A stretch of DNA of 64,000 nucleotides from an uncultured Planctomycetota bacterium (lineage in GTDB: Bacteria; Planctomycetota; Planctomycetia; Pirellulales; Thermoguttaceae), in NCBI GenBank assembly GCA_900317365.1, contig ONGM01000143.1, forward strand, positions 38,891 to 102,890. The letters run 5' to 3'. Shown one piece after another: positions 1 through 64,000 of this stretch. The position numbers and the translations under genes were made by a program. Every line of letters begins with the position of its first letter. Within the stretch, counting starts at the first letter, position 1. The notes beneath the pieces were generated by a model, which was given only the letters and a program-made list of their open reading frames with translations, was not told the DNA's origin and did not search any database.

Positions 1-1388
1 CGTCCAATGGGCCAGTCGCGTTTTTCGGAAAGCCAGTCGAGGTATCCCTTGGCATAGCGCGCAGGCTTGATCTCGACTTCGCCGTTCGTCACAGCGTCCA
101 TCGCCGTTTGCGCAAGCATTTCCATTTTGACGAACCATTGATCGTTCAAATATGGTTCGATCGGCGTCTTCGAACGATCGGAGGTCGCAATTTCAATCTG
201 ACGATCTTCGACTTTAACCAGATACCCCTGCTCTTCGAGGTCGGCTAATACGGCTTCGCGAACCTTTTTAATCAGGAGTCCTTGGTATTTGCCTGCGTTT
301 TCGTTGTACGTTCCGTCCGGATTCAGAAGATTAATCATCGGCAGGTTGCGACGCTTACCAACTTCGTAGTCGTTCGGATCGTGCGCGGGGGTAATCTTTA
401 CGCAACCGGTTCCTTTATCGGGTTTCGCCCATTCGTCGGCCACCAACGGAATCTCGCGATTTTGTAACGGAAGAATCAACATGCGACCGTCGCGAGCCAT
501 CTCGGAAAGTTGAACGAGGGAAGCCATGAGCGTCTTGCGACGTTCTTGCAAAGCGTCAAGTTCTTGTTGCGCTTCTTCACGTTCGCGTTCCGAACTCTTG
601 GCGATTTTCTCGCGAAGCTCCGCTTCGACCTTTTCGAACGCGCCTTTGGGATCCGGGTGAACCGCCACCGCGACGTCGCCGAGCATTGTTTCTGGACGCG
701 TCGTCGCCACAGTTACAAACTGCGGTTCGCCTTCCTTTGGATTAACGACGGGGTACTTGATGTACCAAAAGTGTCCGGCGGTTGTTTCGTGGAAGACTTC
801 GTCGTCGCTAACGGCGGTTTGGAGCTTGACGTCCCAGTTTACCAGACGTTTTCCTCGATAGATCAGACCGTCGCTGAAGAGTTTGAAGAAGAAAGCGCGA
901 ACGGCCTTGGCGCAGACGCTGTCAAGGGTGAAACGGAGGCGCCGCCAGTCGCAACTGCACCCCATCGCTTTCAACTGACTGAGAATGCGCGCTTGGTACT
1001 GATCTTTCCAATCCCAAATACGCTGGACAAGGGCCTCGCGTCCGAGATCCCATCGAGTTTTGCCTTCTTGTTCAAGGAGTCGTTTCTCAACGATCGCTTG
1101 CGTTGCGATACCAGCGTGGTCGACGCCGGGAATCCAAAGCGCTTCGTAGCCTTGCATACGCTTCATGCGAACGAGAGAATCCTGCAACGAATCGTTCAGA
1201 GCATGCCCCAGGTGCAACGCGCCGGTAACGTTCGGGGGAGGAATAACAACAGCGTACGGCTTTTTGTTTGGATTGACGTCGCTATTGAAAAAGCCGTTTT
1301 CTTCCCAGAACTTTGTGTATCGTTCTTGAGCGGATAAGTGATCGTACTGCTTAGGAAGGTTGTTGACCAACTGCTCTTGATGTGTCAT
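1..1388 (-). CDS. valS: Valyl-tRNA synthetase, N-terminal ~462 codons (3' end lies beyond window start)
   Basis: Own minus-strand translation from ATG at 1388: MTHQEQLVNNLPKQYDHLSAQERYTKFWEENGFF..KPYAVVIPPPNVTGALHLGHALNDSLQDSLVRMKRMQGYEALWIPGVDHAGIATQ. PPPNVTG-LH-GHA is the ValRS class-I HIGH region. It is absent from the ORF track because it runs off the edge. Confidence 0.85.
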   Translation of the reverse strand, partial: MTHQEQLVNNLPKQYDHLSAQERYTKFWEENGFFNSDVNPNKKPYAVVIPPPNVTGALHLGHALNDSLQDSLVRMKRMQGYEALWIPGVDHAGIATQAIVEKRLLEQEGKTRWDLGREALVQRIWDWKDQYQARILSQLKAMGCSCDWRRLRFTLDSVCAKAVRAFFFKLFSDGLIYRGKRLVNWDVKLQTAVSDDEVFHETTAGHFWYIKYPVVNPKEGEPQFVTVATTRPETMLGDVAVAVHPDPKGAFEKVEAELREKIAKSSEREREEAQQELDALQERRKTLMASLVQLSEMARDGRMLILPLQNREIPLVADEWAKPDKGTGCVKITPAHDPNDYEVGKRRNLPMINLLNPDGTYNENAGKYQGLLIKKVREAVLADLEEQGYLVKVEDRQIEIATSDRSKTPIEPYLNDQWFVKMEMLAQTAMDAVTNGEVEIKPARYAKGYLDWLSEKRDWPIG

Positions 1389-1579
1389 GGTGGCAAAACC
1401 TGAATTGATACTCTCTGTATACTCAGTATAACGGAATCGCGCCGCAACCGCAGGCGTAACAGCCGACCGCGAGGTCGCAAAACGCTCAATTTGAATTGTA
1501 TCGATTTCTACGTTTTATCCAAGTCCCCCTCGAATGCGACCGCTATTTCCGGTAAAGGGTCTCACAAAACGCCCCCATT

Positions 1580-2128
1580 TCAAACGTCAATCTCGACAGG
1601 CGCCAAAACCAGAGCGTCTTCCGGAGCTCCGCGCCATTGAGGAACGGACTCTTTCTTAGCGATCCATCCGGCGTGAACGACAGTTCCTACAACTTTCTCG
1701 TCCCGAACGACCTGAGAAACGCGATAGCGCGCTTCGTTTCGAACGGTCTCGGCTGGTAGCGTGATCTTGTCGCCTTCCGCAACCTCGGAGACGTGCCGAA
1801 TTTCAAAGAGACGTTCAAGTGTAGCGGCGCATGCGTCATGAACGTTTCTTGCGACGGCGCCGATTTCAGCGTCGCCGTACGCCGTCAAATCTTCTTTGAT
1901 AAAATCCACGAATCGTGCGTCGCGTTGCAACGCGGCGAGTAATTCGATCGCAGGAGAACGATCTGAGACACGACTTTCAGTATGTTGAGTAGGTTCCGAT
2001 TCGTCGGATTTTTCTACCGGCCTATGGGGTGTTTGAGGGGAATCTTGCATGATCTTCACGACTTGGTTACCGAACGAAGAATCTGTAATAACGCCCCAAA
2101 ATGCCTTTAACGCCACGCTTAATTTCAT
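1580..2128 (-). CDS. DUF2760-like protein (hypothetical)
   Basis: 182 aa with an ATG start and GAGGTGA RBS. The N-terminal LSVALKAFWGVI and central LLAALQRDARFVDFIKEDLTAYGDAEIGAVARNVHDACAATLERLF match my memory of DUF2760 family sequences. No database check was possible. Confidence 0.5.
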   Translation of the reverse strand: MKLSVALKAFWGVITDSSFGNQVVKIMQDSPQTPHRPVEKSDESEPTQHTESRVSDRSPAIELLAALQRDARFVDFIKEDLTAYGDAEIGAVARNVHDACAATLERLFEIRHVSEVAEGDKITLPAETVRNEARYRVSQVVRDEKVVGTVVHAGWIAKKESVPQWRGAPEDALVLAPVEIDV

Positions 2129-2494
2129 TACGTGTTCACCTCGTTTTTAGTTGATCGATAATCGTCGCCACAACCTCTCGGTCTATACTTCACAACTAAG
2201 ACGACTCGTTAAGTATAACAATAAATTTGGCGCGGCGTACGCCTCGTTATTCACGAGAGGGAGAGAATGAGTAGACTCAAGTTCAGAACGGGGAATAATT
2301 ACTACATATAGCGTTGTGATTTGCAAAAACAACTAATCCTCTGTTCCCAGTTCGAGGCGCTTTTATCAAAAAACGCGTTTCTTCTTGATCATTATGATTG
2401 CGTTTTCTATAATGCACGACGGTCGCGTCCCTTAACAAGCGTGTCGAAAATGATTCTTAGTCGTCGTCCTGCGATGAGGTTTTAAGGTTCCCAT

Positions 2495-3947
2495 ATGAAA
2501 GACGAAACACTCTACGACGTACTTTACGATTATCAAACGCGCTTACAGGGCGTTTCAAACGGTCTAGGCGCAAAATTGAGGGAGATCATGCGCGCAACGG
2601 AAGAGGACTTTTTCTCCGTTTTGAAGCGCGCGCCTAGGTTCGTCCGCGATCAGAAAACGGCAAACGACCGCATAAACAATCTTGTTCAGAAGTTGGAAGA
2701 AACGCTAGCGCCACTATACGACGCTGCGCAGGAACTGATCGTCTCAACGTGTGTGACGGTCGTTGAAAACGCGACAAAGGAAACAGCTCTGGAAATTTCC
2801 ATAATTCTCGCCGAACTGCAACGTGAGCTTCCCGAGGGACGGATTATAAACGCGCTGACTCGGAAACAACGGAAGGCGGTTGTCGAGGAACAAGAAATCG
2901 ACGGCGCGACGATTAGAGAATGGTTTTGTCGTTGGAAGAGAGGGACTGAAAAAACTCAGCGCGCTCGTTCGGCGCTCATGGGTATTGTCGACTAATCCTT
3001 CGGAAATTGATGAAGCGGCGTTTGAAGCTACGGAAGTCGATTTTGTCGACGGCGTCTTCTTCGCTGGTATCATTTCGAGCGCCTTGCGTTTGGCGCACAA
3101 GTTGGTCAACGGCGTCTCCAATAATGCGCGAATCGAGACCATATGCCAGAACACGGACTTTATCGACTCCGTGAAGTTTATCGGAATGCTCGACGGAATG
3201 AAGCAACGCTCTTGCGCCGCCTATAACGGGCAGATTTGGCGCAAGGAAGAAATGAAGACGGCGCCGCGCCCTCCTCTTCACCCGAACTGTTGTTGCACGC
3301 TCATTCCCTGGATAGAACGCGAAGAGTCGGAAGAGGCGCGGTTCGAAGACGACGAGGCGAGGCTTTTTGCGAACGCCAATAATGATAAGTTTGAGGAGGA
3401 CGCCTACAACGCCGAGTCGCGCGCAAAAGGCTGGAACCGACTTCGAAACGATCTCTCGCCGACTTCGAAACAAAATTATAGCCGCGAAGCGCAAGTTGAA
3501 TTGTCGTCCGTTCAGCAATTCTCCGGTCCGACGACCTTCCGCCAATATTTCTCTAAACAGCCCGACGACTTTAAGCTCTCTTGGCTCGGCGCCGATCGCT
3601 TTGAACTCTTTAAAAGCGCTTCGCTCGACGATAAAGATCTCTTTACTCCAATTTCGACGTATACGGTTGAGCCTGATTCTCTCATCAGTTTCCCACAGAG
3701 AGCTGAGGCGGAACGCCTTGCGGAAATTTCAAGGGATTATCACTTGGTTGGTCCGGCTCACGTCTGGATTGAACCTGATTTCATGGGAGTCAGACTCGAC
3801 GCTCTCGACGAGTTTGCAAAGAAACTCAAAGGGCTATCTTCCGAGGAGTTCAAACGGCTTTTCGAGGAGTTTGAAGCGGCGGAAAAAGACTTCATGGAGC
3901 GCATTAAAAACGCAGAACCGAGACGTGAGGATTATACCGAAGAATAA
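2495..3947 (+). pseudogene. Phage MuF / SPP1 gp7-like head-morphogenesis domain protein, reading frame broken (two ORFs, 2495..2995 and 2880..3947)
   Basis: The second ORF carries the MuF signature ARIETICQ..GMLDGMKQRSCAAYNGQIW...PPLHPNCCCTLIP. The first ORF ends in a different frame, with a 116-nt overlap. Removing one A from the A6 tract at 2949..2954 fuses the frames (..WKRGTEKLSALVRRSW..). No other phage genes are nearby. Confidence 0.6.
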
Positions 3948-3959
3948 GTAAGTGTTCTG

Positions 3960-4199
3960 ATGATATTAAACATTGAGAATATTGGGCGCCCGTTCGATGA
4001 AGTCGCGCGACGAAACGAATGCGAACGCCTCCGCTTCAAATTGGCCGATCTCTCAAGACGGCAACGTGTGGGACTATTGACGAAAGCGTCGAGAAAGGGT
4101 CTGGCAGTGATCGACGAGACAAATAGCCACGTCTCACGAACTGAAAACTTGCAAAAGAAAATATTTTTCATTTGCACGGATCAAATGTCTCTGTTATAA
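3960..4199 (+). CDS. Small hypothetical ORF (79 aa) immediately after the MuF-like gene; coding status doubtful
   Basis: It is an ORF in the track with no clear RBS. Its 3' end overlaps the predicted promoter of the next gene. Confidence 0.2.
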   Translation: MILNIENIGRPFDEVARRNECERLRFKLADLSRRQRVGLLTKASRKGLAVIDETNSHVSRTENLQKKIFFICTDQMSLL

Positions 4200-4200
4200 T
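4172..4200 (+). promoter_or_regulatory. Sigma-70-like promoter TTGCAC-17 nt-TATAAT
   Basis: TTGCAC at 4172..4177 and TATAAT at 4195..4200 have an exact 17-nt spacer, about 94 nt upstream of the ATG at 4294. Confidence 0.45.
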
Positions 4201-4293
4201 CGGACAGGGAGTGAAAGATCGCGTGCAGAATTCGGCTGCATGCAGATTCGTCAACAAAATAAAAAGCGTTACCCGAATTAGAGAGGTATCATT

Positions 4294-5169
4294 ATGGATC
4301 GCCGAGCTTTCTTACAAACCGGTCTTTGCGCCGCTGTCGCCGCTACGCCGTTTGCGTCCGCGCTTGCTGAATACAAGAAGTACGAAAAACATATTCCGAT
4401 CGGGCTCGAACTTTACTCGCTTCGCGACATCATTAATCATGAAACGTTCCCGAAGTACCTGAAATGGGTTGCGGAAACCGGTTTTGAATTTGTCGAATTT
4501 GCCGGATATCACGGCTACAGCGCCAAGGAACTTCGCAAACTTCTCGACGACGTCGGACTCAAAGCTTCCAGCACTCACACCGGTTTGGATTCTATTCAGG
4601 GCGACAATCTGAAAGCGACCGCTGAATTCGCCAACGAAGTCGGTTTCAAGTATCTCATCGTTCCCGGCGGACTCGAAGGACGTATTCGGGCGAGTATCGA
4701 TTCTAATAAGCGCGCCGCTGAAGAGTTCAGCGAAATTGCTGAAAAGGCCGCCGAGTACGGTTGCTGCGTCGGTTTCCACGGGCACTCCGGCGACTATCAA
4801 AACATCAAAGACGTCAACGCTTCCGCTTGGGTCACGTTCTTTAACTTCTGCGATCCGCGCGTTATCTCCCAAATTGATATCGGTTGGTGCGATCATGCGC
4901 ACTCGCACGGCGCTCTCTTCACGCCTTCCCAAACGATGCAACTCCTTCCCGGTCGTTGCAAGGCTCTCCATATCAAATCCAATAACGTCGACGTCAAAGG
5001 TTGCGTCGTTGGCGATTCCGACGACCGTGTCGATTGGCAATCCGTCTTCGAAACCGCTCACGAAGTCGGCGGTACGGAATACTTCATTGTTGAACAAGAA
5101 CAGTGGAAAGTTTCCTCCTGCGATTCCGCTCGCGAATGCCTCGAAAACCTCAAGAAGATGGGTTGGTAA
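4294..5169 (+). CDS. Sugar phosphate isomerase/epimerase (xylose-isomerase-like TIM barrel), Tat signal
   Basis: 291 aa. The N-terminal MDRRAFLQTGLCAAVAATPFASALA contains the twin-arginine motif RRxFL. The body (IGLELYSLR, FEFVEFAGYHG, KYLIVPG, ALHIKS, YFIVEQE) is typical of the AP_endonuc_2/TIM-barrel family. Confidence 0.75.
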   Translation: MDRRAFLQTGLCAAVAATPFASALAEYKKYEKHIPIGLELYSLRDIINHETFPKYLKWVAETGFEFVEFAGYHGYSAKELRKLLDDVGLKASSTHTGLDSIQGDNLKATAEFANEVGFKYLIVPGGLEGRIRASIDSNKRAAEEFSEIAEKAAEYGCCVGFHGHSGDYQNIKDVNASAWVTFFNFCDPRVISQIDIGWCDHAHSHGALFTPSQTMQLLPGRCKALHIKSNNVDVKGCVVGDSDDRVDWQSVFETAHEVGGTEYFIVEQEQWKVSSCDSARECLENLKKMGW

Positions 5170-5293
5170 TTTCACCCAAAGAAAAGATGTGAACGAGGCG
5201 GGTTGACGCTAAGGACGTAGTCGCGTCGATTGTCTAAACCGATTCGGCGCTCTTGCGCTTTGAAACAGCGCTTCTAGTAACGTTGTTGCATTA

Positions 5294-5340
5294 GGGGTCG
5301 TTTTTCAATTTTCAATGAGAAACGCCCCCTATTCTTTTCT
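5294..5340 (+). terminator. Possible intrinsic terminator after the isomerase gene
   Basis: GGGG(T)CGTTT .. AAACGCCCC forms a 9-bp stem with one bulge, followed by a T-rich CTATTCTTTTCT. It lies 125 nt from the stop codon. Confidence 0.3.
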
Positions 5341-5740
5341 TGTCAAAATACGCAAGGTTGAAAGATCGCGTTTTTTAAAACGGGAACAAAACGGTTGCGA
5401 TCGAAAGAGTGAAACGTTCCCTAATGTTTTTTCACGATCCTTGACGCAATAAAAAAGTTGCCGAAAACATTGGTTCCGACAACTTCGCTAATCAAATTAT
5501 CTTGCAATCTTCATAACGTCTCGGAGCAAGTATGTTCCAAGAAAGGTTTGGCTTGTACTTGCCTGATTCGACGCCGTCGCTGCGTTCGTTGCGCGCCAAA
5601 ATTGCTCTTCAACTTTTACCGTCGGCTCTGACCGCAAGCGCAGAGCGTTGGACGCCTATGCAGGGCAAACGCAGATTCAAGCGTCGTCAGCTTTTTGACG
5701 TTTGTCGTCTTCCAAAGATTGGCGACGCGAAGAAATCCGA

Positions 5741-8629
5741 CTATCGTTCCAATAACGATTGAATGACGTAACGGCCTGATCCGAGATTTATCGTCTTCTT
5801 TGAGAAGTTGTCGCCGATCGACTTCTTGAAGGAACTTTCGACCTCGACGTCGGCAAATTCCTGATCGCCGATTAAGCGCTGGACGGAAATCTGAGCGGCT
5901 TCGTCGATCACGGGGACTTCGAGCGTTGCGACGACTCCCGTAGGAACTGTAACGTTCCAAATAAATTCTTTTGCCGAGGAAACTCGCCATTCCGAAACGA
6001 TCTTACCATAAGGCGACAGATAATCCCCTTTTGCGGATGAAATTTCGTTCAAGATAGGATTCGGTCTCAAAAGAGGTTTATTGAACGCAACAGAGTCGTC
6101 AAGTTGCTTGATTCCGACTATGTCGGACGAAAACCATTCTTGGATCGCGCCGAACATAAAATGGTTCATTGAACTACCAGGACCGTCCCACGTTTCTGAG
6201 AGCGTTTTCATTCCCCATTTCGTGAGCATATGGACGTATCCAGGCGCGTCCTCTCGTTGCAACATTTTCCATAATACGTCGTTGCGCCCAAATTCGGAAA
6301 GCGTTTTAATAACAAAAGGCCATGCCACTTCGCCGCACGAAGGACGGTAGTTCCAACTCTCAATGTTGTCGATCATATTTTGCAGGGCTTTTGCGCGACC
6401 CGCTTCGGGAACGAGTCCGAAATACAACGCAAAAGCGTACGCAGCCTGAGAACCTGTTGAAACGACGCCTGTTTCGGGGTTGTAATACGCTTTTTGGAAG
6501 TTTCGAATCGATTCGTCGCGGAGATTTCGATAAAACTCCGCGTCTTCCTTTTTCCCGAGGAATTCGGCGAAGAAAGCCATAATCCGCGCGTTATCGCACA
6601 AAAACGCTGTCGCCGTTAATTCGCCAGGCGTATGCTGGGAATAGCCTGCGTGTCGTTTTTCCGGCGACCAATCGTACCAATCTCCGAGTCCGGCTTTGAC
6701 CAACCCATTGGCGTCGCGGATCTGCGCCATATATCGCACGTAACGATCCATCGTTTCGTATTGTTGAGCAATAATCTCGACGTCGCCGTACCACTTGTAT
6801 AAGAGGTATGGTAATTGAACGGTCGCGGCGCTCCATTCCGCCGACCAGAAGAAGCCTTGAACAAATCGCGTGTATTCAGGCGCAATATCAGGAACCATAC
6901 CGTCGTCAAGTTGCGCTTCAGAGATATCGCGGCAAATTTTTCGGAACAGACTGTGCAGATCATATCGATATAGGATTGACGGTCCCATAAGGTGCGTCTC
7001 TTCGAGCCACCCTAACTTTTCTCGATGAGGACAGTCCGTCATAAGACTAACGATATTACTGCGAACGGAACGATCGATCATGAGATCAATGTCGTTCAGA
7101 TATTTGCCGTCGGACTCAAAAGAACCTACGCGTTCCAAGTCGGCGCCGATTCTTTCCGCCTCAATCTCGACGATTCGCGCCTTATCGGCGGGCGTTTTGT
7201 CTTGCTTCTCCGCGTCCGGTTGATAAACGGCGCCGTCAAAGTAAACGTACTGGAATCCCCAATAGCCGAAAACGGATCCAATTCTTTCCAAAGGAGTTGG
7301 CGCAAGATTTTCATTCGAAGTAGCAATTTCCGGCGACTTCATAATCTCAACGGCGTCGTTCAGGTTTAAAACAGAATCTTTGTTAAAAGCATAGCTGTCG
7401 TAGTGCCCGTTCCAAGGTTTGCCTTCCATTTCGGCGAGGCTAACGGTAACTTTTCCCGATTCCGCAGGCGGCGCGCAACGAAAGACAGGGCGTCCGGCGA
7501 AATTATAGCCGAAATTCGCTTCAACGACGCCGTTTTCGAGCGTTTTCACTTCGATCGGTTTCAGCGTTTCAATAACGACGACAGGCGGCTGGATTTGCGC
7601 TCGAAGTTTGCCTCCGGGAGAGGTCGTTTTAACGACAGGCTGAGGCTCGTTAGGCGCTAGGACGCGATCGCGAGTAATCACGCCTTTAGCAAAATCGACG
7701 TCGTCGCCGCCGTAGACGCATGAAAATGTAACAGGCGAGCTGAGGGAGAGCCAGGACTCGTCGGTGGAGACGGTCTGAGTCGACCCGTCTTTATATCGAA
7801 CGACTAATTGAGCAATAACTTTAGGAAGTCCGAAGGAACCGGTAAACTTAACGTAGCGTCCTCCGGGAACGTTGTACATACCGTTCCCGAGCATGACGGC
7901 AAGTCGGCGCGTTCCTTCGCGTTCTAAAAGTTCCTTTTTAACGTCAAAGGTAACGTAGAGGCAGGTTTTTCGGTAGTTGGTCCACCCGGGATCGATTGAC
8001 GTGCGATTTCCAAGAGGGCGCGAATTCAAAAAGACGAGTTGCTGCCCTAGCCCACAAATATGGAGAAAGGCGTCCTCGACGTCCACGTTTTTTTTCTGTA
8101 ATTCAAAATCACGAAAAAGAATCGGCAAAGGCTTCGAATCGTCGCGATCAGCGGTAATCCAATCGGCATTTTCCCAACCTTCGGTGAGACCGGTTACAAA
8201 CTCTCCGGTTCCCACTTCTTCCTTTTCGACAGATTCGCCGCGAGCGCTCATTCCGCGCCACACTGCGGTAACCTGCCAGTAATAGCGTCGTGAAGGTTCA
8301 AGTTTGGCGCCTTGATATTGAACGCCGTGAGATACAGGGGACTCGACAATTCCGCTATCCCAAACGATCTGTTGTGGGTTTTGCAACGCGTCGATCGACG
8401 GAGCGACCGTAATTCTGTATGAGATTTGTTTAGCGTCGAAGAAGCCCGGAGTTTCGAGAATCCAGGCAAATATGGGATTTTTCGAATCGACGCCAACGGT
8501 GGGGGTTGGACGCGCGTCGACGGTTAAACGTTTGATTTCCGCGCGGACGCCAGTTCCGTAAAACAGCGCGCAACAAAAAGAGGCGACGAATATAATTCGG
8601 GCAATACTTTTAAAATATAAGACGCACAT
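5741..8629 (-). CDS. Alpha-L-rhamnosidase, GH78, secreted
   Basis: 962 aa with a signal-like N-terminus. MTDCPHREKLGWLEETHLMGPSILY and the overall length and architecture are typical of Bac_rhamnosid N/6H/C. Confidence 0.85.
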   Translation of the reverse strand: MCVLYFKSIARIIFVASFCCALFYGTGVRAEIKRLTVDARPTPTVGVDSKNPIFAWILETPGFFDAKQISYRITVAPSIDALQNPQQIVWDSGIVESPVSHGVQYQGAKLEPSRRYYWQVTAVWRGMSARGESVEKEEVGTGEFVTGLTEGWENADWITADRDDSKPLPILFRDFELQKKNVDVEDAFLHICGLGQQLVFLNSRPLGNRTSIDPGWTNYRKTCLYVTFDVKKELLEREGTRRLAVMLGNGMYNVPGGRYVKFTGSFGLPKVIAQLVVRYKDGSTQTVSTDESWLSLSSPVTFSCVYGGDDVDFAKGVITRDRVLAPNEPQPVVKTTSPGGKLRAQIQPPVVVIETLKPIEVKTLENGVVEANFGYNFAGRPVFRCAPPAESGKVTVSLAEMEGKPWNGHYDSYAFNKDSVLNLNDAVEIMKSPEIATSNENLAPTPLERIGSVFGYWGFQYVYFDGAVYQPDAEKQDKTPADKARIVEIEAERIGADLERVGSFESDGKYLNDIDLMIDRSVRSNIVSLMTDCPHREKLGWLEETHLMGPSILYRYDLHSLFRKICRDISEAQLDDGMVPDIAPEYTRFVQGFFWSAEWSAATVQLPYLLYKWYGDVEIIAQQYETMDRYVRYMAQIRDANGLVKAGLGDWYDWSPEKRHAGYSQHTPGELTATAFLCDNARIMAFFAEFLGKKEDAEFYRNLRDESIRNFQKAYYNPETGVVSTGSQAAYAFALYFGLVPEAGRAKALQNMIDNIESWNYRPSCGEVAWPFVIKTLSEFGRNDVLWKMLQREDAPGYVHMLTKWGMKTLSETWDGPGSSMNHFMFGAIQEWFSSDIVGIKQLDDSVAFNKPLLRPNPILNEISSAKGDYLSPYGKIVSEWRVSSAKEFIWNVTVPTGVVATLEVPVIDEAAQISVQRLIGDQEFADVEVESSFKKSIGDNFSKKTINLGSGRYVIQSLLER

Positions 8630-8781
8630 AACTACAATACTCTTTATACCAGGCGAAAACGCCGTATTCTGTCCACCATAGAATTGTAAGGGAGGCGAAG
8701 ATAAAAGTCAATCTTTACAGTTAAGGGGTATCGACGACGATCATCTTACAAAAGCAACTTCGACGTACTTTGCGAAGAGAC

Positions 8782-8826
8782 AAAAGGCGAATCCCCGAAT
8801 TGCAATCACTCCGGGAGTTCGCCTTC
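8782..8826 (-). terminator. Intrinsic terminator closing the nitrogen supercluster (after nadE)
   Basis: On the minus strand, GAAGGCGAACTCCCG-loop-CGGGGATTCGCCTTTTGTCTC forms an 8-bp perfect stem plus a 5-bp extension, followed by UUUUGU. Confidence 0.5.
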
Positions 8827-8898
8827 GTGTGGCGCGCGCTTTCGGAACTTCGAACGCCTTGGTTATACCGTCGTCAAGACGTTGAAAAATGTTGGAAG

Positions 8899-9624
8899 CT
8901 ACGCAAATCTTTTCGGACTCTCAAGTTTATGGAGGCTTCTCTTGTGCATTCGCTCGATTTGTCTTTGCGCATCGAGATCAACGTTCCCGCCCAGAATGAA
9001 CGAATCAAGCGTCGCGTAACTAACCCCCATCTCCTTCTCGTCAGTCTGCCCGTCGAATAATGCAGCGGAAGGCGCCTTGTCAAGAATGCGTTTCGGAGCG
9101 TCTAGAAAGCGAAGGAACTCGTAAACTTCGGTTACCGTCAGATCAGAGATCGGATTGAAATCGTATGCGCCGTCGCCCCACTTCGTAAAATATCCGACGT
9201 AGGCTTCGCTCCGATTGCCGGTTCCCGCGACAAGACAATTCTCGGAAGCGGCGATTGCGTACAAGGTCGTCATTCTCAGACGCGGAGCAATATTGGCGAC
9301 GGCGGCGGCGCTGAGTTGAACGTTTTTTTGAAGAGCTTCCAGTTCAGCGTTTTTTACAGGCGACAAATCGATCGTTCGCGTTTCGATTTCGTATTGTTGA
9401 GCAAGTTGAGCGGCGTCGCTGGCGTCTTCTTCGTAATTACGTCGGGAAGTACACGGCATGATAACGCCGATCGTCTTCTTGCATGCCGCCTTGGCAAGAA
9501 TCCCGACTAACGCGGAGTCTTTACCGCCACTGTTCCCAAAGACAACGCCGTCGGAGTCTGCTTGAGCGACTGTTTCACGTATAAAGCGAACGCGTTCGCT
9601 AAACTCCTTTTCATAATTTCGCAT
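8899..9624 (-). CDS. nadE: NH3-dependent NAD+ synthetase
   Basis: 241 aa with the PP-loop VFGNSGGKDSALV. The short form lacks a glutaminase domain. Confidence 0.85.
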   Translation of the reverse strand: MRNYEKEFSERVRFIRETVAQADSDGVVFGNSGGKDSALVGILAKAACKKTIGVIMPCTSRRNYEEDASDAAQLAQQYEIETRTIDLSPVKNAELEALQKNVQLSAAAVANIAPRLRMTTLYAIAASENCLVAGTGNRSEAYVGYFTKWGDGAYDFNPISDLTVTEVYEFLRFLDAPKRILDKAPSAALFDGQTDEKEMGVSYATLDSFILGGNVDLDAQRQIERMHKRSLHKLESPKRFA

Positions 9625-9653
9625 TTTAATCGTCTTTCTTTAGCGACTGGTGG

Positions 9654-12600
9654 TTAGATTGTGGAGATTTTTGGAATGATTTCTTCTAGAACGTCCAACA
9701 CGATTCTCGCAGTGTCGAGGGACGTAAACATGGTAACCCCATTTTGAACCGCACAACTTCGTATGGCAATTCCGTCGTCGTCCCGGCCGCACGATATGAT
9801 CGGTCGCGTATTAATAATGTAGCTCACGTATCCCGCTCGAATGAAATTCAGAATTTCGTCGCTTCCTTCGCTGATCTTGGCGAGAACCTTTGTTCGAATA
9901 CCGCGTTCTTTTAAAAACGCCGCCGTCCCGCGCGTCGCTTGGATATTGAATCCTAATCGATAAAATCTTTCGACCAATGGGAAGGCTTCTTCTTTGTCTT
10001 CGTCCGCAATGGTTACGATAACGGAACCATAATCTTTCATTTTGATTCCGGACGCCTGCAACGCTTTGTATAAGGCGCGGTTGAGTCTGGAATCGTATCC
10101 GATCGCTTCGCCGGTTGATTTCATTTCAGGGGACAAGTACGCGTCCATACCCGACAATTTGGCAAAAGAAAAAGCCGGCGCTTTGACGTGCCAACGTGTC
10201 TTTGGCTTCGCTTCAAAGGAGAAGACGCCCTGTTCCTTTAAATTGTGCCCAAGCATAGCCTTCGTTGCGATTTGAACAAGGTTTTGCCCTACCGATTTCG
10301 ATAGGAACGGAACGCTGCGCGAAGCGCGAGGATTGACTTCGATCACATAAACATGATCGTTTTTATCGACGATGAATTGAATATTGAAAAGTCCGACAAT
10401 TCCGAGACCGAGTCCGAGCTTTCGCGTATAGTCCGCGATTATATCCTTAACGATTTCAGAAATGGAAAACGGCGGGTAAACGCTTGTGCTGTCGCCGGAG
10501 TGAACGCCGGTTCTTTCGACCAATTCCATGATTCCGGGAATAAGAACGTCCGTTCCGTCGCAGATCGCGTCGACTTCAACCTCTTTTCCCATAATATATT
10601 TATCAATTAAAACGGGCTTGTCTTTATTGACTTCCGCCGCGTTTTTGAGGTACCTGCGCAACGCGCTTTCGTCGGCGACGATTTCCATTGCACGTCCCCC
10701 GAGCACAAAACTTGGACGAACAAGGACGGGAAAGCCAAGGTCTTCGGCCGAACGAACGCCCGATTCAACGTCGAATACGGCGACCCCTTTCGGATTGGGA
10801 ATATTCAGGGAATGAATAACGTTGTCAAACGCGTCGCGATTTTCCGCGCGATTGATCGCTTCACAGTCTGTTCCGATAATCTTGACGCCGCGAGCGGATA
10901 GCGGCGCGGCAAGATTCACCGCCGTTTGCCCGCCAAGAGTCGCAATCACCCCTTCTGGACGCTCCAACTCAATAACGTTCATGACGTCTTCGACGGTCAG
11001 CGGCTCAAAGTAAAGCTTATCCGCTACGGAATAATCGGTCGACACGGTTTCCGGATTATTATTGATCACGATAGCTTCGTAACCTAACGCTCGAATCGCG
11101 TGAACGGCATGGACGGTCGAGTAGTCAAATTCGACGCCTTGCCCAATGCGAATCGGACCGGAGCCAAGCACAACAATCTTTTTGTTATTCGATGGAGAAG
11201 ACTCGTTTTCTTCCGCGTAAGTCGAATAGAAGTACGGCACGTAACTTTCAAATTCACTTGAGCACGTGTCGATCATTTTATACGCGGGGAAAATTTGATT
11301 CTCTTTTCGCAGAAGATAAATATCATCTTCCGTCGTTTCCCACAACTCGGCGACATACGAGTCTGAAAACCCCATTCTTTTGGCTTCGCGCAAATGTTCG
11401 AGGGAATTTTTATTATCTTGAAGCTCCTTTTCAAAATCGACGATCTTCTTGATTTTGTCGATAAAGAACATGTCGATTTGCGTAATATCGCTAATACGCG
11501 ACGCGTCGACGCCAAGCCATAAAAGTTGAGAAATCGCGTAAATTCGGTCGTCCGTTCCCTCTTTCACATAATCGAGAAGATCGTCGAGCGTCATGTTTTG
11601 CGAATCAAACTTTTCGAGATGGATGTGGTTTTTACCGTCTTCAAGCGAACGAATCGCCTTTAGTAAACTTTCCTCAAAAGTGCGGCCAACGCTCATCGTT
11701 TCCCCGGTCGCCTTCATTTGGGTTGAAAGAACGTTTGAGGCGTCTGGGAATTTGTCAAATGGGAATCGCGGCGCTTTGGTAACGACGTAGTCGAGCGCAG
11801 GCTCAAAACATGCCGGCGTATTCGCAAGTTGGATTTCGTCAAGGTTTAAACCGACGGCGATTTTAGCGGAGACGCGCGCTATTGGGTATCCCGAGGCTTT
11901 CGAAGCCAGCGCTGAAGACCGAGAAACTCTCGGGTTTACCTCGATCACATAATATTTAAAAGAGTGAGGATCCAAAGCAAATTGAACGTTGCATCCCCCT
12001 TTTACTTTTAAGGCGCGGATTATTTTTAACGCGGAATCTCGTAGCATATGGTATTCTTTATTGCTCAACGTCTGACTTGGCGCCACCACAATTGAATCGC
12101 CTGTGTGAATACCTACAGGATCGAGATTCTCCATATTGCAAACGACGAGCGCCGTATCGTTGGCGTCGCGCATTACCTCGTATTCGATCTCTTTATAGCC
12201 CTTCACGCTCTTTTCAACGAGAGCTTGACCGACCGGTGAATTTGCCAACGCGGTCTTCATTCTCTCTCGGAGTTCCTCCGGCGAATAAGCGAAACCTCCG
12301 CCAGTCCCGCCGAGTGTAAACGCAGGTCTGACAACGACCGGATACCCGATTTCGTTTGCCGCGTCGAGCGCTTCTTCGATCGAGTATGTGATTCGAGAAG
12401 GAATCGTGGGTTCCCCAATCTCTAAGCATAGCTCCTTAAACAACTCTCGGTCTTCCGCGCGTTCAATGCTTTTGGCGTCGGTTCCGAGAAGTTCGATACC
12501 GCACTCTTCCAAGACGCCTTTCTTAGCCAATTGTACGGCGAGATTTAATCCAGTCTGTCCGCCGATTCCCGGCACAATGGCGTCGGGTCTTTCAAACCGA

Positions 12601-12833
12601 CAAATTCGCGCGAGGTATTCCAGCGTTAGCGGCTCCATGTAGACCTTATCCGCGACAGTCGTGTCCGTCATGATCGTCGCAGGGTTAGAGTTAACTAAAA
12701 CGACCTCGAAACCTTCTTCTTTGAGCGCCAAGCAAGCCTGCGTGCCTGCGTAATCAAATTCTGCCGCTTGACCGACGACAATGGGACCGGATCCGATAAC
12801 CAACGTCTTTTTGATATCTGTTCGCTTAGGCAT
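9654..12833 (-). CDS. carB: Carbamoyl-phosphate synthase large subunit
   Basis: [33 protein letters not shown] with duplicated ATP-grasp halves. I place the start at ATG 12833, which gives an 8-nt ATGCCTAA overlap with the carA stop, rather than at the track's 12953. Confidence 0.95.
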
Positions 12834-13920
12834 TTTCTTTACTCTCGGCCATGTAATGTGTGAAACGGCTGAAAAGATACAAACTGTCTTGCGGTCCCGG
12901 CGCGCTTTCTGGGTGATACTGAACGCTAAAAACGCGATCGTCGGAACATTCAACGCCTTCGACCGTGTTGTCGAGAAGGTTGATATGCGTAATCTTTAAA
13001 TTCGTGCATTCCAAGCTTTCTGCGTCGACTGCGTAACTGTGGTTTTGCGACGTTATTTCGATCCTATTCGTCAAGAGATTTTTAACCGGATGATTGCCGC
13101 CGCGATGTCCGAATTTCAACTTATACGTCTTGGCGCCGTATGCAAGAGATATGATTTGGTGCCCTAAACAAACTCCGAAGACAGGAACGGAACCTCGTAA
13201 ACGCTTGACTGTGTCCACGACTTCCGGCACGTCCGTCGGATCGCCAGGTCCGTTCGAAACGAATACGCCGTCGGGTCTCATAAAGAGAATCTCTTCGGCT
13301 GGCGTGTTATAAGGAACGATCACGACGTTACACGAAAATCTCTTTAGTGAACGAACGAGATTAAGTTTCATTCCACAATCGATCGCAACGACGTTAAAGA
13401 TAGGATCCGCAGTGCGAGAATAACGCTTTTTTTTGCAAGAGACTCGCGACACGGCGTCGTTAGGGATCGGCGTCGACTGAATGCGCGCCAGGGCGACGTC
13501 GAGCGGCGTGTCGACGCCCGTCATAATTGCTCGTCTTGATCCGTAATCGCGAATGCTTCTCGTTAGTCGCCTTGTGTCGACCCCCGTGATCCCAGGCGCG
13601 TTGCAATCCTCAAGAAGCTCGCTCAACGTTTTAACGGCGCGGAAGTTTGAAGGAGAATCGTTATAGTCCCCCACGATCATTCCGCCGATACTTGGATTGA
13701 CGCTCTCGAAATCGTCGTCGGTAATTCCATAATTACCGATGAGCGGATATGTCATCGTGACGAATTGATCCGTATACGACGGATCCGACGCAATCTCCTG
13801 ATATCCGACAGGAGAGGTGTTAAAAACGACTTCGCAAACACGTTCAACGCTTGCGCCAAAACCGTAACCGTAAAATTCTTTACCGTCTTCCAGCACCAAC
13901 TTTCGATCTTTTTTTCTCAT
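12826..13920 (-). CDS. carA: Carbamoyl-phosphate synthase small (glutaminase) subunit
   Basis: 364 aa with the class-I GATase motif VFGVCLGHQ and HRGGNHPV, ending [11 protein letters not shown]. Confidence 0.95.
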
Positions 13921-14007
13921 GATTTTCTCCGTCGCATGGTGAGGCGCGTCGGCAAGCAGGGCTTCATTTTTCGCTTGCTGTATGGCGTGTCGTTCCGGGT
14001 CGAGCGC

Positions 14008-14691
14008 TTAATCTCGACGCATGGCTATAATGGTTTCCGCTATTTCCTTTTTGGTTACGCAACGATCCATCGCTTGCTTTTCAATATAACGGTGCGCTTC
14101 TCCTTCCGTCATTTTCAATTGCTCGACAAGAAGCAACTTCGCATGATTGATTATGCGAATTTCTTTCATTTTTTCCTCAACAGTAGCCGTCTTTTTCTCC
14201 AGCATACGCAGTCGTTCTCGAACGCCGCATAGAAACGAAAGGTGTTGAAGAACGACCTGTCCCGCCGTTGGCTTCGAGAGAACGCACACCCCTCGAGGAG
14301 TCGCTTTCGCGTTGACTTCGGCAAAGACTTCCTGATACACAAAGATCATTGCGCACGCTCCGTGCTCGTCGCAGACGTCGAAAGCGAATTCTACGCCAAA
14401 TTCGTCCGGCAAAGGCGCGTTTACAACGATAACGTCATAGCTTCTTTCAAGGAACTTCCTTTTAGCGTCCGCAGCGGTCGTTACAGTCGTCGGGCGATAC
14501 TTGGGTTTAGGAAGGATCATGACGAGCGAGTTTGCAAAAGCGGCGCTCGCCGACACAATGAGAATCGAATAAGAACGGTCGAGATAAAAATCGTCGTCTC
14601 GACGTTTCGCCCTTCTTCCTCCTAATACGCCGTCGATTCCTCCGCGCGAAGATCGGCGCTCATGAGTTGTGCTGAAACCTTGCGATTCCAT
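14008..14691 (-). CDS. ANTAR-domain RNA-binding antiterminator with N-terminal pseudo-receiver
   Basis: The C-terminus IRIINHAKLLLVEQLKMTEGEAHRYIEKQAMDRCVTKKEIAETII fits ANTAR. The receiver-like part has ILIVSASA in place of the DD pocket and VIVVNAPLP in place of the phospho-Asp, while LSKP is retained. Confidence 0.8.
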   Translation of the reverse strand: MESQGFSTTHERRSSRGGIDGVLGGRRAKRRDDDFYLDRSYSILIVSASAAFANSLVMILPKPKYRPTTVTTAADAKRKFLERSYDVIVVNAPLPDEFGVEFAFDVCDEHGACAMIFVYQEVFAEVNAKATPRGVCVLSKPTAGQVVLQHLSFLCGVRERLRMLEKKTATVEEKMKEIRIINHAKLLLVEQLKMTEGEAHRYIEKQAMDRCVTKKEIAETIIAMRRD

Positions 14692-14721
14692 AGCGCGTCC
14701 TCTCTGTTTTTCTAAACGCGT

Positions 14722-15945
14722 TTATTCTTCGTCGGCAAGCGCAATGTAGTGGTTCGCGATTTGTTGTGGTATTTTTTCGTTAATTAAGGAACTGCTTTTA
14801 GTTGCTTCGGCGGCTTCGCGAAGGGACAACGGCACGCGCTCTTCGACAATGCGTTCAGACTCTTGATTCGCGCCGGGCTCAATCGGAAGCGGCGGTTGTA
14901 CTTCGTTGTCGATCCCGTCGAGAGCCGACCAAATAAGCAACGCGTTCGCCAAATACGGATTGCAGGTAGAATCAGGAGTTCCGAGTTCTACCGTCTTTCG
15001 ATCGGCGCCGTCGTTTGAGAGACGAACGATCTGTTCGCAACTCTCGCGAGACCATGCGACTTTTTTGGGCACGTTGCTTTCTCTCAATCTTTGATACGAA
15101 TTCGCCGTCGGATTAAAAAAGAGCGTCATTGCGCAAATATTCTTCAAAAGACCGCCAATTGCGTAACGCCAATACTCGTTATTGTTACCGTTATTCTGTT
15201 GGATGCGAAATTTCAATCTCATCGCGTTTCCAGGTTGATTCGCCATTGGCAGAGGGGAAAAATCTGCGAAAAGTCCGTGCGCCGCAGCGATCGTATTAAC
15301 GACAAAGCGAAACGTTACCGCCGCGTCCGCCGCCGCGAGAGGATCTAGCGAACAAAAATCTATTTCATTCTGTCCCGGTCCAACCTCGTGGTGAGAACTC
15401 ACCGGTTTGACTCCCATTTGCTCGAGACTCAGACATATTTCTCGGCGAATGTTTTCACCTTTGTCGTCAGGTGACACGTCCATATATCCTGCGGAGTCGA
15501 AAGGTTCCCGCGTTGGTAAGCCGTTCTCGTCGCGACGGAAAAGATAGAATTCCATTTCGGAACTAATAGCAAAGGAAACGCCCTTAGATTCAGCTTCTTG
15601 AATCGCTCGAATTAAAACCGACCGCGAATCGGACTCAAAAGACGTTCCGTCGGGATAAGAGATCGAGCAAAACATTCGAATAACTCTTCCCCGTTCCGGA
15701 CGCCACGGTAAGACCGCGATCGTCGACGTGTCCGGACGGAGTAAAAGATCAGAGTTTGCGCGCGTTTCAAACCCGCGAATTGCCGAAGATTTAATTGGAA
15801 CGCCGCACTCGAACGCATTTCGCAATTCGTCCGACATGATCGACGTATTCTTCTTGCGACCAAAAACGTCCGTAAACGCGAGACGAATGAATTTAACGTC
15901 TTCTTCGGCTACGTACTGCTCAATTTCATTGATTGTATATTTCAT
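14722..15945 (-). CDS. Glutamine synthetase type-I-like protein, divergent and possibly non-catalytic
   Basis: The GS N-terminus (VKFIRLAFTDVFG), EMEFYLF, HHEVGPGQNEIDF and NPTANSYQRL are present. However, GSGMHxHxSL is replaced by GNAMRLKFRI and E-V-R-x-PD by E-L-G-T-PD. I prefer the start at ATG 15945 over TTG 15966. Confidence 0.8.
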   Translation of the reverse strand: MKYTINEIEQYVAEEDVKFIRLAFTDVFGRKKNTSIMSDELRNAFECGVPIKSSAIRGFETRANSDLLLRPDTSTIAVLPWRPERGRVIRMFCSISYPDGTSFESDSRSVLIRAIQEAESKGVSFAISSEMEFYLFRRDENGLPTREPFDSAGYMDVSPDDKGENIRREICLSLEQMGVKPVSSHHEVGPGQNEIDFCSLDPLAAADAAVTFRFVVNTIAAAHGLFADFSPLPMANQPGNAMRLKFRIQQNNGNNNEYWRYAIGGLLKNICAMTLFFNPTANSYQRLRESNVPKKVAWSRESCEQIVRLSNDGADRKTVELGTPDSTCNPYLANALLIWSALDGIDNEVQPPLPIEPGANQESERIVEERVPLSLREAAEATKSSSLINEKIPQQIANHYIALADEE

Positions 15946-15998
15946 TTGCGTCTTTCTATCTTCCAACGATCAATCATCTCGTGATCGTAGACAAAGCG

Positions 15999-16721
15999 TC
16001 AGTTCGCGACGTACATTTGCTTATAAGGATTAGCGACGTTCGGCGTGACCAGAGTAAAAGGTTCGTCAATAATCTTGGCAAAATCGTATCCAAACGTTTC
16101 ACAGAACTTTGCGATCAATGGACGAATTTCAGCCAAGTCTTCAGGATTTGCTATTTTTACCGTTGTTTGCTCGGGAAAAGAAACGGTTCCGAGCCCGCCT
16201 CGAACGAAAAGCTTTCCGCCGTGCATACCCGCGCATGGGAACGCTCCTAACGTTTCCTTGTCGTCCTTATGCAGACCAAGAGCTACGATCAGTCCACCCG
16301 CCTGATATTCTCCTAAAAAGCTACCGACACGTCCGCCGATGACGATCGCAGGCTTTTTCTCTTTGTATTCCTTCATATGGATGCCGACGCGATAGCCGGC
16401 GTTTCCTTGAACGAGTATTATTCCACCGCGCATCGCGTATCCGACCGCGTCGCCAACATTTCCATGAATCACAATCAAGCCGTCGTTCATCGTGTCTCCG
16501 ACCGCGTCTTGCGCGTTCCCTTCTACGATGATTTCCGAGCCGGCAAGGTAAGCGCCGAGCGCGTTGCCCGGAACGCCGGAAATCACAATTCGCTTGCCGC
16601 GAGATCCCGACGCGATGAAACGTTGTCCGAGACACTCGACGATTTTCAGTTCGTCGCCCGACTGATAAATCTCGTCGTTCAAAACGTCAAAACTCTTATT
16701 TTTGGCTTCTATCACTCTCAC
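15999..16721 (-). CDS. Glutamate synthase GXGXG-domain subunit (GltB C-terminal domain homolog)
   Basis: Repeated G-x-G beta-helix motifs (ISGVPGNALGAYLAG, VEGNAQDAVGDTMNDG, IHGNVGDAVGYAMRGG, VQGNAGYRVG). I prefer the start at GTG 16721, 5 nt after a GGAGG, over the track's TTG 16769. Confidence 0.8.
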   Translation of the reverse strand: MRVIEAKNKSFDVLNDEIYQSGDELKIVECLGQRFIASGSRGKRIVISGVPGNALGAYLAGSEIIVEGNAQDAVGDTMNDGLIVIHGNVGDAVGYAMRGGIILVQGNAGYRVGIHMKEYKEKKPAIVIGGRVGSFLGEYQAGGLIVALGLHKDDKETLGAFPCAGMHGGKLFVRGGLGTVSFPEQTTVKIANPEDLAEIRPLIAKFCETFGYDFAKIIDEPFTLVTPNVANPYKQMYVAN

Positions 16722-16790
16722 TTTTGCCTCCGAACGTCGATGAATGCACACCTGTTGCGTTGCGATCAAACCAAGGAACAGAACTGCTCG

Positions 16791-18296
16791 TTACTCGCCT
16801 GCGTGTTTAATTCCTAAAATGTCCAATTCCTTTTCGGTCATACCGATACCTCGCAACATCAACCGATTTCCTCGAAGCGTTTCTATGGAGTTAATTCCCA
16901 TGCCGCCCATGAGTTCTTTAATTTCATGGCGCCACGCGGACAGAAGATTTACAAGTCTTCTGGCGCCGACGTTAGGATCAAGTCTTTGAACAAGTTCCGG
17001 TCGTTGAGTGGCGATTCCCCAATTGCATCGACCCGTCTGACATGAACGACATAGTCGACATCCCAACGCGATCAACGCAGCCGTGGCGATATAACATGCG
17101 TCCGCGCCCAATGCAATCGCTTTAACGACGTCGGCCGCGTTACGAATACTCCCGCCGACAACGAGGGAAACGTTGTTTCGTATACCTTCCGCACGAAGTC
17201 GTTCGTCTACCGCAGCGAGCGCTAGTTCGACGGGAATTCCAACGTTGTCGCGAATACGCGTCGGCGCCGCGCCTGTTCCACCTCGAAAACCGTCGATCGC
17301 GATAATATCCGCGCCGCTACGCGCCACTCCGCTAGCGATCGCGGCAATGTTATGTACCGCTGCAACTTTAACGATGATCGGCTTAGTGCGCCTGGTCGCT
17401 TCTTTCAGAGAGTAGACCAATTGGCGGAGATCCTCGATCGAATACACGTCGTGATGCGGCGCCGGCGAAATGGCGTCGACTCCTTCTGGGATCATTCTCG
17501 TTCTCGACACGTCGCCTACAATTTTGGCGCCCGGTAAGTGCCCGCCGACTCCCGGCTTTGCTCCCTGCCCCATCTTGATCTCGATCGCCGCTCCTGCGTT
17601 GAGATAATCCTCGTGAACGCCAAAGCGCCCGGAAGCGACCTGCACGATCGTATTTGCGCCGTATCGATAGAAGTCCTCATGAAGACCGCCTTCACCGGTA
17701 TTATAGAAGACCCCGAGTTCCTGAGCCGCGCGCGCTAAACTTTCATGCGCGTTGTAACTGATCGAGCCGTAGCTCATCGCCGAAAACATGACCGGCGTCT
17801 CCAGGACAAGTTGCGGCTCCATCGACACGTCCAACGAGCCGTCCGAAGCCCGACGAATTTGCTCAGGCTTTTTGCCCAGAAAAACGCGCGTTTCCATTGG
17901 TTCGCGCAGTGGATCAATCGAGGGGTTGGTTACCTGCGACGCGTTGATCAGTATTCGATCCCAATAGACCGGAGTCGGTTTAGGCGCCCCCATCGACGAG
18001 AGCAAAACCGCGCCGGTATTCGATTGTTTGACGATCTCGCTGATCAAATCGGCGGACCAATTGGCATTCTCTTTGAACGAATTCTCATTCTTGACGATTT
18101 TGAGCGCGCGCGTCGGACACATCGCGACGCAACGCTGACAGTCGACGCATTTGCTTTCGTCGACGACAAGCTTTCGCGAGCGCTCGTCAATTCGATGAAC
18201 TCCATTGGCGCATTCGCGAACGCATAAATTACACGACACGCACCGTTCGAGATTTCTTACAACGTCAAACTCAGAGGAAAGGTACTGGACGGACAT
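16791..18296 (-). CDS. Glutamate synthase FMN/Fe-S subunit with N-terminal 2x[4Fe-4S] ferredoxin domain (archaeal type)
   Basis: CVSCNLCVRECA and CVDCQRCVAMCP, then GEGG, KMGQGAKPGVGGHLPG and the GGTGAAP FMN-domain motifs. Its ATG shares one base with the upstream stop (TAATG). Confidence 0.85.
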   Translation of the reverse strand: MSVQYLSSEFDVVRNLERCVSCNLCVRECANGVHRIDERSRKLVVDESKCVDCQRCVAMCPTRALKIVKNENSFKENANWSADLISEIVKQSNTGAVLLSSMGAPKPTPVYWDRILINASQVTNPSIDPLREPMETRVFLGKKPEQIRRASDGSLDVSMEPQLVLETPVMFSAMSYGSISYNAHESLARAAQELGVFYNTGEGGLHEDFYRYGANTIVQVASGRFGVHEDYLNAGAAIEIKMGQGAKPGVGGHLPGAKIVGDVSRTRMIPEGVDAISPAPHHDVYSIEDLRQLVYSLKEATRRTKPIIVKVAAVHNIAAIASGVARSGADIIAIDGFRGGTGAAPTRIRDNVGIPVELALAAVDERLRAEGIRNNVSLVVGGSIRNAADVVKAIALGADACYIATAALIALGCRLCRSCQTGRCNWGIATQRPELVQRLDPNVGARRLVNLLSAWRHEIKELMGGMGINSIETLRGNRLMLRGIGMTEKELDILGIKHAGE

Positions 18297-19387
18297 TAGA
18301 GCGCTCCTTTCTGAACCTTGAAAATCACCGGTTCGCCCCCTGCCGGAGCATAGACCTTTTCGGCGTTTGGCGCCATGATTCGTATCGCGGCTTCTTCGCT
18401 TGCGACGTAACGCATGTCGTCCTTTTCCGCAACAACCATCGAGCGCAACTTCAGTCGATCGTTGAGCGCCATAAGTCCCCCGTCAAATCCTAAAACAATC
18501 GAAAAAGGCCCCGTTAAAAGGAGACTCGGAAAAACCTTGCGAAGGTAAGAAAGCTGCTCCGATTCTTTTTGCGGGAGACTGTCGACAACGCTCCAAAAGG
18601 GAGCGGCTATTACGGCCGCAGTCTCTTCGAGCGTCAGCTTTTGTCGACGCAAGAGGTAATCGGCAATATACGCGATGACTTCCGTGTCCGTCTGAAGCGA
18701 ACATTTGTATCCAAACATCTCGATAAACCGTCGATTGGCGTCGTAAGAGGAAATCTCCCCGTTATGTACAACAGTGTAATCGAGGATTCCAAACGGATGG
18801 GCGCCTCCCCACCATCCAGGCGTATTCGTGGGGTAACGTCCGTGCGCCGTCCAAGCGTATCCTGCGTATTCTTCCAATCGATAAAACCGTCCAACGTCTT
18901 CCGGAAACCCGACCGCCTTAAAGGCGCCCATGTTTTTCCCGCTAGAAAAAACGTACGAACCTTGAAATTGCGAATTGATTTTTATGACGGTTCGCGCGAC
19001 AAATTCTTTTTCATCGAGCTGAAGACGAGAAAGAACAGACTGCAACGGCGCGACAAAATAGCGCCATATTATCGGTACGTCGGTAATTTCAGGGATCTTG
19101 CGAATTGGTATCGGTTCCGACTTGACGATCTCGTAGCCTTCTTTGAGGTACTTTTCGCACTCTTTTTGCGCGGCGACGTCGTCAAAAAAAACATGAAAGG
19201 CGTAGAAGTCTTGAAAATCCGGATAAATCCCATACCCTGCGAATCCGCCCCCGAGACCGTTGGATCTGTCGCGCATGGGAACCATACTCTTGGTAATGGC
19301 CTCGCCTGTTGTCGCCGCGCCCTTGAGCGAAATCATCGCTGAAATCGCGCATCCTGAAGGAATACGAACCTGTCCTTCCCTTTGCAT
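18296..19387 (-). CDS. Class-II (Ntn) glutamine amidotransferase subunit of split glutamate synthase
   Basis: 363 aa containing RIPSGCAIS..., HGRYPTNTPG and VHNGEISSY. The catalytic Cys is residue 13. Confidence 0.85.
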   Translation of the reverse strand: MQREGQVRIPSGCAISAMISLKGAATTGEAITKSMVPMRDRSNGLGGGFAGYGIYPDFQDFYAFHVFFDDVAAQKECEKYLKEGYEIVKSEPIPIRKIPEITDVPIIWRYFVAPLQSVLSRLQLDEKEFVARTVIKINSQFQGSYVFSSGKNMGAFKAVGFPEDVGRFYRLEEYAGYAWTAHGRYPTNTPGWWGGAHPFGILDYTVVHNGEISSYDANRRFIEMFGYKCSLQTDTEVIAYIADYLLRRQKLTLEETAAVIAAPFWSVVDSLPQKESEQLSYLRKVFPSLLLTGPFSIVLGFDGGLMALNDRLKLRSMVVAEKDDMRYVASEEAAIRIMAPNAEKVYAPAGGEPVIFKVQKGAL

Positions 19388-19413
19388 AGACTCTCACCCT
19401 TTCTGCTGACGCC

Positions 19414-19467
19414 AAAAAAAAAAGCGCCCACTCGCGGAAGTACTCTACGTGCTTCGCGAATGAACGC
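19414..19467 (-). terminator. Leader (attenuator) terminator of the glutamate-synthase operon
   Basis: Minus-strand RNA reads GCGUUCAUUCGCGAAG-cacguagagua-CUUCCGCGAGUGGGCGC followed by U10. That gives 16 bp including 3 GU pairs and one bulged C. It ends 26 nt before the ATG at 19387. Confidence 0.7.
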
Positions 19468-19477
19468 CTTTGCTCAT
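19460..19477 (-). promoter_or_regulatory. Hexaloop hairpin (candidate ANTAR-binding antiterminator element)
   Basis: AUGAGC-AAAGGC-GUUCAU is a 6-bp stem with a 6-nt loop carrying A at position 1 and G at position 4. Its 3' arm is part of the terminator's 5' arm, so the two structures are mutually exclusive. Confidence 0.5.
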
Positions 19478-19574
19478 CGGTGAAACATTTTAGCGCCTCT
19501 TTCGAAAACGTCAAGGAAAAAGAATGAAAAAATTTAAGAAAAGGTAATCTTTTAACAGACGTTTCAACAGATTT

Positions 19575-19604
19575 ATTATACCATTGAGACGCGTCGATGC
19601 TTAA
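19575..19604 (-). promoter_or_regulatory. Candidate promoter of the glutamate-synthase operon (TTAAGC-18-TGgTATAAT)
   Basis: An extended -10 TGGTATAAT (-10 hexamer at 19575..19580) and a weak -35 (19599..19604). This implies a leader of about 180 nt. Confidence 0.4.
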
Positions 19605-19690
19605 AAACAAGTAGCATTCTTGCAAGTATTAAACTTATGACAACATATTTTGACTTCTTTTCCTAAACTTATAAAATCGCATATTCGAGT

Positions 19691-19753
19691 CAAAGGCGAG
19701 AAAAACCGATTCGATTTCCCTCGCCTTTGCGAGAAAAACGGCGACTCCGTTTC
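19691..19753 (-). terminator. Nested hairpins downstream of asnB (probable terminator region)
   Basis: On the minus strand, AAACGG-agucg-CCGUUUUU lies directly after the asnB stop. It is followed by CAAAGGCGAG-19 nt-CUCGCCUUUG (10 bp), with the alternative CUCGC-AAAG-GCGAG. Confidence 0.4.
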
Positions 19754-19759
19754 AGCCCC

Positions 19760-21340
19760 TTAAATTCCGCTCGCTCCGTAGTTCGAAAGAACGCGCGCGG
19801 AAGGATCGTTGACGTCGCAACCTTTCCAGCTCTTATTCGGCATCCAGAAGTCGACGATCATTTGACTTTGTTCAGGATAATACTTCTCAAAGATCTCACG
19901 ATACAACAACGATTCCTTCGTGAATGGAGTCGCATGCGCGAACTTGCCGCGTTTCGAATCAAATTCGGCGTCGGAATAGCGACTTTCGGCAAACTCTTTC
20001 AAGTAATCGACCATGGAATGACCGACGGCGTCGGAAAACGCCGCTTTTTCCCGATACAAAATCTCAGGAGGAAGGTATTCGCCGTCTTCAAAAGCCTTTC
20101 GCAACAAGTATTTTCCTTTGTTGTAGACGTTCATTTTCTTGTGCGGATCAATTGACAAGACGTATTTAACGAAATCAAGATCGCCGAACGGTACGCGCGC
20201 TTCGAGCGAGTTCACTGAAATACAGCGGTCGGCGCGCAAGACGTCGTACATATGAATCTCGCGAATACGTTTCTCGGACTCGAGTTGGAACTCTTCGGCA
20301 GAAGGTGCGAAGTCCGTGTACTTGTAGCCAAAAAGCTCGTCGGAAATTTCTCCCGTGAGCAGAACGCGAATATCGGTGTTTTCGTGAATCCATTTGCAAA
20401 GAAGATACATTCCCATGCTGGCGCGAATTGTCGTTATATCGAACGTGCCGAGCATTCTCACGACAAAATCGAGAGAGTCGAGAACTTCCTCTTTCGTCAT
20501 GTACACCTCGGTATGAACGCTTCCAATATAGTCGGCGACCGTTTTTGCGTATTTTAAATCGATGGCGTCTTCGCTCATGCCAATGCCAAAGGTTTTTATC
20601 GGCGTTCTCAATTCCTTTTGCGCTATCGCGCAGACAAGGGACGAGTCGAGACCGCCGGAAAGAAGAAACCCGATTTTCGAATCGGATTCCAAACGTTTTT
20701 TGACGCCTGCGATCAACTTTGATTTGATCTTGGAAAAAGTCGTAGGAAGATCGTCTCTCGAATACGTCTCGACTTTAGCGATATCGCAATAGCAAAAGAA
20801 GCGACCGTCTTTATAGTAATGCCCCGGCGGAAAAGGGAGCGTTTTTTGACACAGTGAAACGAGGTTTTTCGGTTCGCTGGCAAAAACGATGGCGCCCGAC
20901 TCCGTATACCCGTAGTACAGCGGTCGAATCCCGACGGGATCGCGCGCCGCTATCAGGGTCTGCGCTTCCGCGTCGTATAATATCAAGGCGAACTCGGCGT
21001 CAAGTTCCTTAAACATCTCGACGCCTTTTTCTCGATATAGAGGGAGCAGTATTTCGCAATCGGATCCGCTTTTAAAGCGATACGTTTTGGACAGTTCACG
21101 CTTGAACTTTTGGAATCCATAGATTTCTCCGTTACATACGAGCCAATTATCACCGAGCTGGAAAGGCTGCATACCTTCCGGAGTCAAGCCCATAATTGAA
21201 AGGCGATGAAACCCGAAGTATCCGTTCCCGACTTTTACAATGCGAGAATCGTCAGGTCCCCTCGAAACCGTTTCAGAAAATCCTTTTTGAAAATCCGCAA
21301 GCGAAACGCTCGCGCTATCGCAACCCATAATAGAACACAT
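19760..21340 (-). CDS. asnB: Asparagine synthase (glutamine-hydrolysing)
   Basis: The start is set at ATG 21340 so the protein begins MCSIMGC (Ntn Cys2), with a GAAAGGA RBS. FLLSGGLDSS is the PP-loop. The track ORF start at 21412 is too long. Confidence 0.9.
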   Translation of the reverse strand: MCSIMGCDSASVSLADFQKGFSETVSRGPDDSRIVKVGNGYFGFHRLSIMGLTPEGMQPFQLGDNWLVCNGEIYGFQKFKRELSKTYRFKSGSDCEILLPLYREKGVEMFKELDAEFALILYDAEAQTLIAARDPVGIRPLYYGYTESGAIVFASEPKNLVSLCQKTLPFPPGHYYKDGRFFCYCDIAKVETYSRDDLPTTFSKIKSKLIAGVKKRLESDSKIGFLLSGGLDSSLVCAIAQKELRTPIKTFGIGMSEDAIDLKYAKTVADYIGSVHTEVYMTKEEVLDSLDFVVRMLGTFDITTIRASMGMYLLCKWIHENTDIRVLLTGEISDELFGYKYTDFAPSAEEFQLESEKRIREIHMYDVLRADRCISVNSLEARVPFGDLDFVKYVLSIDPHKKMNVYNKGKYLLRKAFEDGEYLPPEILYREKAAFSDAVGHSMVDYLKEFAESRYSDAEFDSKRGKFAHATPFTKESLLYREIFEKYYPEQSQMIVDFWMPNKSWKGCDVNDPSARVLSNYGASGI

Positions 21341-21390
21341 TTTGCATTCCTTTCTCGATGATCCTTTGATAATCTTTTGTGTAATGGCAT

Positions 21391-21436
21391 AAAACCCGCC
21401 CGCAGACGACAAGCCCTGGAAATCGTCGCGGGCGGG
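21391..21436 (-). terminator. GC-rich hairpin plus UUUU between amt-PII and asnB (terminator or partial terminator)
   Basis: Minus strand: CCCGCCCGCGACGA-13 nt-UCGUC(U)GCGGGCGGG followed by UUUUA. Confidence 0.5.
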
Positions 21437-21490
21437 CGCCAGACACGCGCGTCTGGCTTATTTCATTGGCGGACAGTTTTCCGTGTTTGA

Positions 21491-23236
21491 TTACGCTTCC
21501 TCGTCTTGCAACGCGTCGTAACCTTCCTCGCCTGTCCTCACTTTGATCGCGTTTTCAACGTCGTAGACGAAGATCTTGCCGTCTCCGATTCTGCCGGTGT
21601 ACAATGTCTTTTTAACCGTGTCGATTAGATCGCTCACAGGTATCTTGCTAATAACGACGTCAACTTGAACCTTTGGTAAAAGATTCGTTTCAACTTGTAC
21701 CCCGCGGTAATACTCCGGGCGTCCGCGTTGAACGCCGCAGCCTAAAACGTGCGAGACGGTCATTCCGGTAACGCCGAGCGCCGACAAAGCCTCTTTCAAC
21801 GCGTCGAACCTTGATTCTTTGCATATAATCTCGACCTTCGTGAGTTTCCGCGTTCCCTGACTAGTAGTCGTTGCAAAGATTGGTTCACGTTTAACAGGGA
21901 TAGCCTCGGCAACGGGAACGTCGCCTTGAACTACCTGAACGCCGCCGATCGGCGCAAAATCGGAGAACCGATTGACTGCCGGTGCAAAATCAGGATACGC
22001 CGACGGAAGTCCGTGTTCAGTCTTGTCCAAACCGAGAATCTCATCTTCAGCGTTGACGCGCATTCCGACTGTAAGATCAATCAGCTTGAAGGCAATACAA
22101 AGGACGACGAGGGCGTAGGCGGCAACGCTAGCAATGCCGAGGCATTGAATCTTTAACGCTGAGAGGTCGCCGGTGTAAAAAAGACCAGAAATTCCAGCCG
22201 GCGCGTCGGGATTAGCAAAAAGTCCAACCGCAAACGTTCCCCAAACGCCGCACGCTAGATGAACGCCAACGGCGCCGACCGGATCGTCAATGTGAAATCT
22301 CAGATCGAGCTTTTCGACGATGAAGACGACGAGAAAACCTGCGACAATTCCGATAATGATCGAACCGATCGCGTCAACCGCGTCGCAACCTGCCGTAATT
22401 CCAACCAAGCCGGCGAGAGACGCGTTTAGGCACATCGAAACGTCGGGTTTGCCGTTTTTCACCCAGGTATAAACCAGCGCGGCGCACGTAGCGAACGCAG
22501 GAGCTAGGGTTGTTGTGAGAAAGATTGCGGAGAGTTCGGACGCAGACGTTGCCGCCGCGCCGTTAAAGCCGTACCATCCTAGCCACAAAATGAACACTCC
22601 CAACGCGCCAAGCGTGATTGAATGTCCAGGAATCGCGTTGATCTTTGAAACCTTTCCGCGATCGTCGCGACGATATTTCCCAATTCGCGCTCCGAGCAGG
22701 ATCGCGCCGATCAGAGCGGCGAATCCGCCGACCATGTGAATCGCGCAAGAACCGGCGTAATCGTGAAAACCTCGTTGCGCAAGCCAACCGCCGCCCCAAA
22801 TCCAATGCGCCTCGATAGGATAAACGAGGAGCGAAAGAATGATCGAATACAAACAGTAGGCTGAGAATTTCGTTCGTTCAGCCATGGCGCCGGACGCGAT
22901 CGTTGCGGTCGTTGCACAGAAGACAAGGTTGAAGACGAACGTCGAAGCCGGAGTGAACTCGTCGGCGGAAGGATTCGTTATGAACAATTTGAAATTGGTG
23001 AAAATCTCGAAATTTGGTCTTCCAATCAGCCCGAAAAAAGAATCGGCGCCAATGAGAAGAGAGTATCCAAGCGTGGAAAACGCCACCGCGCCTAGACAAA
23101 AATCCATGAGATTCTTCATGACGATATTACCGGCGTTCTTCGAACGAGTAAATCCGGCTTCAACCATCGCGAATCCCGCTTGCATCCAAAAGACTAACGC
23201 CGCGCCAATTAAAAACCAAAACTCAACGGTAATCAC
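21491..23236 (-). CDS. Ammonium transporter (Amt) fused to a C-terminal P-II (GlnK/GlnB) domain
   Basis: The Amt core has FWMQAGFAMVEAGF, AIHMVGGFAAL and VHLACGVWG. The last ~118 aa (21494..21847) are KVEIICKESRFDALKEALSALGVTGMTVSHVLGCGVQRGRPEYYRG...GDGKIFVYDVENAIKVRTGEEG, which is P-II. The start is probably GTG 23236, 7 nt after an AGGAG that overlaps the glnN stop; the track's TTG 23242 is too close to the RBS. Confidence 0.9.
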   Translation of the reverse strand: MITVEFWFLIGAALVFWMQAGFAMVEAGFTRSKNAGNIVMKNLMDFCLGAVAFSTLGYSLLIGADSFFGLIGRPNFEIFTNFKLFITNPSADEFTPASTFVFNLVFCATTATIASGAMAERTKFSAYCLYSIILSLLVYPIEAHWIWGGGWLAQRGFHDYAGSCAIHMVGGFAALIGAILLGARIGKYRRDDRGKVSKINAIPGHSITLGALGVFILWLGWYGFNGAAATSASELSAIFLTTTLAPAFATCAALVYTWVKNGKPDVSMCLNASLAGLVGITAGCDAVDAIGSIIIGIVAGFLVVFIVEKLDLRFHIDDPVGAVGVHLACGVWGTFAVGLFANPDAPAGISGLFYTGDLSALKIQCLGIASVAAYALVVLCIAFKLIDLTVGMRVNAEDEILGLDKTEHGLPSAYPDFAPAVNRFSDFAPIGGVQVVQGDVPVAEAIPVKREPIFATTTSQGTRKLTKVEIICKESRFDALKEALSALGVTGMTVSHVLGCGVQRGRPEYYRGVQVETNLLPKVQVDVVISKIPVSDLIDTVKKTLYTGRIGDGKIFVYDVENAIKVRTGEEGYDALQDEEA

Positions 23237-23247
23237 GACCAATCTCC

Positions 23248-25344
23248 TTATCGAACGCTAAACAGGATCTTTTCATAGGTCGGGAACGGCCAATATTTTT
23301 CAGCGACGAGTGTTTCCGCTTCGTCGCACACTAGGCGCAACTCCGTCATTCGCGGCAAGATCTCGTCGCGAATCATAACGGACGCCTCGGTAACGTCGCC
23401 AATCGTTTTGAGTTGTACGAGCGATACGTCTAGTCTCTGGGTCGCGGCGTCAATTTCGTCAACGATACGTGAAAGCTTTGCGAGGAGGTTCTTTTCATAC
23501 CGTCCTGATACTTCCGGCGCAATGGCGTTTTTGGCGACGGCCGTTTCCGCAATGTCTTTAACATAGGATTCGACGGCCGGCAAAATATCCTTGCGCGCCA
23601 TATCCACCATCGTTAAGCCTTCGATCGTTACCGTCTTGCAGTAATTGTCCAACGTGATTTCGTATCGGGATCTAATCTCAGAAACAGAATAAATCCCGAG
23701 AGAGACGAGCAAATCGACGTTCTTTTTATTGAGAAGGGCCGGCAGAGCGTCCGGAGTCGTGCGGAGATTGAGAAGCCCGCGCTCTTCCGTCGCCTCTTTA
23801 ATCCATGCGTCGTCGTATCCGTTGCCGTTGAATACGACTCGACGATGGTCTTTGAACGTCTTTTTAATCATCTCGTGAAGCGCCGTCTCAAAATCGGTTG
23901 CGTTTTCCAAACGATCGGCGTAAATCTTGAGGGACTCGGCGACTGCGGCATTCAGCATGATATTGGCGCACGCAATGCTGTTTGAAGAGCCGAGCATACG
24001 GAATTCAAACTTATTGCCGGTAAAGGCAAAAGGAGACGTCCTGTTGCGATCCGTCGAATCGCGATTGAAATTCGGCAATACGTTAGCGCCCAGTTTCATA
24101 ACCGTCTTTTCCGCGCCGACGTAAGGAGCGTCGTTTACGATCGCGTCCATAATGGCGGTCAGTTCGTCCCCGAGGAAAATCGAAATCACCGCAGGAGGGG
24201 CTTCGTTCGCGCCAAGTCGATGGTCGTTGCCCGCCGTCGCTACCGATAGTCGAAGAAGATCTTGATAGTCGTCCACCGCCTTAATTACGGCGCAGAGGAA
24301 AAGGAGGAACTGCGCGTTCTCGTACGGCGTTTCACCAGGAGTCAAAAGGTTGACGCCTGTGTCCGTAGCCATCGACCAGTTGTTGTGCTTACCGGAACCG
24401 TTGACGCCTGCAAAAGGCTTTTCATGCAACAAGCAGACGAGACCGTGCCGAGAGGCAACCTTCTGCATGATCTCCATCGTTAATTGGTTGTGATCCGTGG
24501 CAACGTTCGTCGTCGTATATATCGGAGCGAGCTCGTGCTGAGCCGGCGCCACTTCGTTGTGTTCCGTTTTAGCGAGGATCCCAAGTTTCCACAACTCTTC
24601 GTTGAGGTCCGCCATATAGGCGGCGACGCGCGGCTTAATGACGCCGAAGTAATGATCCGACATTTCCTGCCCTTTCGGCGGTTTTGCGCCGAAGAGGGTT
24701 CGACCGGTCATGATCAAGTCTTTGCGTTCAAGAAAAACCTTTTCGTCGATCAGAAAATACTCTTGTTCCGGACCAACCGAAGTGCGAACGCATTTGACGT
24801 CCGTTTTGCCAAAGAGTTTTAAGATCCGCAACGCCTGAACGTTGAGCGCTTCCATCGATCGAAGGAGTGGCGTCTTTTTGTCCAACGCTTCGCCGCCGAA
24901 GGAACAGAACGCCGTCGGAATGCACAGCGTTTTTCCCTTAATGAACGCGTACGACGTCGGATCCCACGCCGTGTATCCCCGCGCTTCAAAGGTCGCGCGC
25001 AAACCGCCAGACGGAAAAGACGACGCGTCCGGTTCGCCTTTAATGAGCTCCTTACCGGAAAACTCCATAATGACGCGTCCGTCAGGGGACGGCGTAATAA
25101 AGCTGTCGTGTTTCTCGGCAGTTACGCCGGTAAGGGGCTGGAACCAGTGTGTAAAATGCGTCGCGCCGCGAGCAACCGCCCAATCCTTCATTGCAGCCGC
25201 CACCGCGTCGGCGACCCCGCGATCAAGGGGAGCGCCTTCGTCAATCGTTTTTTTCAGCGAGCGATAAACGTCGTCGGAAAGGGACGCCTTCATGACGCGG
25301 TCGTCGAACACCATAGAACCGAAATACTCGGGAACAGAACTCAT
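23248..25344 (-). CDS. glnN: Glutamine synthetase type III
   Basis: 698 aa. The N-terminus [20 protein letters not shown], plus [11 protein letters not shown] and GSGKHNNWS, are characteristic of GSIII. Confidence 0.9.
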
Positions 25345-25364
25345 CTCATTACCCCTTCATGCAC

Positions 25365-25407
25365 AAAAAAAGGCAACGACGTTTTGGAAAACCAAGACGC
25401 CGTTGCC
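25365..25407 (-). terminator. glnN leader terminator 2
   Basis: GGCAACGGCGU-c-UUGG-uuuu-CCAA-a-ACGUCGUUGCC followed by U7. It has 15 bp and ends about 20 nt before the ATG at 25344. Confidence 0.65.
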
Positions 25408-25410
25408 TCG
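25393..25410 (-). promoter_or_regulatory. Hexaloop hairpin H2 overlapping terminator 2
   Basis: CGAGGC-AACGGC-GUCUUG has a 6-bp stem (2 GU pairs) and a loop with A1/G4. It shares nucleotides with the 5' arm of terminator 2. Confidence 0.45.
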
Positions 25411-25420
25411 TTTTATCGAT

Positions 25421-25469
25421 AAACAAAAAAGGGGTCTCAGAAAAGAATTTTCATCTTTTCCGAGACCCC
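25421..25469 (-). terminator. glnN leader terminator 1
   Basis: GGGGUCUCGGAAAAG-9 nt-CUUUUCUGAGACCCC forms 15 bp and is followed by UUUUUUGUUU. Confidence 0.7.
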
Positions 25470-25478
25470 TTTGCCTCA
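25461..25478 (-). promoter_or_regulatory. Hexaloop hairpin H1 overlapping terminator 1
   Basis: UGAGGC-AAAGGG-GUCUCG has a loop with A1/G4. Its loop and 3' arm form the 5' arm of terminator 1. Confidence 0.45.
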
Positions 25479-25489
25479 TTCGATCGCTG

Positions 25490-25517
25490 ATTCTATACCA
25501 TGTCGCCGAATAGTCAA
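25490..25517 (-). promoter_or_regulatory. Sigma-70-like promoter of glnN operon (TTGACT-16-TAGAAT)
   Basis: -35 at 25512..25517 and -10 at 25490..25495 on the minus strand. Confidence 0.5.
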
Positions 25518-25566
25518 TAGGTTTTTGAAAAAATTTTTGAAATTCTCGCTCGAGATATTCTCAAAC

Positions 25567-25872
25567 CTACTCCAGCCAGAACGCTTCTTCCAACGATTCT
25601 GGAACGTCGTTTTCGCCGAGGTAAATCAGGGGGCGCATATAATCTTCCCACTTCTGCCGAACCTCGCTTGCTTCAAGCGTAGGAAGCAAACGGTCGGGGT
25701 CGTCCACTTCGTAGTACGCGAAAATGTCGGTTCCGGAAAGCCAAATCGAATAGTTTTTGTATCCAGCCTCTTTGAGAAGAGCCTTCATTTCCGGCCAAAT
25801 CTCGCGATGTCGTCTGATATACTCCTCGCGCGTCGAGGGATCCTTTAAAATCCATCTTTGTGCAACTCTCAT
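25567..25872 (-). CDS. rhaM: L-rhamnose mutarotase
   Basis: MRVAQRWILKDPSTREEYIRRHREIWPEMKALLKEAGYKNYSIWLSGTDIFAYYEV fits the RhaM/DUF718 family. I prefer ATG 25872 with a GGAGA RBS over the track's TTG 25887. Confidence 0.8.
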   Translation of the reverse strand: MRVAQRWILKDPSTREEYIRRHREIWPEMKALLKEAGYKNYSIWLSGTDIFAYYEVDDPDRLLPTLEASEVRQKWEDYMRPLIYLGENDVPESLEEAFWLE

Positions 25873-25942
25873 AGCTAGCTTCTCCAATTTGATTCTGTGT
25901 GTAAAGGTTAGCGTTCGCGAGACGACGTCTCTCCGAATTCGT

Positions 25943-28900
25943 TTATTTGCGATCGCGGCGGATTTGATAGTCTCCCCAGAGCGGAACGTTTAGATCAATC
26001 CAACATTTGATCGCCTGCTCTTCTTCGGGGCTTAAATTGACGCCGTCGTGTTGCGCCTCTTTAAGAACGTCGAATAGTCGACTCTTGGCGACGCCAAAGG
26101 TATACGGCGCGGCCTTCGTCGTTTTTCCGCCGCCCCATGTGTAGTCAAAGTAATGAATCGTTCCGCTTTGAATTAACGAGCGATATGAGTTCGGGATCTT
26201 GTTCGCGTCACGGTCGCCGGTCAAATCGATAATTCGTGAAGCTAGCGCCGCCGTATCGGCGTTATGACACTCGACGCAATGTTTGTTCAGAATCGGTTGA
26301 ACGATTCGTTCATACCAAAACGGGCCGGCTCCCCACGGCGGCGCGACCAGCCGTTGCGGATCGCCTGCCGACGCCTTCGTAAGTCCGCCTTCCGGGGCGC
26401 TCAATCGATTTTCATGACATCCTACGCACGAACGCCGTTCGCCAGGTCGGAGTTGGACGACGGAGCGCATGCGTTGAATCTCATTGTAATTCTCGTCCAA
26501 CAGTTCGAAAAAGAGAACTTTTTCCGCCGGAACGAGAAAATCGACGGAGCCGTCTTCTTCAATTTCTACCGTGCCGAGAACGCCTTTCGCAACGTACGAG
26601 GGCCACCCGTAGGCGCCTTGTAGAACGTCGACGGGCGAAGCGTAGTACTCCATGAAGGGTTCGTGATCGGCTTGATAGGTTCCGTCGTCGAGTTGAATGA
26701 GATTCGTCGGAAGCTCTTGGCACACGCGCAAGTACTTTGCGGCGCCCGGTTTGACCTGACCCTCTAGCCCTCGATAGACGTTGGCGACGGAAAAATAGCC
26801 AAGTTTCTGATCAGCAAGGGTCGGATCCGCCGAAGCGCCTGTGACCGGCGGCGTCTCGCGCGGCGCGAAAGGTTGGGGACAAATCGTGTCGATTTCGGGA
26901 TCAATCGTCAGTAACTCTCGATTGCCAAAGCGATCGATTAAGTAAACTCCAAATCGATCAAAATGTGCGTGCGAGACGAGAATAATATCCCTCGAAATAG
27001 GAGTCGGTTCGCGAAACGTTTCCGAGCGCGCCCAGTAGCCGGGCCAAGGGACCTCCGGCGTAATCGACCGAATAGCCGACGGATCGTGCGGTCCTTTCGA
27101 CAGATCGATCAGGGCAACCGGTCCGTTGAGGTCGCCAAAGTGTGAAATCATAACGCAACAGACTTCATTGGAATCGGGAACGCGTTTACCGTTCGCGTAA
27201 CCTTGCGGCAAGTTAATCGTGTTTCCAAATGTCAGCTCAGGCGACGTCCCGTCCGCGCGAATAGTCCACAACGTGTGCCCGTAATCCGCTCCTTTATCGA
27301 CGTATTCCGAACGCGTCCACATAATTCTCCCGTCGTCGCACACCGACGGCGCAAACTCGGAAAGATTGGCGTAGGAAAGAGGTTCCAAGCCCGTTCCGTC
27401 CATATCCATTCGATGAAGAACAAAAGCTTGCGGACGCCAACAGATGAATTTTTTCTTACATCTCGTCGATACGAACGCAAGACCTCCGTCGGGAAGTTCC
27501 GTAGGCCAAAAATCATGGAACGGTCCAGGCGGGCTTATGCGTCGCTCGACGCCGGAAGTCAGATCGAGTTCGAAGATGCGATAGTACTCGTTTTGACTGA
27601 TTCGTTTTGCATAGTAAATCTTTTGTGCATCAAAGCTTTGCGACGGATTTCTAATAACGCCGTCCCCTGCCTCGACAAGATTTCGAGCGGTTGCTTCTTC
27701 CGGGGCAAGCCGACCGTCTTTAAACGGTATGTCGATCATAACGACGGCGCCGCCGGGATTCCAGGTTGAATCAAAGAGGTCGCTATAGTTGTGCGACGGC
27801 CAAAATGGATTTCGCTTGTTGGCGAGAATGTGAGAAAGGGATTCTAATTCCGGATTGGAGAGGAAGAGATCGCGTTTTAAGAGTCTCACGCGTAGGAAAA
27901 GATTACGCGTCGCCAGTAGACTTTCACGGCGGCGCTGAGAATCTTCGTCGCGCGCTGAGTTTTTCAATGAGTCAAGGAAAAGTTGCCAACACGCAAGAGC
28001 TTCAGTCTCGACAGAAGAAAGCTCCGGACGCTTTTGAAGGTCGTTGAAATACTCAATCAGAGCTTCTGCTTCGCCTTGGTCTCCCAATTTAGCCAGAATT
28101 GCTTTTGAATCGACATATCTCGGATTAACGCTCCCGTTCCACCGAACCTGTTTTGCGAAGTCACGTTCGTCAAGCTCGGTCGAACGACTTTCGGAACGCT
28201 CGAGCATATCTTTGAGTTGACATAACGGACGATACGACGGGTTGTATTTCAATCCAACAACGCGAAATTTATCCCCAGACTTTTGATCAACGATCGAACA
28301 GACAAGTTCAGGACCGGCGTAGCCCCACTCTCCCTGAACCTTTGTAATCGTAGTTTTTCCCGGCTGAACGGAGACGTCTTCCGCATTGATCGAGAAAACG
28401 CGATCCTCGTCGGAAGTTCCGACAAGACGTATTTCGAAATCCGCTGAAAAATCATTCGGAGGAGCGAGTTCAAGCGCAAAAGGCGCAGGCTTAAAATGGA
28501 CAGGTCTCCCGCCTGGCATGACGCGTCGCGCGCCTATGCCTAACCCTACGTAAAATCCACGTTCTTTTACGTCAGGCAGAAATTGTAAGGGAATTTTCAC
28601 CTGAAGAGTGTTGGCGTCAGGATTAAAGCAACCGTCGAGTTCCGTTTCGGAGCCGGCGTCCCGTTCGTCGAGCGGATCGATCTGTTTCCAAAGAACTTTC
28701 GTTTCAACCTTTCCCTCACAAACGTCGTCGCGAAGCGTAATGAATGCGCGATCAGGTATGTTTTCAGTCCCGATCATCGCGATATTTTCGGAGAGAAACC
28801 GATCGCCTGAAATTCTAAGCAAAAGCGCGTCTGGCGTAAAAACTGCGCTCACGGTTTGCTCCAGAAGCCCCCCCAAGAAGAAGGAGCCGCCGTTAAAGAC

Positions 28901-29818
28901 GCGTTCTGTTCCCGAAGACGAACTGAGCCATAGCTCCGTGTTATCAGCCGAAGGGTCAAACGTCGGAACATCTTTGATCGAAGGAACAGGGAGAACGTTT
29001 TCCGGCTTACGCTGGGGTTCCACAAACTCTGGATAATGACGCTGAAGAAGCCATGGTTCAATATCGGCAAAACCGGCGACCTTTAAAACGGCGTTCTCTT
29101 CCCCTAAAAACGCGTCTTGGAGCGCGAGTTCGTAAGCGGAAAACGCTTCGTTGGAAAGGGACTCAGGCGGAATAATTGAACGCAGTTTGGCGGCGCCGAT
29201 CGGAGCATTGGCAATCCAAGGCGAACCATAAGAGACAAGTTGATTCCCGTCGATCGTCGCCGAAGTTCCGCGAACTTTTGCAAGGCTATTCCAGTTTTCG
29301 CCGTTGATAGAAGCAAAAATCTCGACTGCGAGCGGCATGCGGTCGGAATAAGTTCCTTCTCTATCGCGCGAATAAACGACCTTCACGACTTCAACCGGCT
29401 CGTCCCATTCGTACAAGAGCCATTGGGGATTATCGCGCGACGGGATATCGGCGGCGACCCAAGCGGAAGAATTGCCAAACTTACCGTCGTTGATATTTTC
29501 AATCTTGTGAATTTCATACCCGGAAATACACGACGATGCGGCGACTTGTTTAACGTGCTTTCGCGCGAGATTCTGAGAATTGTCCTCGCCAAAAACAAGT
29601 AACTCGTCGATCGCAGGCGCGCCCGACTGTGAACTGTAGATTGCGAATTTGAGAAAACGAACGGAGGTTTTTTCAAATGCAATTTCGTTCTCTTTCTCCG
29701 CGAAAACCTGTCTAAACGTCGTTTCTTCCGCAAAGCACGCGAGCGCGAAGATAAGCGGGAAAAGAATTCCAAAGGCGCGGACAGCGATCGCGTAAATTAC
29801 ATCCAGTTGATTTTTCAT
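25943..29818 (-). CDS. Large secreted multidomain protein: N-terminal discoidin-like modules, beta-propeller-like middle, two C-terminal CxxCH motifs
   Basis: 1291 aa counted from ATG 29818, with the signal-like AIAVRAFGILFPLIFALACFAEE. IENINDGKFGNSSAWVAAD..WLLYEWDEPVEV looks like an F5/8-type-C domain. The repetitive region DGG..F.S / DG..MWTRSEY / WTIRADG resembles a TolB/PD40 propeller. CVGCH lies at 26414..26428 and CVECH at 26264..26278. Confidence 0.7.
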   Translation of the reverse strand: MKNQLDVIYAIAVRAFGILFPLIFALACFAEETTFRQVFAEKENEIAFEKTSVRFLKFAIYSSQSGAPAIDELLVFGEDNSQNLARKHVKQVAASSCISGYEIHKIENINDGKFGNSSAWVAADIPSRDNPQWLLYEWDEPVEVVKVVYSRDREGTYSDRMPLAVEIFASINGENWNSLAKVRGTSATIDGNQLVSYGSPWIANAPIGAAKLRSIIPPESLSNEAFSAYELALQDAFLGEENAVLKVAGFADIEPWLLQRHYPEFVEPQRKPENVLPVPSIKDVPTFDPSADNTELWLSSSSGTERVFNGGSFFLGGLLEQTVSAVFTPDALLLRISGDRFLSENIAMIGTENIPDRAFITLRDDVCEGKVETKVLWKQIDPLDERDAGSETELDGCFNPDANTLQVKIPLQFLPDVKERGFYVGLGIGARRVMPGGRPVHFKPAPFALELAPPNDFSADFEIRLVGTSDEDRVFSINAEDVSVQPGKTTITKVQGEWGYAGPELVCSIVDQKSGDKFRVVGLKYNPSYRPLCQLKDMLERSESRSTELDERDFAKQVRWNGSVNPRYVDSKAILAKLGDQGEAEALIEYFNDLQKRPELSSVETEALACWQLFLDSLKNSARDEDSQRRRESLLATRNLFLRVRLLKRDLFLSNPELESLSHILANKRNPFWPSHNYSDLFDSTWNPGGAVVMIDIPFKDGRLAPEEATARNLVEAGDGVIRNPSQSFDAQKIYYAKRISQNEYYRIFELDLTSGVERRISPPGPFHDFWPTELPDGGLAFVSTRCKKKFICWRPQAFVLHRMDMDGTGLEPLSYANLSEFAPSVCDDGRIMWTRSEYVDKGADYGHTLWTIRADGTSPELTFGNTINLPQGYANGKRVPDSNEVCCVMISHFGDLNGPVALIDLSKGPHDPSAIRSITPEVPWPGYWARSETFREPTPISRDIILVSHAHFDRFGVYLIDRFGNRELLTIDPEIDTICPQPFAPRETPPVTGASADPTLADQKLGYFSVANVYRGLEGQVKPGAAKYLRVCQELPTNLIQLDDGTYQADHEPFMEYYASPVDVLQGAYGWPSYVAKGVLGTVEIEEDGSVDFLVPAEKVLFFELLDENYNEIQRMRSVVQLRPGERRSCVGCHENRLSAPEGGLTKASAGDPQRLVAPPWGAGPFWYERIVQPILNKHCVECHNADTAALASRIIDLTGDRDANKIPNSYRSLIQSGTIHYFDYTWGGGKTTKAAPYTFGVAKSRLFDVLKEAQHDGVNLSPEEEQAIKCWIDLNVPLWGDYQIRRDRK

Positions 29819-30271
29819 AACCGGTTCATCGTCCTTTCTGCATCTTGGAAAACGCACTCTCTCGCTGGCAAACTACGCGCGCAATTCAAATCTGATATTC
29901 GGCGTTCATGGCGTCATTGTAATCGGTCGCGCTAGGAATTTAAAGCATAGAGAAAAGAATTTCTCTATTTGTGGTCGGAGTCTTCACGATATCGGGTTCG
30001 CGCCATGTGCACGACGTGGAGGTTCTCGGGACGCTCTACGAAGAATTCGCGAGCGTGGCCTTCAATTTCAAGCCATTCTACTCTGAATCGCCCGTTTTTC
30101 ATTCTTAGCAAAACCTTTGAAAAGTTCACAAAGCTAAGCGACAGCCAAGACCGCTACAAACAGGAAAGATCGTCTAAGATAGAGTCGTCTAGAATGAGAA
30201 AGATGTGCCGAAATGATCATAGGCGACTCGAAAGCAACCAAAGCAAATTGCATTGCAAGGTCGAAAGCGAC

Positions 30272-30306
30272 GTTTTTAGGAAGCGTTCGAACTATCCTAA
30301 AAACGC
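30272..30306 (-). terminator. Perfect 10-bp inverted repeat just downstream of GH2 gene
   Basis: CGTTTTTAGG-15 nt-CCTAAAAACG, with the loop containing the palindrome GTTCGAAC. There is no clean U-tract outside the stem. Confidence 0.35.
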
Positions 30307-30329
30307 CGCTCCGATGTGAAACGTCGACA

Positions 30330-33017
30330 TTAGTCGGGAATTCGGATCTCGCATGCGGCGTCAGGAAGTTTATCCGACAAAAGCTTAACCTTAACGGTTC
30401 CTCCTCGCGCGCCTTTATTCGAGCGAAGGATTAACGTTGCGGATCCGTAAAACAGCCGATGCGACGCGTCGGCGAAGGAATCGAGATCGATCGGATTGCC
30501 GTTTCCTAGTCCTGCGAGGGTCGCGGCGCCGTTCACTTGCACCGTAATCTGATTCCTTGCCCAAGGACATGGGCGTCCGTCTGTGTCGACCGCCTGAATA
30601 TTGATATAAACGAGGTCGTCGTCGCTTTCGAAAGCGTCTTTCTCGGGGCTTACTTTCAAGGCGGCGACGTCCCCTGCCGTACGAACAGTCGAACGCCCTA
30701 TTTCAACGTCGTTCTGATAGGCGACGACCTCCAAAACGCCCGGTTCGTAAGGAACGTCTTCCCAACGAATACGGTATTTGTCGACGATCCAGTAGTAATC
30801 AGGTAAGTCAAACTCGACTCCTGACGGTTTTTCGAGAGTACGACTCGGATCTTTAGCTCGACGTCCTAACGATTTTCCATTGAGGAAAAGTTCGGCAGAA
30901 TCCCCGCTCGTGTAAACATAGACGGGAACGGTCTCCGGCGTCTTGCCTTCCCAATTCACTTCAGAATTGGAGATTGGAATAATATGGGAGCGGTCTTTTG
31001 GAGTCGGCTTGTAGTCCCAGTTCCAATGCGGGAGAATATGGACGGTCGTATCGCGGCGATTCCAGTAACTTCGATAAAGATAAAAGCGATCCTTGGGCGT
31101 TCCGCATAGGTCGACGATACCGAAATAGCTCGATTTTGCAAAGCGTTCGAAAGGCGCCGGCTCGCCAAGGTAGTCGAAACCAGTCCACACAAACTCGCCG
31201 GCAACGTATCGATCTTGTTCCATTCGATAGAAGTCATAGTCGGGAATGTCGCGCGGACCATTTGCGGATATCAGGTCGTAGCTGTCAACTTGCCAGGAGC
31301 GTTCGTCATATTGGTCCTTTTTTTCCGGATGATTTAGGACGTAATGACCACGCGTAGAAAAAGCGGAAGAGGACTCCGTGTAAACGACGGGAACGTTCGG
31401 ATAACTCTTTCTTCCCTGCCGATATTTAGCGCCATAGTTCCAGCCCATTATGCTCAATGGGGACAGCGAATCGACTTTAGGCGGATTATCGCCTAAAACG
31501 TTTTCCACATAGCAGCCGAGTCCGATGAGGCGCGTTTGATCGTATTTTTTAACCGCTTCACAGAGATGAGCGACGCGTTTTTTGGCGTCTTTGTCAGGAT
31601 TCGAGGCGTCCGCATAGTTGGCTTCAATAGACGCGATTTCATTGCCGATCGACCACGCGCACACGCTCGGACGATTTCGATCTCTGCGGACGAACTGAGC
31701 GGCTTGGCGTTCAGAGAAGTCGAAGAAATCGTCTTTGACAGGGCGCAGACCTGCGGTTCCGTCCCACTTGTCAAAGAGTTCGTCCCAAACAATAAATCCC
31801 ATTTCGTCGCACAGATCCATAAAAGCGGACGAATTCGGATTATGGCTCGTTCGGATAGCGTTGGCGCCCATGTCGCGCATGATTGAAAGCTGACGGCGAA
31901 TCGCGGCGGGATGAGAAGCCGCGCCGATAAGTCCTTGATCATGGTGAAGATCGACGCCGTAAAGTTGGACGCGTCGACCGTTCAGGTAAAATCCGTCGTC
32001 TACGGTGAATTCCGCTTTACGAAAACCAAATGGAATTTGGACGGAATCAATTTCAGCGCCGTCTTTATTGAAAATTATAACGTCAACAAGATACAAATTC
32101 GGTTCGTCGACGTCCCAAAGACGAACTTTGTCAAGTTGCGCAGTCAATTCGAATCGAGGCTCATTGTAAGTTGGCCCGCTGTACTGAACGAATTTCTCTG
32201 CGTCGGAGTCTTGGAGTCGACCAGTACGAAAAGTTACTCCGTCGACTTTCTTTTCGAAAATCGTCTCGCCATTCTCTCTCTTCTCCGTAATGCGAATACC
32301 AACGCTAGCGTCTTTGTACGCGTCTTCGAGGTCGGGGCTCAATCTTATCAGAAGGTCTGCAGAACCTGAAGTTGTGGTCTCCGGTTGAACGTCCGCTACA
32401 ATCCAAACGCTTCCTTCCGGAAGCCACAGTTCGCGGGAGGTTACGATCAGATCAACGTTGCGATAGATTCCGGCGCCAGGATACCAGCGTGAACGATGCT
32501 CGCGCGTATCGCAACGGACTTTGATCAGATTCTCGCCTTCATGAAGGAATGGCGTCGCGTCGACTTGAAATCCGAGGTATCCGTAATCCCAGCCTCCAGC
32601 ATAAACGCCGTTAATCGTTACTTCTGGAAAAGCCATGACTCCGTCAAAGGAAAGAACGTAACGATTCTTCAAATCTTCAGCCGAAAGAGTAAGCGTTTTC
32701 GAATAGACGCCAATTCCGCGCCATGGCAATTTTCCCGTGTGCCCGTCTATAACGGCGTTGAATCCTAATTCTATCGCCCAATCGTGCGGGAGACGAACCG
32801 TCTTCGATTCTTCCGTTTGCTCTGTTGGAGGAACGTCGCCTACTTTAAACGTACGAATCGGTTCCGAACGATAGTTTTTAGGAATAACGCGAGCGAACGT
32901 CCAGTCGTCGTTAAAATTGCGTGTTTCACGTCCGAAAAGATCGCTCGAGAGAGTGAGAGCGCCTATCGACGTCAGGAGTCCTAACCAAAAGAACTTAACA
33001 AATTGTTTCATTACCAT
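30330..33017 (-). CDS. Glycoside hydrolase family 2 (beta-galactosidase/glucuronidase-like), secreted
   Basis: 895 aa with a signal peptide. NFNDDWTF, VRLPHDW, NAIRTSHNP and WSIGNE are clan GH-A/GH2 hallmarks. Confidence 0.85.
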   Translation of the reverse strand: MVMKQFVKFFWLGLLTSIGALTLSSDLFGRETRNFNDDWTFARVIPKNYRSEPIRTFKVGDVPPTEQTEESKTVRLPHDWAIELGFNAVIDGHTGKLPWRGIGVYSKTLTLSAEDLKNRYVLSFDGVMAFPEVTINGVYAGGWDYGYLGFQVDATPFLHEGENLIKVRCDTREHRSRWYPGAGIYRNVDLIVTSRELWLPEGSVWIVADVQPETTTSGSADLLIRLSPDLEDAYKDASVGIRITEKRENGETIFEKKVDGVTFRTGRLQDSDAEKFVQYSGPTYNEPRFELTAQLDKVRLWDVDEPNLYLVDVIIFNKDGAEIDSVQIPFGFRKAEFTVDDGFYLNGRRVQLYGVDLHHDQGLIGAASHPAAIRRQLSIMRDMGANAIRTSHNPNSSAFMDLCDEMGFIVWDELFDKWDGTAGLRPVKDDFFDFSERQAAQFVRRDRNRPSVCAWSIGNEIASIEANYADASNPDKDAKKRVAHLCEAVKKYDQTRLIGLGCYVENVLGDNPPKVDSLSPLSIMGWNYGAKYRQGRKSYPNVPVVYTESSSAFSTRGHYVLNHPEKKDQYDERSWQVDSYDLISANGPRDIPDYDFYRMEQDRYVAGEFVWTGFDYLGEPAPFERFAKSSYFGIVDLCGTPKDRFYLYRSYWNRRDTTVHILPHWNWDYKPTPKDRSHIIPISNSEVNWEGKTPETVPVYVYTSGDSAELFLNGKSLGRRAKDPSRTLEKPSGVEFDLPDYYWIVDKYRIRWEDVPYEPGVLEVVAYQNDVEIGRSTVRTAGDVAALKVSPEKDAFESDDDLVYINIQAVDTDGRPCPWARNQITVQVNGAATLAGLGNGNPIDLDSFADASHRLFYGSATLILRSNKGARGGTVKVKLLSDKLPDAACEIRIPD

Positions 33018-33039
33018 ATCGTACCCTTCACTAAGTCGT

Positions 33040-33927
33040 TTACGATTTCATCGCGCAAGCGGAGTCCTGTTTTGCCTTCCACAAAGGTTCTACGATAACG
33101 CCGAGTAAGATCAGGAAACCGCCAAGGACGTTCGCGACGGTAAAACGTTCTCCTAGCAGTATTACGCTGAATAGCGCGCAAAAAACCGGCTCCAACGCTC
33201 CCATAATCGAACCGATCGTCGATCCGGCGCGACGTATTCCGTAACAAACGAGCGCAAAGGCGGCGTAATTCGTAAGCACGGCGCAAAAGACGTGAATCGA
33301 CCACGCTTTTGCGCCAAGCGTTGGAAGAAGGTACCCTCGCGTTGTTAGACAGTATACGCACAACGTCGCGGATGCAAAGAGAAAGGAGTAGAATTGCGCT
33401 TGAAAAGTCGCGACATTTTTTACAGCGCTATGCCCTGCCAAGAGCGTAACGGCGCCATAAGTCACGCCGGAAAACAGCGCTAAAGCAACGCCGAAAATTG
33501 ACGCGGTCGTCCGTTCGCCGGTCAAGGAAAAAATTCCTATTCCGGAAAGAGCGAGCGCTAATGCGAGCAACGTGCCGATACGCGGGGGTCGACGTTCTAG
33601 CGCCGCTTCTCCGAATGACGCCACGACGGAGTGGCTCATATGTAGAACGGTGCCTATTCCCGCGCCTATCAGCACGTAGGAACCGTTCAATGTAAGCGCC
33701 GTCAAACCTGCGCACAGACCGAGCGCAGAAGCCGCGACGAGAGGACGTAAGCCAATACGGAAACTCTGACGCGTTGCGACCAAAGTTCCCGCAATGAAAG
33801 GAAGAGGAATAACGCAATTCAAAAGAGCAAGCGTCGTCGAATCGCTTCCTAAACGAAAAGCAAGGGGCCCTGCGGCGTCGGACAATCCGTAAAGAAAATA
33901 CGACGTTATCAAAATCAGGTATCCCAT
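33040..33927 (-). CDS. EamA/DMT-family permease
   Basis: About 10 hydrophobic segments with two EamA-like halves, ending GERFTVANVLGGFLILLGVI. The start is set at ATG 33927 (GAAAGGGA RBS) to avoid overlapping the ATPase gene. Confidence 0.75.
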   Translation of the reverse strand: MGYLILITSYFLYGLSDAAGPLAFRLGSDSTTLALLNCVIPLPFIAGTLVATRQSFRIGLRPLVAASALGLCAGLTALTLNGSYVLIGAGIGTVLHMSHSVVASFGEAALERRPPRIGTLLALALALSGIGIFSLTGERTTASIFGVALALFSGVTYGAVTLLAGHSAVKNVATFQAQFYSFLFASATLCVYCLTTRGYLLPTLGAKAWSIHVFCAVLTNYAAFALVCYGIRRAGSTIGSIMGALEPVFCALFSVILLGERFTVANVLGGFLILLGVIVEPLWKAKQDSACAMKS

Positions 33928-34006
33928 TGCGACGTCCCTTTCACAAACGTTAGCGCTCCAAATCGAGTTTCGAATACAGACGATTATAAGAGCGCCAGAC
34001 ATTTGC

Positions 34007-35899
34007 TCAAGACGTTGTTTCCTCGACTCGTCGTCCTTCAATCAACCGCAATGAATTAAGGACAACAAGGAGCGACGACGCATTGTGAACGATCGCGCCG
34101 TAAACAGGGGACAGCGTTCCCGTTAAGGCAAGCGATATGGCGACGGCGTTGACAACGCATGAAAACGTTAGGTTGACTTTAATCGTCCGATAGGTCTTAC
34201 GCGCAAGCTGAATTACATAGGGGACGTCGACAATTCGAGCTTGCGAAAGAACGATATCCGACGCGTCCAGCGCGACGTCCGAACCTACGCCGCCTAGTCC
34301 TGCTCCAACGTCGGCGCATTTTAACGCTAAAGCGTCGTTGACTCCGTCGCCGACCATACAAACGGATTTACCTGCTCTTTGGTACGCTTGAATTTCGCGG
34401 ACTTTCTCCTCTGGTAAGAGTTCGCCGCGAAACGCGTCAAACCCGAGCTTTTCACTGAAAACTCGAACGATCTTTTTCGAGTCTCCTGAAAGAACGACAG
34501 TATCCAATCCAAGAGCTTTAACGGCGTTGATCGTCTTACGAGCCTCTGCGCGTTCTACGTCGATAAGCGCGATAAAACCGACGAGCTTGCCTTCAGTCGC
34601 AACGTAAACGACGCCCTTTCCGATATCGACGCGTTGGAAGTCGGAATCGTTTCTAGCAGGCGTCAAGTCGACTCGTAACGTGTTCATATACCGTTCCGAT
34701 CCAATTTGGTACAAAGCGCCGTTTACGACGCCTTCAACGCCGTTACCGGGCAAATAGGAAAATTTGTCGACGGTCGGAAATCGTAGACCCATTTCCTTCG
34801 CGCGCTGATTTATGGCGCGACCAACGGGATGCTCGGAAAAAGATTCCACGCTTCCCGCTAAGGCGAGAATTTCGGAATCGTCGAAAGCCGAATCGAGGCT
34901 TTTAAACGCGGCGACGGATAACTTTCCCTGAGTTATCGTTCCAGTCTTATCAAAAGCGACAATTTCCACCCTAGCCAAATGCTCAAGCGTGTCGCCGGAT
35001 CGGAATAAAACGCCGCGCCGAGCGGCGGATCCCAACGCGGCGGCGATCGCCGTAGGCGTCGCAAGTACGAAGGCGCAAGGACAAAAAACAATCAACACCG
35101 TCGCCGCTCGCTTTAACCCAAGCCCGCATGCAAAAGCTAGGATCGCTATTGAAACAGCTAAACAGACCAACCAAGCCGCCCAGCGATCCACCAATCGCCC
35201 AACGCGCGTTCGAGTTGGCTCGACTTCTTGCAATAATCGCACAATGCGCTGAATAGAACTGTTGGAATCAACCTTCTCCGCCGTCATATCGAAGCTTCCA
35301 CAACGACTGATACCTCCGCTCAAAACCGGATCGCCTACTCCTTTGTCGACGGGAAAAGACTCGCCGGTCAAAGCTTGCTCGTCGACCGCTCCGTTCCCGC
35401 GAATAATTTTGCCGTCGACCGGTATCGTTTCGCCGGGTAAAACACGGATAATGTCGCCAACTTTGACCTCCGAAGCGTCTACGAGAATCTCTTCGCCCCC
35501 ATTACGAAGTATTCGCGCGCGGCGCGGAGCAAGTTTCGCAAGGTTTTCTATAACGGAACGAGTTTTACGCGTCGTCCTTTTTTCTAGCGTTTCGCCAAGT
35601 CTCATGATGAAGGCGACTTCTCCAGCGGCTAAATATTCGCCGATATACAACGAGGCAATAATAGCAACTAACACTAAAAGCTCTGCGGAGAAAGTGTGAC
35701 TTTTCACCAGTGTTTCAACGACTTCGTGAACGATATAATACGCGCACAATATGGTGGCGACCCATGCGAAATTAAACGACGCGTCTTCTCCTTGGAAAAG
35801 ACTAACGACCAAGGAAATCGCCGAGACGGTCAAGACAACGCCGTCTCTACTCGCGATGAACTCCGAAAGATTTTTAACGATAGAGTAAAGTTTCGTCAT
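34007..35899 (-). CDS. P1B-type heavy-metal P-type ATPase without N-terminal metal-binding domain
   Basis: 630 aa with the TM CPC motif (VFCPCAFVLATP), DKTGTIT, TGES and MVGDGVNDA. The last TM segment reads HNASSLLVVLNSLRL. Confidence 0.9.
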   Translation of the reverse strand: MTKLYSIVKNLSEFIASRDGVVLTVSAISLVVSLFQGEDASFNFAWVATILCAYYIVHEVVETLVKSHTFSAELLVLVAIIASLYIGEYLAAGEVAFIMRLGETLEKRTTRKTRSVIENLAKLAPRRARILRNGGEEILVDASEVKVGDIIRVLPGETIPVDGKIIRGNGAVDEQALTGESFPVDKGVGDPVLSGGISRCGSFDMTAEKVDSNSSIQRIVRLLQEVEPTRTRVGRLVDRWAAWLVCLAVSIAILAFACGLGLKRAATVLIVFCPCAFVLATPTAIAAALGSAARRGVLFRSGDTLEHLARVEIVAFDKTGTITQGKLSVAAFKSLDSAFDDSEILALAGSVESFSEHPVGRAINQRAKEMGLRFPTVDKFSYLPGNGVEGVVNGALYQIGSERYMNTLRVDLTPARNDSDFQRVDIGKGVVYVATEGKLVGFIALIDVERAEARKTINAVKALGLDTVVLSGDSKKIVRVFSEKLGFDAFRGELLPEEKVREIQAYQRAGKSVCMVGDGVNDALALKCADVGAGLGGVGSDVALDASDIVLSQARIVDVPYVIQLARKTYRTIKVNLTFSCVVNAVAISLALTGTLSPVYGAIVHNASSLLVVLNSLRLIEGRRVEETTS

Positions 35900-35914
35900 T
35901 GTTTATCTCCAATC

Positions 35915-35964
35915 TATACCCTACCAGGGTATAGTATATTATACGTCGATCAAAAAATTGACAA
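35915..35964 (-). promoter_or_regulatory. Promoter (perfect TATAAT) with a perfect 8-3-8 palindrome operator TATACCCT-ACC-AGGGTATA over the predicted TSS
   Basis: The palindrome is at 35915..35933, the -10 TATAAT at 35938..35943 (minus strand), and a candidate -35 TTGTCA at 35959..35964 with a short 15-nt spacer. The palindrome resembles CsoR-type operators as I remember them. Confidence 0.5.
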
Positions 35965-36179
35965 GATAAAAAAGACAAATCGACTGATTTTTTGCGAAAA
36001 CGCTTCAGATCAGCTTAAGTCCGATCATGCGCAGTTGCACGACAAATCAACATGTTGAATAGAATCGCCATATTCCTTATAATAACCGCTGGGTCGTTTG
36101 GAGCGTTTTCGCGGCGCGCGACGATTCATAGACCCGATTACTCGCTTTGTCATTGCATGAATCAATAAACGAGGAACTG

Positions 36180-37613
36180 ATGAGCGCAAAATCACAAATT
36201 TCCGTCGGTTTGTACGGTATTGGACTCGATACCTATTGGCCGCAATTTGAAGGACTCCACGACAGGCTTGTTGGTTATCAGTCTCGAGTTGAGCAAAAAT
36301 TACGGGCGTTAGGCGCCAACGTCGTCAACGTCGGACTCGTTGACTCTCCTCAGAAAGCAAATGAAGCCGCCGCGATTTTCCAAAAAGAAGACGTCGAAAT
36401 CATCTTTCTATACGTCTCGACGTACGCGCTCTCATCGACCGTCTTGCCGGTCGTCCAGAAACTAAAGAAGCCTGTCGTCGTGTTGAATTTGCAACCGACC
36501 TCAAGAATAGACTACAAGACCTTTAACTCTCTTGGCGATCGCACAAAAATGACCGGAGAATGGCTCGCCAATTGCCAGGCGTGTAGCGTTCCCGAAATTG
36601 CCAACGCCTTTTTGAGGGCGGGAATCAATTTCTTTCAAATCACCGGAGTCTTGGAAGACGACCCCATTGTCGACGCTAAAATGAACGATTGGATCGACGC
36701 CGCTCGAGTCGCCGTAACGATGAAATCGAGTCGCGTCGGCCTAGTCGGACATTACTATAACGGTATGCTCGACGTCTATTCCGATTTGACGAAACTCTCC
36801 GCTCAAATAGGTTCGCACTTTGAGATCCGCGAATTTGGAGAGATCCTTGAACTCCGCAAACAGGTCAATGAATCGGAAATTGACGAGCGCGTAGAACTCA
36901 TTCGCGAGGAATTTGACGTTCAGCCCGACTGCTCAACCTTTGAACTCCGTCGAGCGGCTCAAACGGCGGTGGCGCTCTCAAAGTTCGTCTCGATTCATGA
37001 TCTGCAAGCGCTCGCTTATTTCTACAACGGACACGGGGACGAAGAGTATCAAGACCTCATTGCGTCCGTTATTATTGGCAACTCGCAACTCACCGCTCGC
37101 AACGTGCCCGTTGCCGGCGAGTATGAAGTTAAAAATTGCCTCGCGATGAAGATTATGGACACGTTTGGAGTCGGCGGGGCATTTTCCGAATTTTACGCGC
37201 TTGATTTCGACGACGACGTCGTTATGCTCGGGCATGACGGTCCATGCCATCCGAAAATCGCGCAAGGTAAGACTAAGATCAAGCCGCTTCTCGTATACCA
37301 CGGTAAAGTCGGCGCCGGACTAAGCGTCGAGACGTCTGTAAAGCACGGCGACGTTACGCTCCTCTCCGTTGTCGACGCGCCCGACGGGAACGTCAAACTG
37401 CTCGTTGCGGAAGGCGTCTCCGTTCCGGGGCCGATTCTTGAGATCGGCAATACGAATAGTCGCTATCGCTTCTCGATCGGCGCGCGAGAATTCGTCGACG
37501 CCTGGTCGAAGCGCGGACCGTCGCACCATTGCGCAATCGGCGTAGGACACATCGCCGACAAACTTCAAATCTTGGCGAATATTCTCGGCGTTGAATTTAT
37601 TCGCGTTTCATAA
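36180..37613 (+). CDS. L-arabinose/L-fucose isomerase superfamily sugar isomerase
   Basis: It is collinear by eye with E. coli AraA: VGLYGIG...FLYVSTYA..VLNLQP...AGEYEVK...LGHDGP...GPSHHCAIGVGH. The start is set at ATG 36180 after a GAGGA. Confidence 0.65.
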   Translation: MSAKSQISVGLYGIGLDTYWPQFEGLHDRLVGYQSRVEQKLRALGANVVNVGLVDSPQKANEAAAIFQKEDVEIIFLYVSTYALSSTVLPVVQKLKKPVVVLNLQPTSRIDYKTFNSLGDRTKMTGEWLANCQACSVPEIANAFLRAGINFFQITGVLEDDPIVDAKMNDWIDAARVAVTMKSSRVGLVGHYYNGMLDVYSDLTKLSAQIGSHFEIREFGEILELRKQVNESEIDERVELIREEFDVQPDCSTFELRRAAQTAVALSKFVSIHDLQALAYFYNGHGDEEYQDLIASVIIGNSQLTARNVPVAGEYEVKNCLAMKIMDTFGVGGAFSEFYALDFDDDVVMLGHDGPCHPKIAQGKTKIKPLLVYHGKVGAGLSVETSVKHGDVTLLSVVDAPDGNVKLLVAEGVSVPGPILEIGNTNSRYRFSIGAREFVDAWSKRGPSHHCAIGVGHIADKLQILANILGVEFIRVS

Positions 37614-37639
37614 TTACGAAAGGTCGAAGAGGTTTCACG

Positions 37640-39046
37640 ATGAAAAGATTCCTTGTATCGATCGCTTTCCTCGCGATCTTGGCAACGGCGTTTAGTAGCG
37701 TTCACGCAGTTGAATCCGACGCGATCTATTCCGTCGACTTCTCTAAACCTACGGGAAAAATCAAACCCGTCAACGGCGTAAACTTGTGGGCAAAGTTTTC
37801 GCGCGTTACTCTCGAAGATCGTCGTGTGTTTGCCGAAAAATGTCATTTTTCGACGGTAAGACTTCACGACGCGCCTTGGGACAACGAGGGTATGCGTCTC
37901 GTTGACGTTCACCAGATCTTCGGAAATCTCGACGCCGATCCGAATGATCCCGATAATTACTTCTTCGAACCAACCGACGACTACATTGCCGACATTCTCA
38001 ACGGCGGTTCCGTGCCCGTTTATCGTTTGGGAACGAGCATAGAGCATACGGCGAAGAAGTATTTCGCTAAAAAGCCGAGTGACGCTAATCATTACGCCGA
38101 TATCTGCGCCGGTATTGTTCGACACTATACCCAAGGCTGGGCCAACGGTTTCAAATGGGATCTTCCATACTGGGAAATTTGGAACGAACCCAATTTGATT
38201 CCGCAAATGTGGGACGATCCCGATTGGAATTCCTACGTTGAATTTTACGTTACCGTTGCTAAACGTCTTCGTTCCGAATTCCCGACGATCAAAATAGGCG
38301 GTCCGGCTCTCACGTTCGCCGATCTTGACAAAATCCGAATCCTTGCCGAACGTTGCAAAAAGGAAAACGCGCCTCTCGATTTTGTCTCCTGGCACTGCTA
38401 CGCGAAAACTCCGGAACAGCTCCTCGATCCGCCTTACAAGGTGCGCGCTCTCCTTGACGAGTTGGGGTTTGAGAAAACGGAACTTCACCTCAATGAATGG
38501 CACTATTTTCCGACTGAATGGAGCGTCGTTCACGGAGTTAACGGAGGATGGGAAGCGAAACGAGAATTGAGCGTCTCTCCGGAAGGTCTTCACGGCGCGG
38601 AAGCCGCCGCTTTTATCGATCTTGTCTTGACCAGATGGCAAGACGGACCGTTGGACATGGGCAATTACTACGCTTTTGGACTCGACACTTGGGGGGTAAT
38701 TGACATTGTTGGCAAACTTCGCCCCACATATTACGCCTTCCTGATGTTTGGCGAAATCACGTCTCAAACGCCCATCCGCGTCGAAACGACCGATCCCGGA
38801 GACAACGTATCGTTACTCGGGTCCGTCAACGAATCAGGGGACGTCAAAAGACTGCTCGTTTCGTGTTATAAACAGTCGGATCCCCAGACTATTCAAATTA
38901 AACTCGGCGGCGTTCCTACGGAAGGGGAAGCGGAAGTCGCGCGAATCGACTATGACGTTGATTATGAGGTCGAAAAGGTTCAATACAGCGACGGCATTCT
39001 TACTTTGAACCCGCAAAAATCCTCCTCGTTCCTTATTCGTTTTTGA
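37640..39046 (+). CDS. Clan GH-A glycoside hydrolase (GH39-like), secreted
   Basis: Signal peptide, YWEIWNEPN (acid/base region), FVSWHCY and LHLNEWH (nucleophile region). Confidence 0.6.
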   Translation: MKRFLVSIAFLAILATAFSSVHAVESDAIYSVDFSKPTGKIKPVNGVNLWAKFSRVTLEDRRVFAEKCHFSTVRLHDAPWDNEGMRLVDVHQIFGNLDADPNDPDNYFFEPTDDYIADILNGGSVPVYRLGTSIEHTAKKYFAKKPSDANHYADICAGIVRHYTQGWANGFKWDLPYWEIWNEPNLIPQMWDDPDWNSYVEFYVTVAKRLRSEFPTIKIGGPALTFADLDKIRILAERCKKENAPLDFVSWHCYAKTPEQLLDPPYKVRALLDELGFEKTELHLNEWHYFPTEWSVVHGVNGGWEAKRELSVSPEGLHGAEAAAFIDLVLTRWQDGPLDMGNYYAFGLDTWGVIDIVGKLRPTYYAFLMFGEITSQTPIRVETTDPGDNVSLLGSVNESGDVKRLLVSCYKQSDPQTIQIKLGGVPTEGEAEVARIDYDVDYEVEKVQYSDGILTLNPQKSSSFLIRF

Positions 39047-39099
39047 TTCGCTTGATAATCAGTGCGATCATGTGAGCACAAGCCTAACGAGAAACCAAA

Positions 39100-41346
39100 A
39101 TGAAATTCAGACTAGTACGAATATTCCTGACGGGCGCTCTTGCTTTGCTTCTTTCAAGCGCCGTTTTCTCGCAAGAAGGACCTAAGAAAAGCGATGGCTC
39201 GACTTCGCTAGATCAGGAAAAGTCAAGCGACGTCGCTCCTATTTTCAATTTTGCCAAGGGGTTTTCGAATATGCTCGGAGCCCCTAAGACAACCGCCGCA
39301 ACGCCAAACGAAGAAAGAAAAGCCGTTCGAACGTCCGGAAAGTTGATGATTCCGCAAGGCGTCGACGCATACGCAAAATTTACTTCTTTAAGCAAATTGG
39401 ATGAAGAAATCGGCGTCTTCTTTGAACAGACCGGCGGGGATGCGTTCAGCGTTTTGAGCGCTTTAAAATTAACGGATTATCGTCAGGCGATCGCCTTGGT
39501 CGATCTCAACGCGCCTGTTGCGGTTCTCGTCTTTTTCAATTCGACGACCCCGCAAATCGCCGTTGAAATTCCCGTTGCCGAAGGAAATCTCAAGCCCTTT
39601 GTCGATAGACTCGTTAAGGCTTCAAAAGGAAAGATAGGCACAGTTTCCAAGGATCAAAAGACTATAGACTTTACCCTCGGACTCCCCAACGCGCCTTCCC
39701 TGCGCGCTCGCCAGATCAACTCTGGCTATGCCCTGCTAACGAACGGAAACGACGAACCGGTCGCCGAGCTCTTTGCTTCTGACGCAAATCAGCTTCCGGA
39801 ACCGCCCAACGCGTTTCGGGAATCCGTCGTTCGCCTCGTCGTTACGCCTCAAGGTGTGCGGCGAATTGCGGAGCCTAGTCGCCCTCTCTGGCGTGAACTG
39901 GCGCCTCTCTTTGACAATTTAAAATCGTCGGCGCCAACGTTGGCAGACGTTCAAATTGACGACGTTCGTCAGTATATTGCCGACAACATTCTCAGCGTCG
40001 AATGGGAACTTGCTTTAGACGACTACGGATGCTATCCCGCGTTGACTGTTCGACCAACGCCTAATTCGCCCAACGCCAAACGTCTGGCTTTTTATCGAAG
40101 TCTGACGCCTATTAACTTTGAGGCGGATCGCTTCTTTGGCGTGTTGCCTGACGTCGAGTCGGCGCTCGGCGGACAGATCGAACTTCCGAAAGAACTCGCG
40201 AAAACCTTGCCTGAGCCTTTTAACCGAATTCAGTTCGTCGAATACAATTTTGGCTTGCCTGCCGACGGCGAGTACGCGGCAGAATCCTGGCTTTTCTACC
40301 TAGAAGTTGACGACGCGGAAGAATTTGCTCGTGAAATGATTGTTCCACGAGCAAGAGAGATCGGTCGTTACGTTGGTTCCAAACAAGCGGAAAACGCCGC
40401 CTCTCAAATCTTTGGCAACGTTGCGGAACGCGCTCGCGAACGCCAGCTCAATCGTCGCCGACCTCCAAGACGAATTGCCGATCCTGAACGCGCGTCCGCA
40501 ACCGGCGCAGCCCTTGGTTCCCTTATCGGCGGAATGATCGGAGAATCTTCCGGCGAAGAATCCGCTATGAAGGAATTTCGTATCAACGGATTCAAGACTT
40601 ACGTATCTGACATCGAGACCTTTACGCGCCAAAGCGCTCTCATGAAGGCTGAAAAAGAAGGAACCTACGTTTCCGAAAGAAAGTCTCTCTTTTCGGACGG
40701 TAGTCTTTCGATAGTCGACGCGGCCATTTCGGTTATTAACGGGGGCGATCAATTGCAACGCGCGCTTCTGCAACAAGCGAATAACGAAGCTCTAAACGTT
40801 GACGATTCGCCGCTAATTGCGTCAAAAGGTTACCTAGTTATCCTCGACAAGAACACCATTCTCTACTCCATGGGCAATCAACAATTGCTCAGGCTCGGGA
40901 TTAACAACTATCAGGCCTCGCGAAGACCAAACGTGCGGTATCAAACGCTCGTTAATGAAACGGATTCTATTCAATCGTTGAACAAGCTCGCGTCTAACGT
41001 CGCCGATTTTTCTAAAGTCAACGTTGTCGGAACAACAAGATTTGATCTCGCAAACGCGCAAGCTTACTATCGCTGGTTGCGGGAGTATTACGTTCCGAAC
41101 GCTCCCACCATCTCCGGGGCTTCGTTGCCATCCGACACGCCTAAACCCGTACTGCTCTCGAGCGTCGACGCCGGCGCGCAAGTTCAGCGCATGGCCATTC
41201 CATATAAGCTCGTTTCCAATATAACCGCCACTTACGCAGACGGCGCGAATCCACTTGAGTTAGTCTTAAAACTCACACAAAAGAAAGATCAAGAATCGAA
41301 CGACGCGCCTGACGGTGAAGTTGAATTTGGTTTCGACGAAGAATAG
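39100..41346 (+). CDS. Secreted hypothetical protein (748 aa), no recognised domain
   Basis: Signal peptide LTGALALLLSSAVFSQE. It is a long uninterrupted ORF co-directional with its neighbours, with an acidic C-terminal tail ..ANPLELVLKL..GEVEFGFDEE. Confidence 0.6.
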   Translation: MKFRLVRIFLTGALALLLSSAVFSQEGPKKSDGSTSLDQEKSSDVAPIFNFAKGFSNMLGAPKTTAATPNEERKAVRTSGKLMIPQGVDAYAKFTSLSKLDEEIGVFFEQTGGDAFSVLSALKLTDYRQAIALVDLNAPVAVLVFFNSTTPQIAVEIPVAEGNLKPFVDRLVKASKGKIGTVSKDQKTIDFTLGLPNAPSLRARQINSGYALLTNGNDEPVAELFASDANQLPEPPNAFRESVVRLVVTPQGVRRIAEPSRPLWRELAPLFDNLKSSAPTLADVQIDDVRQYIADNILSVEWELALDDYGCYPALTVRPTPNSPNAKRLAFYRSLTPINFEADRFFGVLPDVESALGGQIELPKELAKTLPEPFNRIQFVEYNFGLPADGEYAAESWLFYLEVDDAEEFAREMIVPRAREIGRYVGSKQAENAASQIFGNVAERARERQLNRRRPPRRIADPERASATGAALGSLIGGMIGESSGEESAMKEFRINGFKTYVSDIETFTRQSALMKAEKEGTYVSERKSLFSDGSLSIVDAAISVINGGDQLQRALLQQANNEALNVDDSPLIASKGYLVILDKNTILYSMGNQQLLRLGINNYQASRRPNVRYQTLVNETDSIQSLNKLASNVADFSKVNVVGTTRFDLANAQAYYRWLREYYVPNAPTISGASLPSDTPKPVLLSSVDAGAQVQRMAIPYKLVSNITATYADGANPLELVLKLTQKKDQESNDAPDGEVEFGFDEE

Positions 41347-41378
41347 TCCGAGATCCAACGTTGCGTAGTGAGTTTACA

Positions 41379-43970
41379 ATGACACTAAAAGGAATCATGA
41401 AAACGATAGCGACGGCGTTCGCTGTCTGTTGCGCCTTATCCGTTGCTGATTATAAAGGCGCATTAGCGGCAGAAGAAAACGTTTCGACTGTTTTCTCGTG
41501 GGATTTCAACGATCAACAACAGGTGGATCAATGGGGACGAAACTGCTTTCAAGACGTCGTTTGCGACGCCGACGCGGTGAAAGCGCGCCCTACCTCTTGG
41601 GATCCCTTTCTCGTGAGTCCGCATTTCGCGTTAAAACCGAAAGTCGGACAATATGTTGAAATTCGCATGAAGTCTCGATACTCCGGAAAAGGCGAGCTAT
41701 TTTACGCTTCGTCTGACGAAGGAAAGTACAACGGGTTTAGCCAAGATAAATCGGTCTCTTGGTCGATCAACAGCGACGGGGAGTTTCACACTTATCAAAT
41801 TATGCCGTCTTGGCTCAACGAGCCTCAAATCATTAAAATCCGCGTTGATCTTGGCGCTCCGTTAGCCGATGAGATCGGGAAAAATGGAACTATTGACGTC
41901 GATTATATTCGTATTGTCGACTTCAATCTCGATCAGGCGCAAGAAACGCAAACCGCCGACTGGCAAGCGGAAGATCTCAGGGAGTTTTTAAGCAGTTCAA
42001 ACTTCGACGGCAATCTTTGGATCAGTCCCATTCGGAAGATTGACCCGCAAAAAGTCGGCGGAAATCTCTATCTCGAGTGGAGCGTCGATTCGACGTCGGA
42101 GGATTTGCCCCTACCGATCGCATCGTTGCGTTGCGTTTCCGACGACTCAAACGGCTCCGTTAGTTTGGAGATTCCGTTATTCAATCTTTCAACCCCTGAG
42201 GGCGGGGTCTATTCCAAGAACATCGATCTTTCCGCTTTGAGCAATTGGGGCGGCATGATCTATCGGTGGGAAATCTCAACGCCAGGCGCCGTTTCGCTCA
42301 AACGCGTCGCCCTTTCCAAAACGCCTTTAGGCGTAGGCGCAATCGAGTACCTTGACGGTTATCAAACGTATCCTCAACGTTTCCACAACGGGAAGGCGAC
42401 CATAGAGCTTGAAACGACGATACGTAACTCAGGCGGAGAAGATCTCAACGATTTCGAAGTTGTGCGACTATCGTCAAGCAAAAGCCTGACGACTAAATTT
42501 TGCGCGACGCAGAAGATCGACGTTGATCCCTTTTTAGGAACGAATCCGACAGGCGACAGACTGACGACGCAGTCTCGCCCAACCACGTCGAACACAGAGA
42601 CGACGGAATACCTATTTAACGCTCAAGGCGTTGCTCGGCGCGCCGAAACAGACGTTTTGAGTCCAGGCGAAGGCATGCGCGTCCGTATCGTTTGCGAAGT
42701 GCAAGACGTTGATTTGAAATCCGTCCGATTCCAAATCAACGCAAGGTCGACCGAGAGCAATGAAACGGTTCAGACCTCGCCGATCGAAGTTCCGTGCGTC
42801 CTTTTACCGGAGGGAACGTTGCCGCAAAACGTCAAATACGCTCCTGAACCGACGCCTGTTCATAGCGCCTATGAAATTGGCGCTTACTATTTTCCCGGCT
42901 GGTCAAAGCGCGCAGGATGGGACAAAATTGAAGACGCGGCGCCAATTCGAAAACCTCTGTTGGGTTACTACGACGAAAGCTCTCCTGAAGTTGTCGATTG
43001 GCAAATTAAATGGGCTTCGGAAAACGGTATTCAATTCTTTCTCGTCGACTGGTATTGGCGACATGGTCAAATCCATTTAGACCACTGGATCAACGCGTTT
43101 CAACACGCGCGTTATCGTTCCTATCTCAAATGGGCGGTTATGTGGGCCAATCATACAGGTTCCGGCACGCATTCGTCGGAAGATTGGGAAGCCGTTACAA
43201 GGTACTGGATTGACCATTATTTCAAGACGCCTGAGTACTATACGATCGACGGCAAGCCGGTTGTCGTCATTTGGGATCAGTCGATCGTCGACAACGATAT
43301 GATCGCTGAAGCCGCAAAGCGCGGCGAAACCCTAAAAAGAGGGGAAGGTTGCGCTCGAGCGTTCGAGATTTCGCGGAATATCTGTCGCGAAGCGGGACTA
43401 CCCGGCGTCTACTTCATCGCGATCAAGTGGCCTGAACACGCAACCGACGAAGGTACGATCGCTAATCTGAAAAACGGTTCTTTTGACGCCACGACAATTT
43501 ATCACTTCATGTATCCCGGCGACGAGGCTAAGAATAAAAAACTCTATTCTTTCCGCCAGATTGTCGAGGCTTCAAAACCTAACTGGGAAGCTCGTGCAAA
43601 GACCGGGATCCTGCCGTTCATGCCGAACATTTCAACAGGCTGGGATTCTCGACCCTGGCATGGTTATCGCCAAATCGTCGCGTATGATCGTTCTGTTGAG
43701 GAGTTCCGCCGACTGCTCGAGGAATACAAAGAGTTTGCAGATGAAACCGGCGTGAAACGCGTGGTTCTCGGACCCGTGAACGAATGGGGAGAAGGTTCTT
43801 ACATCGAACCGAACGCCGAATTTGGTTTCGGTATGTACGAGGCAATTCGCGACGTCTTATGCGATAAACCTAAAAACGGTTTCCCGATGAATTACACTCC
43901 TCATGAAGTCGGACTTGGTCCATACGATCTTCCTAAAGATCAAATTTTAAAACCGGAAGACCATTTCTAG
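41379..43970 (+). CDS. Secreted protein with C-terminal WbsX-like (GH99-like fold) domain
   Basis: The C-terminal ~370 aa (YEIGAYYFPGWSKRAGWD..PLLGYYDESSPEVVDWQIKWASENGIQFFLVDWYW) match my memory of the Glyco_tran_WbsX family. The N-terminal ~480 aa are unknown. The start is uncertain (41361 TTG, 41379 ATG or 41397 ATG). Confidence 0.6.
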   Translation: MTLKGIMKTIATAFAVCCALSVADYKGALAAEENVSTVFSWDFNDQQQVDQWGRNCFQDVVCDADAVKARPTSWDPFLVSPHFALKPKVGQYVEIRMKSRYSGKGELFYASSDEGKYNGFSQDKSVSWSINSDGEFHTYQIMPSWLNEPQIIKIRVDLGAPLADEIGKNGTIDVDYIRIVDFNLDQAQETQTADWQAEDLREFLSSSNFDGNLWISPIRKIDPQKVGGNLYLEWSVDSTSEDLPLPIASLRCVSDDSNGSVSLEIPLFNLSTPEGGVYSKNIDLSALSNWGGMIYRWEISTPGAVSLKRVALSKTPLGVGAIEYLDGYQTYPQRFHNGKATIELETTIRNSGGEDLNDFEVVRLSSSKSLTTKFCATQKIDVDPFLGTNPTGDRLTTQSRPTTSNTETTEYLFNAQGVARRAETDVLSPGEGMRVRIVCEVQDVDLKSVRFQINARSTESNETVQTSPIEVPCVLLPEGTLPQNVKYAPEPTPVHSAYEIGAYYFPGWSKRAGWDKIEDAAPIRKPLLGYYDESSPEVVDWQIKWASENGIQFFLVDWYWRHGQIHLDHWINAFQHARYRSYLKWAVMWANHTGSGTHSSEDWEAVTRYWIDHYFKTPEYYTIDGKPVVVIWDQSIVDNDMIAEAAKRGETLKRGEGCARAFEISRNICREAGLPGVYFIAIKWPEHATDEGTIANLKNGSFDATTIYHFMYPGDEAKNKKLYSFRQIVEASKPNWEARAKTGILPFMPNISTGWDSRPWHGYRQIVAYDRSVEEFRRLLEEYKEFADETGVKRVVLGPVNEWGEGSYIEPNAEFGFGMYEAIRDVLCDKPKNGFPMNYTPHEVGLGPYDLPKDQILKPEDHF

Positions 43971-44055
43971 GAAGCAACGAAGGCGGTTTTCTGCCGCCTT
44001 CACGACCTCCATTACTGCATTCCAAACCGATCGACAACTTTCAAATCAAGAGATC

Positions 44056-46029
44056 ATGTTAATTTTTCAACGCGTCATAACGACGGCGAGTTTCCTCCTG
44101 TGCGGCGTATTATCGTCGTTCCTTTATCTTCCTACTTGCTTGGCAGGGGAGCGCGATTCATCGCCTTTTTACGTCTTTGATATTAGGTCGCTCCGCGAAG
44201 TTGATCGTTCCAATCTCGACGACGTTCGACGCGTTTGGGATGAAACATTGCTGATTTCAGCGCTTCAAGGTCTTGCCAATCGCGACGAGGCCGCGTTGTA
44301 CCTATTCTATGTCAACGGCTTTGGGCATGAGACCGATGAGTTTTGGCTCGAACGCTTTTCTCAGCCGATCCCCAATTCTAATCCTATCCGAAAAGGGTGG
44401 TTGCAGGATCGCGAGCGACGCCAAATCGCCAATTTAAACGACGCGCTCGAAGTTTTTCACGACAAATACGACGGCGTCGTGCTCTATGACGAAAAAGTCC
44501 CGGCAACCGTCAACGTTGCGCTTACGATCTGCGGCGTCGAGAATCTTCTTCCATTGCGATACGACGAAGCCCCGGAGTCGTTGTACAATAGGCTTGTCGT
44601 TTCTGAAAACGGTTTGAAACTTCCCGTCAAAGCCCGCCTGATCAATGAAGACGGTTCGTCTCTTTTTACAGGCGAAGGGAATATTCCAGGGACCAACCAA
44701 CCGTCCTCCGGTTCGGCAAAGACTGACGCCTACCTTTGGATGATTGAGAATTACATTAACGCTCGGCGCGTCAACGCTGCGGAAGGCGGATATTACATCG
44801 ACGCGTTCTGGATTTCTCATCCGAACGGCGCGGTGCAGAATCATTGCCTAACGAATCGAGACTTTGTCGTTGCCAATCGCGGTTTTTTCTTCGATCTATC
44901 GCCTTGGGAGGACGAAGCGCCTAACGACGATCCAACCCAACCGTTAGGCGCCGACTTCAAAACCTTCAACGCCGTTATGAAAGCTGCGTATGACGCGACT
45001 GGCGGAAAAAAGATCATTCGTGTCGCCGGTTTTACGCCGTGGGATACGAAATACACCGACCACGGTAACTGCGGAGGAAAACACGGCGGGGTGGACACTG
45101 AATGGCGACACGCAGAAATTCTTTCAAGCTACAACGGATATCTCGACGCGGACGCGCTCGGAGTAGGCGCAATGGCAAACGCTTCCTTCTATCGGCATTT
45201 TCCGCTCGACGATTTTTACCCTCAAAAGAAACCGACCAAAGAAGATCTCCGAAAACGCGGATTAGTCGATTCAAACGATCGTCCGATCGACAAAACGTTC
45301 GTGGCGATTTACGTCGGGGATTACGATTCCGCAGCGTGGGTTTATCAATCTGCGCCTGCTTTTTGGCACGACGATGCGCGGGGAACCGTTCCGATCAGTT
45401 GGGCGTTCAATCCCAACCTTGCCGACCGCTTTGCGCCTGGATTCGATTATTTTCGACGAACCAAGAGCGATCTCGATTTCTTTATTTCCGGAGACTCCGG
45501 CGCCGGATACGTGAATCCTACGTGTTTTGAGGAACCGAGACTTTCCGGGCTTCCCGACGGTCTCGACGTTTGGATTGAGCATTGCAAAAAATACTTTAAA
45601 CGATGGGATATTTCGGGCGTTGGTTTCCTCATCGACGGTTCCGCGCGAACGAGTGATCGAAATACGCTCGCAAGACTCTCGGAATATGCTCCAAGCGGAA
45701 TCACCACGCATCGCGGTTCAACGATGGGCGTCGTCTCCAACCCATACGGAAGCAAGACGCCTTACCGACCGATGAACTTCGATCTCGCAAATCCTGAACA
45801 GGGGAAAAATATTATTCTCGGCGACGTTCGTCATAATCTCGGTCCTCAATTCAATATGTACAGAACGATATTATGGTCCCCTACCCAATTAAAAAGCCTT
45901 TACGAAATGGTAAAAGCCGACCCTGATCGAGGCGACAGAGTAGAATTCGTCGATGCGTATACGTTTTGGACGCTCTTGAAGCTCGAAGCAAGCGCAGTCG
46001 GGAAAGAGGAACTTGAAATTCGATTGTAG
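44056..46029 (+). CDS. GxGYxYP-family putative glycoside hydrolase
   Basis: 657 aa with a signal-like N-terminus. It contains the family-name motif in FISGDSGAGYVNPT. Confidence 0.6.
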   Translation: MLIFQRVITTASFLLCGVLSSFLYLPTCLAGERDSSPFYVFDIRSLREVDRSNLDDVRRVWDETLLISALQGLANRDEAALYLFYVNGFGHETDEFWLERFSQPIPNSNPIRKGWLQDRERRQIANLNDALEVFHDKYDGVVLYDEKVPATVNVALTICGVENLLPLRYDEAPESLYNRLVVSENGLKLPVKARLINEDGSSLFTGEGNIPGTNQPSSGSAKTDAYLWMIENYINARRVNAAEGGYYIDAFWISHPNGAVQNHCLTNRDFVVANRGFFFDLSPWEDEAPNDDPTQPLGADFKTFNAVMKAAYDATGGKKIIRVAGFTPWDTKYTDHGNCGGKHGGVDTEWRHAEILSSYNGYLDADALGVGAMANASFYRHFPLDDFYPQKKPTKEDLRKRGLVDSNDRPIDKTFVAIYVGDYDSAAWVYQSAPAFWHDDARGTVPISWAFNPNLADRFAPGFDYFRRTKSDLDFFISGDSGAGYVNPTCFEEPRLSGLPDGLDVWIEHCKKYFKRWDISGVGFLIDGSARTSDRNTLARLSEYAPSGITTHRGSTMGVVSNPYGSKTPYRPMNFDLANPEQGKNIILGDVRHNLGPQFNMYRTILWSPTQLKSLYEMVKADPDRGDRVEFVDAYTFWTLLKLEASAVGKEELEIRL

Positions 46030-46356
46030 TGGGAAAGACGTCCGATTTTATCAATCAACCCCTGGACAAATTGGAATCCGCTTATACAATACCGACGTGG
46101 TTTTTTCGACGGAGAGAAAATTTCGTCGATTTACCGCGTGAATAAGCACATCGTTCCCGTTGGGTTCGACGGGATCAGTTTTAAAGTCGCGATCGAATAA
46201 TCGCGCTTTATCAAACGACGAGGTCCTTTTCAAAATTCGTCATTACGCGTTAAGCGCAGGGCCTTCTCAAAGGTCGGCGCGTCGTGAGTCGATATCGGCG
46301 TGTGGCTCGATTTTGAATTTGGAACGTCTTTTCATTTGACTAGTGAGGAATAAAGA

Positions 46357-46554
46357 ATGGTCAAGCTAACGTTGCGTGATAAAGAAACTATCCAAGACGC
46401 GGTGCATCGTTTCCGCAAACTCGTAGAACGTTCCGGCATCAAAAAGGAGATGCGTCGTCGCGAGCGCTATGAGAAACCGAGTGAAACCAAACGTCGCGCC
46501 AGACTTCGCGCCGAACGCCGAGCTTTCCGCGCTTCTAAAATGGCCGCTCGCTAG
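46357..46554 (+). CDS. rpsU: 30S ribosomal protein S21
   Basis: [49 protein letters not shown]. The RBS is GAGGAA. Confidence 0.9.
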
Positions 46555-46610
46555 TCTTCCTTAAAGGAGATCCGTTGATCGCTCACGTTAGTGAGATGAT
46601 TGCGATATAG

Positions 46611-46644
46611 AAACCGCGTTCGACAAGGGCGCGGTTTTTGTTTT
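46611..46644 (+). terminator. Intrinsic terminator of rpsU
   Basis: AAACCGCG-11 nt-CGCGGTTT followed by TTGTTTT. Confidence 0.7.
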
Positions 46645-46787
46645 AACCCCTCGTGTCGACAGTTCTCTTTAGCTTTTCGTTCGACAAAAAACGCTCTTGT
46701 CTCAAGAAGGATATTTGATTAACATTCCCTCCGATTGCCGAAAGTATCGGCAATTTGAAAGTGAATTGAGCGGAACAATTCGTTTCG

Positions 46788-47702
46788 ATGTCGCAACGTA
46801 TGGTCGCACGGATGCTAAAAATGGATTTGCAAACTCGTCTGTCGTCGAGAACTCAAATCGGTAAACGATTGGGAAGAATCGAACTTCTTATGTTCATGAC
46901 GTTTCTCTCATCGTTCGCGATCGGTTGCGCGACCCCGTTCTTTTTTACCGACAACAAGGTTCTTCTTTATTTGCCCGGCACAGGACGGCGAAGCGACGAA
47001 ATTCCCGGAGTTTTGCGACCGTGGGAACGGGTTCAACTCATCGAAGAAAAGGGAAAAAAAGGCGCTAAGGCGTCCGTTGAAGAAAAAGACGTGCTATTGG
47101 CGCAATTGTCCGACGAGTACGACAAAACGGATAGTCCCAATATTAAACGTTCCGTAATCGACGCGATGGCGCGCATTTCCAAAAACTACGCCAACCCCGC
47201 CGCAGAAATTTATTTTCAAAAGGCTCTTGACTCTGAAGTCCTTGAGCTCAACTTATCGGCGTGCAACGCATGGAGCGCATACTGTTCCGAAATTGCCGAC
47301 AACCATGCCAAGGAACGCGGTATGGCAATCGAAGTTTTAGCGTTTCGCTATCGAAGTCTTCCATATTCTATTGAACCTGGCTCTGAAGAAGAGAACTCCA
47401 AGCGAAAAGACGTGAGAATTGCCATTTTGCGCGCGTTGAGCTCATTCAAACCGGAAGATTCCGACACGCTACTGGAAATTCTGGAATTCGGACTGAACGG
47501 TGAAAAGCTCGACGACGGAGCGCTCATGGTCCAAGCCGCCAAGACTCTGCACGAGGTTACAGGAAAAGATTACGGAACGGACGGTGAAGCATGGCTCAAT
47601 TACCTGGCGTATCGTCGCGGCGATTCACCGACCGAACCACAAGAAAAGAATTTTATGTCGAGGCTACCGCAAATTTCAAACGAAACCGGCATTTTTAAAT
47701 GA
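46788..47702 (+). CDS. Putative lipoprotein with HEAT-like repeats
   Basis: Lipobox-like FAIGC after a hydrophobic stretch. Helical repeats (NIKRSVIDAMARI, DVRIAILRALSSF, LMVQAAKTLHEVTGKDYG..W) are present. The exact start is uncertain because there are several in-frame ATGs. Confidence 0.5.
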   Translation: MSQRMVARMLKMDLQTRLSSRTQIGKRLGRIELLMFMTFLSSFAIGCATPFFFTDNKVLLYLPGTGRRSDEIPGVLRPWERVQLIEEKGKKGAKASVEEKDVLLAQLSDEYDKTDSPNIKRSVIDAMARISKNYANPAAEIYFQKALDSEVLELNLSACNAWSAYCSEIADNHAKERGMAIEVLAFRYRSLPYSIEPGSEEENSKRKDVRIAILRALSSFKPEDSDTLLEILEFGLNGEKLDDGALMVQAAKTLHEVTGKDYGTDGEAWLNYLAYRRGDSPTEPQEKNFMSRLPQISNETGIFK

Positions 47703-47757
47703 AATGATTTGCTACGTCTCCCTGAATTAAAAGATAAAGTCAAAAGCAAGGTGTAGA

Positions 47758-48309
47758 ATGACGCGCCTAACCGCTCAGAACGCAACGGCTCTCATCGTCG
47801 ATCTTCAGGAAAAAATTGTGCCGGCAATGTCAGATTCAGAGGCGCTTCTGACAAGATCGAAGTTTTTCCTTGGCGGTTTGCGCGCCTTTGACGTTCCAAG
47901 CGTTTCCACAAGGCAGTATCCTAAAGGACTTGGCGATACGATAATCGAAATTAAAAGCTTATTTGGCGACGTCAAGGTGTTCGACAAAACGTCTTTCAGT
48001 TGCCTCGACGCTCCGGAAATTCGGAACTACTTCGTACGCGATTCGCGACCGAACGTGTTGCTCGCTGGTATAGAAACTCATATTTGCGTGCTACAAACGG
48101 CTCTTGACCTGGTAGAGTTAGGGAAAAAAGTCTACCTTGTTCGCGACTGTGTTTCTTCTCGTTCACCACTCGATACGGAAACCGCGCTACTAAGACTGTG
48201 GAACGTCGGCGTTGTTCCAACAACGTCAGAAGCCGCGCTATTCGAGATTGCGCGCGTTGCCGGAACGCCTCAATTTAAAATTCTCAGCAAGCTTGCGACT
48301 GGTCGTTAG
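47758..48309 (+). CDS. Isochorismatase-family hydrolase
   Basis: ALIVDLQEK..., KTSFSC and LLAGIETHICVLQTALDL, the last containing the catalytic Cys region. Confidence 0.8.
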   Translation: MTRLTAQNATALIVDLQEKIVPAMSDSEALLTRSKFFLGGLRAFDVPSVSTRQYPKGLGDTIIEIKSLFGDVKVFDKTSFSCLDAPEIRNYFVRDSRPNVLLAGIETHICVLQTALDLVELGKKVYLVRDCVSSRSPLDTETALLRLWNVGVVPTTSEAALFEIARVAGTPQFKILSKLATGR

Positions 48310-48320
48310 CGTTCGATCGA

Positions 48321-48596
48321 TTACTGCATATTGGCAAATCGCTTAATGGCTTCAGTAAATCGAGCGATCGACTCCTCCGCATTGCCCTTTTCTACGCTTT
48401 CGAGAATACAGTGATTCATGTGTCCCTCAAGGATAATTTGCCCTACCTTATTTAACGCCGATTTTGCGGCGCTGATCTGCGTAAGAATATCCTCGCACGG
48501 AACGTCCCCGTCGATCATACGGTCAATCGCCTGAACCTGACCGATAATTTTCTTTAACCGCGCGTGCACTTTCGCGGAATCTATATGTTGTGTCAT
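48321..48596 (-). CDS. csoR: CsoR-family metal-sensing repressor (C-H-C ligand set)
   Basis: 91 aa. RLKKIIGQVQAIDRMI, PCEDILTQISAAKSAL and EGHMNHC give the Cys / His-x3-Cys pattern typical of Cu(I) CsoR. Confidence 0.8.
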   Translation of the reverse strand: MTQHIDSAKVHARLKKIIGQVQAIDRMIDGDVPCEDILTQISAAKSALNKVGQIILEGHMNHCILESVEKGNAEESIARFTEAIKRFANMQ

Positions 48597-48903
48597 AAGG
48601 TCGCCTTCTATTCCATTCAGTTTTGAATCGAATCACTTCTACGTTATTCTATCGATTCCTAAGTAAAGAACAAGATTTCTTTCTCGGTTTCGGGACAACG
48701 ATAAGGGCAAAATCCCGCCATTCCGCAATAATATTTCTCCGAAAGGATCTCAAATTGAGGAAAAAAGATTGACGCCGCCGAAGTCTGTTCTTAGAATATT
48801 CCTCGTTCGGACGAACCGACGAAATGCGGTCGAAACAATATTCCGCCGAGGGTGATTACAGTCCGTCAGCACATAACATTGTTCGAGAAGGAATCGCACT
48901 ATA

Positions 48904-50457
48904 ATGACTAGCTCGTCGACTAATTCGCGACGTCTACCAAGCGCGTTTAATCAATCGATGCGCGCGGCGCTCTTAACGGCGTTCTTCGTGACGGCGCTCG
49001 CTATCCTAACCTTTGGCGTTAAGACGAACGTTCTCGCTCAAACGGTAAGGTCGAATTCGAAGGCGCCTGCGACAGACTCCGGTCTCGCCGCCATAAAGCA
49101 GTTTGTTAATCGCGACACCCTTTTGGTCGCGCGATTAGACCTTAGTCGCGTCGACTATCAAAAGCTCAGCGTTACCTTTGAGTCTCTCTTCAGTCAGACG
49201 CTTGATCTTGCAAATCTACCGAAGGAATCGAAGGACGCTTGTTGCGCTGAATTCCACAAAACGGCGATCGCGCTTGCGGACGCGCTCAAAGAGTCGAACG
49301 GTTCCTTGCAAGAATCATACGGGACGACCGTGTGTTACTATGTTATGCAGACGCCTCGAGCCGACGGGGAGTGCTTTATTATTCCGATTAATGACGTTGA
49401 ACCGGCAAAAGTCGAGAAACTTAAGACGCTCGCACAGAGACTCAAGTTATCTTGCGCCGTCTATCAAAAGGAATATTTGATAGCGTCGCAAACTCCGTTA
49501 AAAGAGATCGGCTCTTTCTACAAATCTTTTACTCCAGCGACCAATAAACAACTTGAAGACTTTTTCAAGTCGCATTCAGACAAGGCGTTCGCCGTTCGTT
49601 TCGGAAGAATTAAGATTCGTCCTTTATTCCACGCTTCGCAACAAGACGACGGAGCCAAAACGGCGCGCGTGCGTCAGTACGATCCCTTTTCTAACTCGCC
49701 ACGTTCAGTAAAAGATATCGTTGAACTCATCGATTCGACGCTCGTCGACGGTTTCGCCTATTTTGACGCGTCAGACCTTCGATTGTACGCTAAACTCAAA
49801 TTCTCCGCTCCGATCAACGCTGGGTCTTGCCGAGACAAACTCTCCGACGCGTTCGACGAATTTAACGCGTACTATTTCAAGCTCCTTGAAGCTTCGTCTA
49901 AATCGGCAAAAATAAATAAGTACGCGCCCGGCGCAAGCCTTACCTATTTTTCAGACAAAGTTCTTGAGAAATACCATATGTATTCGTGGGTACGCGAACT
50001 GTATGCCGGCAATCTCAACCAGCTTTTACCAACGCAAGAAGGCGCCGATCTCGTACTTGACGTCTCGGCGCTCGGTGAGCTTAAGAAGATTGGTTGCAAT
50101 ACGCTGACTGTTTCGTATTTCGCTAACGATCAAGTTAAAATGGCGGCGCAACTCGTCGAAAGAGCGACAAAAATCGCTGAAGAAGACGAATCGGCAATTA
50201 ACCCGTTTGTTCCTGCGTTAAAAAGTTATGAGTCTAGCGACGAATCGACGGCGGTAGGCTCGAACCCGTTTGAAGAATTTCTTACCGACGCAGACTTCAA
50301 TGACCAAGACTCGAACGCCGAATCGGCGGATTCTAAGTCGAACCCGTTCGACGAATTTCTCGTTGAGGACGGTTCGGAAGACCAAGAGTCGGAAGACTCG
50401 CAACAAACTCAGGAAACTCAGTCGGACGACGAAGATGAAATTGAATTTGATCAGTAA
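48904..50457 (+). CDS. Secreted hypothetical protein with acidic C-terminal tail containing three NPF motifs
   Basis: 517 aa with a signal/TM segment LLTAFFVTALAILTFGV. The tail carries INPFVPAL, SNPFEEFL and SNPFDEFL and ends DDEDEIEFDQ. Confidence 0.6.
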   Translation: MTSSSTNSRRLPSAFNQSMRAALLTAFFVTALAILTFGVKTNVLAQTVRSNSKAPATDSGLAAIKQFVNRDTLLVARLDLSRVDYQKLSVTFESLFSQTLDLANLPKESKDACCAEFHKTAIALADALKESNGSLQESYGTTVCYYVMQTPRADGECFIIPINDVEPAKVEKLKTLAQRLKLSCAVYQKEYLIASQTPLKEIGSFYKSFTPATNKQLEDFFKSHSDKAFAVRFGRIKIRPLFHASQQDDGAKTARVRQYDPFSNSPRSVKDIVELIDSTLVDGFAYFDASDLRLYAKLKFSAPINAGSCRDKLSDAFDEFNAYYFKLLEASSKSAKINKYAPGASLTYFSDKVLEKYHMYSWVRELYAGNLNQLLPTQEGADLVLDVSALGELKKIGCNTLTVSYFANDQVKMAAQLVERATKIAEEDESAINPFVPALKSYESSDESTAVGSNPFEEFLTDADFNDQDSNAESADSKSNPFDEFLVEDGSEDQESEDSQQTQETQSDDEDEIEFDQ

Positions 50458-50522
50458 AGTCCGACTTCTGAAATTACGGTAGACTTGAACGCAAAGGCCT
50501 CGTATCGAAACGGCGCAGTCCT

Positions 50523-51641
50523 ATGAAAAACAAATTTTCTACTCTCCTGGTCACATTCGTTTGCGTCGTCTTAACCGTCGGGTTGACCTATGGGCAAGAC
50601 GCAAAAAAAGTTGAGAAGCGATCTATTTCAACGTCGGCAACGGATCGTATCGCGCCTTTTATTAGCAACGACGTATTCCTTGTCGTGCGTTTCGATTTCG
50701 ACGCGCTCGATTCGGAACAAATAATCAATACGGTCGACTCAATTTTTCTAGGTTATCTGAAAGAGCGTGGATTTGATTCAAAACGATCTCTTCAAACAAA
50801 CCGCGAATTTAAACGGGGTCTTGAAGAGCTTCGCTCCCAAATCGACGCGATTCTCGACTTGCGCCAAACGCTGTCGGTTCGTGAACTCTTCATAATCGTT
50901 CAAAATCAGACGGACAATTCGGCTAGGTTCTTTATTCCTATGAGCGCGTCGAAAAAATCGATCGTTCAATCGGCCCTTTTAGAAGATTTTCCCGCTCTGA
51001 AATTTGTCGATCTACCCGGCGGCATAGGTTTTGTTTCCGATCCCGACAAAGATAAAGCGATTTATCGCAAGTTTGAACCGCGCCCGAATCCTCGCTTGAA
51101 AAAGTTTTTTGAAGAGTCCGCCGGTTCGACTATTCAGATTTACTCCTCCTCTATCAATTTCAGCTCCTTATCCGGATCGTTTGGTTCCGAAATCAAAGAG
51201 AGCTTCGCGCAACTTCCTCCTGAAACGAGTAAAGCGTTCGCTTCTCTCGACTCTTACTTCCAAGAGTTGCGCGTCTCCGTAGATCTTAATAAACTCACGA
51301 TCAACGTCGCGATTGTTTTCACAACCGCTGAACGAGCTGAAGAATTCCGAAAAAGCCTCGATAAACTCTTTAACTTCCTTGTGGACGATTACTTCAAAAA
51401 TCATCCGGAACTTATGCGAGACTTCTTTCCGAATCTTACCAATGAAGAGATTGAGAAATACAACCTTCACAACTTAGCGCGCGAAATAACGCGCGCGGCG
51501 GTTCTTAAAATGGTTCCCGAAAGGGACGGCGCGACCTTATCGTTGCGATTTACTTCAGACTCAAAGGACGCGTTACGAAATAGTTGTCTTCTTCAAGTTC
51601 CTCTCGTTCCGGCATTGATAGATCAATTGTCAAGAATTTAA
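50523..51641 (+). CDS. Secreted hypothetical protein, distant paralog of the preceding gene
   Basis: Signal peptide present. RIAPFISNDVFLVVRFDFDALDSEQIINTVDSIF aligns with AIKQFVNRDTLLVARLDLSRVDYQKLSVTFESLF, FFIP with FIIP, and the C-terminal PLVPAL with PFVPAL. Confidence 0.6.
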   Translation: MKNKFSTLLVTFVCVVLTVGLTYGQDAKKVEKRSISTSATDRIAPFISNDVFLVVRFDFDALDSEQIINTVDSIFLGYLKERGFDSKRSLQTNREFKRGLEELRSQIDAILDLRQTLSVRELFIIVQNQTDNSARFFIPMSASKKSIVQSALLEDFPALKFVDLPGGIGFVSDPDKDKAIYRKFEPRPNPRLKKFFEESAGSTIQIYSSSINFSSLSGSFGSEIKESFAQLPPETSKAFASLDSYFQELRVSVDLNKLTINVAIVFTTAERAEEFRKSLDKLFNFLVDDYFKNHPELMRDFFPNLTNEEIEKYNLHNLAREITRAAVLKMVPERDGATLSLRFTSDSKDALRNSCLLQVPLVPALIDQLSRI

Positions 51642-51735
51642 CGTGTTTCGCAAAGACGCAAGCCTTGGAAAAGTAAGAACCGAACGACGGACAAATTCGA
51701 TTTGTCCGTCGTTCGCAGGTCTTAAAGAAATACTT

Positions 51736-53163
51736 ATGACGGAATTAACTAACAGCTTAACGGCGACGCATAAGCGTAAGATCGTCGCCGAAATCATTTC
51801 TATCGGCGACGAAATTTGCTCAGGCGCCATTTTAGACACAAATTCGCAGTTCATTAGCGCGTCGCTCTCAGAAATCGGCGCGCAACCGCTTTATCACACG
51901 ACTGTCGCCGATAATGAAGAGGCGATGCTCAACGCCTTCGCGCTCGCGTTTCGTCGCGCCGACGTCATCGTTTGTACCGGCGGTCTCGGACCTACGCAAG
52001 ACGATTTAACGAGAGTCGTCGCCGCAAAAACGCTTGGCGTTGAATTGCGACTTGATCCCGATTCGCTCGAACACACCAAAAGTCTTTTTCTCAAACGAGG
52101 ACGAGTTATGCCTGAATCAAATCTGATCCAGGCATATTTCCCTGAAGGTTCGCGCGTCATTTTCAATCCCAATGGAACTGCGCCGGGGTTCATTATTGAA
52201 GAATCGCGCGACATTTTAGCCCCTTTGTCGACCGAAACCGCTCAATTCAAGGCAGGTTCTGAAATCCGAGGAGACTTTATCGCGCTCTTCTTCCCAGGCG
52301 TTCCGGCGGAATTAAAGGAAATGTGGGTTGGAGATAATGGTCGCGAGGCAATTCGTCGGTTCATTTCTAAGGTTACTCATGGCGCGCCGACTTTTTATCG
52401 AACGAAAAAAATTCATTCTTTTGGCTTAGGCGAAAGCGCCGTCGAAGAGAGACTCCCCAACCTAATCGCCCGCGATCGGTTCCCTCTCGTTGGAATAACG
52501 GCGAAAGACAGCGTGATCACACTGAGAATTTTCGCCGAGGGAAAATCGGAACAAGAATGCGACGAGCAGATTGCCGATATTTCTAAGATCATTTATGACC
52601 GCGTCGGCGAGTACGTCTTTGGTGAAGACGACGAAACCTTTCCTCAGGTTTTTTCTCGGAATTTGCGCGCGCAAGCGATAAAGGTCGGCGTCTTTGAATG
52701 GGGTACTCAAGGGGCGTTCGCTAAAAGACTTGATTCGGAGGTATTAGGCTTTGGGCACGTCTTCGGAGACGGGGAGCGAGATTTATTTCATAAACTTTTC
52801 GGGGATTCCTCTCCATCGGCGTCAACTTCCGCTCAGCGCGCCGACGCCTCGACCTTCAGCGCCTCAAGCTTTGAAGAAACGACGTTGATTTCGCCGCTTT
52901 TAAAGCAAAAACTCGCGGAGTTTTCGCAAGACGAACGTCTCCTCTTCTGTCTTGCGATCGGACCGTATCCGCGTGAAGAGGAACTACGTGAAGCAGCTAA
53001 AAAAAATCAGCCGGCTCCTTCAGTCGACGTTGTGTTTCTGGACTTGCGAGACGCCCAAGCTCCGAAGCAACGCCGCGAGCGGTTTGTTTTTGGCGGTCAG
53101 CCTGCAATGATCGACGCGCTGTTTTGCAATCGCGCTATGGCGGAACTTTTGAATAACCAGTGA
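51736..53163 (+). CDS. cinA: CinA-like protein (MoCF-biosynthesis/CinA N-terminal domain; degenerate C-terminal domain)
   Basis: IVAEIISIGDEICSGAILDTNSQFIS...VIVCTGGLGPTQDDLT. The start is set at ATG 51736. Confidence 0.75.
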   Translation: MTELTNSLTATHKRKIVAEIISIGDEICSGAILDTNSQFISASLSEIGAQPLYHTTVADNEEAMLNAFALAFRRADVIVCTGGLGPTQDDLTRVVAAKTLGVELRLDPDSLEHTKSLFLKRGRVMPESNLIQAYFPEGSRVIFNPNGTAPGFIIEESRDILAPLSTETAQFKAGSEIRGDFIALFFPGVPAELKEMWVGDNGREAIRRFISKVTHGAPTFYRTKKIHSFGLGESAVEERLPNLIARDRFPLVGITAKDSVITLRIFAEGKSEQECDEQIADISKIIYDRVGEYVFGEDDETFPQVFSRNLRAQAIKVGVFEWGTQGAFAKRLDSEVLGFGHVFGDGERDLFHKLFGDSSPSASTSAQRADASTFSASSFEETTLISPLLKQKLAEFSQDERLLFCLAIGPYPREEELREAAKKNQPAPSVDVVFLDLRDAQAPKQRRERFVFGGQPAMIDALFCNRAMAELLNNQ

Positions 53164-53229
53164 GCGCTTCCAGACGCCGGTTGAAGATTTAAGTTCTAAA
53201 TGCGCGCTCAATAGGGTCTAAAACTTAAT

Positions 53230-53262
53230 AAGGGCGACGTCGAGTTAATTGACGTCGCCCTT
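53230..53262. terminator. Perfect 12-bp hairpin between convergent genes (bidirectional terminator candidate)
   Basis: AAGGGCGACGTC-9 nt-GACGTCGCCCTT. The flanks are A/T-rich but there is no long U-run. Confidence 0.5.
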
Positions 53263-53301
53263 ACTCTATGAGCTAAACTCTTTCAGGAACTCTTGGACGA
53301 A

Positions 53302-55122
53302 CTATTGGACGATTTCGATCTCCTTGGGCGCGTCGACCTTTGTCTTAATCGTGCCGTCCGCCTGTTTGTCGCAACGAATCTTAATTTGTCCGTACGGAGT
53401 TGGAACGGAACCTTCAATCCAATCCAGGTCGCCAAGGAACGGTTTGACAAGCGTCTTTTTGAAGCCTGGCTCGATAGGCGTTACGCCGAGAATATGCGCG
53501 CTGATCCACGCGGCGGGTCCGGACGCCCAACCGTGACAAAGAGAATGTCGCAAACCAATGTAGCAGTACGCGCCGCGATCACCATGAAGACTCTCAAGTC
53601 CCTCCGGAGTCGGTTCGTCAATTCGTCCTGCGTTCTCGAGCCATTTTAGATCGAAATCTTCCCAGAACGTCGTTGCGCCGCGATCAATCATAGCGCCCCA
53701 GTATTCGCGCGCAACGTCGAGCGCCACTTGGTCTTCCCCGCCTTTGGAAAGCGCTTCGAGCATATAGTAGCCGTAAAAAGTCGAGAAGTTCTCGGGACCG
53801 TTCTTCGCGACCGTCGCTACGTTCGACTCGCCTTCCTTCTCAATTCCAGCAAGTTCGAGGAGCGCGGCAGCTTGCTTATTGCCAACGTTGGACGGGGCGT
53901 AAGTTCGAACAAGCGCGGCGGTCTCCTTCGCGAGCTTTTCCATCTCCGAGTCGCCGACGACCTGAGCCATTTCCGCGACTCGATCAAATCCGAGCGCAAA
54001 CATAGCGTGAGTTCCAGCTTTCAGCGCTTCTGGCTTATCGTTCGTCGGCCAATCGAGGAACGGATTCGGGAAGCCAGCCTTCCCGTCTTTGCCGACGTAA
54101 GGCAAAAGTTGCTCAACGAGTCCGGTTACATACTCCCACTGTTCTTTAACGAGTTCCGGATCGCCGGTGTGACGATACAGATCGCCGATCGTAATTAGCC
54201 ACCACAGTGAATAGTTCGGCATACCGTTCATCCATTGCGGCAGTTCCCACGTTTCCCGCGCGTAATATCCGAGCGTGTCCCGCAACACTTTGGAGTCTCC
54301 GTATACGCGGAGCGCGGTCATCGTCTGAGGCGTGAAGTCGCCGTACCAAACCAAGCGGTCGCGTTTAGCCCCTTCAAAAACGTACTGCTGCATCGTGAGG
54401 AGCATCGTTCGTGCGGAAACGTCCCAAACTTTATTGAGTCGTTCGTCGGAGGATTTAAACTGTCCCAGTCGTGGAAGATCGCGATAGATGAAGATCGCAC
54501 GCGCAGAATCAAAGAGAATTTCCGCGTCGTCGTCAACTAGATCGATTCGAACGAAGCGGAACGCGGATTCCCCGCATTCAACAGCGCCGAGCCACGGAAC
54601 GGCGATAATCTGATCGCGCGTTGAATGTTCGTTCACCGCGCCTTTCTGCCCTACTTCGGAATTAGCTTCATCAACGGATTCACCAAAGCGCACACGCAAC
54701 TGAACCGTGCGTCCTACGCTCGATTTACCCGGCTTGAGATCGCGCGCTTCGACTCGGAAGCTACCGTGAATCTCGCATCCAAAGTCGAGCAAAACGTACC
54801 CGCCTTTACTTAGCGTGCAAGCGCGCGACTGATCGCTCATATGAGACGTCGAGGTCTGTCCCAAGACAGGCTTCAAAAGAAGTTCTGCATTCTTTACGCC
54901 GGTCTGAGAGGTCGCCACAATACGTTTAGGATATAGGTATTGTCGAACGCGCTGATCTTGCACGGCGTTTGGAGCCAAATCGTCGGCGAAGCCTTCGGGC
55001 AACTCTAATTTCGCCGCAGGATCAACCGATTGGGCGCGCGCGACGCGCGCCTGCCCCATCGTCGCAATGAGTGTCAGTACGGCAAGCGCTCCGAAAAGAG
55101 CGTAAGCGAATCTTGATTTCAT
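53302..55122 (-). CDS. GH78-like six-hairpin glycosidase (alpha-L-rhamnosidase-related), secreted
   Basis: Signal peptide from ATG 55122 (MKSRFAYALFGALAVLTLIA) after a GGAGAAAGAA RBS. GAKRDRLVWYGDF and SLCHGWASGPAAWISAHILGV resemble rhamnosidase catalytic-domain motifs. Confidence 0.55.
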   Translation of the reverse strand: MKSRFAYALFGALAVLTLIATMGQARVARAQSVDPAAKLELPEGFADDLAPNAVQDQRVRQYLYPKRIVATSQTGVKNAELLLKPVLGQTSTSHMSDQSRACTLSKGGYVLLDFGCEIHGSFRVEARDLKPGKSSVGRTVQLRVRFGESVDEANSEVGQKGAVNEHSTRDQIIAVPWLGAVECGESAFRFVRIDLVDDDAEILFDSARAIFIYRDLPRLGQFKSSDERLNKVWDVSARTMLLTMQQYVFEGAKRDRLVWYGDFTPQTMTALRVYGDSKVLRDTLGYYARETWELPQWMNGMPNYSLWWLITIGDLYRHTGDPELVKEQWEYVTGLVEQLLPYVGKDGKAGFPNPFLDWPTNDKPEALKAGTHAMFALGFDRVAEMAQVVGDSEMEKLAKETAALVRTYAPSNVGNKQAAALLELAGIEKEGESNVATVAKNGPENFSTFYGYYMLEALSKGGEDQVALDVAREYWGAMIDRGATTFWEDFDLKWLENAGRIDEPTPEGLESLHGDRGAYCYIGLRHSLCHGWASGPAAWISAHILGVTPIEPGFKKTLVKPFLGDLDWIEGSVPTPYGQIKIRCDKQADGTIKTKVDAPKEIEIVQ

Positions 55123-55315
55123 TTCTTTCTCCGTTTGAGATCTCATAAAGTCGCGCTCAATCGCCGCGACGCGTTCATTATACAACGATATTACGCCTGT
55201 GCAAGAAAATAATGAGGAGAACTATCGGCGGCAAAAGTCGCTTGTTGTTTTCGGAGCAAGAAAGTCCCAATATCTTTTTGACTAGCACGAAATACCGAGA
55301 AGCATAATATAATCG

Positions 55316-56121
55316 TTAAAAATCATATTGTCTTGATCGTTTATGGTATCCCACTTTAATTTTCCACTTTTTCAAATGATCACCATGCAAGTGTCGAACG
55401 GCATTGTTCCTTCTATAACTGAACTTTCCCAATTTGTCAATGTGATCTAACCTTGCGATTTTCCTCGGAGGAATGACTGGAATAATGTTGTGTTCTTCTG
55501 CCTTACGGTATACCTTTGCTTTGTCGTATCCACCGTCCCCGCAAAGTTTCCTTATCGGATTTCTGTATCTTTTCCTGACTTGATCGATCAGGCGAACGCA
55601 TTCTGTCGCGTCGTCGACTTTCTCGGAGGTTACGTAGACGCCGCAAACTTAGAAACTATCGCGGTCGATGATAATATGAACTTTCTTCCATTCGCGCCTC
55701 TTGGATTTGTCATGTGCGCAAACCTTCCATTCTCCCTCTCCGTAAACCTTCAATCGAATCAACAAGTAAATGTAACGGTTCGTGGTTCAGGAATGTTCGA
55801 ACCTGAATCGAAAGCGTTTTAGCTCGTTTACATATCAAAGTATAATCGGGCGCGCGTTTGTATGAGAGTTTGAGCAACTCAAAAAGCGACGCGGCAAATC
55901 CTGCGACACGTCTATGTGTAAGGTGAAAAAGTTCGCGTAGCGTTAAGAGCGTCTCGATCGCTCCGTCGCTATACTCTTGCGGACGACCGCGACGTCCCGG
56001 AGACTTTGGACTGCGCCATTCCGCCAGCGCTTCAGGCGTCAGCACAGTTGAATTTTCCCCTGGTTAACTTGAGCCTTATTATACTCGGATCAGTTGCGTT
56101 TTTTTCCTGTGTGGGTTCCAT
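55316..56121 (-). mobile_element. Decayed IS5-family transposase gene (at least 3 frameshifts, one in-frame stop, C-terminal truncation)
   Basis: My translation of the minus strand gives MEPTQEKNATD / SEYNKAQVNQGKIQL / LTPEALAEW..GRRGRPQEYSDGAIETLLTLRELFHL..PDYTLICKRAKTL..HLLVDS / VYGEGEWKVCAHDKSKRREWKKVHIIIDRDSF* / ..VDDATECVRLIDQ..GDGGYDKAKVY..IIPVIPPRK..WKIKVGYHKRS. The pieces sit in different frames but are collinear with IS5-family DDE transposases. Confidence 0.7.
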
Positions 56122-56394
56122 CGTGTTTCTCCTTTGTATCCGTTGGGGGATCGATGAACTTCAAGGTTCACCTCGCCGTCTTAATACGCTCCTTTCACAC
56201 AAAACACTAGCTTTTTCAGGAATTTTCAACAACGCCAAGCTAATCAAAATTCTCCAATATTCTTTCTTTAAGAAACCCTACTCCATGATATAATTTCAAA
56301 ACGCAGTCTAGTAGCGTAATGGACGCTGGTAACGCACGCTTTGTCGCAACGCGCGTCTGAAGTATACCACGAAGGTCAATTAGGAGACGACGAC

Positions 56395-57075
56395 ATGAAA
56401 AGAACGTATTCACTCGAAGAACTCGCCGTCGCGCTGAAACGCACGACGAAAGAGTTGCAGAAGCTCGCGGAAAAGGGAATTCTGACCGGAAGAAAAGTAC
56501 AAGGCAAATGGACCTTTGCCGCGCCTGACGTCGTCGATTGGCTTGAACACGAAATGACGAAAGGCGAAATGGAACGGGCTGAGAATCTTCCAGAAATCGC
56601 CAACGACGCTGAGTCGTCAAGGGATCAGCCCCTCGGCTCTTTTTTCAAGCCCGGTCTGATCGACGTCAATTTTTCCGCCAAGACGAAGGCTTCGGTCTTC
56701 GTTGAACTCACCAATATGGCGACGAACGCAGGATACCTTTGGGATCCCGACGCCATGGCCACCGAATTGCGGAAACGAGAGGAAATGGCGTCGACCGCGC
56801 TTGAATACGGCGTAGCAATTCTGCATCCGCGACGCCCTCGTCCTGAACTCATCGCCGAAGATTTTCTCGCGCTTGGAATAGCCGGTAGAGGCGTGCCGTT
56901 TGGAGACGCCGATCTTACGCGCTACTTCTTCTTACTCTGTTGCGGCGACGATTCGACTTATCTCAAGACTCTTTCCAAACTCGCAAAATTAGTTCGCACT
57001 CCTGAATTCCTCGACGAACTCCAGGAGTGCGATTCAGAAAAGACCGTATTAGAGCTTTTTGTTCGCTATGATTAG
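56395..57075 (+). CDS. HTH (excisionase/MerR-like) domain fused to PTS EIIA(Ntr)-type domain
   Basis: The start ATG 56395 follows a TAGGAG RBS. The N-terminus YSLEELAVALKRTTKELQKLAEKGILTGRKVQGKWTF is HTH-like. The C-terminus has KASVFVELTN..STALEYGVAILHPRRP, with the EIIA-2 active-site His context. Confidence 0.7.
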   Translation: MKRTYSLEELAVALKRTTKELQKLAEKGILTGRKVQGKWTFAAPDVVDWLEHEMTKGEMERAENLPEIANDAESSRDQPLGSFFKPGLIDVNFSAKTKASVFVELTNMATNAGYLWDPDAMATELRKREEMASTALEYGVAILHPRRPRPELIAEDFLALGIAGRGVPFGDADLTRYFFLLCCGDDSTYLKTLSKLAKLVRTPEFLDELQECDSEKTVLELFVRYD

Positions 57076-57100
57076 TTCAAACGTCCCTCACACGTCTTCG

Positions 57101-58336
57101 TTAGAGGAACAATGAGACCGTAACTTGCGCAAGCACGATTCGCAAAAACATAGTGAGCGGATAAACTGTCGCGTATCCAATGAGTGGACGACTATTCCCG
57201 GCGAGTTCTGCGGAATACGCAAGGGCAGGAGGATTCGTATAGCTTCCGGAAATCAGCCCAATTAAAGTAAAGTAGTCGATTTTCAGGAATCGGAACGAAA
57301 GTAACCCAATAATCAAGATCGGGACGATTGTAATTATGGATCCAAGCGCAGCCAGTTTTAAGCCGCCGTGCACAATGGTTTCATAGAAAGTTGATCCGGC
57401 GCCAAGTCCGACGGAAGCGAGAAATAGTCCGATTCCTATTTCGCGCATCGACAACAGAGAGTTCGGCGGCAACAGCGTGTTCGCATGGAACTTGTGATTC
57501 AACGCCCCAATTAAAATTGCAACGACAAGAGGACCTCCTGCCAATCCCAATTTCAACGGTTGAGCCATTCCCGGCGCCGGTATTGGGATACTTCCGAGTA
57601 CGACGCCGAGGAGCATTCCGAAAAAGGCGCCTCCTACTGTCAAGGAACTAACGCGCGGTTTGACTTCTGGCGTCGTACTCTCTTTTTTCTCTGATTCCTG
57701 AGCGGCAAAACGCTTTCTCTCTTTTTCAAGATCAACTTTGAAGAAAAAACGGAGAAAAATAAAAACGAGTATCGTGCCGATCACGCCCATCGGATATGCG
57801 GTGGCATACGCATTGGACAGCGCAACGTCATCAAATCCGGCGGACGCGTACACTGATTGCGCGGCTCCCAAACCCGGCGTGTTTGTAATTGCGCCTGACA
57901 TGACGCCAATCATTACAGGATAAGAAACTCCGGAAAGGTAGCCAAGCGCAAGCGTTAACGCAACGCCGGAAAGAACTATCGAAAGCGCTACGATATTCGC
58001 TTTAACGCCGCCTTTCTTAAATGAAGAAAAGAAATTGCCCCCAACCTGAAGTCCGATCGCGTAAACAAAGAGAATCAGACCGTAGTCCTTGACGAAATGC
58101 AAAATGCTCGGATCGACGAAATGTTTAATGCCGTTCGCGTCGGCAAATAGGTTTTGAGGATATTTAGTTCCAAAGTGACTAACAGCAATTCCAACGAGAA
58201 GAACGAACGTTGCTCCAAAAGAAATCCCGCAGATTTTAACGCGCCCAAGGCACAGACCCAACGAAATGACAAAAGCAATAACAAAAAGATTATGTCCGGC
58301 GCCGCTTCCAAGAAGCAAATCCATAAACCACTGCAT
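57101..58336 (-). CDS. AAE-family (YidE/YbjL/AspT-like) transporter lacking the central TrkA-C domains
   Basis: LGLCLGRVKICGISFGATFVLLVGIAVSHFG and the second-half repeat LLGVVLGSIPIPAPGMAQPLKLGLAGGPLVVAILIG resemble the duplicated Asp-Al_Ex domains. At 411 aa it is shorter than the ~550 aa typical of the family. Confidence 0.7.
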   Translation of the reverse strand: MQWFMDLLLGSGAGHNLFVIAFVISLGLCLGRVKICGISFGATFVLLVGIAVSHFGTKYPQNLFADANGIKHFVDPSILHFVKDYGLILFVYAIGLQVGGNFFSSFKKGGVKANIVALSIVLSGVALTLALGYLSGVSYPVMIGVMSGAITNTPGLGAAQSVYASAGFDDVALSNAYATAYPMGVIGTILVFIFLRFFFKVDLEKERKRFAAQESEKKESTTPEVKPRVSSLTVGGAFFGMLLGVVLGSIPIPAPGMAQPLKLGLAGGPLVVAILIGALNHKFHANTLLPPNSLLSMREIGIGLFLASVGLGAGSTFYETIVHGGLKLAALGSIITIVPILIIGLLSFRFLKIDYFTLIGLISGSYTNPPALAYSAELAGNSRPLIGYATVYPLTMFLRIVLAQVTVSLFL

Positions 58337-58379
58337 GTCGATATATCTCCGAATTGCCGAGTTAATTTCAAAACTTTTT

Positions 58380-58434
58380 TATCGATAACAAAATATCGAT
58401 AAAAGCATTTTATACTATTCTCACTATTTGTCAA
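58380..58434 (-). promoter_or_regulatory. Promoter TTGACA-16-TAAAAT followed by tandem palindromes TTATCGATA-N5-TTATCGATA
   Basis: -35 at 58429..58434 and -10 at 58407..58412. The two palindromes (58394..58402 and 58380..58388) cover the predicted TSS and early leader of the AAE transporter gene. Confidence 0.4.
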
Positions 58435-58738
58435 TGGATAAAAATCAAATAGATAGTTCGGTCTTTCGAAACGCCAAACAAAAACCGCCGAGTCTTACTC
58501 CATCCAAAAGAAAGTTTCAAAACCGCCGAGCGTTCTCTGGAGCAAATGAGAAAGAAAAGATGGTGAAATGCTTGGAAACAACACCTTGAGACAACTGAAG
58601 CGTTACATACGTCAAGAGCGTCGAGTTTCTATGACCACTCGACGCTCCACTAACAAAAACTACTTGAGAATACCTCTGTTATCGATTGTTCCGCGATCCT
58701 TTTCGCAACCCAAACCATTCTTAACAGACTAAAAGTCG

Positions 58739-59515
58739 CTATTCGCAAGGAATCACTTCGATAAGTTCGGCGTCTTCCAACGGCACTGTAAATATCAAAT
58801 CGTCAATCTTCACTTTAACGCTTTCGTCGTCGCCGGAATTTTCGTCTTTCACAATATGCAACGTCTTATGAGAACTCCAGTAGGTAACGGGATATTCCGG
58901 ACGATCTTGGAGTTCGTCGCCAATCTGCACAAGAATCAGCGAATCATGATCGTTGCGCAATTCAACCAGCGTTTTCGCCTCGCGATGAACGTCCGTTAAA
59001 TCAACGGTTCGCCCAGAATGAACGATCTCGTCCAGGCACCCGTGAATACACATCGCGCAATAATGATCGTTATTCTTTTCGCGACAATGGTAATCGGAAC
59101 GTCTGAACAACGACGCGCCGATTCTCGGACAGCTATCGACAAACTCGACAAACTCAACGAGCCTCGTCGTCACTTCACCGCTCATTGCGTGCTCGAGGCG
59201 ACAGGCCGACTCGTGCGATTCCTTTCCGTCGACCCCTAGTATTTTCTCCAGAAAAATCTCCATTGCCCTGTGCCGTCGAATGATTTTCTCTGCTTCTTGC
59301 TTACCCAAATCGGTCAGAGTAATCGGAACATAGGGCGAATAGACGACCAGACCCTTATCCGCCAAAGAACGCAACGCGCTGGTAACCGAAGGTCTTTTGA
59401 CGTTCAGTCGATCCGCAATACTACTGCAACGTACGTTCTTTACTTCCTGCATGAGTTCGTAGATCGCTTCGAGGTAATCCTCCAAGCTTTGCGTTAATTC
59501 ATGATGATCGTCCAT
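58739..59515 (-). CDS. DtxR/MntR-family metal-dependent regulator with Cys/His-rich linker and FeoA/SH3-like C-terminal domain
   Basis: SLEDYLEAIYELMQE..VRCSSIADRLNVKRPSVTSALRSLADKGLV..RRHRAMEIFL. A linker follows: DSCPR..HCREKNNDHYCAMCIHGC. Confidence 0.8.
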   Translation of the reverse strand: MDDHHELTQSLEDYLEAIYELMQEVKNVRCSSIADRLNVKRPSVTSALRSLADKGLVVYSPYVPITLTDLGKQEAEKIIRRHRAMEIFLEKILGVDGKESHESACRLEHAMSGEVTTRLVEFVEFVDSCPRIGASLFRRSDYHCREKNNDHYCAMCIHGCLDEIVHSGRTVDLTDVHREAKTLVELRNDHDSLILVQIGDELQDRPEYPVTYWSSHKTLHIVKDENSGDDESVKVKIDDLIFTVPLEDAELIEVIPCE

Positions 59516-59595
59516 CGATCTTTCCCTTTCTGCACGGAGTCAGACGGCGCGTTGACAAACAACCCGAGCGTCCTATGGACTCAGATTCGACGCTA

Positions 59596-60495
59596 TTATT
59601 TCACTCGACTACGAAGAACCCCTAACTTCTCTATTTCAACCTCAACGATATCCCCTGAATGGAGGTAAAGCGGCGGACGGCGCGCGTCCCCTACCCCGTT
59701 TGGCGTGCCGGTAAAAACCAAGTCGCCCGGTTGTAACGTCATAACGCCGGAAACGTACGATATAATTTCCGAGACCTTAAAAATCATCCGACTCGTATGA
59801 GAACTCTGAACGGTAACGCCGTTGAGGCGCGTTTCGATTTTCAGAGAGTTCGGATCGCCAACCTCGTCAGCGGTAACAATCATTGGACCAATCGGGGCAA
59901 ATGAGTCAAAGGATTTACCTAAGAACCATTGTCCGCCAGGTTTGCCCTTTTGCCAATCTCGCGCGGAGACGTCATTGCCGCAACAGTAACCAAATACGTA
60001 GTCCAACGCGCTTTCAACGGAGACGTTCCGACACGTCTTGCCTATGACCGCGACCAACTCGCCTTCATAGTCTACTCGCGAAGAGGTCTCTGGCAAGACG
60101 ATATCGCCGCCGCTATGATTAATCGCCGAACTCGCTTTGCAGAAAATCAACGGTTCCGTCGGGTACTCGTCTCCAAATTCGTCCGCATGATCGCGATAAT
60201 TCAAACCAATCGCGACAATTTTGCGTTTGGAGTCGAACAAATTGGCGTCTTCCAACTCGCCGCTTTTATATGTATGCGCCCCTAAGAAGGCAATGCGCTC
60301 AGGCAATCTCTCCGTAAGCTTCCGAAGCGTTTCTTCGTCGAACAATTGAGACCAAAGACCGTTTCCGTATGAATCTTCTGATTCACAAAGAACCGGAACC
60401 TCGAGCCAACAATCAGAACCCTCGCCCAAACGTTCGACATATACGAGGGTCATCGATCTGTTAGTATTAGGTTTTCGAACGACGGTAAAACGCAT
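59596..60495 (-). CDS. Fumarylacetoacetate hydrolase (FAH) family protein
   Basis: KIVAIGLNYRDHADE, DYEGELVAVIGK, GYCCGNDVSARDWQ and GTPNGVG. Confidence 0.85.
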   Translation of the reverse strand: MRFTVVRKPNTNRSMTLVYVERLGEGSDCWLEVPVLCESEDSYGNGLWSQLFDEETLRKLTERLPERIAFLGAHTYKSGELEDANLFDSKRKIVAIGLNYRDHADEFGDEYPTEPLIFCKASSAINHSGGDIVLPETSSRVDYEGELVAVIGKTCRNVSVESALDYVFGYCCGNDVSARDWQKGKPGGQWFLGKSFDSFAPIGPMIVTADEVGDPNSLKIETRLNGVTVQSSHTSRMIFKVSEIISYVSGVMTLQPGDLVFTGTPNGVGDARRPPLYLHSGDIVEVEIEKLGVLRSRVK

Positions 60496-60647
60496 TTGAT
60501 ACCTCGCTTTGCCAAAAATACCCTATAACCATTCCTCCGAACGCCTGTTCGTCGGCGTCTCCTTGCGTCAAGACGCCGGACGAGCAAAGGAAGGCTCGTT
60601 CGGCGTCTTTTCGTCGTTATGCGCAGTACAAACGACTCTCGAGTCGA

Positions 60648-61835
60648 TTACGCTTCGTCGAGAAGTTCGACCGCAACAAATTTCTTACCTTCGAGCATTT
60701 CGAGACTGGCGCCGCCGCCCGTGCTAACGTGCGAAACCTTGTCGGCAAAACCGAGCTTTTGAATCGCAGCCGCGCTGTCGCCGCCGCCGATAATCGAGAT
60801 GGCGTCGCTCGCCGCGATCGCTTCGGCAACGGTTCTCGTTCCAAAGTCGAAGGGCGGCATTTCAGAAACGCCCATCGGACCGTTCCAAACAACCGTCTTC
60901 GCGTCTTTAACGATATCCGCGTACTTCGCGGCGGTTTTAGGACCAATGTCAAGACCTTCGAAGCCGTCAGGAATCTCGCCGGACGCGACAACAACTTTAT
61001 TGCAGTCGGAAGAGAACGCGTCGCCGCAATGAACGTCGAGCGGCAAAACGAGCTTGTCGCCGCCTTCTGCGAGAAGTTCTTTGGCGAGATCGACCTTATC
61101 AGGCTCAACGAGGCTCGAACCAACTTTTCCGCCCTTGGCGAGCGAAAAAGTATACGCCATAGCGCCGCCGATGAGAACCTTGTCGCAAATACCGAGCAGG
61201 TTCTTAATGACCATGATCTTGTCGGAAACTTTGGCGCCGCCGAGAATCGCAATGAACGGACGTTGAGGAGCGCTAATCGCGTCGGTCAGATACTTAATTT
61301 CCTTCTCGACGAGGAAACCGCAAACGCGCGGCTTGCCGGACATGGCGTTGGGGACGGCGACCATCGAGGCGTCGGTACGGTGGCATGTGCCGAACGCGTC
61401 GTTGACATAAACGTCGGCGAAAGAGGCGAGTTTAGCGGCAAATTCCGCATCGCCTTTCTTTTCGCCCGGTTGGAAGCGAAGATTTTCGAGCACGACGACG
61501 CCGCCGGCTTGGAGGGCGGCGACTTTCGCTTGCGCGTCGTCGCCAACCGTATCGGTCGCGAACTCGACTTTGACGCCAGGAAGAAGTTCAGCAAGTCGCA
61601 CGGCGGCCGGTTTCAAGGTAAATTTCGGATCCGGCGCGTCTTTCGGACGACCAAGGTGACTCATAAGAATAAGGCTACCGCCGCGTTCGAGAACGGATTT
61701 AATCGTCGGCAAAGCCATACGGATACGACGGTCGTCCGTGATATTGCCGTTTTCATCGAGCGGAACGTTAAAATCGACGCGAATCAAGACTTTTTTGCCG
61801 GCAACGTCAACATTAGCGATCGTTTTTTTCGCCAT
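60648..61835 (-). CDS. pgk: Phosphoglycerate kinase
   Basis: [38 protein letters not shown] and [17 protein letters not shown]. Confidence 0.95.
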
Positions 61836-62119
61836 TGAAAAACCTTCCCATTACATATAAACTACGAAGGAACACGATTCCGCGCGTGAGGAAACGGCGT
61901 TTCCCGGCGCTCCGAAATCGGGAAAATTTCTCCCAAAAGCGGGTTTTCTTCGTTGTTTTCCAACCTCCGACTGTTAAAAAACAACGAACCGCATACAATT
62001 GCATTATACTAAAAGCATCGGCGAATGAAAGGGGGCGCGCCTTCAGCCGAAGAACGGCAGTTCCATTTCGCGTAGCGCGTCCCGCCCCTCGCCTTTTCAG
62101 TAACAAAGAATAAGCAATC

Positions 62120-63244
62120 ATGGCGCCATTAGTAAGCAAATTGATCATTACCCGGAGTTTTATCGTAGCGACCGTCGTGATCGTCGCGTCATTTGGCGCG
62201 CTTGTTCAGAACGAGTTGACGTCTTTTAACGTCGGCGTTGCCTTTGCGCAAGACGCCCCTTTAGATCTATCCGCGCTCGACGACGACCTTCCGACCTATG
62301 ACGGTGAGGAGCAGCAATCGCCGCCAGACGTCCCGGCGAACGCGACGAGCGGTAGTGAATTAAACGAGCCTTCTCATACCGCACAAACGGGAAAAACGTT
62401 TCAACTTGTCGCCGCCAGCGGATGGATTGGCGTTATTCTTCTCGTAGCCTCAATCGTGGCCGTTACGCTGATTATTCGCCTCCTTTTAACAGTCCGCCGC
62501 GTTGTCTTTATTCCTCTAGACGTCAAAGAAAAACTTGCCGATCACATTGGTCGAGGCGACTATGAAGGAGCCCTCAACATCGCTCTCCACTCCGAATCTT
62601 TCCTAGCGCGCGTCGCGTCCTTTGGACTCGCAGAAGCCGATCGAGGATGGAACGCGATTGAAAAAGCGCTGGAAGACGCGGCGGCTGAAGAAACGGCGAA
62701 AATATATCGCAAAACCGAATTGCTCGCCACAATCGGGAACGTTGCCCCTATGTTAGGTCTTTTGGGAACCGTGCTCGGCATGGTCTCCACCTTCGGCGAG
62801 CTCGCCGTTTCCGACGATTCCGGACGCAACCTCGCCAACGGAATTTATTTTGCTCTCGTTACGACAGTCGACGGACTTATTGTCGCGATCCCCGTCTTGG
62901 TCGCACGATCGCTAATTAACGCGAAAATCGCCTCCCTCGTCTCCGAAACAGTCGAGACGTTAAATCGCGTTTTTGCGCCTCTTAAAAGGGAGATCCAAGC
63001 GGAACGTACGTCGCTCGCTCCCGAAAAAACCGCCTCGTCGTCGCCTTCTGCGACGGCTCGATCAAGAAGTTTAAACGCCGCGTCAAACTCGTCTGCCCGT
63101 CCTCAGACTCCTTCTGGCGGCTTGCGCGAAATACCGAAACCCGCCGAAGTTCAGCCTGTCGTACCTCAACGCGAGTCCGCGCGACAAACATTGTCGTTAC
63201 GCCCTGAAAAACGAGAATCGACGCTACCGTCAGACCCGCATTAA
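62120..63244 (+). CDS. MotA/TolQ/ExbB-family proton-channel protein with long N- and C-terminal extensions
   Basis: LATIGNVAPMLGLLGTVLGMVSTF and YFALVTTVDGLIVAIPVLVA. The C-terminus is Ser/Pro-rich. Confidence 0.8.
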   Translation: MAPLVSKLIITRSFIVATVVIVASFGALVQNELTSFNVGVAFAQDAPLDLSALDDDLPTYDGEEQQSPPDVPANATSGSELNEPSHTAQTGKTFQLVAASGWIGVILLVASIVAVTLIIRLLLTVRRVVFIPLDVKEKLADHIGRGDYEGALNIALHSESFLARVASFGLAEADRGWNAIEKALEDAAAEETAKIYRKTELLATIGNVAPMLGLLGTVLGMVSTFGELAVSDDSGRNLANGIYFALVTTVDGLIVAIPVLVARSLINAKIASLVSETVETLNRVFAPLKREIQAERTSLAPEKTASSSPSATARSRSLNAASNSSARPQTPSGGLREIPKPAEVQPVVPQRESARQTLSLRPEKRESTLPSDPH

Positions 63245-63295
63245 ACGCCGCCTATTCGCCTATACCTCACCCTTAGTACCTGACAAAACGTCGTT

Positions 63296-64000
63296 ATGGC
63301 AAATTCGTTCAACGCGCCCCGCATGGGATTGGGACTTTCAGAAGAGCGAAGAGCGACTCTCCAACGTGAGAATCGGCTCAAGCAGGAACTTTATGCTCAG
63401 CAAAAGAAAATTCAGTTCTCCAATCTCCTTGAACGCTCCAATCAAGACGTCGACGCGTATATTGAGTCTCAGAATAACGTTTTCATACCTCATCGGAACG
63501 CAGGAGAATCCGCTGGTCACAATGTAAACGGCGCCCCATCGGGCGGTTCGGCCGCTAGCGCCGATAATCCGTCTCAAATCGAACCGGACGACCTCGACGG
63601 CGCGGACTTTTTTTCTCGACAATTTTTCCGAACGCGCGACAAAACTGTTTCCAAACGACGAGCACAGTTTATGGCGCTTGACGATGAAGAACTGGACTTC
63701 AACCCTGAAGCGCCCGTTCAAAAGACGTTGCCGGAATATCTCACGGAACAAATTAATCTGGACGTGAAGTTTGAAGGACTCAATCCGGAAGTCAAAGATT
63801 TATGCTACAAGATCATCGATTCACTTGATCCCGCCGGTTACTTCAAAGTGACCGACGACCAAGCCAAAATTCTTGCGACTGAAAATCTTGTCGCGTATCC
63901 GGATGAAGACGACGACGAATTGCTCGCCATTAACGATTTTGACAATCTTTTCGATCTCGTTTCCACACGCGATCTCCGAACGCGCGCGAAGAAAGCTCTC
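63296..64000 (+). CDS. rpoN: RNA polymerase sigma-54 factor, N-terminal 235 codons (continues past window end)
   Basis: My translation from ATG 63296 gives a Q/L-rich N-terminus, then an acidic region, then TLPEYLTEQINLDVKFEGLNPEVKDLCYKIIDSLDPAGYF. The last stretch matches the conserved RpoN region-III entry (..eyL..Ql......iiD.LD..GY). Region I is atypical. Confidence 0.6.
   Translation, partial: MANSFNAPRMGLGLSEERRATLQRENRLKQELYAQQKKIQFSNLLERSNQDVDAYIESQNNVFIPHRNAGESAGHNVNGAPSGGSAASADNPSQIEPDDLDGADFFSRQFFRTRDKTVSKRRAQFMALDDEELDFNPEAPVQKTLPEYLTEQINLDVKFEGLNPEVKDLCYKIIDSLDPAGYFKVTDDQAKILATENLVAYPDEDDDELLAINDFDNLFDLVSTRDLRTRAKKAL

Follow-up and report, generated by a model that had tools for sequence, protein, structure and literature searches.

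Two nitrogen-assimilation operons on a contig from an uncultured planctomycete probably form one ANTAR-driven antitermination regulon, in which attenuators precede the operons for glutamine synthetase (GS) III (glnN) and glutamate synthase (GOGAT) and a GS-like protein is the likely switch. The hairpins of these attenuators are most likely read by an ANTAR protein encoded in one of the two operons. RNA anatomy, conservation, covariation, a pseudo-receiver, gene linkage and active-site erosion, all of them observed, make up the case. ANTAR control of GS and GOGAT genes is already known (Ramesh 2012, PMC3369931; NitR, to the extent that the summary in PMC6316151 describes it), and the novelty implied by the first-pass annotation is thereby reduced to the use of one hairpin per terminator and the partnership with a GS-like protein, both of which appear undescribed. 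It represents a known type of switch in a widespread form with a single hairpin. Nitrogen sensing is poorly understood in gut Clostridia (Oscillospirales, Christensenellales, Lachnospiraceae and others), which to our knowledge are without classical NtrBC and TnrA/GlnR circuits; an 18-nt hairpin, an RNA-binding protein and a GS-like partner offer a simple model.

Genes and leader RNAs of the two operons

The window is the whole 64,000-nt stretch of contig ONGM01000143.1 that was analysed. Its genes named in the first-pass annotation all lie on the minus strand with the identities given there (Pfam); asnB had not been named. The two operons comprise:

19760..25344, (-) strand: regulated operon 1, glnN + amt-PII fusion + asnB (Pfam)
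25344..23248, (-) strand: glnN (GSIII) (Pfam)
23242..21491, (-) strand: Amt-PII fusion (Pfam)
21412..19760, (-) strand: asnB (Pfam)
15999..19387, (-) strand: split glutamate synthase (GOGAT), whole (Pfam)
19387..18296, (-) strand: GOGAT GATase_2 part (Pfam)
18296..16791, (-) strand: GOGAT Fer4+FMN domain part (Pfam)
16769..15999, (-) strand: GOGAT GXGXG part (Pfam)
14722..15945, (-) strand: GS-like protein, GSI-alpha type; likely start ATG 15945, ORF from TTG 15966
14008..14691, (-) strand: pseudo-receiver + coiled coil + ANTAR RNA-binding protein, 227 aa (Pfam, structure match)

The order glnN, amt-PII, asnB recurs in three loci of relatives (L007, L011 and L027). The glnN leader contains two hairpin/terminator units and the GOGAT leader one:

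25490..25517, (-) strand: sigma70-type promoter of the glnN operon, TTGACT-16-TAGAAT; 11 nt from the -10 end to hairpin B1
25461..25478, (-) strand: predicted antiterminator hairpin B1, UGAGGC-AAAGGG-GUCUCG
25421..25472, (-) strand: terminator 1, 19-bp stem 25472..25428 + U tract; 5' arm = B1 loop + 3' arm
25393..25410, (-) strand: predicted antiterminator hairpin B2, CGAGGC-AACGGC-GUCUUG
25365..25409, (-) strand: terminator 2, stem 25409..25370 + U tract; covers nearly all of B2
19487..19514, (-) strand: sigma70-type promoter of the GOGAT/GS-like/ANTAR operon, TTGACG-16-TAAAAT; 9 nt from the -10 end to hairpin A
19460..19477, (-) strand: predicted antiterminator hairpin A, AUGAGC-AAAGGC-GUUCAU; 5' end of transcript
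19414..19471, (-) strand: terminator A, stem 19471..19421 + 10 U; 5' arm = hairpin A loop + 3' arm

The strong terminators claimed for both leaders were borne out, with minimum free energies (MFE) of -67.6 kcal/mol (z -8.4) for the glnN leader and -39.2 kcal/mol (z -4.0) for the GOGAT leader, U tracts, and sigma70-like promoters ahead. Taken singly, terminators 1, 2 and A fold at -30.8, -26.3 and -28.3 kcal/mol and are each followed by 6-10 U; hairpins B1, B2 and A are weak in isolation (-6.0, -4.9 and -4.3 kcal/mol). All three hairpins read exactly as first quoted, each being 18 nt long with a 6-bp stem and a hexaloop AANGGN, and each overlaps the 5' arm of its own terminator. Such an overlap by the terminator-proximal hairpin is canonical for ANTAR targets, and it is found both in the window and in the consensus structure. 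The short-linker P1+P2 hairpin pair of eut leaders, the two hairpins of which must lie 5-12 nt apart for EutV antitermination (a longer linker abolishes it), is absent from the GOGAT and glnN leaders; B1 and B2 are separated by 50 nt, with a terminator lying between them.

The hexaloop signature put forward in the first-pass annotation is present in all three loops (AAAGGG, AACGGC and AAAGGC all have A1 and G4), but the generic pattern of a 6-bp stem with an ANNGNN loop is not rare and not significantly enriched, with 33 occurrences in the window vs 24 +/- 4.7 in shuffles. The significance of the hairpins rests on their specific consensus, their position and their conservation in relatives.

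Conservation and covariation of the hairpin

In orthologous leaders, mostly from gut Clostridia with a few from planctomycete MAGs, the hairpin is conserved as expected of the circuit first proposed: the strict motif is present in 61 of 69 leaders of GS-like/ANTAR operons (it is missing in 8) and in 38 of 39 glnN leaders. Positions G8, C9, A10, A11, G13, G16 and U17 are invariant among 57 distinct sequences, and A1, A2 and G4 of the loop do not vary among these relatives. Stem cells are paired at 92.7%, with a covariation of 0.597 vs 0.25 in shuffles (0/500), in sequences pre-selected for four inner pairs; the pairing vanishes once the stem partners are slid. A less biased test, based on the four outer positions, finds all of them paired in 83 of 127 core matches in leaders vs 16 of 295 elsewhere. 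Outer hairpin pairs and terminator stems both covary, the consensus terminator having compensatory changes at 9 of its 14 pairs.

Hairpin A is nearly identical across leaders of more than 50 species, and its exact 18-mer occurs in at least 120 metagenome contigs. The ortholog of B1 in relatives is the hairpin that comes first in their glnN leaders (xAAGGC-AANGGC-GUCUUx), and many Clostridia preserve aaaaCGAGGCAAYGRCGUCUUG as the second unit of theirs. The covariance-model search proposed at the outset returned, within the window, matches only in the glnN and GOGAT leaders; among 120 matches in 1.25 Mb of relatives, a part of which was mapped individually, each one checked was a nitrogen-gene leader. 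At least 585 representative species genomes contain the element, as do many contigs from the human gut.

The end of the -10 box lies 6-14 nt ahead of the hairpin in 54 of 57 leaders, and the hairpin therefore stands at the 5' end of the transcript with no space for a second, which upholds the description of one hairpin per terminator. An element at about +1 to +20 of a promoter might instead be a DNA operator for a repressor, the 18-mer being an imperfect palindrome behind the -10 box, or might encode the beginning of a leaderless leader peptide (AUG AGC AAA GGC...), since class A elements mostly start with AUG or GUG. Both readings are highly improbable. The G.U wobble is invariant (57/57) and exchanges among A-U, G-C and G-U denote RNA pairing rather than DNA symmetry; the element is always sense-oriented and always overlaps a terminator, and the second glnN unit has no promoter ahead of it. 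A start codon is missing from class B and from some class A variants, and past the hairpin codons are unconserved whereas stems covary.

In more than 60 species the motif occurs jointly with a terminator overlap and with neighbouring GS-like and ANTAR genes. These loci were selected through the ANTAR protein and the co-occurrence of motif and ANTAR is therefore partly by construction; the independent sample consists only of the contigs retrieved by the RNA motif alone, in which this combination is seen again and an ANTAR gene lies downstream in 26 of 28 assessable cases. The proposal that an ANTAR protein couples the glnN-amt and GOGAT operons through hexaloop hairpins thus gains strong comparative support. 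Rfam has no family for the element, as would suit a switch read by some other factor, be it a different RNA-binding protein or a metabolite (riboswitch). This too is improbable: 18 nt is below the size of a known ligand pocket, the A1/G4 loop and sequence-specific closing pairs agree with ANTAR targets, and the motif stays linked to the ANTAR gene even across phyla. In published targets the loop has A1 and G4, the closing pairs are sequence-specific and the hairpin overlaps a terminator (PMC3369931, PMC3369936).

The ANTAR protein and its GS-like neighbour

The ANTAR domain is assigned by Pfam (PF03861) at 56.5 bits vs a cut-off of 27.3, covering model positions 3-54 of 54, and across the protein family there is no variation at A184, A199, A207 and A218 and almost none at Y202. 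The Pfam Response_reg score (22.6 bits) falls under the cut-off of 30.2; the best solved-structure match of the family profile is Rv1626 (1s8n; residues 43-224, E 1.3e-16), and EutV (6wsh) and AmiR (1qo0) are also matched. The protein has the receiver-like domain, helical linker and ANTAR domain of the Rv1626/EutV/AmiR architecture. As the first-pass annotation had stated, the residues of a phosphorylatable receiver are absent, Ser-Ala-Ser being aligned with the acidic pair (EDE/DDE) and Asn91 with the acceptor Asp of Rv1626 and NtrC-type receivers. Asn at the acceptor position is invariant in 23 family members, and no histidine kinase occurs in the gene tables of five representative loci (±10 kb). 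Judged by these residues, the ANTAR protein is not switchable by phosphorylation.

Wherever a locus can be assessed, the ANTAR gene directly follows a GS-like gene, the two being separated by a median of 35 nt, and this confirms across genomes the pairing first seen in the window. An ANTAR protein without a phospho-switch is thus co-transcribed with a candidate sensor, as in AmiC/AmiR and NasS/NasT; this neighbour is a Gln-synt_N + Gln-synt_C protein (Pfam) rather than a receptor with a periplasmic-binding-protein fold. In S. typhimurium numbering the window copy retains E129, E131, E212, E220, R321, R344 and E357 and carries the changes D50K, S53A, G265A, H269R, E327N, R339C and R359G. Family-wide, Glu327 is replaced by Lys and Ser53 by Ala, residues which we take, from the S. 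typhimurium GS structure, to belong to the catalytic flap and the ammonium pocket, respectively. The loss of catalytic ligands initially reported is real in the window copy but largely specific to it: D50, H269, R339, R359 and all metal ligands are intact in 76-77 of 78 family members, most of which have a complete set of metal and ATP ligands, with E327 and S53 as the sole differences. The catalytic set of the window copy is incomplete, and it scores 272 bits against TIGR00653 vs the NCBIfam GlnA cut-off of 429; P0201, another member of the family, reaches 327 bits vs the same cut-off. As read from the alignment, the GS-like protein keeps the glutamate/nucleotide-binding scaffold, minus ammonium-pocket and catalytic residues.

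With an active site so nearly complete, most family members could be enzymes, and it is possible, though less likely, that the attenuators are real while the GS-like protein is simply a regulated enzyme (GS or another gamma-glutamyl ligase), the ANTAR protein being controlled by a PII protein, by a small ligand such as c-di-GMP, or by its abundance. A PII domain is encoded within regulated operon 1, and c-di-GMP modulates NasT of Pseudomonas putida according to PMC10783516. Against an enzyme stand the family-wide E327K and S53A, which strike the catalytic flap and ammonium pocket; the window copy, which has lost four more catalytic residues yet persists as a full-length ORF beside the ANTAR gene; the GSIII already present in these genomes; and the invariant, closely spaced GS-like/ANTAR pairing, like that of amiC-amiR and nasS-nasT. 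Gene linkage and active-site erosion together make the GS-like protein a candidate sequestering sensor.

Proposed mechanism and related systems

In the antitermination mechanism that we favour, the leader RNA would open, a few nucleotides from its 5' end, with the weak 18-nt hairpin, its hexaloop AANGRC and its stem closed by the invariant G.U and C-G. Because the loop and 3' arm of the hairpin serve as the 5' arm of the far stronger terminator, the latter should win by default, halting transcription ahead of the glnN or GOGAT genes. Free ANTAR protein (14691..14008) would clamp the hexaloop hairpin, leaving the terminator base unpaired so that RNA polymerase reads through, at two units in series on the glnN leader and at a single unit on the GOGAT leader. 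The switch is most likely the GS-like protein, the invariant co-transcribed neighbour upstream of ANTAR, which would keep ANTAR from acting as long as glutamine (nitrogen) is abundant. Binding of the hairpin by the ANTAR protein, the direction of the response and the contact between the two proteins are what we infer. As part of the GOGAT operon, the ANTAR gene sits behind the conserved hairpin and terminator of its own leader, as first noted, and the system would therefore feed back on itself.

NitR of Clostridium saccharobutylicum controls GS and GOGAT operons (Stutz 2007, cited in PMC6316151) and is reported, in the summary given there, to induce these genes by antitermination under nitrogen limitation. 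By that published description the layout resembles that of the window, where an ANTAR gene likewise follows a GS-family gene and terminator leaders precede the GS and GOGAT operons: the NitR ANTAR is encoded right after a GS gene and two operons (glnA-nitR and gltAB) are coupled. The same summary describes glnA as a working GS, whereas the ANTAR protein of the window is paired with a shorter GS-like protein, GSIII (glnN) being the working GS. GS+ANTAR operons behind ANTAR RNA matches were listed in 2012 for Alkaliphilus, Desulforudis and Carboxydothermus (PMC3369931 Table S2). The predicted Firmicutes nitrogen regulons of that study (Ramesh 2012, Fig. 9) share A1/G4 hexaloops over terminators, several attenuators per regulon and the targets GS, GOGAT, Amt, PII and asparagine synthase; they were found with a dual-hairpin, short-linker model, whereas here there is one 5'-terminal hairpin per terminator, of far more constrained sequence (GC-AANGRC-GU).

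EutV/EutW of Enterococcus faecalis likewise combines a receiver, coiled coil and ANTAR domain with hexaloop recognition and competition between hairpin and terminator, but EutV is phosphorylated by a kinase and the present protein has no acceptor Asp. ANTAR binding requires no more than one hexaloop, and the dimer touches only one of them at any moment (PMC8934654); it is possible, to judge from the leaders, that one hairpin is enough for antitermination. This would be the first natural case of ANTAR antitermination by a single hexaloop, which the EutV-RNA structure had suggested as possible. In the accounts of AmiC/AmiR and NasS/NasT given in PMC3369931 and PMC3795266, a receiver-like ANTAR protein that is not phosphorylated shares its transcript with a signal-sensing releaser, as we propose here; those sensors have a periplasmic-binding-protein fold, whereas the invariant neighbour here derives from GS. 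A GSI-alpha enzyme of Bacillus subtilis serves as a glutamine sensor that signals GlnR/TnrA by protein contact, but as far as PMC9249791 describes it that GS is a working enzyme with DNA-binding regulators, and here a probably non-working GS would have an RNA-binding output. If so, an enzyme paralogue has been recruited as sensor for an RNA-binding regulator.

A fuller reading is offered tentatively, as possible rather than probable. A GS-derived pseudoenzyme, its ammonium pocket disabled by E327K/S53A and further eroded in this lineage, would sense intracellular glutamine (or glutamate/nucleotide/2-oxoglutarate) and directly sequester the pseudo-receiver ANTAR protein; one 5'-terminal hexaloop hairpin per terminator would suffice; GSIII, Amt, GOGAT, GDH and several glutamine amidotransferase operons (pyrG-purF-carAB, guaA, nadE) would be controlled in hundreds of gut Clostridia species; and the system would have passed by block transfer into gut planctomycetes. 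The consensus RUGRGC-AANGRC-GUUCAY and xAAGGC-AANGGC-GUCUUx can be used immediately for annotating nitrogen regulons in metagenomes.

Three further genes follow the ANTAR gene in the window:

8899..13920, (-) strand: carA + carB + nadE, downstream of the ANTAR gene (Pfam)
13920..12826, (-) strand: carA (Pfam)
ORF 12953..9654, (-) strand: carB, start uncertain (Pfam)
9624..8899, (-) strand: nadE (Pfam)

A terminator was sought in the 87-nt spacer behind the ANTAR gene and none was found; carA, carB and nadE are probably co-transcribed with it. The order ANTAR, carA, carB, nadE is repeated in loci L001, L002 and L007.

Leader hairpins and terminators

All relevant genes of the nitrogen cluster, which were identified by Pfam, lie on the minus strand; promoters were located with a promoter scan. 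The features are as follows.

25517..25490, minus: glnN promoter, TTGACT-16-TAGAAT
25478..25461, minus: glnN leader hairpin 1, UGAGGC-AAAGGG-GUCUCG
25472..25428, minus: stem of glnN leader terminator 1, followed by a U tract
25410..25393, minus: glnN leader hairpin 2, CGAGGC-AACGGC-GUCUUG
25409..25365, minus: glnN leader terminator 2, with the start codon next
25344..23248, minus: glnN, type III glutamine synthetase (GS)
23242..21491, minus: Amt-PII fusion
21412..19760, minus: asnB
19514..19487, minus: glutamate synthase (GOGAT) promoter, TTGACG-16-TAAAAT
19477..19460, minus: GOGAT leader hairpin, AUGAGC-AAAGGC-GUUCAU
19471..19414, minus: GOGAT leader terminator, 3′ of the hairpin
19387..15999, minus: three-part glutamate synthase
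15966/15945..14722, minus: GS-like protein
14691..14008, minus: ANTAR protein

A gap of 372 nt separates asnB from the GOGAT genes, and the ANTAR gene is followed by carA, carB and nadE in that order (Pfam). The first-pass annotation had described a promoter, hairpins and terminators in each leader, and this description proved accurate; compared with shuffles both leaders are far more stable (z −8.4 for glnN, z −4.0 for GOGAT). The isolated hairpins (−4.3 to −6.0 kcal/mol) are much weaker than the terminators (−26 to −31 kcal/mol), and the terminator should therefore win unless the hairpin is held by something. The proposed hexaloop signature, with A at position 1 and G at position 4, is present but is not evidence by itself, since 6-bp hairpins with an ANNGNN loop are not enriched over dinucleotide shuffles (33 in the window vs. 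24 ± 4.7). The significance lies in the particular sequence, where it sits and how far it is conserved.

A scan of the window with a covariance model of the hairpin (R1) revealed the three leader hairpins together with a symmetry artefact at 25366..25389 (plus), the reverse complement of the 3′ arm of terminator 2. A match at 37675..37698 (16 bits) was rejected as lying within a coding region and having no terminator. Rfam gave no match in the entire window at gathering thresholds, and only chance matches (mir-14, BSnc120, snR46) in a 6.3-kb region at E ≤ 10.

Two spacers contain other inverted repeats. A 10-bp repeat at 19691..19738 (minus), CAAAGGCGAG-19 nt-CUCGCCUUUG, is located downstream of the asnB stop and upstream of the GOGAT promoter; it includes GCAAAGGCGA, similar to the hairpin core, has no U tract and may mark the end of the operon or serve as a decoy site. 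The amt-PII/asnB spacer (21413..21490, minus) carries a 7-bp hairpin, GCCAGAC-GCGCGU-GUCUGGC, lacking both a U tract and an A1/G4 loop. At this position the relative loci L007 and L008 show the motif-like UCCGGC-AAGGGC-GUCGGC, and a further internal control point ahead of asnB is possible. Directly upstream of the glnN promoter, a 1304-aa ORF (25943..29857, minus) combines a hydrazine-synthase-alpha middle domain (PF18582) with an F5/8 type C domain and has glycoside hydrolases (GH2, rhamnosidase) as neighbours; it probably encodes a carbohydrate-active surface protein and has no relation to the ANTAR finding.

Conservation and reach of the hairpin

Database relatives of the ANTAR protein number 2294; most are 194-aa proteins of gut Clostridia at 52–57% identity, and the nearest named ones belong to Planctomycetia MAGs. 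With one genome scanned per species, a relative was present in at least 585 species; 80 loci were fetched, and eight more were added through exact-protein look-ups. A single locus, L046 of Brotomerdimonas butyrica, derives from a cultured strain with a name, and others, such as L043 and L055, belong to Ruminococcus MAGs. Searching the loci with the bare core GCAANGGNGY returned the same two leaders at almost all of them. The form ahead of the GS-like/ANTAR operon (class A) is RUGRGC-AANGRC-GUUCAY, and that ahead of glnN (class B) is xAAGGC-AANGGC-GUCUUx; the latter often precedes, as it does in the window, a further unit, aaaaCGAGGC-AAYGRC-GUCUUG, which has a terminator to itself. Under strict criteria, 61 of the 69 operon leaders and 38 of the 39 glnN leaders contain one unit or more. 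Three of the eight operon leaders missing the strict motif were read. That of L056 is AT-rich with no motif; the Clostridia loci L063 (8646..8663, GGGGAC-AAAGGC-UUUCCG) and L020 (1584..1601, AAAAGC-AAAGGA-AUUCAU) have class A variants in which the closing C-G pair is absent and the terminator kept, natural variants that could help to define the recognition rules.

Among 57 distinct 24-nt sequences, G8, C9, A10, A11, G13, G16 and U17 are invariant, corresponding to the two stem-closing pairs (G·U and C-G) and to positions 1, 2 and 4 of the loop, whose position 3 can be any of the four bases. In this set, which had been selected for having four inner pairs, 92.7% of the stem cells are paired and the covariation score is 0.597, compared to 0.25 in shuffles (reached by 0 of 500), while sliding the partner by one column lowers pairing to 38–44%. 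Because of that prior choice the pairing test was redone with core matches alone: in leaders, 83 of 127 matches have all four outer positions paired, vs. 16 of 295 elsewhere. Between classes A and B, two stem positions show a double compensatory swap (G-C, A-U vs. A-U, G-C). The motif is conserved and covarying in orthologous leaders.

RNAalifold analysis of 41 class A leaders recovered the terminator, the base of which is made by GGC-GUUC of the hairpin, with compensatory changes in 9 of its 14 consensus pairs. The 5′ arm of the hairpin lies outside the terminator, yet it is conserved in these leaders; taken with the covarying terminator pairs, this indicates that both alternative structures are under selection. 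Leader-peptide and DNA-operator readings of the element were both weighed and rejected.

The covariance-model search of relatives suggested by the first-pass annotation yielded 120 matches in 1.25 Mb, which by coordinates, as opposed to individual mapping, fall at the two mapped leader regions of the nitrogen genes. The one exception examined is a class B hairpin before gdhA (relative locus L079, 5102..5125, minus). A protein-blind scan of metagenome contigs located the exact class A 18-mer in at least 120 contigs, mostly from the human gut; among those listed, 51 have the GOGAT amidotransferase subunit as first downstream gene, 24 the GS-like gene and 27 another. The ANTAR gene is present in 26 of the 28 18-mer contigs of sufficient length. 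A third target, a class A hairpin and terminator before pyrG-purF-purC-carA-carB, was found in about a dozen contigs (e.g., L134, 125..5296; about 11 alike, including L108, L114, L119, L125, L137 and L139). Together with the gdhA site this extends the regulon from ammonium assimilation to the glutamine amidotransferases of nucleotide synthesis and to glutamate dehydrogenase.

The ANTAR protein and its GS-like neighbour

Pfam matches the ANTAR domain in full, and Rv1626 is matched over the whole protein length. Asn91 aligns with the acceptor Asp of Rv1626 and of NtrC-type receivers, and Ser-Ala-Ser with their acidic pair; Asn91 does not vary among 23 family members, and the gene tables of the neighbourhoods that were read list no histidine kinase. 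These data support the earlier proposal that the receiver cannot be phosphorylated. ANTAR proteins of planctomycete-type contigs possess about 36 extra N-terminal residues (14583..14691, minus), a poorly conserved, Arg/Ser/Gly-rich stretch absent from the 194-aa Clostridia proteins.

Co-occurrence of the two genes, put forward earlier as a check, was borne out: tblastn mapping places the GS-like gene directly ahead of the ANTAR gene in 86 of 89 sources, the remaining three being contigs with under 500 nt of sequence on that side. The median gap is 35 nt (≤60 nt in 51 of 62). In the reverse direction, two look-ups from GS-like proteins both show an adjoining ANTAR gene; no fused protein with GS and ANTAR domains occurs among the homologues listed. 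The pair sits behind split GOGAT genes, as in the window, or directly behind the leader, and is often divergent from glnN, being followed by pyrG, guaA, nadE or carAB.

The closest solved relatives of the GS-like protein are the GSI-alpha enzymes of M. mazei and B. subtilis (E about 1e-84). Catalytic positions were mapped by motif, using S. typhimurium GS numbering. D50, E129, E131, E212, E220, H269, R321, R339, R344, E357 and R359 are kept in nearly all 78 family members. Glu327 and Ser53, which the established GS literature places in the catalytic flap and ammonium pocket, are replaced by Lys and Ala, respectively, each in 76 of 78, and 12 residues are deleted after GxGMH. The window copy has the additional changes D50K, G265A, H269R, E327N, R339C and R359G; among other relatives, P0122 has D50A and P0166 H269R. 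The claim that canonical ligands have been lost consequently holds for the window copy (D50K, H269R, R339C, R359G), the change in the family being subtler (E327K, S53A). Both a typical family member and the window copy score below the NCBI GlnA cut-off. The likely true start is ATG at 15945, not TTG at 15966, giving a protein identical to the 407-aa database entry P0121.

The window copy forms a long branch, with 52–58% identity to every relative, compared to 73–85% for the neighbouring enzymes and 79% for the closest ANTAR relative, which suggests that constraint has been relaxed or altered in this lineage. That a full-length, always-linked gene tolerates the loss of catalytic residues argues that catalysis is not the selected trait, though this falls short of proof of a sensor role.

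Probable antitermination and possible history of the cluster

Classical ANTAR antitermination is the best-supported reading. Termination would be the default state, and the ANTAR protein would stabilise the weak hexaloop hairpin, thereby removing the base of the terminator. Input would most likely come through the GS-like neighbour, by analogy with AmiC/AmiR, NasS/NasT and B. subtilis GS; the latter passes the signal of glutamine excess on to GlnR by contact (PMC9249791). As both genes lie behind the class A hairpin, activator and presumed inhibitor would rise together.

Like published ANTAR targets (PMC3369931, PMC3369936), the hairpins carry A1 and G4 in the loop, are closed by sequence-specific pairs and overlap a terminator. 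The single-hairpin architecture noted in the first-pass annotation was confirmed. In 54 of 57 class A leaders the −10 box of a sigma70-type promoter ends 6–14 nt (mode 8–9) before the hairpin, and the first class B hairpin is similarly spaced; the hairpin therefore lies at the RNA 5′ end, with no room for an upstream P1. No second hexaloop hairpin was found in the GOGAT leader, either upstream or inside the terminator loop. In the EutV-RNA structure the dimer touches one hexaloop at a time and the minimal site is a single hexaloop, but in that study EutV antitermination fails when P1 and P2 are moved apart (PMC8934654). EutV thus needs P1 and P2 close together, whereas the attenuator here has one hairpin and would be a real departure.

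The novelty claimed earlier stands only in part. ANTAR-based nitrogen regulons were predicted in 2012 (PMC3369931), with RNA matches before GS+ANTAR operons of Alkaliphilus, Desulforudis and Carboxydothermus as well as before the genes for Amt, PII, GOGAT and asparagine synthase (Table S2), and NitR, an ANTAR protein encoded after glnA in C. saccharobutylicum, is described, in a secondary account, as inducing GS/GOGAT by antitermination (Stutz 2007 via PMC6316151). The single-hairpin layout and the GS-like partner are apparently new: in literature including few subscription journals no description was found of a single 5′-terminal hairpin, of this hairpin consensus or of a GS-like partner for an ANTAR protein. 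Nothing relevant emerged from the literature searched on a GS-like/ANTAR sensor pair, such a pseudoenzyme or Ruminococcus glnN antitermination, although absence is not proof. The observation is confirmed and the ANTAR antitermination core of its interpretation is supported; the system is widespread and well suited to experiment.

In a comparison of the window with loci L003–L088, the whole nitrogen cluster at 8899..25517 (glnN, amt-PII, asnB, GOGAT, GS-like and ANTAR) is 70–88% identical to gut Clostridia orthologues at the protein level, with sigma70-type promoters and RNA hairpins alike. The nearest contigs are labelled Planctomycetia or planctomycete MAGs and have the flanking carAB-nadE-rhamnosidase genes in common with the window. 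This suggests that the nitrogen cluster was transferred between phyla together with its regulator and RNA sites.

What the first reader, a model, noticed from the sequence alone, without database searches (positions are those of the whole stretch)
14722..15945. GS-I-like protein with substitutions at canonical metal and substrate ligands (possible pseudoenzyme or sensor)
I aligned this protein by eye to E. coli and B. subtilis GlnA, using sequences and numbering from memory. The flanking motifs match: EMEFYLF, HHEVGPGQNE, NPTANSYQRL and NPYLA.

Several key positions differ:
- GSGMHCHMSL becomes GNAMRLKFRI, so H269 becomes R and H271 becomes K.
- NRSASIRIP becomes SCEQIVRLS, so R339 is lost.
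- RIEVRFPD becomes TVELGTPD, so R359 becomes G.

The last ~25 residues of GS are also absent. A bona fide GSIII is encoded 8 kb upstream, so catalysis may not be required here. The gene is 30 nt upstream of the ANTAR gene.
Basis: partly seen in the sequence, partly recalled or inferred. Interest (0 to 1): 0.65.

Follow-up and report, generated by a model that had tools for sequence, protein, structure and literature searches.

The report
Dead glutamine synthetase paired with antiterminator
This gene encodes a glutamine-synthetase look-alike that has lost the residues needed for catalysis but is kept by selection next to an RNA-binding antiterminator, so it most likely acts as the nitrogen sensor that switches the cell's ammonium-assimilation genes on and off.

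Summary
Window 14722-15945 (- strand) encodes a 407-aa protein with an intact GS-I-alpha fold. It has lost D50 (K), the n2 metal ligand H269 (R), S273 (R), R339 (C) and R359 (G), and it has N at the position of the E327 flap glutamate. It remains under purifying selection in many ruminant-gut metagenomes.

It is a fast-evolving member of a large family of short (~402 aa) GS-I-like proteins. In 76 of 80 genomes these are followed directly by an ANTAR antiterminator; the other four contigs end first. The ANTAR receiver domain cannot be phosphorylated (Asp to Asn in 75 of 77). These operons, and the true GSIII gene, are preceded by a conserved hexaloop hairpin (UGAGC-AAAGGC-GUUCA) that overlaps an intrinsic terminator. 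The window has three copies.

Catalytic residues have been lost repeatedly and independently across this family. All six degenerate relatives that could be checked are still ANTAR-linked.

Best explanation (inferred, not shown): the GS-like protein is the ligand-sensing partner that controls the antiterminator, analogous to AmiC-AmiR and GS-GlnR. I found no published description of this pairing as a mechanism. The closest known system is clostridial glnA-nitR.

The parts
14722..15945 (-). GS-I-alpha-like protein, 407 aa, catalytically degenerate (D50K, G267A, H269R, N271K, S273R, flap N, R339C, R359G). Proposed signal-sensing partner of the ANTAR protein.
14008..14691 (-). ANTAR antiterminator, 227 aa, with a pseudo-receiver domain (acidic pocket DD->SA, phospho-acceptor Asp->Asn). 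Has a Shine-Dalgarno AGAGAGG and an Arg-rich 33-aa N-terminal extension. NitR-like.
19414..19476 (-). Leader attenuator of the GOGAT / GS-like / ANTAR operon. The hexaloop hairpin UGAGC-AAAGGC-GUUCA (19476..19461) overlaps the 5' arm of an intrinsic terminator that ends in U10.
   Evidence: terminator fold -33.6 kcal/mol, z -5.6; hairpin alone -5.6
19487..19514 (-). Sigma-70-like promoter (TTGACG-16-TAAAAT) immediately upstream of the attenuator.
   Evidence: same arrangement in most related loci
18296..19387 (-). Split glutamate synthase, glutamine amidotransferase subunit (GATase_2).
16791..18296 (-). Split glutamate synthase, FMN/Glu_synthase subunit with an N-terminal 2x[4Fe-4S] domain.
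15999..16769 (-). Split glutamate synthase, GXGXG subunit (start probably further downstream, ~16721-16751).
25422..25477 (-). GSIII leader, attenuator 1: hairpin GAGGC-AAAGGG-GUCUC overlapping a terminator.
   Evidence: -32.9 kcal/mol
25365..25409 (-). GSIII leader, attenuator 2: hairpin GAGGC-AACGGC-GUCUU overlapping a terminator.
   Evidence: -27.7 kcal/mol
23248..25344 (-). Bona fide type III glutamine synthetase, the likely working GS of this organism and a target of the same attenuator type.
   Evidence: 10 synonymous, 0 non-synonymous
21491..23242 (-). AmtB ammonium transporter fused to a PII (GlnK) domain, downstream of GSIII.
8899..13920 (-). carA (12826..13920), carB (9654..~12833) and nadE (8899..9624) directly downstream of the ANTAR gene with no obvious terminator; possibly the same transcription unit.
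   Evidence: the same carAB linkage occurs in L092

Best explanation
The gene encodes a non-catalytic descendant of a type I-alpha glutamine synthetase. I propose it works as the signal-sensing protein partner of the ANTAR antiterminator encoded 30 nt downstream.

Proposed mechanism:
1. The nitrogen-assimilation transcription units start with a promoter. These are GSIII / AmtB-GlnK and GOGAT / GS-like / ANTAR (perhaps also carAB and nadE).
2. A few nucleotides later comes a small hairpin with an A..G.. hexaloop, whose loop and 3' strand are also the 5' arm of a strong intrinsic terminator.
3. By default the terminator forms and transcription stops.
4. The free ANTAR dimer binds and stabilises the small hairpin, and transcription reads through.
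5. The ANTAR protein cannot be phosphorylated, so it must be controlled by a protein partner.
6. That partner is the GS-like protein. It still has the GS fold and the residues that hold the amino-acid moiety of Glu/Gln (E131, G265, R321, Y179).
7. In nitrogen excess, the ligand-bound GS-like oligomer would sequester the ANTAR protein and terminate transcription. In nitrogen limitation it would release it.
8. In this lineage GS catalysis is supplied by GSIII, so the active site of the sensor has decayed while its fold and partner function are kept.

Shown here:
- the residue losses;
- the intact fold;
- purifying selection;
- the universal gene pairing;
- the pseudo-receiver;
- the conserved hairpin/terminator elements and their regulon;
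- recurrent catalytic loss in ANTAR-linked relatives.

Inferred:
- physical interaction between the two proteins;
- the identity of the ligand;
- the direction of control.
For: (1) Catalytic residues are lost while the fold is intact. Losses are enriched at the active site.

(2) The gene is real and maintained. An identical or near-identical protein occurs on at least 13 contigs from at least 7 independent assemblies and in at least 20 ruminant-gut runs. Segregating sites are 5 synonymous to 1 non-synonymous. A simple binomial on those counts gives p ~0.003 (hand calculation).

(3) In 76 of 80 related genome loci an ANTAR ORF follows directly; the other four contigs end first. GOGAT genes are absent upstream in about 20 loci, so the conserved core is the GS-like + ANTAR pair.

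(4) The ANTAR partner is a pseudo-receiver across the family: phospho-Asp->Asn in 75 of 77, acidic Asp->Ser in 75 of 77, and the same in the window. This is the AmiR-type class, which is controlled by a sensor protein (PMC3369931).

(5) The conserved hairpin UGAGC-AAAGGC-GUUCA carries A1 and G4, the ANTAR recognition positions (PMC3369931), and overlaps a terminator.
- It sits just downstream of a promoter in most related loci.
- It occurs three times in the window (0.1 expected by chance).
- The default fold is the terminator.
- Across relatives it precedes GSIII (52), GOGAT (43), the GS-like gene (17), asnB, amtB, gdhA, purC, guaA and pyrG.

(6) Catalysis is repeatedly dispensable.
- The sister L011 shares H269R.
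- Other family members independently carry E129K/A, E131K, E212K/A, D50N/A and R359C.
- Among 127 representatives at 50% identity, more than 100 lack at least one canonical residue.
- Six of six informative degenerate ones, including clusters of 1420 and 1360 sequences, are followed directly by an ANTAR gene.

(7) Precedent: in Bacilli, Gln-bound GS binds GlnR/TnrA through the E flap, the D50 loop, Arg62, Arg316 and the C-terminal helices (PMC9249791). These are the elements remodelled in this family.

(8) Genetics in a syntenic system: C. thermocellum carries Clo1313_2030 (receiver-ANTAR), 2031 (type I GS) and 2032-2036 (GOGAT) (PMC4676874, PMC9888227). The title of Rydzak et al. 2017 states that deleting the type I GS 'deregulates nitrogen metabolism'. 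From my memory of the abstract, nitrogen-assimilation genes went up although glutamine was high.
Against: - No direct evidence of a GS-like/ANTAR complex or of ligand binding; gene adjacency may only reflect co-regulation.
- The two residues that read glutamine in B. subtilis GS (Glu304 flap, Arg62) are absent from the whole family, so any glutamine sensing must work differently.
- Residues I recall as ATP-binding (G127, E207, S273) are also changed in the query, so an ATP-dependent signal is unlikely.
- Only one hexaloop hairpin is found per attenuator, whereas the characterised ANTAR substrate has two.
- Another partner could control the ANTAR protein, for example the PII domain fused to AmtB.
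- I could not verify at sequence level that C. thermocellum Clo1313_2031 belongs to this family, and the key paper is not in the library.
- Most members of the ~402-aa family still have all metal ligands, so that family may be both enzyme and regulator.
Confidence: 0.55

Rival explanations
1. A non-catalytic GS-like subunit that acts on enzymes rather than on the ANTAR protein. It could scaffold or regulate the split glutamate synthase encoded just upstream, or bind and inhibit GSIII.
For: The gene sits directly after the GOGAT genes in about three quarters of related loci. GS proteins are oligomers that bind other proteins (GlnK1, GlnR, TnrA). The degenerate active site fits any non-catalytic role.
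Against: About 20 related loci, and the degenerate relatives P0143, P0134 and P0137, have the GS-like + ANTAR pair without adjacent GOGAT genes. The ANTAR link is universal; the GOGAT link is not. A pseudo-receiver ANTAR needs a protein partner, and none other is conserved nearby.
Confidence: 0.2
2. A gene in decay: a former GS paralogue made redundant by GSIII, not yet disrupted and without present function.
For: It has the longest branch in the family (mean identity to relatives 51.6% against 65.4% among them; NJ terminal branch 0.24). There are many losses at invariant positions.
Against: The ORF is full length with good start signals. It keeps 140 of 167 highly conserved family positions. 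Polymorphism is 5 synonymous to 1 non-synonymous. The sister lineage L011 already carries H269R, so the loss is old, yet both genes stay intact. Much more degenerate relatives persist as abundant intact genes.
Confidence: 0.1
3. Still an enzyme with altered chemistry, for example a gamma-glutamyl ligase for another amine, or a metal-independent or single-metal reaction.
For: GS-like paralogues with changed D50/E327 positions are known as gamma-glutamyl-polyamine or -ethanolamide synthetases (background knowledge). NCBIfam gives a sub-threshold match to gamma-glutamylputrescine synthetase (180 vs 650 bits). The acidic cluster E129, E131, E212, E220, E357 is retained.
Against: Known gamma-glutamyl ligases keep the metal ligands and the arginines that handle ATP and the acyl-phosphate. 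Here H269, R339, R359 and S273 are all lost. The operon context is regulatory and assimilatory, not catabolic. Relatives lose different, even more essential, residues.
Confidence: 0.07

Closest known systems
glnA-nitR (NitR ANTAR antiterminator) of Clostridium saccharobutylicum / C. acetobutylicum, and the syntenic Clo1313_2030-2036 cluster of C. thermocellum
   Same: A type I GS gene sits next to an ANTAR regulator gene and is linked to GOGAT genes. NitR induces the GS/GOGAT genes by antitermination under nitrogen limitation (PMC6316151; PMC4676874). Deleting the adjacent type I GS in C. thermocellum deregulates nitrogen metabolism (title of Rydzak 2017, cited).
   Different: In those organisms the GS is treated as a working enzyme, and how NitR senses nitrogen is described as not fully understood. 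No role of GS as NitR's partner has been described in anything I could search. The window protein has lost catalytic residues. Its family is ~40 aa shorter than canonical GS-I-alpha, lacks the flap Glu and lacks Arg62.
AmiC-AmiR (Pseudomonas aeruginosa) and NasS-NasT (Paracoccus denitrificans) sensor / ANTAR pairs
   Same: An ANTAR protein with a non-phosphorylated receiver-like domain is controlled by a separately encoded ligand-binding protein that sequesters it. The sensor and ANTAR genes are adjacent and lie inside the operon they control. The target is a leader hairpin overlapping a terminator (PMC3369931; PMC3795266).
   Different: The sensors there have periplasmic-binding-protein folds and bind amides or nitrate/nitrite. 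Here the candidate sensor is a GS-derived oligomeric pseudoenzyme, and the signal would be the cell's nitrogen status. The interaction is not shown.
GS-GlnR / GS-TnrA circuit of Bacillus and relatives
   Same: A GS-I-alpha protein reports glutamine status to a gene regulator by direct binding, and the GS and regulator genes share an operon (PMC9249791).
   Different: The regulators there are MerR-type DNA-binding proteins, and that GS is a fully active enzyme that reads Gln through Glu304 and Arg62. Here the regulator is an RNA-binding ANTAR protein, both of those residues are absent, and the enzyme function is lost.
ANTAR dual-hairpin RNA substrate (EutV / eut leaders; Ramesh et al. 2012)
   Same: A short stem, a hexaloop with A at position 1 and G at position 4, overlap with the 5' base of an intrinsic terminator, and an association with nitrogen-metabolism genes.
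   Different: Only one such hairpin is present per attenuator. A promoter lies ~10 nt upstream, leaving no room for a first hairpin. The loop sequence AAAGGC is almost invariant.

Membership tests
Type I glutamine synthetase (GlnA, EC 6.3.1.2) | Gln-synt_N beta-grasp plus Gln-synt_C catalytic domain; GS-I fold | tested here: met
   Pfam 74 and 234 bits. AF2 pLDDT 84.8, Foldseek TM 0.92-0.94 to M. mazei, B. subtilis and P. polymyxa GS.
Type I glutamine synthetase (GlnA, EC 6.3.1.2) | Score above the curated equivalog cut-off (TIGR00653) | tested here: not met
   272.3 bits against a cut-off of 429.15.
Type I glutamine synthetase (GlnA, EC 6.3.1.2) | n1 metal ligands E131, E212, E220 | tested here: met
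   All three are Glu.
Type I glutamine synthetase (GlnA, EC 6.3.1.2) | n2 metal ligands E129, H269, E357 | tested here: not met
   H269 is Arg; E129 and E357 are kept.
Type I glutamine synthetase (GlnA, EC 6.3.1.2) | Catalytic Asp50 (ammonium deprotonation) and Glu327 flap | tested here: not met
   D50 is Lys; the flap position is Asn with a one-residue deletion.
Type I glutamine synthetase (GlnA, EC 6.3.1.2) | Arg339 and Arg359 (phosphoryl transfer / gamma-glutamyl phosphate) | tested here: not met
   R339 is Cys and R359 is Gly; R344 and R321 are kept.
Type I glutamine synthetase (GlnA, EC 6.3.1.2) | Glutamine synthetase activity | not testable with these tools
   Needs an enzyme assay.
ANTAR-linked short GS-I-like family (annotated 'glutamine synthetase family protein') | About 400 aa; 11-12-aa deletion after the GxxMH motif; C-terminus ~20 aa shorter than GS-I-alpha; Pro at the N264 position | tested here: met
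   51-58% identity to members.
ANTAR-linked short GS-I-like family (annotated 'glutamine synthetase family protein') | Lys at the flap (E327) position (118 of 120 members) | tested here: not met
   The query has Asn; the sister L011 has Ala.
ANTAR-linked short GS-I-like family (annotated 'glutamine synthetase family protein') | Pseudo-receiver ANTAR gene immediately downstream | tested here: met
   30-nt spacer in the window. Present in 76 of 80 related loci, the rest cut by a contig end.
ANTAR-linked short GS-I-like family (annotated 'glutamine synthetase family protein') | Operon preceded by promoter + UGAGCAAAGGCGUUCA hairpin + terminator | tested here: met
   Exact consensus at 19476..19461.
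Sensor / ANTAR two-protein switch (AmiC-AmiR, NasS-NasT type) | ANTAR protein whose receiver-like domain lacks the phospho-acceptor | tested here: met
   Asp->Asn and DD->SA against the NtrC1 and Rv1626 receivers; family-wide.
Sensor / ANTAR two-protein switch (AmiC-AmiR, NasS-NasT type) | Sensor gene adjacent to the ANTAR gene and inside the regulated operon | tested here: met
   One metatranscriptome contig spans the GXGXG / GS-like junction (weak).
Sensor / ANTAR two-protein switch (AmiC-AmiR, NasS-NasT type) | Sensor has a periplasmic-binding-protein fold | tested here: not met
   The candidate sensor has a GS fold.
Sensor / ANTAR two-protein switch (AmiC-AmiR, NasS-NasT type) | Ligand-dependent complex between sensor and ANTAR protein | not testable with these tools
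ANTAR RNA substrate (Ramesh et al. 2012) | Hexaloop hairpin with A1 and G4 overlapping the 5' base of an intrinsic terminator | tested here: met
   Three sites in the window. Definition from PMC3369931.
ANTAR RNA substrate (Ramesh et al. 2012) | Two tandem hexaloop hairpins (P1 and P2) | tested here: not met
   The promoter -10 box lies ~10 nt upstream of the single conserved hairpin. The downstream hairpin is variable with no conserved loop.
GS-GlnR/TnrA circuit (Bacilli) | Glutamine read by the Glu304 flap and Arg62; MerR-type partner encoded with GS | tested here: not met
   The Glu304 equivalent is Asn (family Lys), the Arg62 equivalent is Thr (family Gly/Asp). The adjacent regulator is ANTAR, not MerR.

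The most novel reading that the evidence does not exclude
GS-I-derived proteins, many of them catalytically dead, are the dedicated nitrogen-status receptors of pseudo-receiver ANTAR (NitR-type) antiterminators. This would be a widespread, undescribed class of protein-RNA switch governing ammonium assimilation and glutamine-consuming biosynthesis. The targets would include GSIII, GOGAT, AmtB, GDH, AsnB, CarAB, PyrG, GuaA and PurC, in gut Clostridia and in bacteria that acquired the module. The window's gene would be a natural separation-of-function allele showing that the regulatory role does not need catalysis.
Probability: 0.45. Interest if true: 0.8.

Novelty: new variant of a known kind. 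Interest (0 to 1): 0.68.

Why it matters
The NitR-type ANTAR antiterminator has been known since the 1990s. How clostridia and many dominant gut anaerobes sense nitrogen through it is still described as 'not fully understood' (PMC6316151).

The pattern found here points to a concrete, testable answer: the adjacent GS-like protein is the sensor. The pattern has four parts:
- a universally paired GS-like protein;
- a regulator that cannot be phosphorylated;
- a conserved single-hairpin attenuator in front of the real assimilation genes;
- repeated loss of catalytic residues in the GS-like partner.

If true, three things follow:
- It adds a metabolic-enzyme-derived pseudoenzyme to the short list of ANTAR sensor partners.
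- It explains why deleting 'type I GS' in C. thermocellum deregulates nitrogen metabolism, a result relevant to biofuel strain engineering.
- It corrects thousands of database entries annotated as glutamine synthetase that are probably not enzymes, which affects metabolic reconstructions of rumen and human-gut microbiomes.

Tried and rejected
- Rfam (gathering thresholds) found no known RNA family anywhere in the window, so the attenuator is not a curated family.
- I looked for a second ANTAR-type hairpin upstream or downstream of the conserved one and found none. A promoter lies directly upstream, and the downstream stem-loop is variable.
- I looked for the attenuator in front of carA and asnB in the window. 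It is absent there; asnB is preceded by a different GC-rich hairpin.
- I could not link the family to the genetically studied C. thermocellum gene at sequence level. The paper (Rydzak 2017) and the Fierro-Monti 1992 paper are not held. The genome scan returned only the 80 best loci. Cluster look-ups gave no C. thermocellum name.
- The 50%-identity representative search was of little use for defining family limits. Its top hits include odd multi-repeat giants (4424 aa with 12 GS-like stretches). It did reveal how common degenerate relatives are.
- Expression evidence is minimal: two short contigs in one sheep-gut metatranscriptome. They show presence of RNA or DNA, nothing about attenuation.
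- The 2-oxoglutarate site described for M. mazei GS was considered as the retained ligand site. The residue I recall as R20 is Glu in the family, so I dropped this idea.
- A frameshift or assembly artefact was rejected, because the same allele occurs in many independent assemblies.
Full report
**What is there**

On the - strand, 14722..15945 encodes a 407-aa protein. It has the two Pfam domains of glutamine synthetase, Gln-synt_N at 74 bits and Gln-synt_C at 234 bits.

Its best matches among solved structures are GS-I-alpha enzymes (M. mazei 8tfb/8s59/8ufj, B. subtilis 4lnf) at E ~1e-84. An AlphaFold2 model built on 20 relatives is confident (pLDDT 84.8, pTM 0.90). It superposes on those structures with TM 0.92-0.94. 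The fold is intact.

**The observation**

The residue-by-residue alignment confirms H269->R, R339->C and R359->G in S. typhimurium numbering.

Two refinements apply.
- The 'H271' position is Asn in GS-I-alpha enzymes, so the change is N->K.
- Further catalytic positions are also changed: D50->K, the E327 flap position is N with a one-residue deletion, S273->R and G267->A.

The retained residues are E129, E131, E212, E220, E357, H210, H211, Y179, G265, R321 and R344. The protein scores 272 bits against NCBIfam GlnA, whose cut-off is 429.

The C-terminus is about 20 residues shorter than in GS-I-alpha. Pfam profile positions 329-344 are unmatched, and the alignment ends 24 residues before the end of 8tfb.

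**Family context changes the picture**

The database search returned thousands of relatives. The nearest 120 are ~402-aa proteins at only 51-58% identity.

Several features are shared by the whole family:
- N264->P;
- loss of the flap Glu (Lys in 118 of 120);
- loss of the Arg62 equivalent;
- an 11-12-aa deletion after the GxxMH motif;
- the short C-terminus.

The family nevertheless keeps D50, H269, S273, R339 and R359 in 117-119 of 120 members. The window protein is therefore a further-degenerated member.

It is also the fastest-evolving member. Its mean identity to the family is 51.6%, against 65.4% among the others, and it has the longest NJ terminal branch at 0.24.

The degeneration is targeted. 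Of 167 family columns conserved at >=95%, the query keeps 140. It loses 8 of 20 active-site positions but only 19 of 147 others (Fisher p = 0.0056). Most of those 19 lie in the same loops, residues 288-326.

**It is a real, maintained gene**

The identical protein (P0121) and two variants with one or two substitutions occur on at least 13 contigs from at least 7 independent assemblies, with the same gene order. The locus is found in at least 20 bovine, sheep and rumen metagenome runs from 12 studies.

Among the haplotypes, the gene has 6 segregating sites: 5 synonymous and 1 non-synonymous. This is comparable to the neighbouring GSIII (10:0) and GOGAT genes. With 77% of sites non-synonymous, that gives p ~0.003 by a simple binomial (hand calculation).

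The closest relative, L011 (a rumen MAG labelled planctomycete), already has H269R, N271T, S273A and flap Ala. It keeps D50, R339 and R359. Decay of the site therefore began before the two lineages split and continued here, while both genes stayed intact.

**The partner**

The next gene, 14008..14691, starts 30 nt downstream and has a good Shine-Dalgarno sequence. It encodes a protein with an ANTAR domain (56.5 bits) and a sub-threshold receiver domain (22.6 bits against a cut-off of 30.2).

Alignment to the NtrC1 and Rv1626 receivers shows the acidic pocket DD replaced by SA and the phospho-acceptor Asp replaced by Asn.

Across 80 genome loci that encode family members, an ANTAR ORF follows the GS-like gene directly in 76. 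The other four contigs end first. In 75 of 77 of these ANTAR proteins the phospho-acceptor is Asn, and the first acidic residue is Ser.

The split glutamate synthase genes lie upstream in about three quarters of loci but are absent in about 20. The conserved core is thus the GS-like + ANTAR pair.

ANTAR proteins with pseudo-receivers are the class that is controlled by a separate sensor protein, as in AmiC-AmiR (PMC3369931) and NasS-NasT (PMC3795266).

**The RNA targets**

Upstream of the GOGAT / GS-like / ANTAR operon, the window has these elements in order:
- a sigma-70-like promoter (19514..19487);
- about 10 nt later, the hairpin UGAGC-AAAGGC-GUUCA (19476..19461);
- a U10-tailed terminator whose 5' arm reuses the loop and 3' strand of that hairpin.

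The GSIII leader carries two such units in tandem, GAGGC-AAAGGG-GUCUC at 25477 and GAGGC-AACGGC-GUCUU at 25409. A degenerate pattern for these finds them against 0.1 expected by chance.

On their own, the leaders fold into the terminators at -33.6, -32.9 and -27.7 kcal/mol (z -5.6 to -6.9). The small hairpin alone is worth -5.6 kcal/mol. The default state is therefore termination.

The same 16-nt element is nearly invariant. It sits right after a promoter and overlaps a terminator in most of the 80 related loci, in front of the GOGAT genes, or in front of the GS-like gene where GOGAT is absent.

Counting both strands of all loci, the element precedes GSIII 52 times, GOGAT 43, the GS-like gene 17, asnB 4 and amtB 2. 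It also precedes gdhA, a class IV aminotransferase, purC, guaA and pyrG.

The hexaloop has A at position 1 and G at position 4, the two positions shown to be required for ANTAR binding (PMC3369931). Unlike the EutV substrate, there is only one such hairpin per unit.

Rfam has no family for it.

**Catalysis is repeatedly dispensable in ANTAR-linked GS-like proteins**

Within the ~402-aa family, other lineages have independently replaced metal ligands or catalytic residues:
- E129K or E129A;
- E131K;
- E212K or E212A;
- D50N with H210Q and E212K;
- D50A;
- R359C.

Among 127 GS-length representatives of 50%-identity clusters nearest to the query, more than 100 lack at least one canonical residue, and many lack five or more. 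The motif alignments are unambiguous.

I looked up seven degenerate representatives, and six were informative:
- P0142, P0132, P0136, P0143, P0134 and P0137 are all followed directly by a gene: an ANTAR gene in five, and in P0142 an unannotated one cut by the contig end.
- P0134 and P0137 represent clusters of 1420 and 1360 sequences.
- Some have GOGAT upstream, and some have carAB, pyrG/asnB or nadE nearby.
- The seventh, P0159, lies on a contig too short to tell.

An enzyme that is needed as an enzyme does not lose its metal ligands this often. A protein whose conserved job is something else can.

**Mechanism proposed**

The GS-like protein is the sensor and partner of the antiterminator. 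In nitrogen excess the ligand-bound GS-like oligomer would hold the ANTAR protein, so terminators form. In limitation the ANTAR dimer would be free, clamp the hexaloop hairpin, and allow read-through into GSIII / amtB-glnK and the GOGAT operon.

This matches the operon logic of amiEBCRS, where sensor and ANTAR sit inside the regulated operon. It also matches what is reported for NitR, which induces the GS/GOGAT genes under nitrogen limitation by a mechanism called not fully understood (PMC6316151).

In the Bacillus GS-GlnR/TnrA paradigm, the regulator tail docks at the E flap, the D50 loop, Arg62, Arg316 and the C-terminal helices alpha14-15 (PMC9249791). These are exactly the parts remodelled in this family.

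The retained residues E131, G265, R321 and Y179 are, from my knowledge of the GS literature, those that hold the amino-acid backbone of Glu/Gln. The residues I recall as ATP-binding (G127, E207, S273) are changed. An amino-acid ligand therefore seems more plausible than a nucleotide. This step is inference.

**Genetic hint**

C. thermocellum has the same arrangement: Clo1313_2030 (receiver-ANTAR), 2031 (type I GS) and 2032-2036 (five GOGAT genes) (PMC4676874; PMC9888227).

The title of Rydzak et al. 2017 says that deleting the type I GS 'deregulates nitrogen metabolism'. From memory of the abstract, nitrogen-assimilation genes rose although glutamine was high. That is what loss of a negative regulator of the antiterminator predicts.

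I could neither read that paper nor confirm that Clo1313_2031 carries the family's signature.

**Rivals**

- A non-catalytic subunit acting on GOGAT or GSIII (0.2). It is weakened by loci that lack GOGAT but keep the ANTAR gene.
- A decaying relic (0.1). It is contradicted by purifying selection, by 84% retention of conserved positions, and by the persistence of even more degenerate relatives.
- An enzyme with new chemistry (0.07). This is unlikely after loss of H269, R339, R359 and S273.

**Known or new**

The glnA-nitR adjacency and ANTAR control of nitrogen genes are known. Sensor-plus-pseudo-receiver ANTAR pairs are known. GS as a partner of transcription factors is known.

Ten full-text searches found no description of the following:
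- a GS-derived, often catalytically dead protein as the cognate partner of the ANTAR regulator;
- the single-hairpin attenuator consensus;
- the recurrent loss of catalytic residues.

I rate it a new variant of a known kind. It is of real interest to people who work on nitrogen regulation and pseudoenzymes, but it is unproven without biochemistry.

Noticed in passing
window 25365-25477 (-): The GSIII leader carries two tandem hairpin/terminator attenuators of the same type as the GOGAT leader, so GSIII expression would need two successive antitermination events.
   Followed up: partly
window 21491-23242 (-): The ammonium transporter AmtB is fused to a C-terminal PII (GlnK) domain in one 583-aa protein. 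The same fusion occurs in related loci (L001, L085).
   Followed up: no
window 15999-19387 (-) versus L001 2982-7983: The split glutamate synthase here has three genes (GATase_2, Fer4+Glu_synthase, GXGXG). Most relatives have five, with an extra 4Fe-4S protein and a Pyr_redox_2 flavoprotein between Glu_synthase and GXGXG. The sister locus L011 also has three.
   Followed up: partly
window 21391-21460 (-): A GC-rich hairpin (CCCGCCCGCGACGA...UCGUCUGCGGGCGGG) followed by UUUU ends immediately before the likely asnB start codon. It is either a terminator for amtB-glnK or a separate control element for asnB. It has no ANTAR-type loop.
   Followed up: no
window 14593-14691 (-); L011, L007 ANTAR ORFs: The ANTAR protein has an Arg-rich ~33-aa N-terminal extension that is absent from the usual 194-aa family members. 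The two nearest relatives also have extensions, but their sequences are not similar.
   Followed up: partly
L007, L011 versus the other loci: The nearest relatives of the window's GS-like gene are in MAGs labelled Planctomycetia/planctomycete, whereas almost all other family members are in Clostridia. This suggests horizontal transfer of the module or mislabelled bins. The window also has a 1304-aa protein with an HZS_alpha domain (25943-29857) and rhamnosidase genes.
   Followed up: no
L051, L052, L062, L078, L039, L022, L032, L068, L045: In related genomes a variant hairpin (AAGGC-AAAGGC-GUCUU) plus terminator precedes gdhA, a class IV aminotransferase, purC, guaA and pyrG. The regulon therefore reaches glutamine-consuming nucleotide biosynthesis.
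   Followed up: partly
P0130 and P0192: The representative library contains giant predicted proteins (4424 aa with 12 GS-like stretches; 2757 aa with 6). They may be tandem GS-like repeats or assembly/gene-calling artefacts.
   Followed up: no
window 12826-13920, 9654-12953, 8899-9624 (-): carA, carB and an NH3-type NAD synthetase follow the ANTAR gene on the same strand without an obvious terminator. In L092 carA overlaps the ANTAR gene. Several glutamine/ammonia-using enzymes may therefore be co-transcribed with the regulator pair.
   Followed up: partly

Follow-up and report, generated by a model that had tools for sequence, protein, structure and literature searches.

The leader of the glutamate synthase (GOGAT, glt) operon of an uncultured Planctomycetota bacterium is probably a protein-dependent attenuator of the NitR/ANTAR type, in which a substrate with only one hexaloop gates the operon. 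The leader was studied within a window of 64,000 nucleotides, the whole stretch of contig ONGM01000143.1 that was analysed. An initial annotation of this DNA had proposed that a terminator keeps the operon off in the absence of antitermination and is mutually exclusive with a hexaloop hairpin, which implies antitermination of the ANTAR type, and this reading is strongly supported by the covariation of hairpin and terminator, by the presence of an ANTAR gene in the operon and by loops that match published ANTAR seeds. More broadly, we give roughly even credence to the idea that co-transcriptional ANTAR antitermination by a single +1 hexaloop, with no recruitment hairpin, operates in a large lineage of Clostridia from rumen and gut and in those MAGs labelled as planctomycetes that have this gene cluster.

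Leader layout and its competing folds

All leader elements named in the initial annotation were found at their positions on the minus strand (Table 1). The small hairpin, AUGAGC-AAAGGC-GUUCAU, stands as described and lengthens to 7 bp at 19478..19459. The terminator with its U10, 26 nt ahead of the start codon, was likewise borne out (19467..19414; ATG 19387) and has the makeup of an intrinsic terminator, a stem of −33.6 kcal/mol followed by U10. Its lower stem spans approximately 16–20 bp, with 2 additional apical pairs (19471/19467..19424), and its 5′ arm is composed of the hexaloop, the 3′ arm of the small hairpin and UCGCGAAGCAC. In minimum free energy (MFE) folds, GUUCAU and the loop are therefore common to the small hairpin and the terminator 5′ arm, and the proposed mutual exclusion of the two structures holds here as well as in 75 of 77 orthologous leaders. 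Alone, the small hairpin folds with −4.7 to −6.2 kcal/mol, against −33.6 kcal/mol for the terminator and −17.9 kcal/mol when the hairpin is enforced. While the nascent RNA is no longer than approximately 50 nt, its MFE structure is the hairpin; beyond this length the terminator is favoured. The fold of the 188-nt leader has a z-score of −2.6, more stable than chance would give.

A promoter scan places a near-consensus sigma-70 promoter, TTGACG-16-TAAAAT (19514..19487), immediately before these structures, with 8 nt between the end of the −10 hexamer and the extended hairpin. This arrangement is general among orthologous glt leaders, 74 of 75 of which carry a TTGACA-type −35 hexamer at 16–18 nt from the −10 hexamer in a promoter that abuts the hairpin; the distance from the end of the −10 hexamer to the hairpin is 5–12 nt in 67 of the 75 and 23 nt at most. 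From the −10 hexamer through the hairpin the sequence is invariant in loci L001 and L002 and in the strain loci, and the region upstream is unalignable beyond the strain level. Promoter consensus alone predicts a glt transcription start at approximately 19481..19479. Because the near-consensus promoter abuts the hairpin, the leader would be about 93 nt long rather than the previously supposed 180 nt or so, with the hairpin beginning at about +1, and 19493..19604 would be mostly promoter and untranscribed spacer. The initial annotation had instead placed an extended −10 promoter, TGGTATAAT, about 180 nt upstream. This element does exist (19583..19575), but it is conserved only in near-identical strains and not in L001 or L002, and its assignment as the operon promoter is probably wrong given the promoter abutting the hairpin in nearly all leaders. 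The gene upstream on the same strand is asnB, after which there is no clear U-tract terminator.

A second nitrogen-gene leader in the window, that of GSIII, repeats the layout twice over. Its first hairpin lies close behind a promoter, and the loop and 3′ arm of this hairpin overlap a first terminator; a second attenuator follows, the U7 of which ends about 20 nt upstream of the ATG at 25344. Tandem attenuator units are common in orthologous GSIII leaders. The one-hairpin module, placed twice in series, would thus gate GSIII (-amt-asnB) here, and GSIII and gdh in relatives. A structural scan for a RANGRN hexaloop hairpin, a downstream complement of its loop and 3′ arm and a T-run returned 3 sites in the window, where 0.17 were expected from mononucleotide shuffles, and two of the three are nitrogen-gene leaders. 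The third (23254..23239) was rejected, as it overlaps the ribosome-binding site and start codon of amt and has a weak stem and tail. In the window, a U-run follows the hairpin only at the three leader hairpins.

Table 1. Positions of leader elements and genes in the window, with the basis of each assignment.
Feature	Coordinates	Strand	Basis
glt leader, −35 hexamer TTGACG of conserved promoter	19509..19514	−	Promoter scan; equivalent to TTGACA of orthologues
glt leader, −10 hexamer TAAAAT of conserved promoter	19487..19492	−	Promoter scan and orthologues
Putative antiterminator hairpin GAUGAGC-AAAGGC-GUUCAUU	19459..19478	−	Folding energy, covariation, ANTAR seed match
Hairpin core AUGAGC-AAAGGC-GUUCAU	19477..19460	−	Core of putative antiterminator hairpin
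Hexaloop AAAGGC with A1, A2 and G4	19471..19466	−	Loop of putative antiterminator hairpin
Intrinsic terminator stem-loop	19424..19471	−	MFE −33.6 kcal/mol; pairing conserved in orthologues
U10 tract of terminator	19414..19423	−	Exactly ten U; U9 in some strains
26-nt spacer with Shine-Dalgarno-like AAAGGGUGA (19402..19394), before ATG at 19387	19388..19413	−	Sequence reading
Extended −10 TGGTATAAT proposed earlier	19575..19583	−	Present; probably not the main operon promoter
Controlled operon, GATase to ANTAR	14008..19387	−	ORFs, Pfam
GATase subunit	19387..18296	−	ORF, Pfam
FMN/Fe-S glutamate synthase subunit	18296..16791	−	ORF, Pfam
GXGXG subunit	16769..15999	−	ORF, Pfam
GlnA-like (type I-alpha GS-like) protein, candidate nitrogen sensor/ANTAR partner	15966..14722	−	ORF, Pfam
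Pseudo-receiver ANTAR regulator, presumed trans-acting factor	14691..14008	−	ORF, Pfam
GSIII leader promoter TTGACT-16-TAGAAT	25517..25490	−	Promoter scan
GSIII leader hairpin 1 UGAGGC-AAAGGG-GUCUCG	25478..25461	−	Scan, folding
GSIII terminator 1 with U-run, overlapping loop and 3′ arm of hairpin 1	25422..25472	−	19 pairs; −32.9 kcal/mol
GSIII second attenuator, terminator 2 with U7	25366..25410	−	−30.1 kcal/mol
GSIII hairpin 2 CGAGGC-AACGGC-GUCUUG, inside terminator 2	25410..25393	−	Folding

Conservation of the hairpin and its probable regulon

Of 81 orthologous leaders, 77 contain the hairpin, with compensatory changes, and the overlapping terminator is also present in 75 of those 77. Among 96 distinct related hairpins, pairing amounts to 91.8%, and double changes fill 167 cells as compared to 57 ± 17 in shuffles. 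Loop positions A2 and G4 are invariant in this set, at least 90% have A1, and the closing C-G pair is fixed. The stems differ by class, being AUGAG/UUCAU in glt leaders and AAGG/UCUU in GSIII leaders, around a constant C-AANGRN-G. On the terminator side, 75 of the 77 leaders pair at least 11 of the 13 loop and 3′ arm positions with a downstream segment, and the changes at loop positions 3, 5 and 6 are compensated. As the loop bases also pair in the terminator, part of the loop conservation could be structural. G4 is unchanged in the hairpins even though the base that it faces in the terminator differs between leaders (47 C, 12 U), and the constraint therefore acts on G4 itself.

The motif was matched 126 times in 961 kb, with 61 matches before the GATase gene, 40 before GSIII and one before Amt, and most of the other 24 precede gdh. 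The promoter abuts 35 of 62 GSIII-type hairpins. The glt, GSIII and gdh leaders thus appear to define a small nitrogen-assimilation regulon. No family in Rfam matched the window at gathering thresholds, and a search of 13500..26500 at E ≤ 10 returned nothing relevant, only mir-14 on the hairpin that follows asnB. This latter hairpin (19729..19691) contains C-AAAGGC-G, but it cannot form the hexaloop hairpin, is without a U tract and was set aside.

The encoded regulator and a proposed mechanism

The controlled operon encodes a split glutamate synthase, a GlnA-like protein and an ANTAR protein, with intergenic gaps of at most 32 nt. Its order, including the GlnA-like and ANTAR genes, is syntenic with the ANTAR gene in cis at 47 of 59 evaluable loci; at the other 12, the motif is present but the 3 kb downstream of the operon contain no ANTAR gene. 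The regulator matches the Pfam ANTAR domain (PF03861) with 56.5 bits against a cutoff of 27.3, while its match to Response_reg is subthreshold (22.6 against 30.2). Alignment to Rv1626, AmiR, EutV and NasR shows that the equivalents of the EutV RNA-contact residues K149, E160 and M172 are kept and that Y164 is replaced by His, as in AmiR, all of which is invariant in 10 relatives. In the receiver, aligned to Rv1626 and NtrC, the DD pocket has become SA and the phosphorylated Asp is an Asn, the latter invariant in relatives. As judged from these residues, the protein is a pseudo-receiver of the AmiR-like subclass and predicted to be non-phosphorylatable. The GlnA-like protein has likewise diverged from its namesake: its flap Glu is replaced family-wide, and in the window GSGMH reads GNAMR, NRS reads SCE and ELR reads ELG. 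Together with the synteny and the title of a paper on a type I GS in Clostridium thermocellum, these substitutions suggest that it may sense nitrogen and be the partner with which the ANTAR protein works.

These observations bear on whether another operator might throw a real switch, be it a different RNA-binding protein (e.g., the GlnA-like protein or PII), a small RNA or a metabolite. We regard this as unlikely, even though the 12 loci without a neighbouring ANTAR gene speak for it and a single hairpin differs from the published ANTAR substrate. ANTAR hairpins validated by experiment share this loop and closing pair, G4, which makes the stacking contact with the ANTAR domain, is invariant, and the ANTAR gene travels with the operon at the 47 syntenic loci. 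A riboswitch or T-box, including the glutamine riboswitch, was rejected separately, in that 18–20 nt of hairpin leave too little RNA to fold around a metabolite and no Rfam family matches.

Less probable still is a canonical dual-hairpin ANTAR element, in which the hairpin seen here would be P2 and an upstream P1 would be transcribed from TGGTATAAT or by read-through from asnB. That TGGTATAAT is a good extended −10, that asnB on the same strand lacks a clear U-tract terminator and that EutV needs its P1 all favour such an element. The initial annotation had found no convincing P1, and correctly so, with enumeration, terminator apical loops and a dual-hairpin model all negative. Enumeration covered stems of at least 3 bp with ANNGNN loops, both upstream and inside the terminator, in comparison with shuffles and together with visual inspection. 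There is no A1/G4 hexaloop hairpin in the 60 nt upstream of the window leader, and upstream of the 75 leaders extra A1/G4 hexaloops are not enriched (12 observed, 11.3 expected); inside the terminators 6 were observed and 4.0 expected, and no terminator apical loop carries A1 and G4 together. A canonical dual-hairpin covariance model, composed of 14 published ANTAR seeds with Klebsiella oxytoca nasF left out, scored 9.8 bits (E = 1.4) in the window and at best 18.3 bits (E = 0.18) over 961 kb, which is the level of noise, and the “P1” halves that it picked are not hexaloops. The place where a P1 would lie is instead occupied by the near-consensus promoter in 74 of 75 orthologues, with unalignable sequence beyond it. 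Furthermore, the upstream gene is divergent in most orthologues, which makes read-through from upstream impossible in these. P1 is therefore truly absent rather than overlooked: the transcript leaves no space for it, and the statistics give no sign of it. For these two reasons the leader departs from the canonical dual-hairpin ANTAR substrate, and the single loop at the 5′ end is, as far as sequence comparison can tell, the whole conserved RNA determinant.

Hairpins at the 5′ terminus can stabilise mRNAs, and the terminator here is thermodynamically far more stable than the small hairpin, but the notion that this hairpin merely stabilises the message beside a constitutive, leaky attenuator, their competition being incidental, is the least credible of all, given that a stabilising hairpin has no need of a loop fixed over about 100 distinct hairpins in two stem classes, that the element is specific to nitrogen-assimilation genes and repeated in tandem, and that a terminator of −34 kcal/mol with U10 would be nearly absolute without a mechanism of relief.

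The preferred reading, a one-hairpin attenuator operated by the ANTAR protein, would proceed as follows. Transcription would start from TTGACG-16-TAAAAT at approximately 19480, and the first 20 nt or so would emerge as GAUGAGC-AAAGGC-GUUCAUU, the folding of which is shown by energy and covariation. Left unheld, this hairpin (about −5 kcal/mol) would yield its loop and 3′ arm to the downstream complementary arm, and the capture would form the terminator of about −34 kcal/mol with its U10, halting transcription 26 nt ahead of the ATG. The energetics thus predict a default-off state. A free dimer of the operon-encoded ANTAR protein would bind the hexaloop and lock the hairpin, with G4 predicted to stack on the His that replaces EutV Tyr164. 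The locked hairpin would leave only an apical stem of 8–9 bp, at least 12 nt from the U tract, such that RNA polymerase would read into the genes for the split glutamate synthase, the GlnA-like protein and the ANTAR protein. Lying inside the operon that it controls, the ANTAR gene would be subject to positive autoregulation. Because the receiver lacks a phospho-acceptor, the activity of the ANTAR protein is probably set by protein–protein sequestration, and the adjacent GlnA-like protein would sense nitrogen or glutamine, as in the AmiC-AmiR and GS-TnrA pairs. The loss of P1 could be offset by the 5′-terminal position of the loop, the first RNA out of the polymerase, and also by an oligomeric GS-like partner, which would deliver the dimer of the pseudo-receiver protein or set it free.

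Relation to known ANTAR and nitrogen-control systems

The closest structural parallel is found in the EutV-controlled eut leaders of Enterococcus faecalis, which likewise present an A1/G4 hexaloop closed by C-G, with its 3′ half in the 5′ arm of the terminator (Ramesh et al. 2012; Walshe et al. 2022). The loop and closing pair found here match the canonical published P1/P2 seeds, AAAGGC being identical to the loops of eutA P2 and Listeria monocytogenes eutG P1, and the RNA-contact residues of EutV and the window protein are conserved in both. Of the features described by Ramesh et al. (2012), the A1/G4 hexaloop, the overlap of its 3′ half with the terminator and the cognate ANTAR gene are all present, whereas the two tandem hairpins (P1 and P2 with a short linker) are not. 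EutV is a phosphorylated response regulator, unlike the window protein with its missing phospho-acceptor, and it requires both a recruiting P1 and P2 across a strictly short linker, whereas the window leader offers one hairpin at the transcript 5′ end. Deletion of P1 abolishes induction by EutV, a single stem-loop is bound less well, and a longer P1–P2 linker abolishes antitermination; a co-transcriptional switch with one hairpin would accordingly run counter to the tested EutV model. Nevertheless, an ANTAR dimer was shown to bind hairpins in isolation and to engage only one hexaloop at a time (PMC8934654; Walshe et al. 2022). The same authors raised the question of how widely sites with a single hexaloop are exploited, and expected to see them where binding is not put under a time limit by a transcribing polymerase.

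Targets of the widespread ANTAR regulators are at present sought with the dual-hairpin model. The more than 100 independent modules of one hairpin and a terminator before GOGAT, GSIII, GDH and Amt genes, found in abundant rumen and gut Clostridia that include the cultured Ruminococcus albus (8 and AR67) and Massiliimalia (M. timonensis), provide a natural test case. Should the present reading be true, the definition of an ANTAR substrate would widen, the EutV-derived rule of two hairpins and a strict linker would not be general, and entire ANTAR regulons would have escaped the searches for dual hairpins. For Ruminococcus, the published covariance searches gave no match, and the dual-hairpin search of Ramesh et al. 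returned only an amt match in C. thermocellum, with none at the GOGAT cluster; a single-hairpin substrate would be one possible explanation for both, the C. thermocellum cluster being known here by gene order. Confirmation would also give access to the mechanism behind the pairing of GS-like and pseudo-receiver ANTAR proteins, and would ease the study of nitrogen control in gut bacteria that degrade fibre. If the reading is not confirmed, the leader would be an ordinary new member of the known ANTAR nitrogen regulon family.

Within that family, NitR is described as antiterminating the GS/GOGAT genes of C. saccharobutylicum (PMC6316151). In C. saccharobutylicum and C. acetobutylicum, its gene lies beside a type I glnA and is tied to GS/GOGAT under nitrogen limitation; here, too, the ANTAR gene adjoins a type I glnA-like gene and is linked to GS/GOGAT genes. 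The Clo1313_2036-2030 cluster of C. thermocellum, compared by its genes alone, has the order seen here (GATase, Fd-GOGAT, Fe-S protein, GXGXG, GS-I, ANTAR) and is co-expressed (Clo1313_2030-2036; PMC4676874), and deletion of the type I GS in this species is said, in the title of the report, to “deregulate nitrogen metabolism”. The predicted GS-ANTAR-GOGAT regulons of Desulfotomaculum, Carboxydothermus and Desulforudis similarly have hairpins of the ANTAR type, often several to a transcription unit, before GS, glutamate synthase and amt/PII genes, with the ANTAR gene beside the GS gene (Ramesh et al. 2012, Table S2, Fig. S2). They differ from the leaders here, which carry one hairpin.

For the GlnA-like partner, a conceptual analogy is provided by GS-TnrA/GlnR of Bacillus subtilis, in which glutamine synthetase senses nitrogen and binds the regulator directly (PMC6316151). 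TnrA and GlnR are DNA-binding regulators of the MerR type rather than RNA-binding antiterminators, and the analogy is one without sequence relationship. The protein itself is best compared to AmiR, which with AmiC acts on the amiE leader of Pseudomonas aeruginosa. AmiR and the window protein are alike in pairing an ANTAR domain with a pseudo-receiver and in having a His at the position that stacks on G4, and the activity of AmiR is set by a partner protein and not by phosphorylation, as is proposed here. The AmiR partner is an amide sensor resembling periplasmic binding proteins, while that of the window protein would be glutamine synthetase-like, and the amiE leader is listed as dual-hairpin, in contrast to the single hairpin of the window leader.

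The glt leader and its promoter

The glt leader occupies the minus-strand intergenic region between asnB (stop 19760) and the ORF of a 363-aa class-II glutamine amidotransferase (GATase; ATG 19387). The hexaloop hairpin, the overlapping terminator and its U10 tract, described in the initial annotation as lying 26 nt before the start codon, are all present there (Table). The terminator is a long G+C-rich stem-loop, the 5' arm of which includes both the loop and the 3' arm of the hexaloop hairpin. Folding with ViennaRNA gave -33.6 kcal/mol for the terminator, as compared with -4.7 to -6.2 kcal/mol for the small hairpin alone, and in successive prefixes of the growing RNA the small hairpin is the minimum free energy structure up to ~50 nt, beyond which the terminator prevails. 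Termination should therefore be the default state of the leader, in agreement with the earlier expectation that the operon is largely off without antitermination. The constrained folding proposed at that time was also performed; with the hairpin enforced, the leader folds at -17.9 kcal/mol, and only an 8-9 bp apical stem of the terminator is left, at least 12 nt from the U tract. The antitermination reading of this leader is well supported.

The sequence originally proposed as the promoter, TGGTATAAT, is probably not the relevant one. Instead, a near-consensus promoter abuts the hairpin, and one that agrees with the consensus at 10 or more of its 12 positions is found at the equivalent place in 74 of 75 orthologous leaders, with a full 12/12 match in 39 of the 75. 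The end of the -10 element lies 5-12 nt upstream of the extended hairpin in 67 of these leaders, and the largest distance is 23 nt. The stretch from the -10 element through the hairpin is invariant in an alignment of the window, near-identical strains and the orthologous loci L001 and L002, whereas the TGGTATAAT region cannot be aligned beyond the near-identical strains. The conserved promoter position most likely places the transcript start at about 19481..19479, which would leave the hairpin at the extreme 5' end of a ~93-nt leader. A promoter likewise adjoins 35 of 62 GSIII-type hairpins, and many of the remainder are probably downstream copies in tandem arrays.

Features of the window and of one orthologous locus
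Feature	Position	Strand	Remarks
Sequence initially proposed as promoter, TGGTATAAT	19583..19575	-	read in sequence
glt promoter TTGACG-16-TAAAAT	19514..19487	-	promoter scan
glt hexaloop hairpin AUGAGC-AAAGGC-GUUCAU	19477..19460	-	read in sequence
U10 tract of glt terminator	19423..19414	-	read in sequence; 26 nt before start codon
GSIII (glnN) leader	25366..25517	-	promoter TTGACT-16-TAGAAT
GSIII copy 1, UGAGGC-AAAGGG-GUCUCG	25478..25461	-	overlaps -32.9 kcal/mol terminator
GSIII copy 2, CGAGGC-AACGGC-GUCUUG	25410..25393	-	within -30.1 kcal/mol terminator ending ~20 nt before ATG 25344
Nitrogen module	14008..25517		
N-terminal extension of ANTAR protein	14590..14691	-	~35 aa
GlnA-like protein	14722..15966	-	414 aa
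Post-asnB stem CAAAGGCGAG...CUCGCCUUUG	19691..19729	-	perfect 10 bp; no U tract
Direct repeat GTTTTTCTCGC	about 19737..19727 and 19703..19693		at post-asnB stem
Gap between amt-PII and asnB, with palindrome GCCAGACGCGCGUGUCUGGC	21413..21490		G+C-rich; T-run on plus strand only
Fused Amt-PII ORF	21491..23242	-	583 aa; starts 5 nt past GSIII stop codon
L-rhamnose mutarotase gene (small)	25887..25567		after 1304-aa ORF, just upstream of GSIII leader
1304-aa ORF	25943..29857	-	hydrazine-synthase-alpha middle domain; F5/8 type C domain
NADP-type glutamate dehydrogenase, orthologous locus L065	5292..6770	-	likewise L020, L044, L058, L064, L067, L073, L074

Conservation of a single-hairpin module

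Eighty orthologous loci were fetched from species-representative genomes. The hairpin occurs in 77 of 81 leaders, the window included, with compensatory changes such as AUAAAC..GUUUAU, GUGAGC..GUUCAC and GUAAAC..GUUUGC. In 75 of the 77 hairpin-bearing leaders, a segment farther downstream that leads into a U-run pairs with the loop and 3' arm at no fewer than 11 of their 13 positions, and compensatory changes in the terminator fall at loop positions 3, 5 and 6. When all loci (961 kb) were scanned for the structure, 126 instances of the motif emerged. Of these, 61 lie before the GATase gene, one before an Amt gene and 40 before GSIII genes, frequently as a pair of successive hairpins with a terminator apiece; most of the 24 left unplaced by the scan for which a downstream ORF could be called lie before glutamate dehydrogenase (gdh) genes. 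The GSIII and gdh class has a different stem (AAGGC/GUCUU) and an identical loop and closing pair. Each of the 96 distinct hairpins has all five inner pairs formed, and pairing drops to about 45% in slid registers, although the percentage paired is partly fixed by the selection of stems of at least 5 bp in the scan, an effect of which the between-class switch of stem sequence is free. Changes on both sides of a pair occupy 167 cells in these hairpins, against 57 +/- 17 in shuffles. Positions C8, A10, G12, G15 and U16 are invariant, and loop position G4 remains fixed while its terminator partner is C or U, which indicates that the base is constrained in its own right.

Within the 64 kb, a relaxed scan found hairpins of this type with a following U-run only in the glt leader and, twice, in the GSIII leader, where the one-hairpin and terminator module is repeated in series behind its own promoter; full motif matches in shuffled sequence amount to 0.17 per window. 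Tandem arrangements of this kind recur frequently among orthologous GSIII and gdh leaders. The loci of several Clostridia have an NADP-type glutamate dehydrogenase gene separating GSIII from the glt operon, with one or two copies of the module ahead of the dehydrogenase gene. The stem just past the asnB stop codon contains the string C-AAAGGC-G, yet cannot form the hexaloop hairpin and was rejected as a copy of the motif; its single Rfam match, to mir-14, is by chance, and the stem could represent a decayed attenuator or the terminator of asnB. The palindrome between amt-PII and asnB may be a processing site or a terminator for antisense transcription.

The published ANTAR target is a tandem pair of hairpins, each with a stem of 3 bp or more and an A1/G4 hexaloop, with a variable linker between them and the second (P2) overlapping the terminator (Ramesh et al. 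2012, PMC3369931). The hairpins of the window are close to the published eutA P2 (UUAAGC-AAAGGC-GCUUAA) and nasF P2 (GGAU-AAAGGC-GUCC) seeds, as well as to the Listeria monocytogenes eutG P1 (GGUAC-AAAGGC-GUACU), and the overlap of the glt hairpin with its terminator is the arrangement of a canonical P2. The initial annotation had found no convincing first hairpin (P1), and this absence is borne out. The transcript upstream of the glt hairpin has no room for a second one, and additional A1/G4 hexaloop hairpins are enriched neither upstream (12 leaders, 11.3 expected) nor inside the terminator (6, 4.0 expected), where the apical loops of 3 to 12 nt include no hexaloop with both A1 and G4. A covariance model of the canonical dual hairpin, made from 14 published seeds, scored the glt leader within noise (9.8 bits, E = 1.4), and the GSIII hairpins of the window were not among its matches. 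Its best score across all 80 loci was 18.3 bits (E = 0.18), and the "P1" halves of these best matches were non-hexaloop or located in the promoter. The missing P1 is a real, conserved feature. The leader element would therefore act in the manner of an ANTAR antiterminator, yet lies outside the dual-hairpin definition of the family.

The operon and its putative regulators

The glt operon encodes a split archaeal-type glutamate synthase (GATase, FMN/Fe-S and GXGXG subunits), followed by the GlnA-like protein and a 227-aa ANTAR-domain protein, with intergenic gaps of 32 nt or less throughout. Upstream on the same strand are the GSIII glutamine synthetase, the fusion of an ammonium transporter to a PII (GlnK-like) domain, and asnB. 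Rhamnosidases and a GH2 enzyme surround the 1304-aa ORF and the mutarotase gene.

The ANTAR domain exceeds its cutoff of 27.3 with a score of 56.5 bits, and the receiver domain is sub-threshold. Alignment to the Rv1626 and NtrC receivers reveals an acidic pocket of SA instead of DD and an Asn, invariant in relatives, at the phospho-acceptor site, which by sequence makes this domain a pseudo-receiver, as in AmiR. The residues of EutV that contact the hexaloop, among which Tyr164 stacks on G4, are known (Walshe et al. 2022, PMC8934654) and map to conserved positions here, with Lys149, Glu160 and Met172 retained and Tyr164 replaced by His, as it is in AmiR. The N-terminal extension of the ANTAR protein in this lineage is basic, Ser/Arg-rich and poorly conserved (proteins P0121-P0129); it is present in 7/7 closest relatives examined and absent from the 194-aa clostridial orthologs.

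The GlnA-like gene is syntenic in 50 loci, and its product lacks the flap glutamate family-wide. The protein of the window additionally carries GSGMH to GNAMR, NRS to SCE and ELR to ELG changes, which together suggest a sensor rather than an enzyme. Its catalytic motifs (GNAMR, SCEQ, ELG) are more degenerate than those of orthologs (GNGFH, NRSQ, ELR), which suggests that in this lineage the protein has lost its enzyme function and serves purely as a sensor. By analogy to AmiC-AmiR and GS-TnrA, the GS-like protein would keep the ANTAR protein sequestered under nitrogen sufficiency. It is quite probable that the cis-encoded ANTAR protein operates the switch. Binding of this protein to the RNA, the signal and the site where transcription begins are inferred. 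Deletion of the type I GS of the corresponding Clostridium thermocellum cluster reportedly deregulates nitrogen metabolism, according to a title. The genes of this cluster, Clo1313_2036-2030, are expressed together, and Clo1313_2030 has been suggested to act as an antiterminator (PMC4676874).

The window matches rumen metagenome assemblies, and its closest relatives are planctomycete-/Thermoguttaceae-labelled MAGs, then many Oscillospiraceae and Ruminococcus. The nitrogen module common to such rumen MAGs and many Clostridia (loci L001, L002, L078) consists of the enzymes, the GlnA-like/ANTAR pair, sigma-70-type promoters and RNA leaders. Its 72-83% protein identity between the two groups, the uniform GC of the window (~0.50) and the neighbouring glycoside hydrolases suggest an old inter-phylum transfer or mis-binned MAGs.

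Comparison with known ANTAR systems

ANTAR control of nitrogen-assimilation genes, including Firmicutes GS-ANTAR-GOGAT clusters, is already known at a predictive level and, for NitR, partly by experiment; the C. saccharobutylicum NitR, an ANTAR protein, is described as antiterminating GS/GOGAT genes when nitrogen is limiting (PMC6316151). In the genome-wide tables of Ramesh et al. (2012, PMC3369931), no hit is given for Ruminococcus, and C. thermocellum appears once, with a hit upstream of an amt gene. Nothing on this system was found in the literature searched, and the ANTAR systems given in a 2025 review are still dual-hairpin only. EutV-dependent induction is lost on P1 deletion, and a single stem-loop is bound less well (Ramesh et al. 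2012, PMC3369931). More recently, the ANTAR dimer was found to contact a single hexaloop, the minimal motif was redefined to match, and P1 was proposed as a recruitment hairpin (Walshe et al. 2022, PMC8934654). The single-hexaloop leaders bear on the question left open by that study. The Desulfotomaculum reducens GS/GOGAT leaders carry a pair of hexaloops with 5-7 nt between them (Ramesh et al. 2012, PMC3369931), as opposed to one here. The difference is one of architecture, in which a single hexaloop close to the +1 position would form a complete attenuator module, apparently used in successive copies where control has to be tighter.
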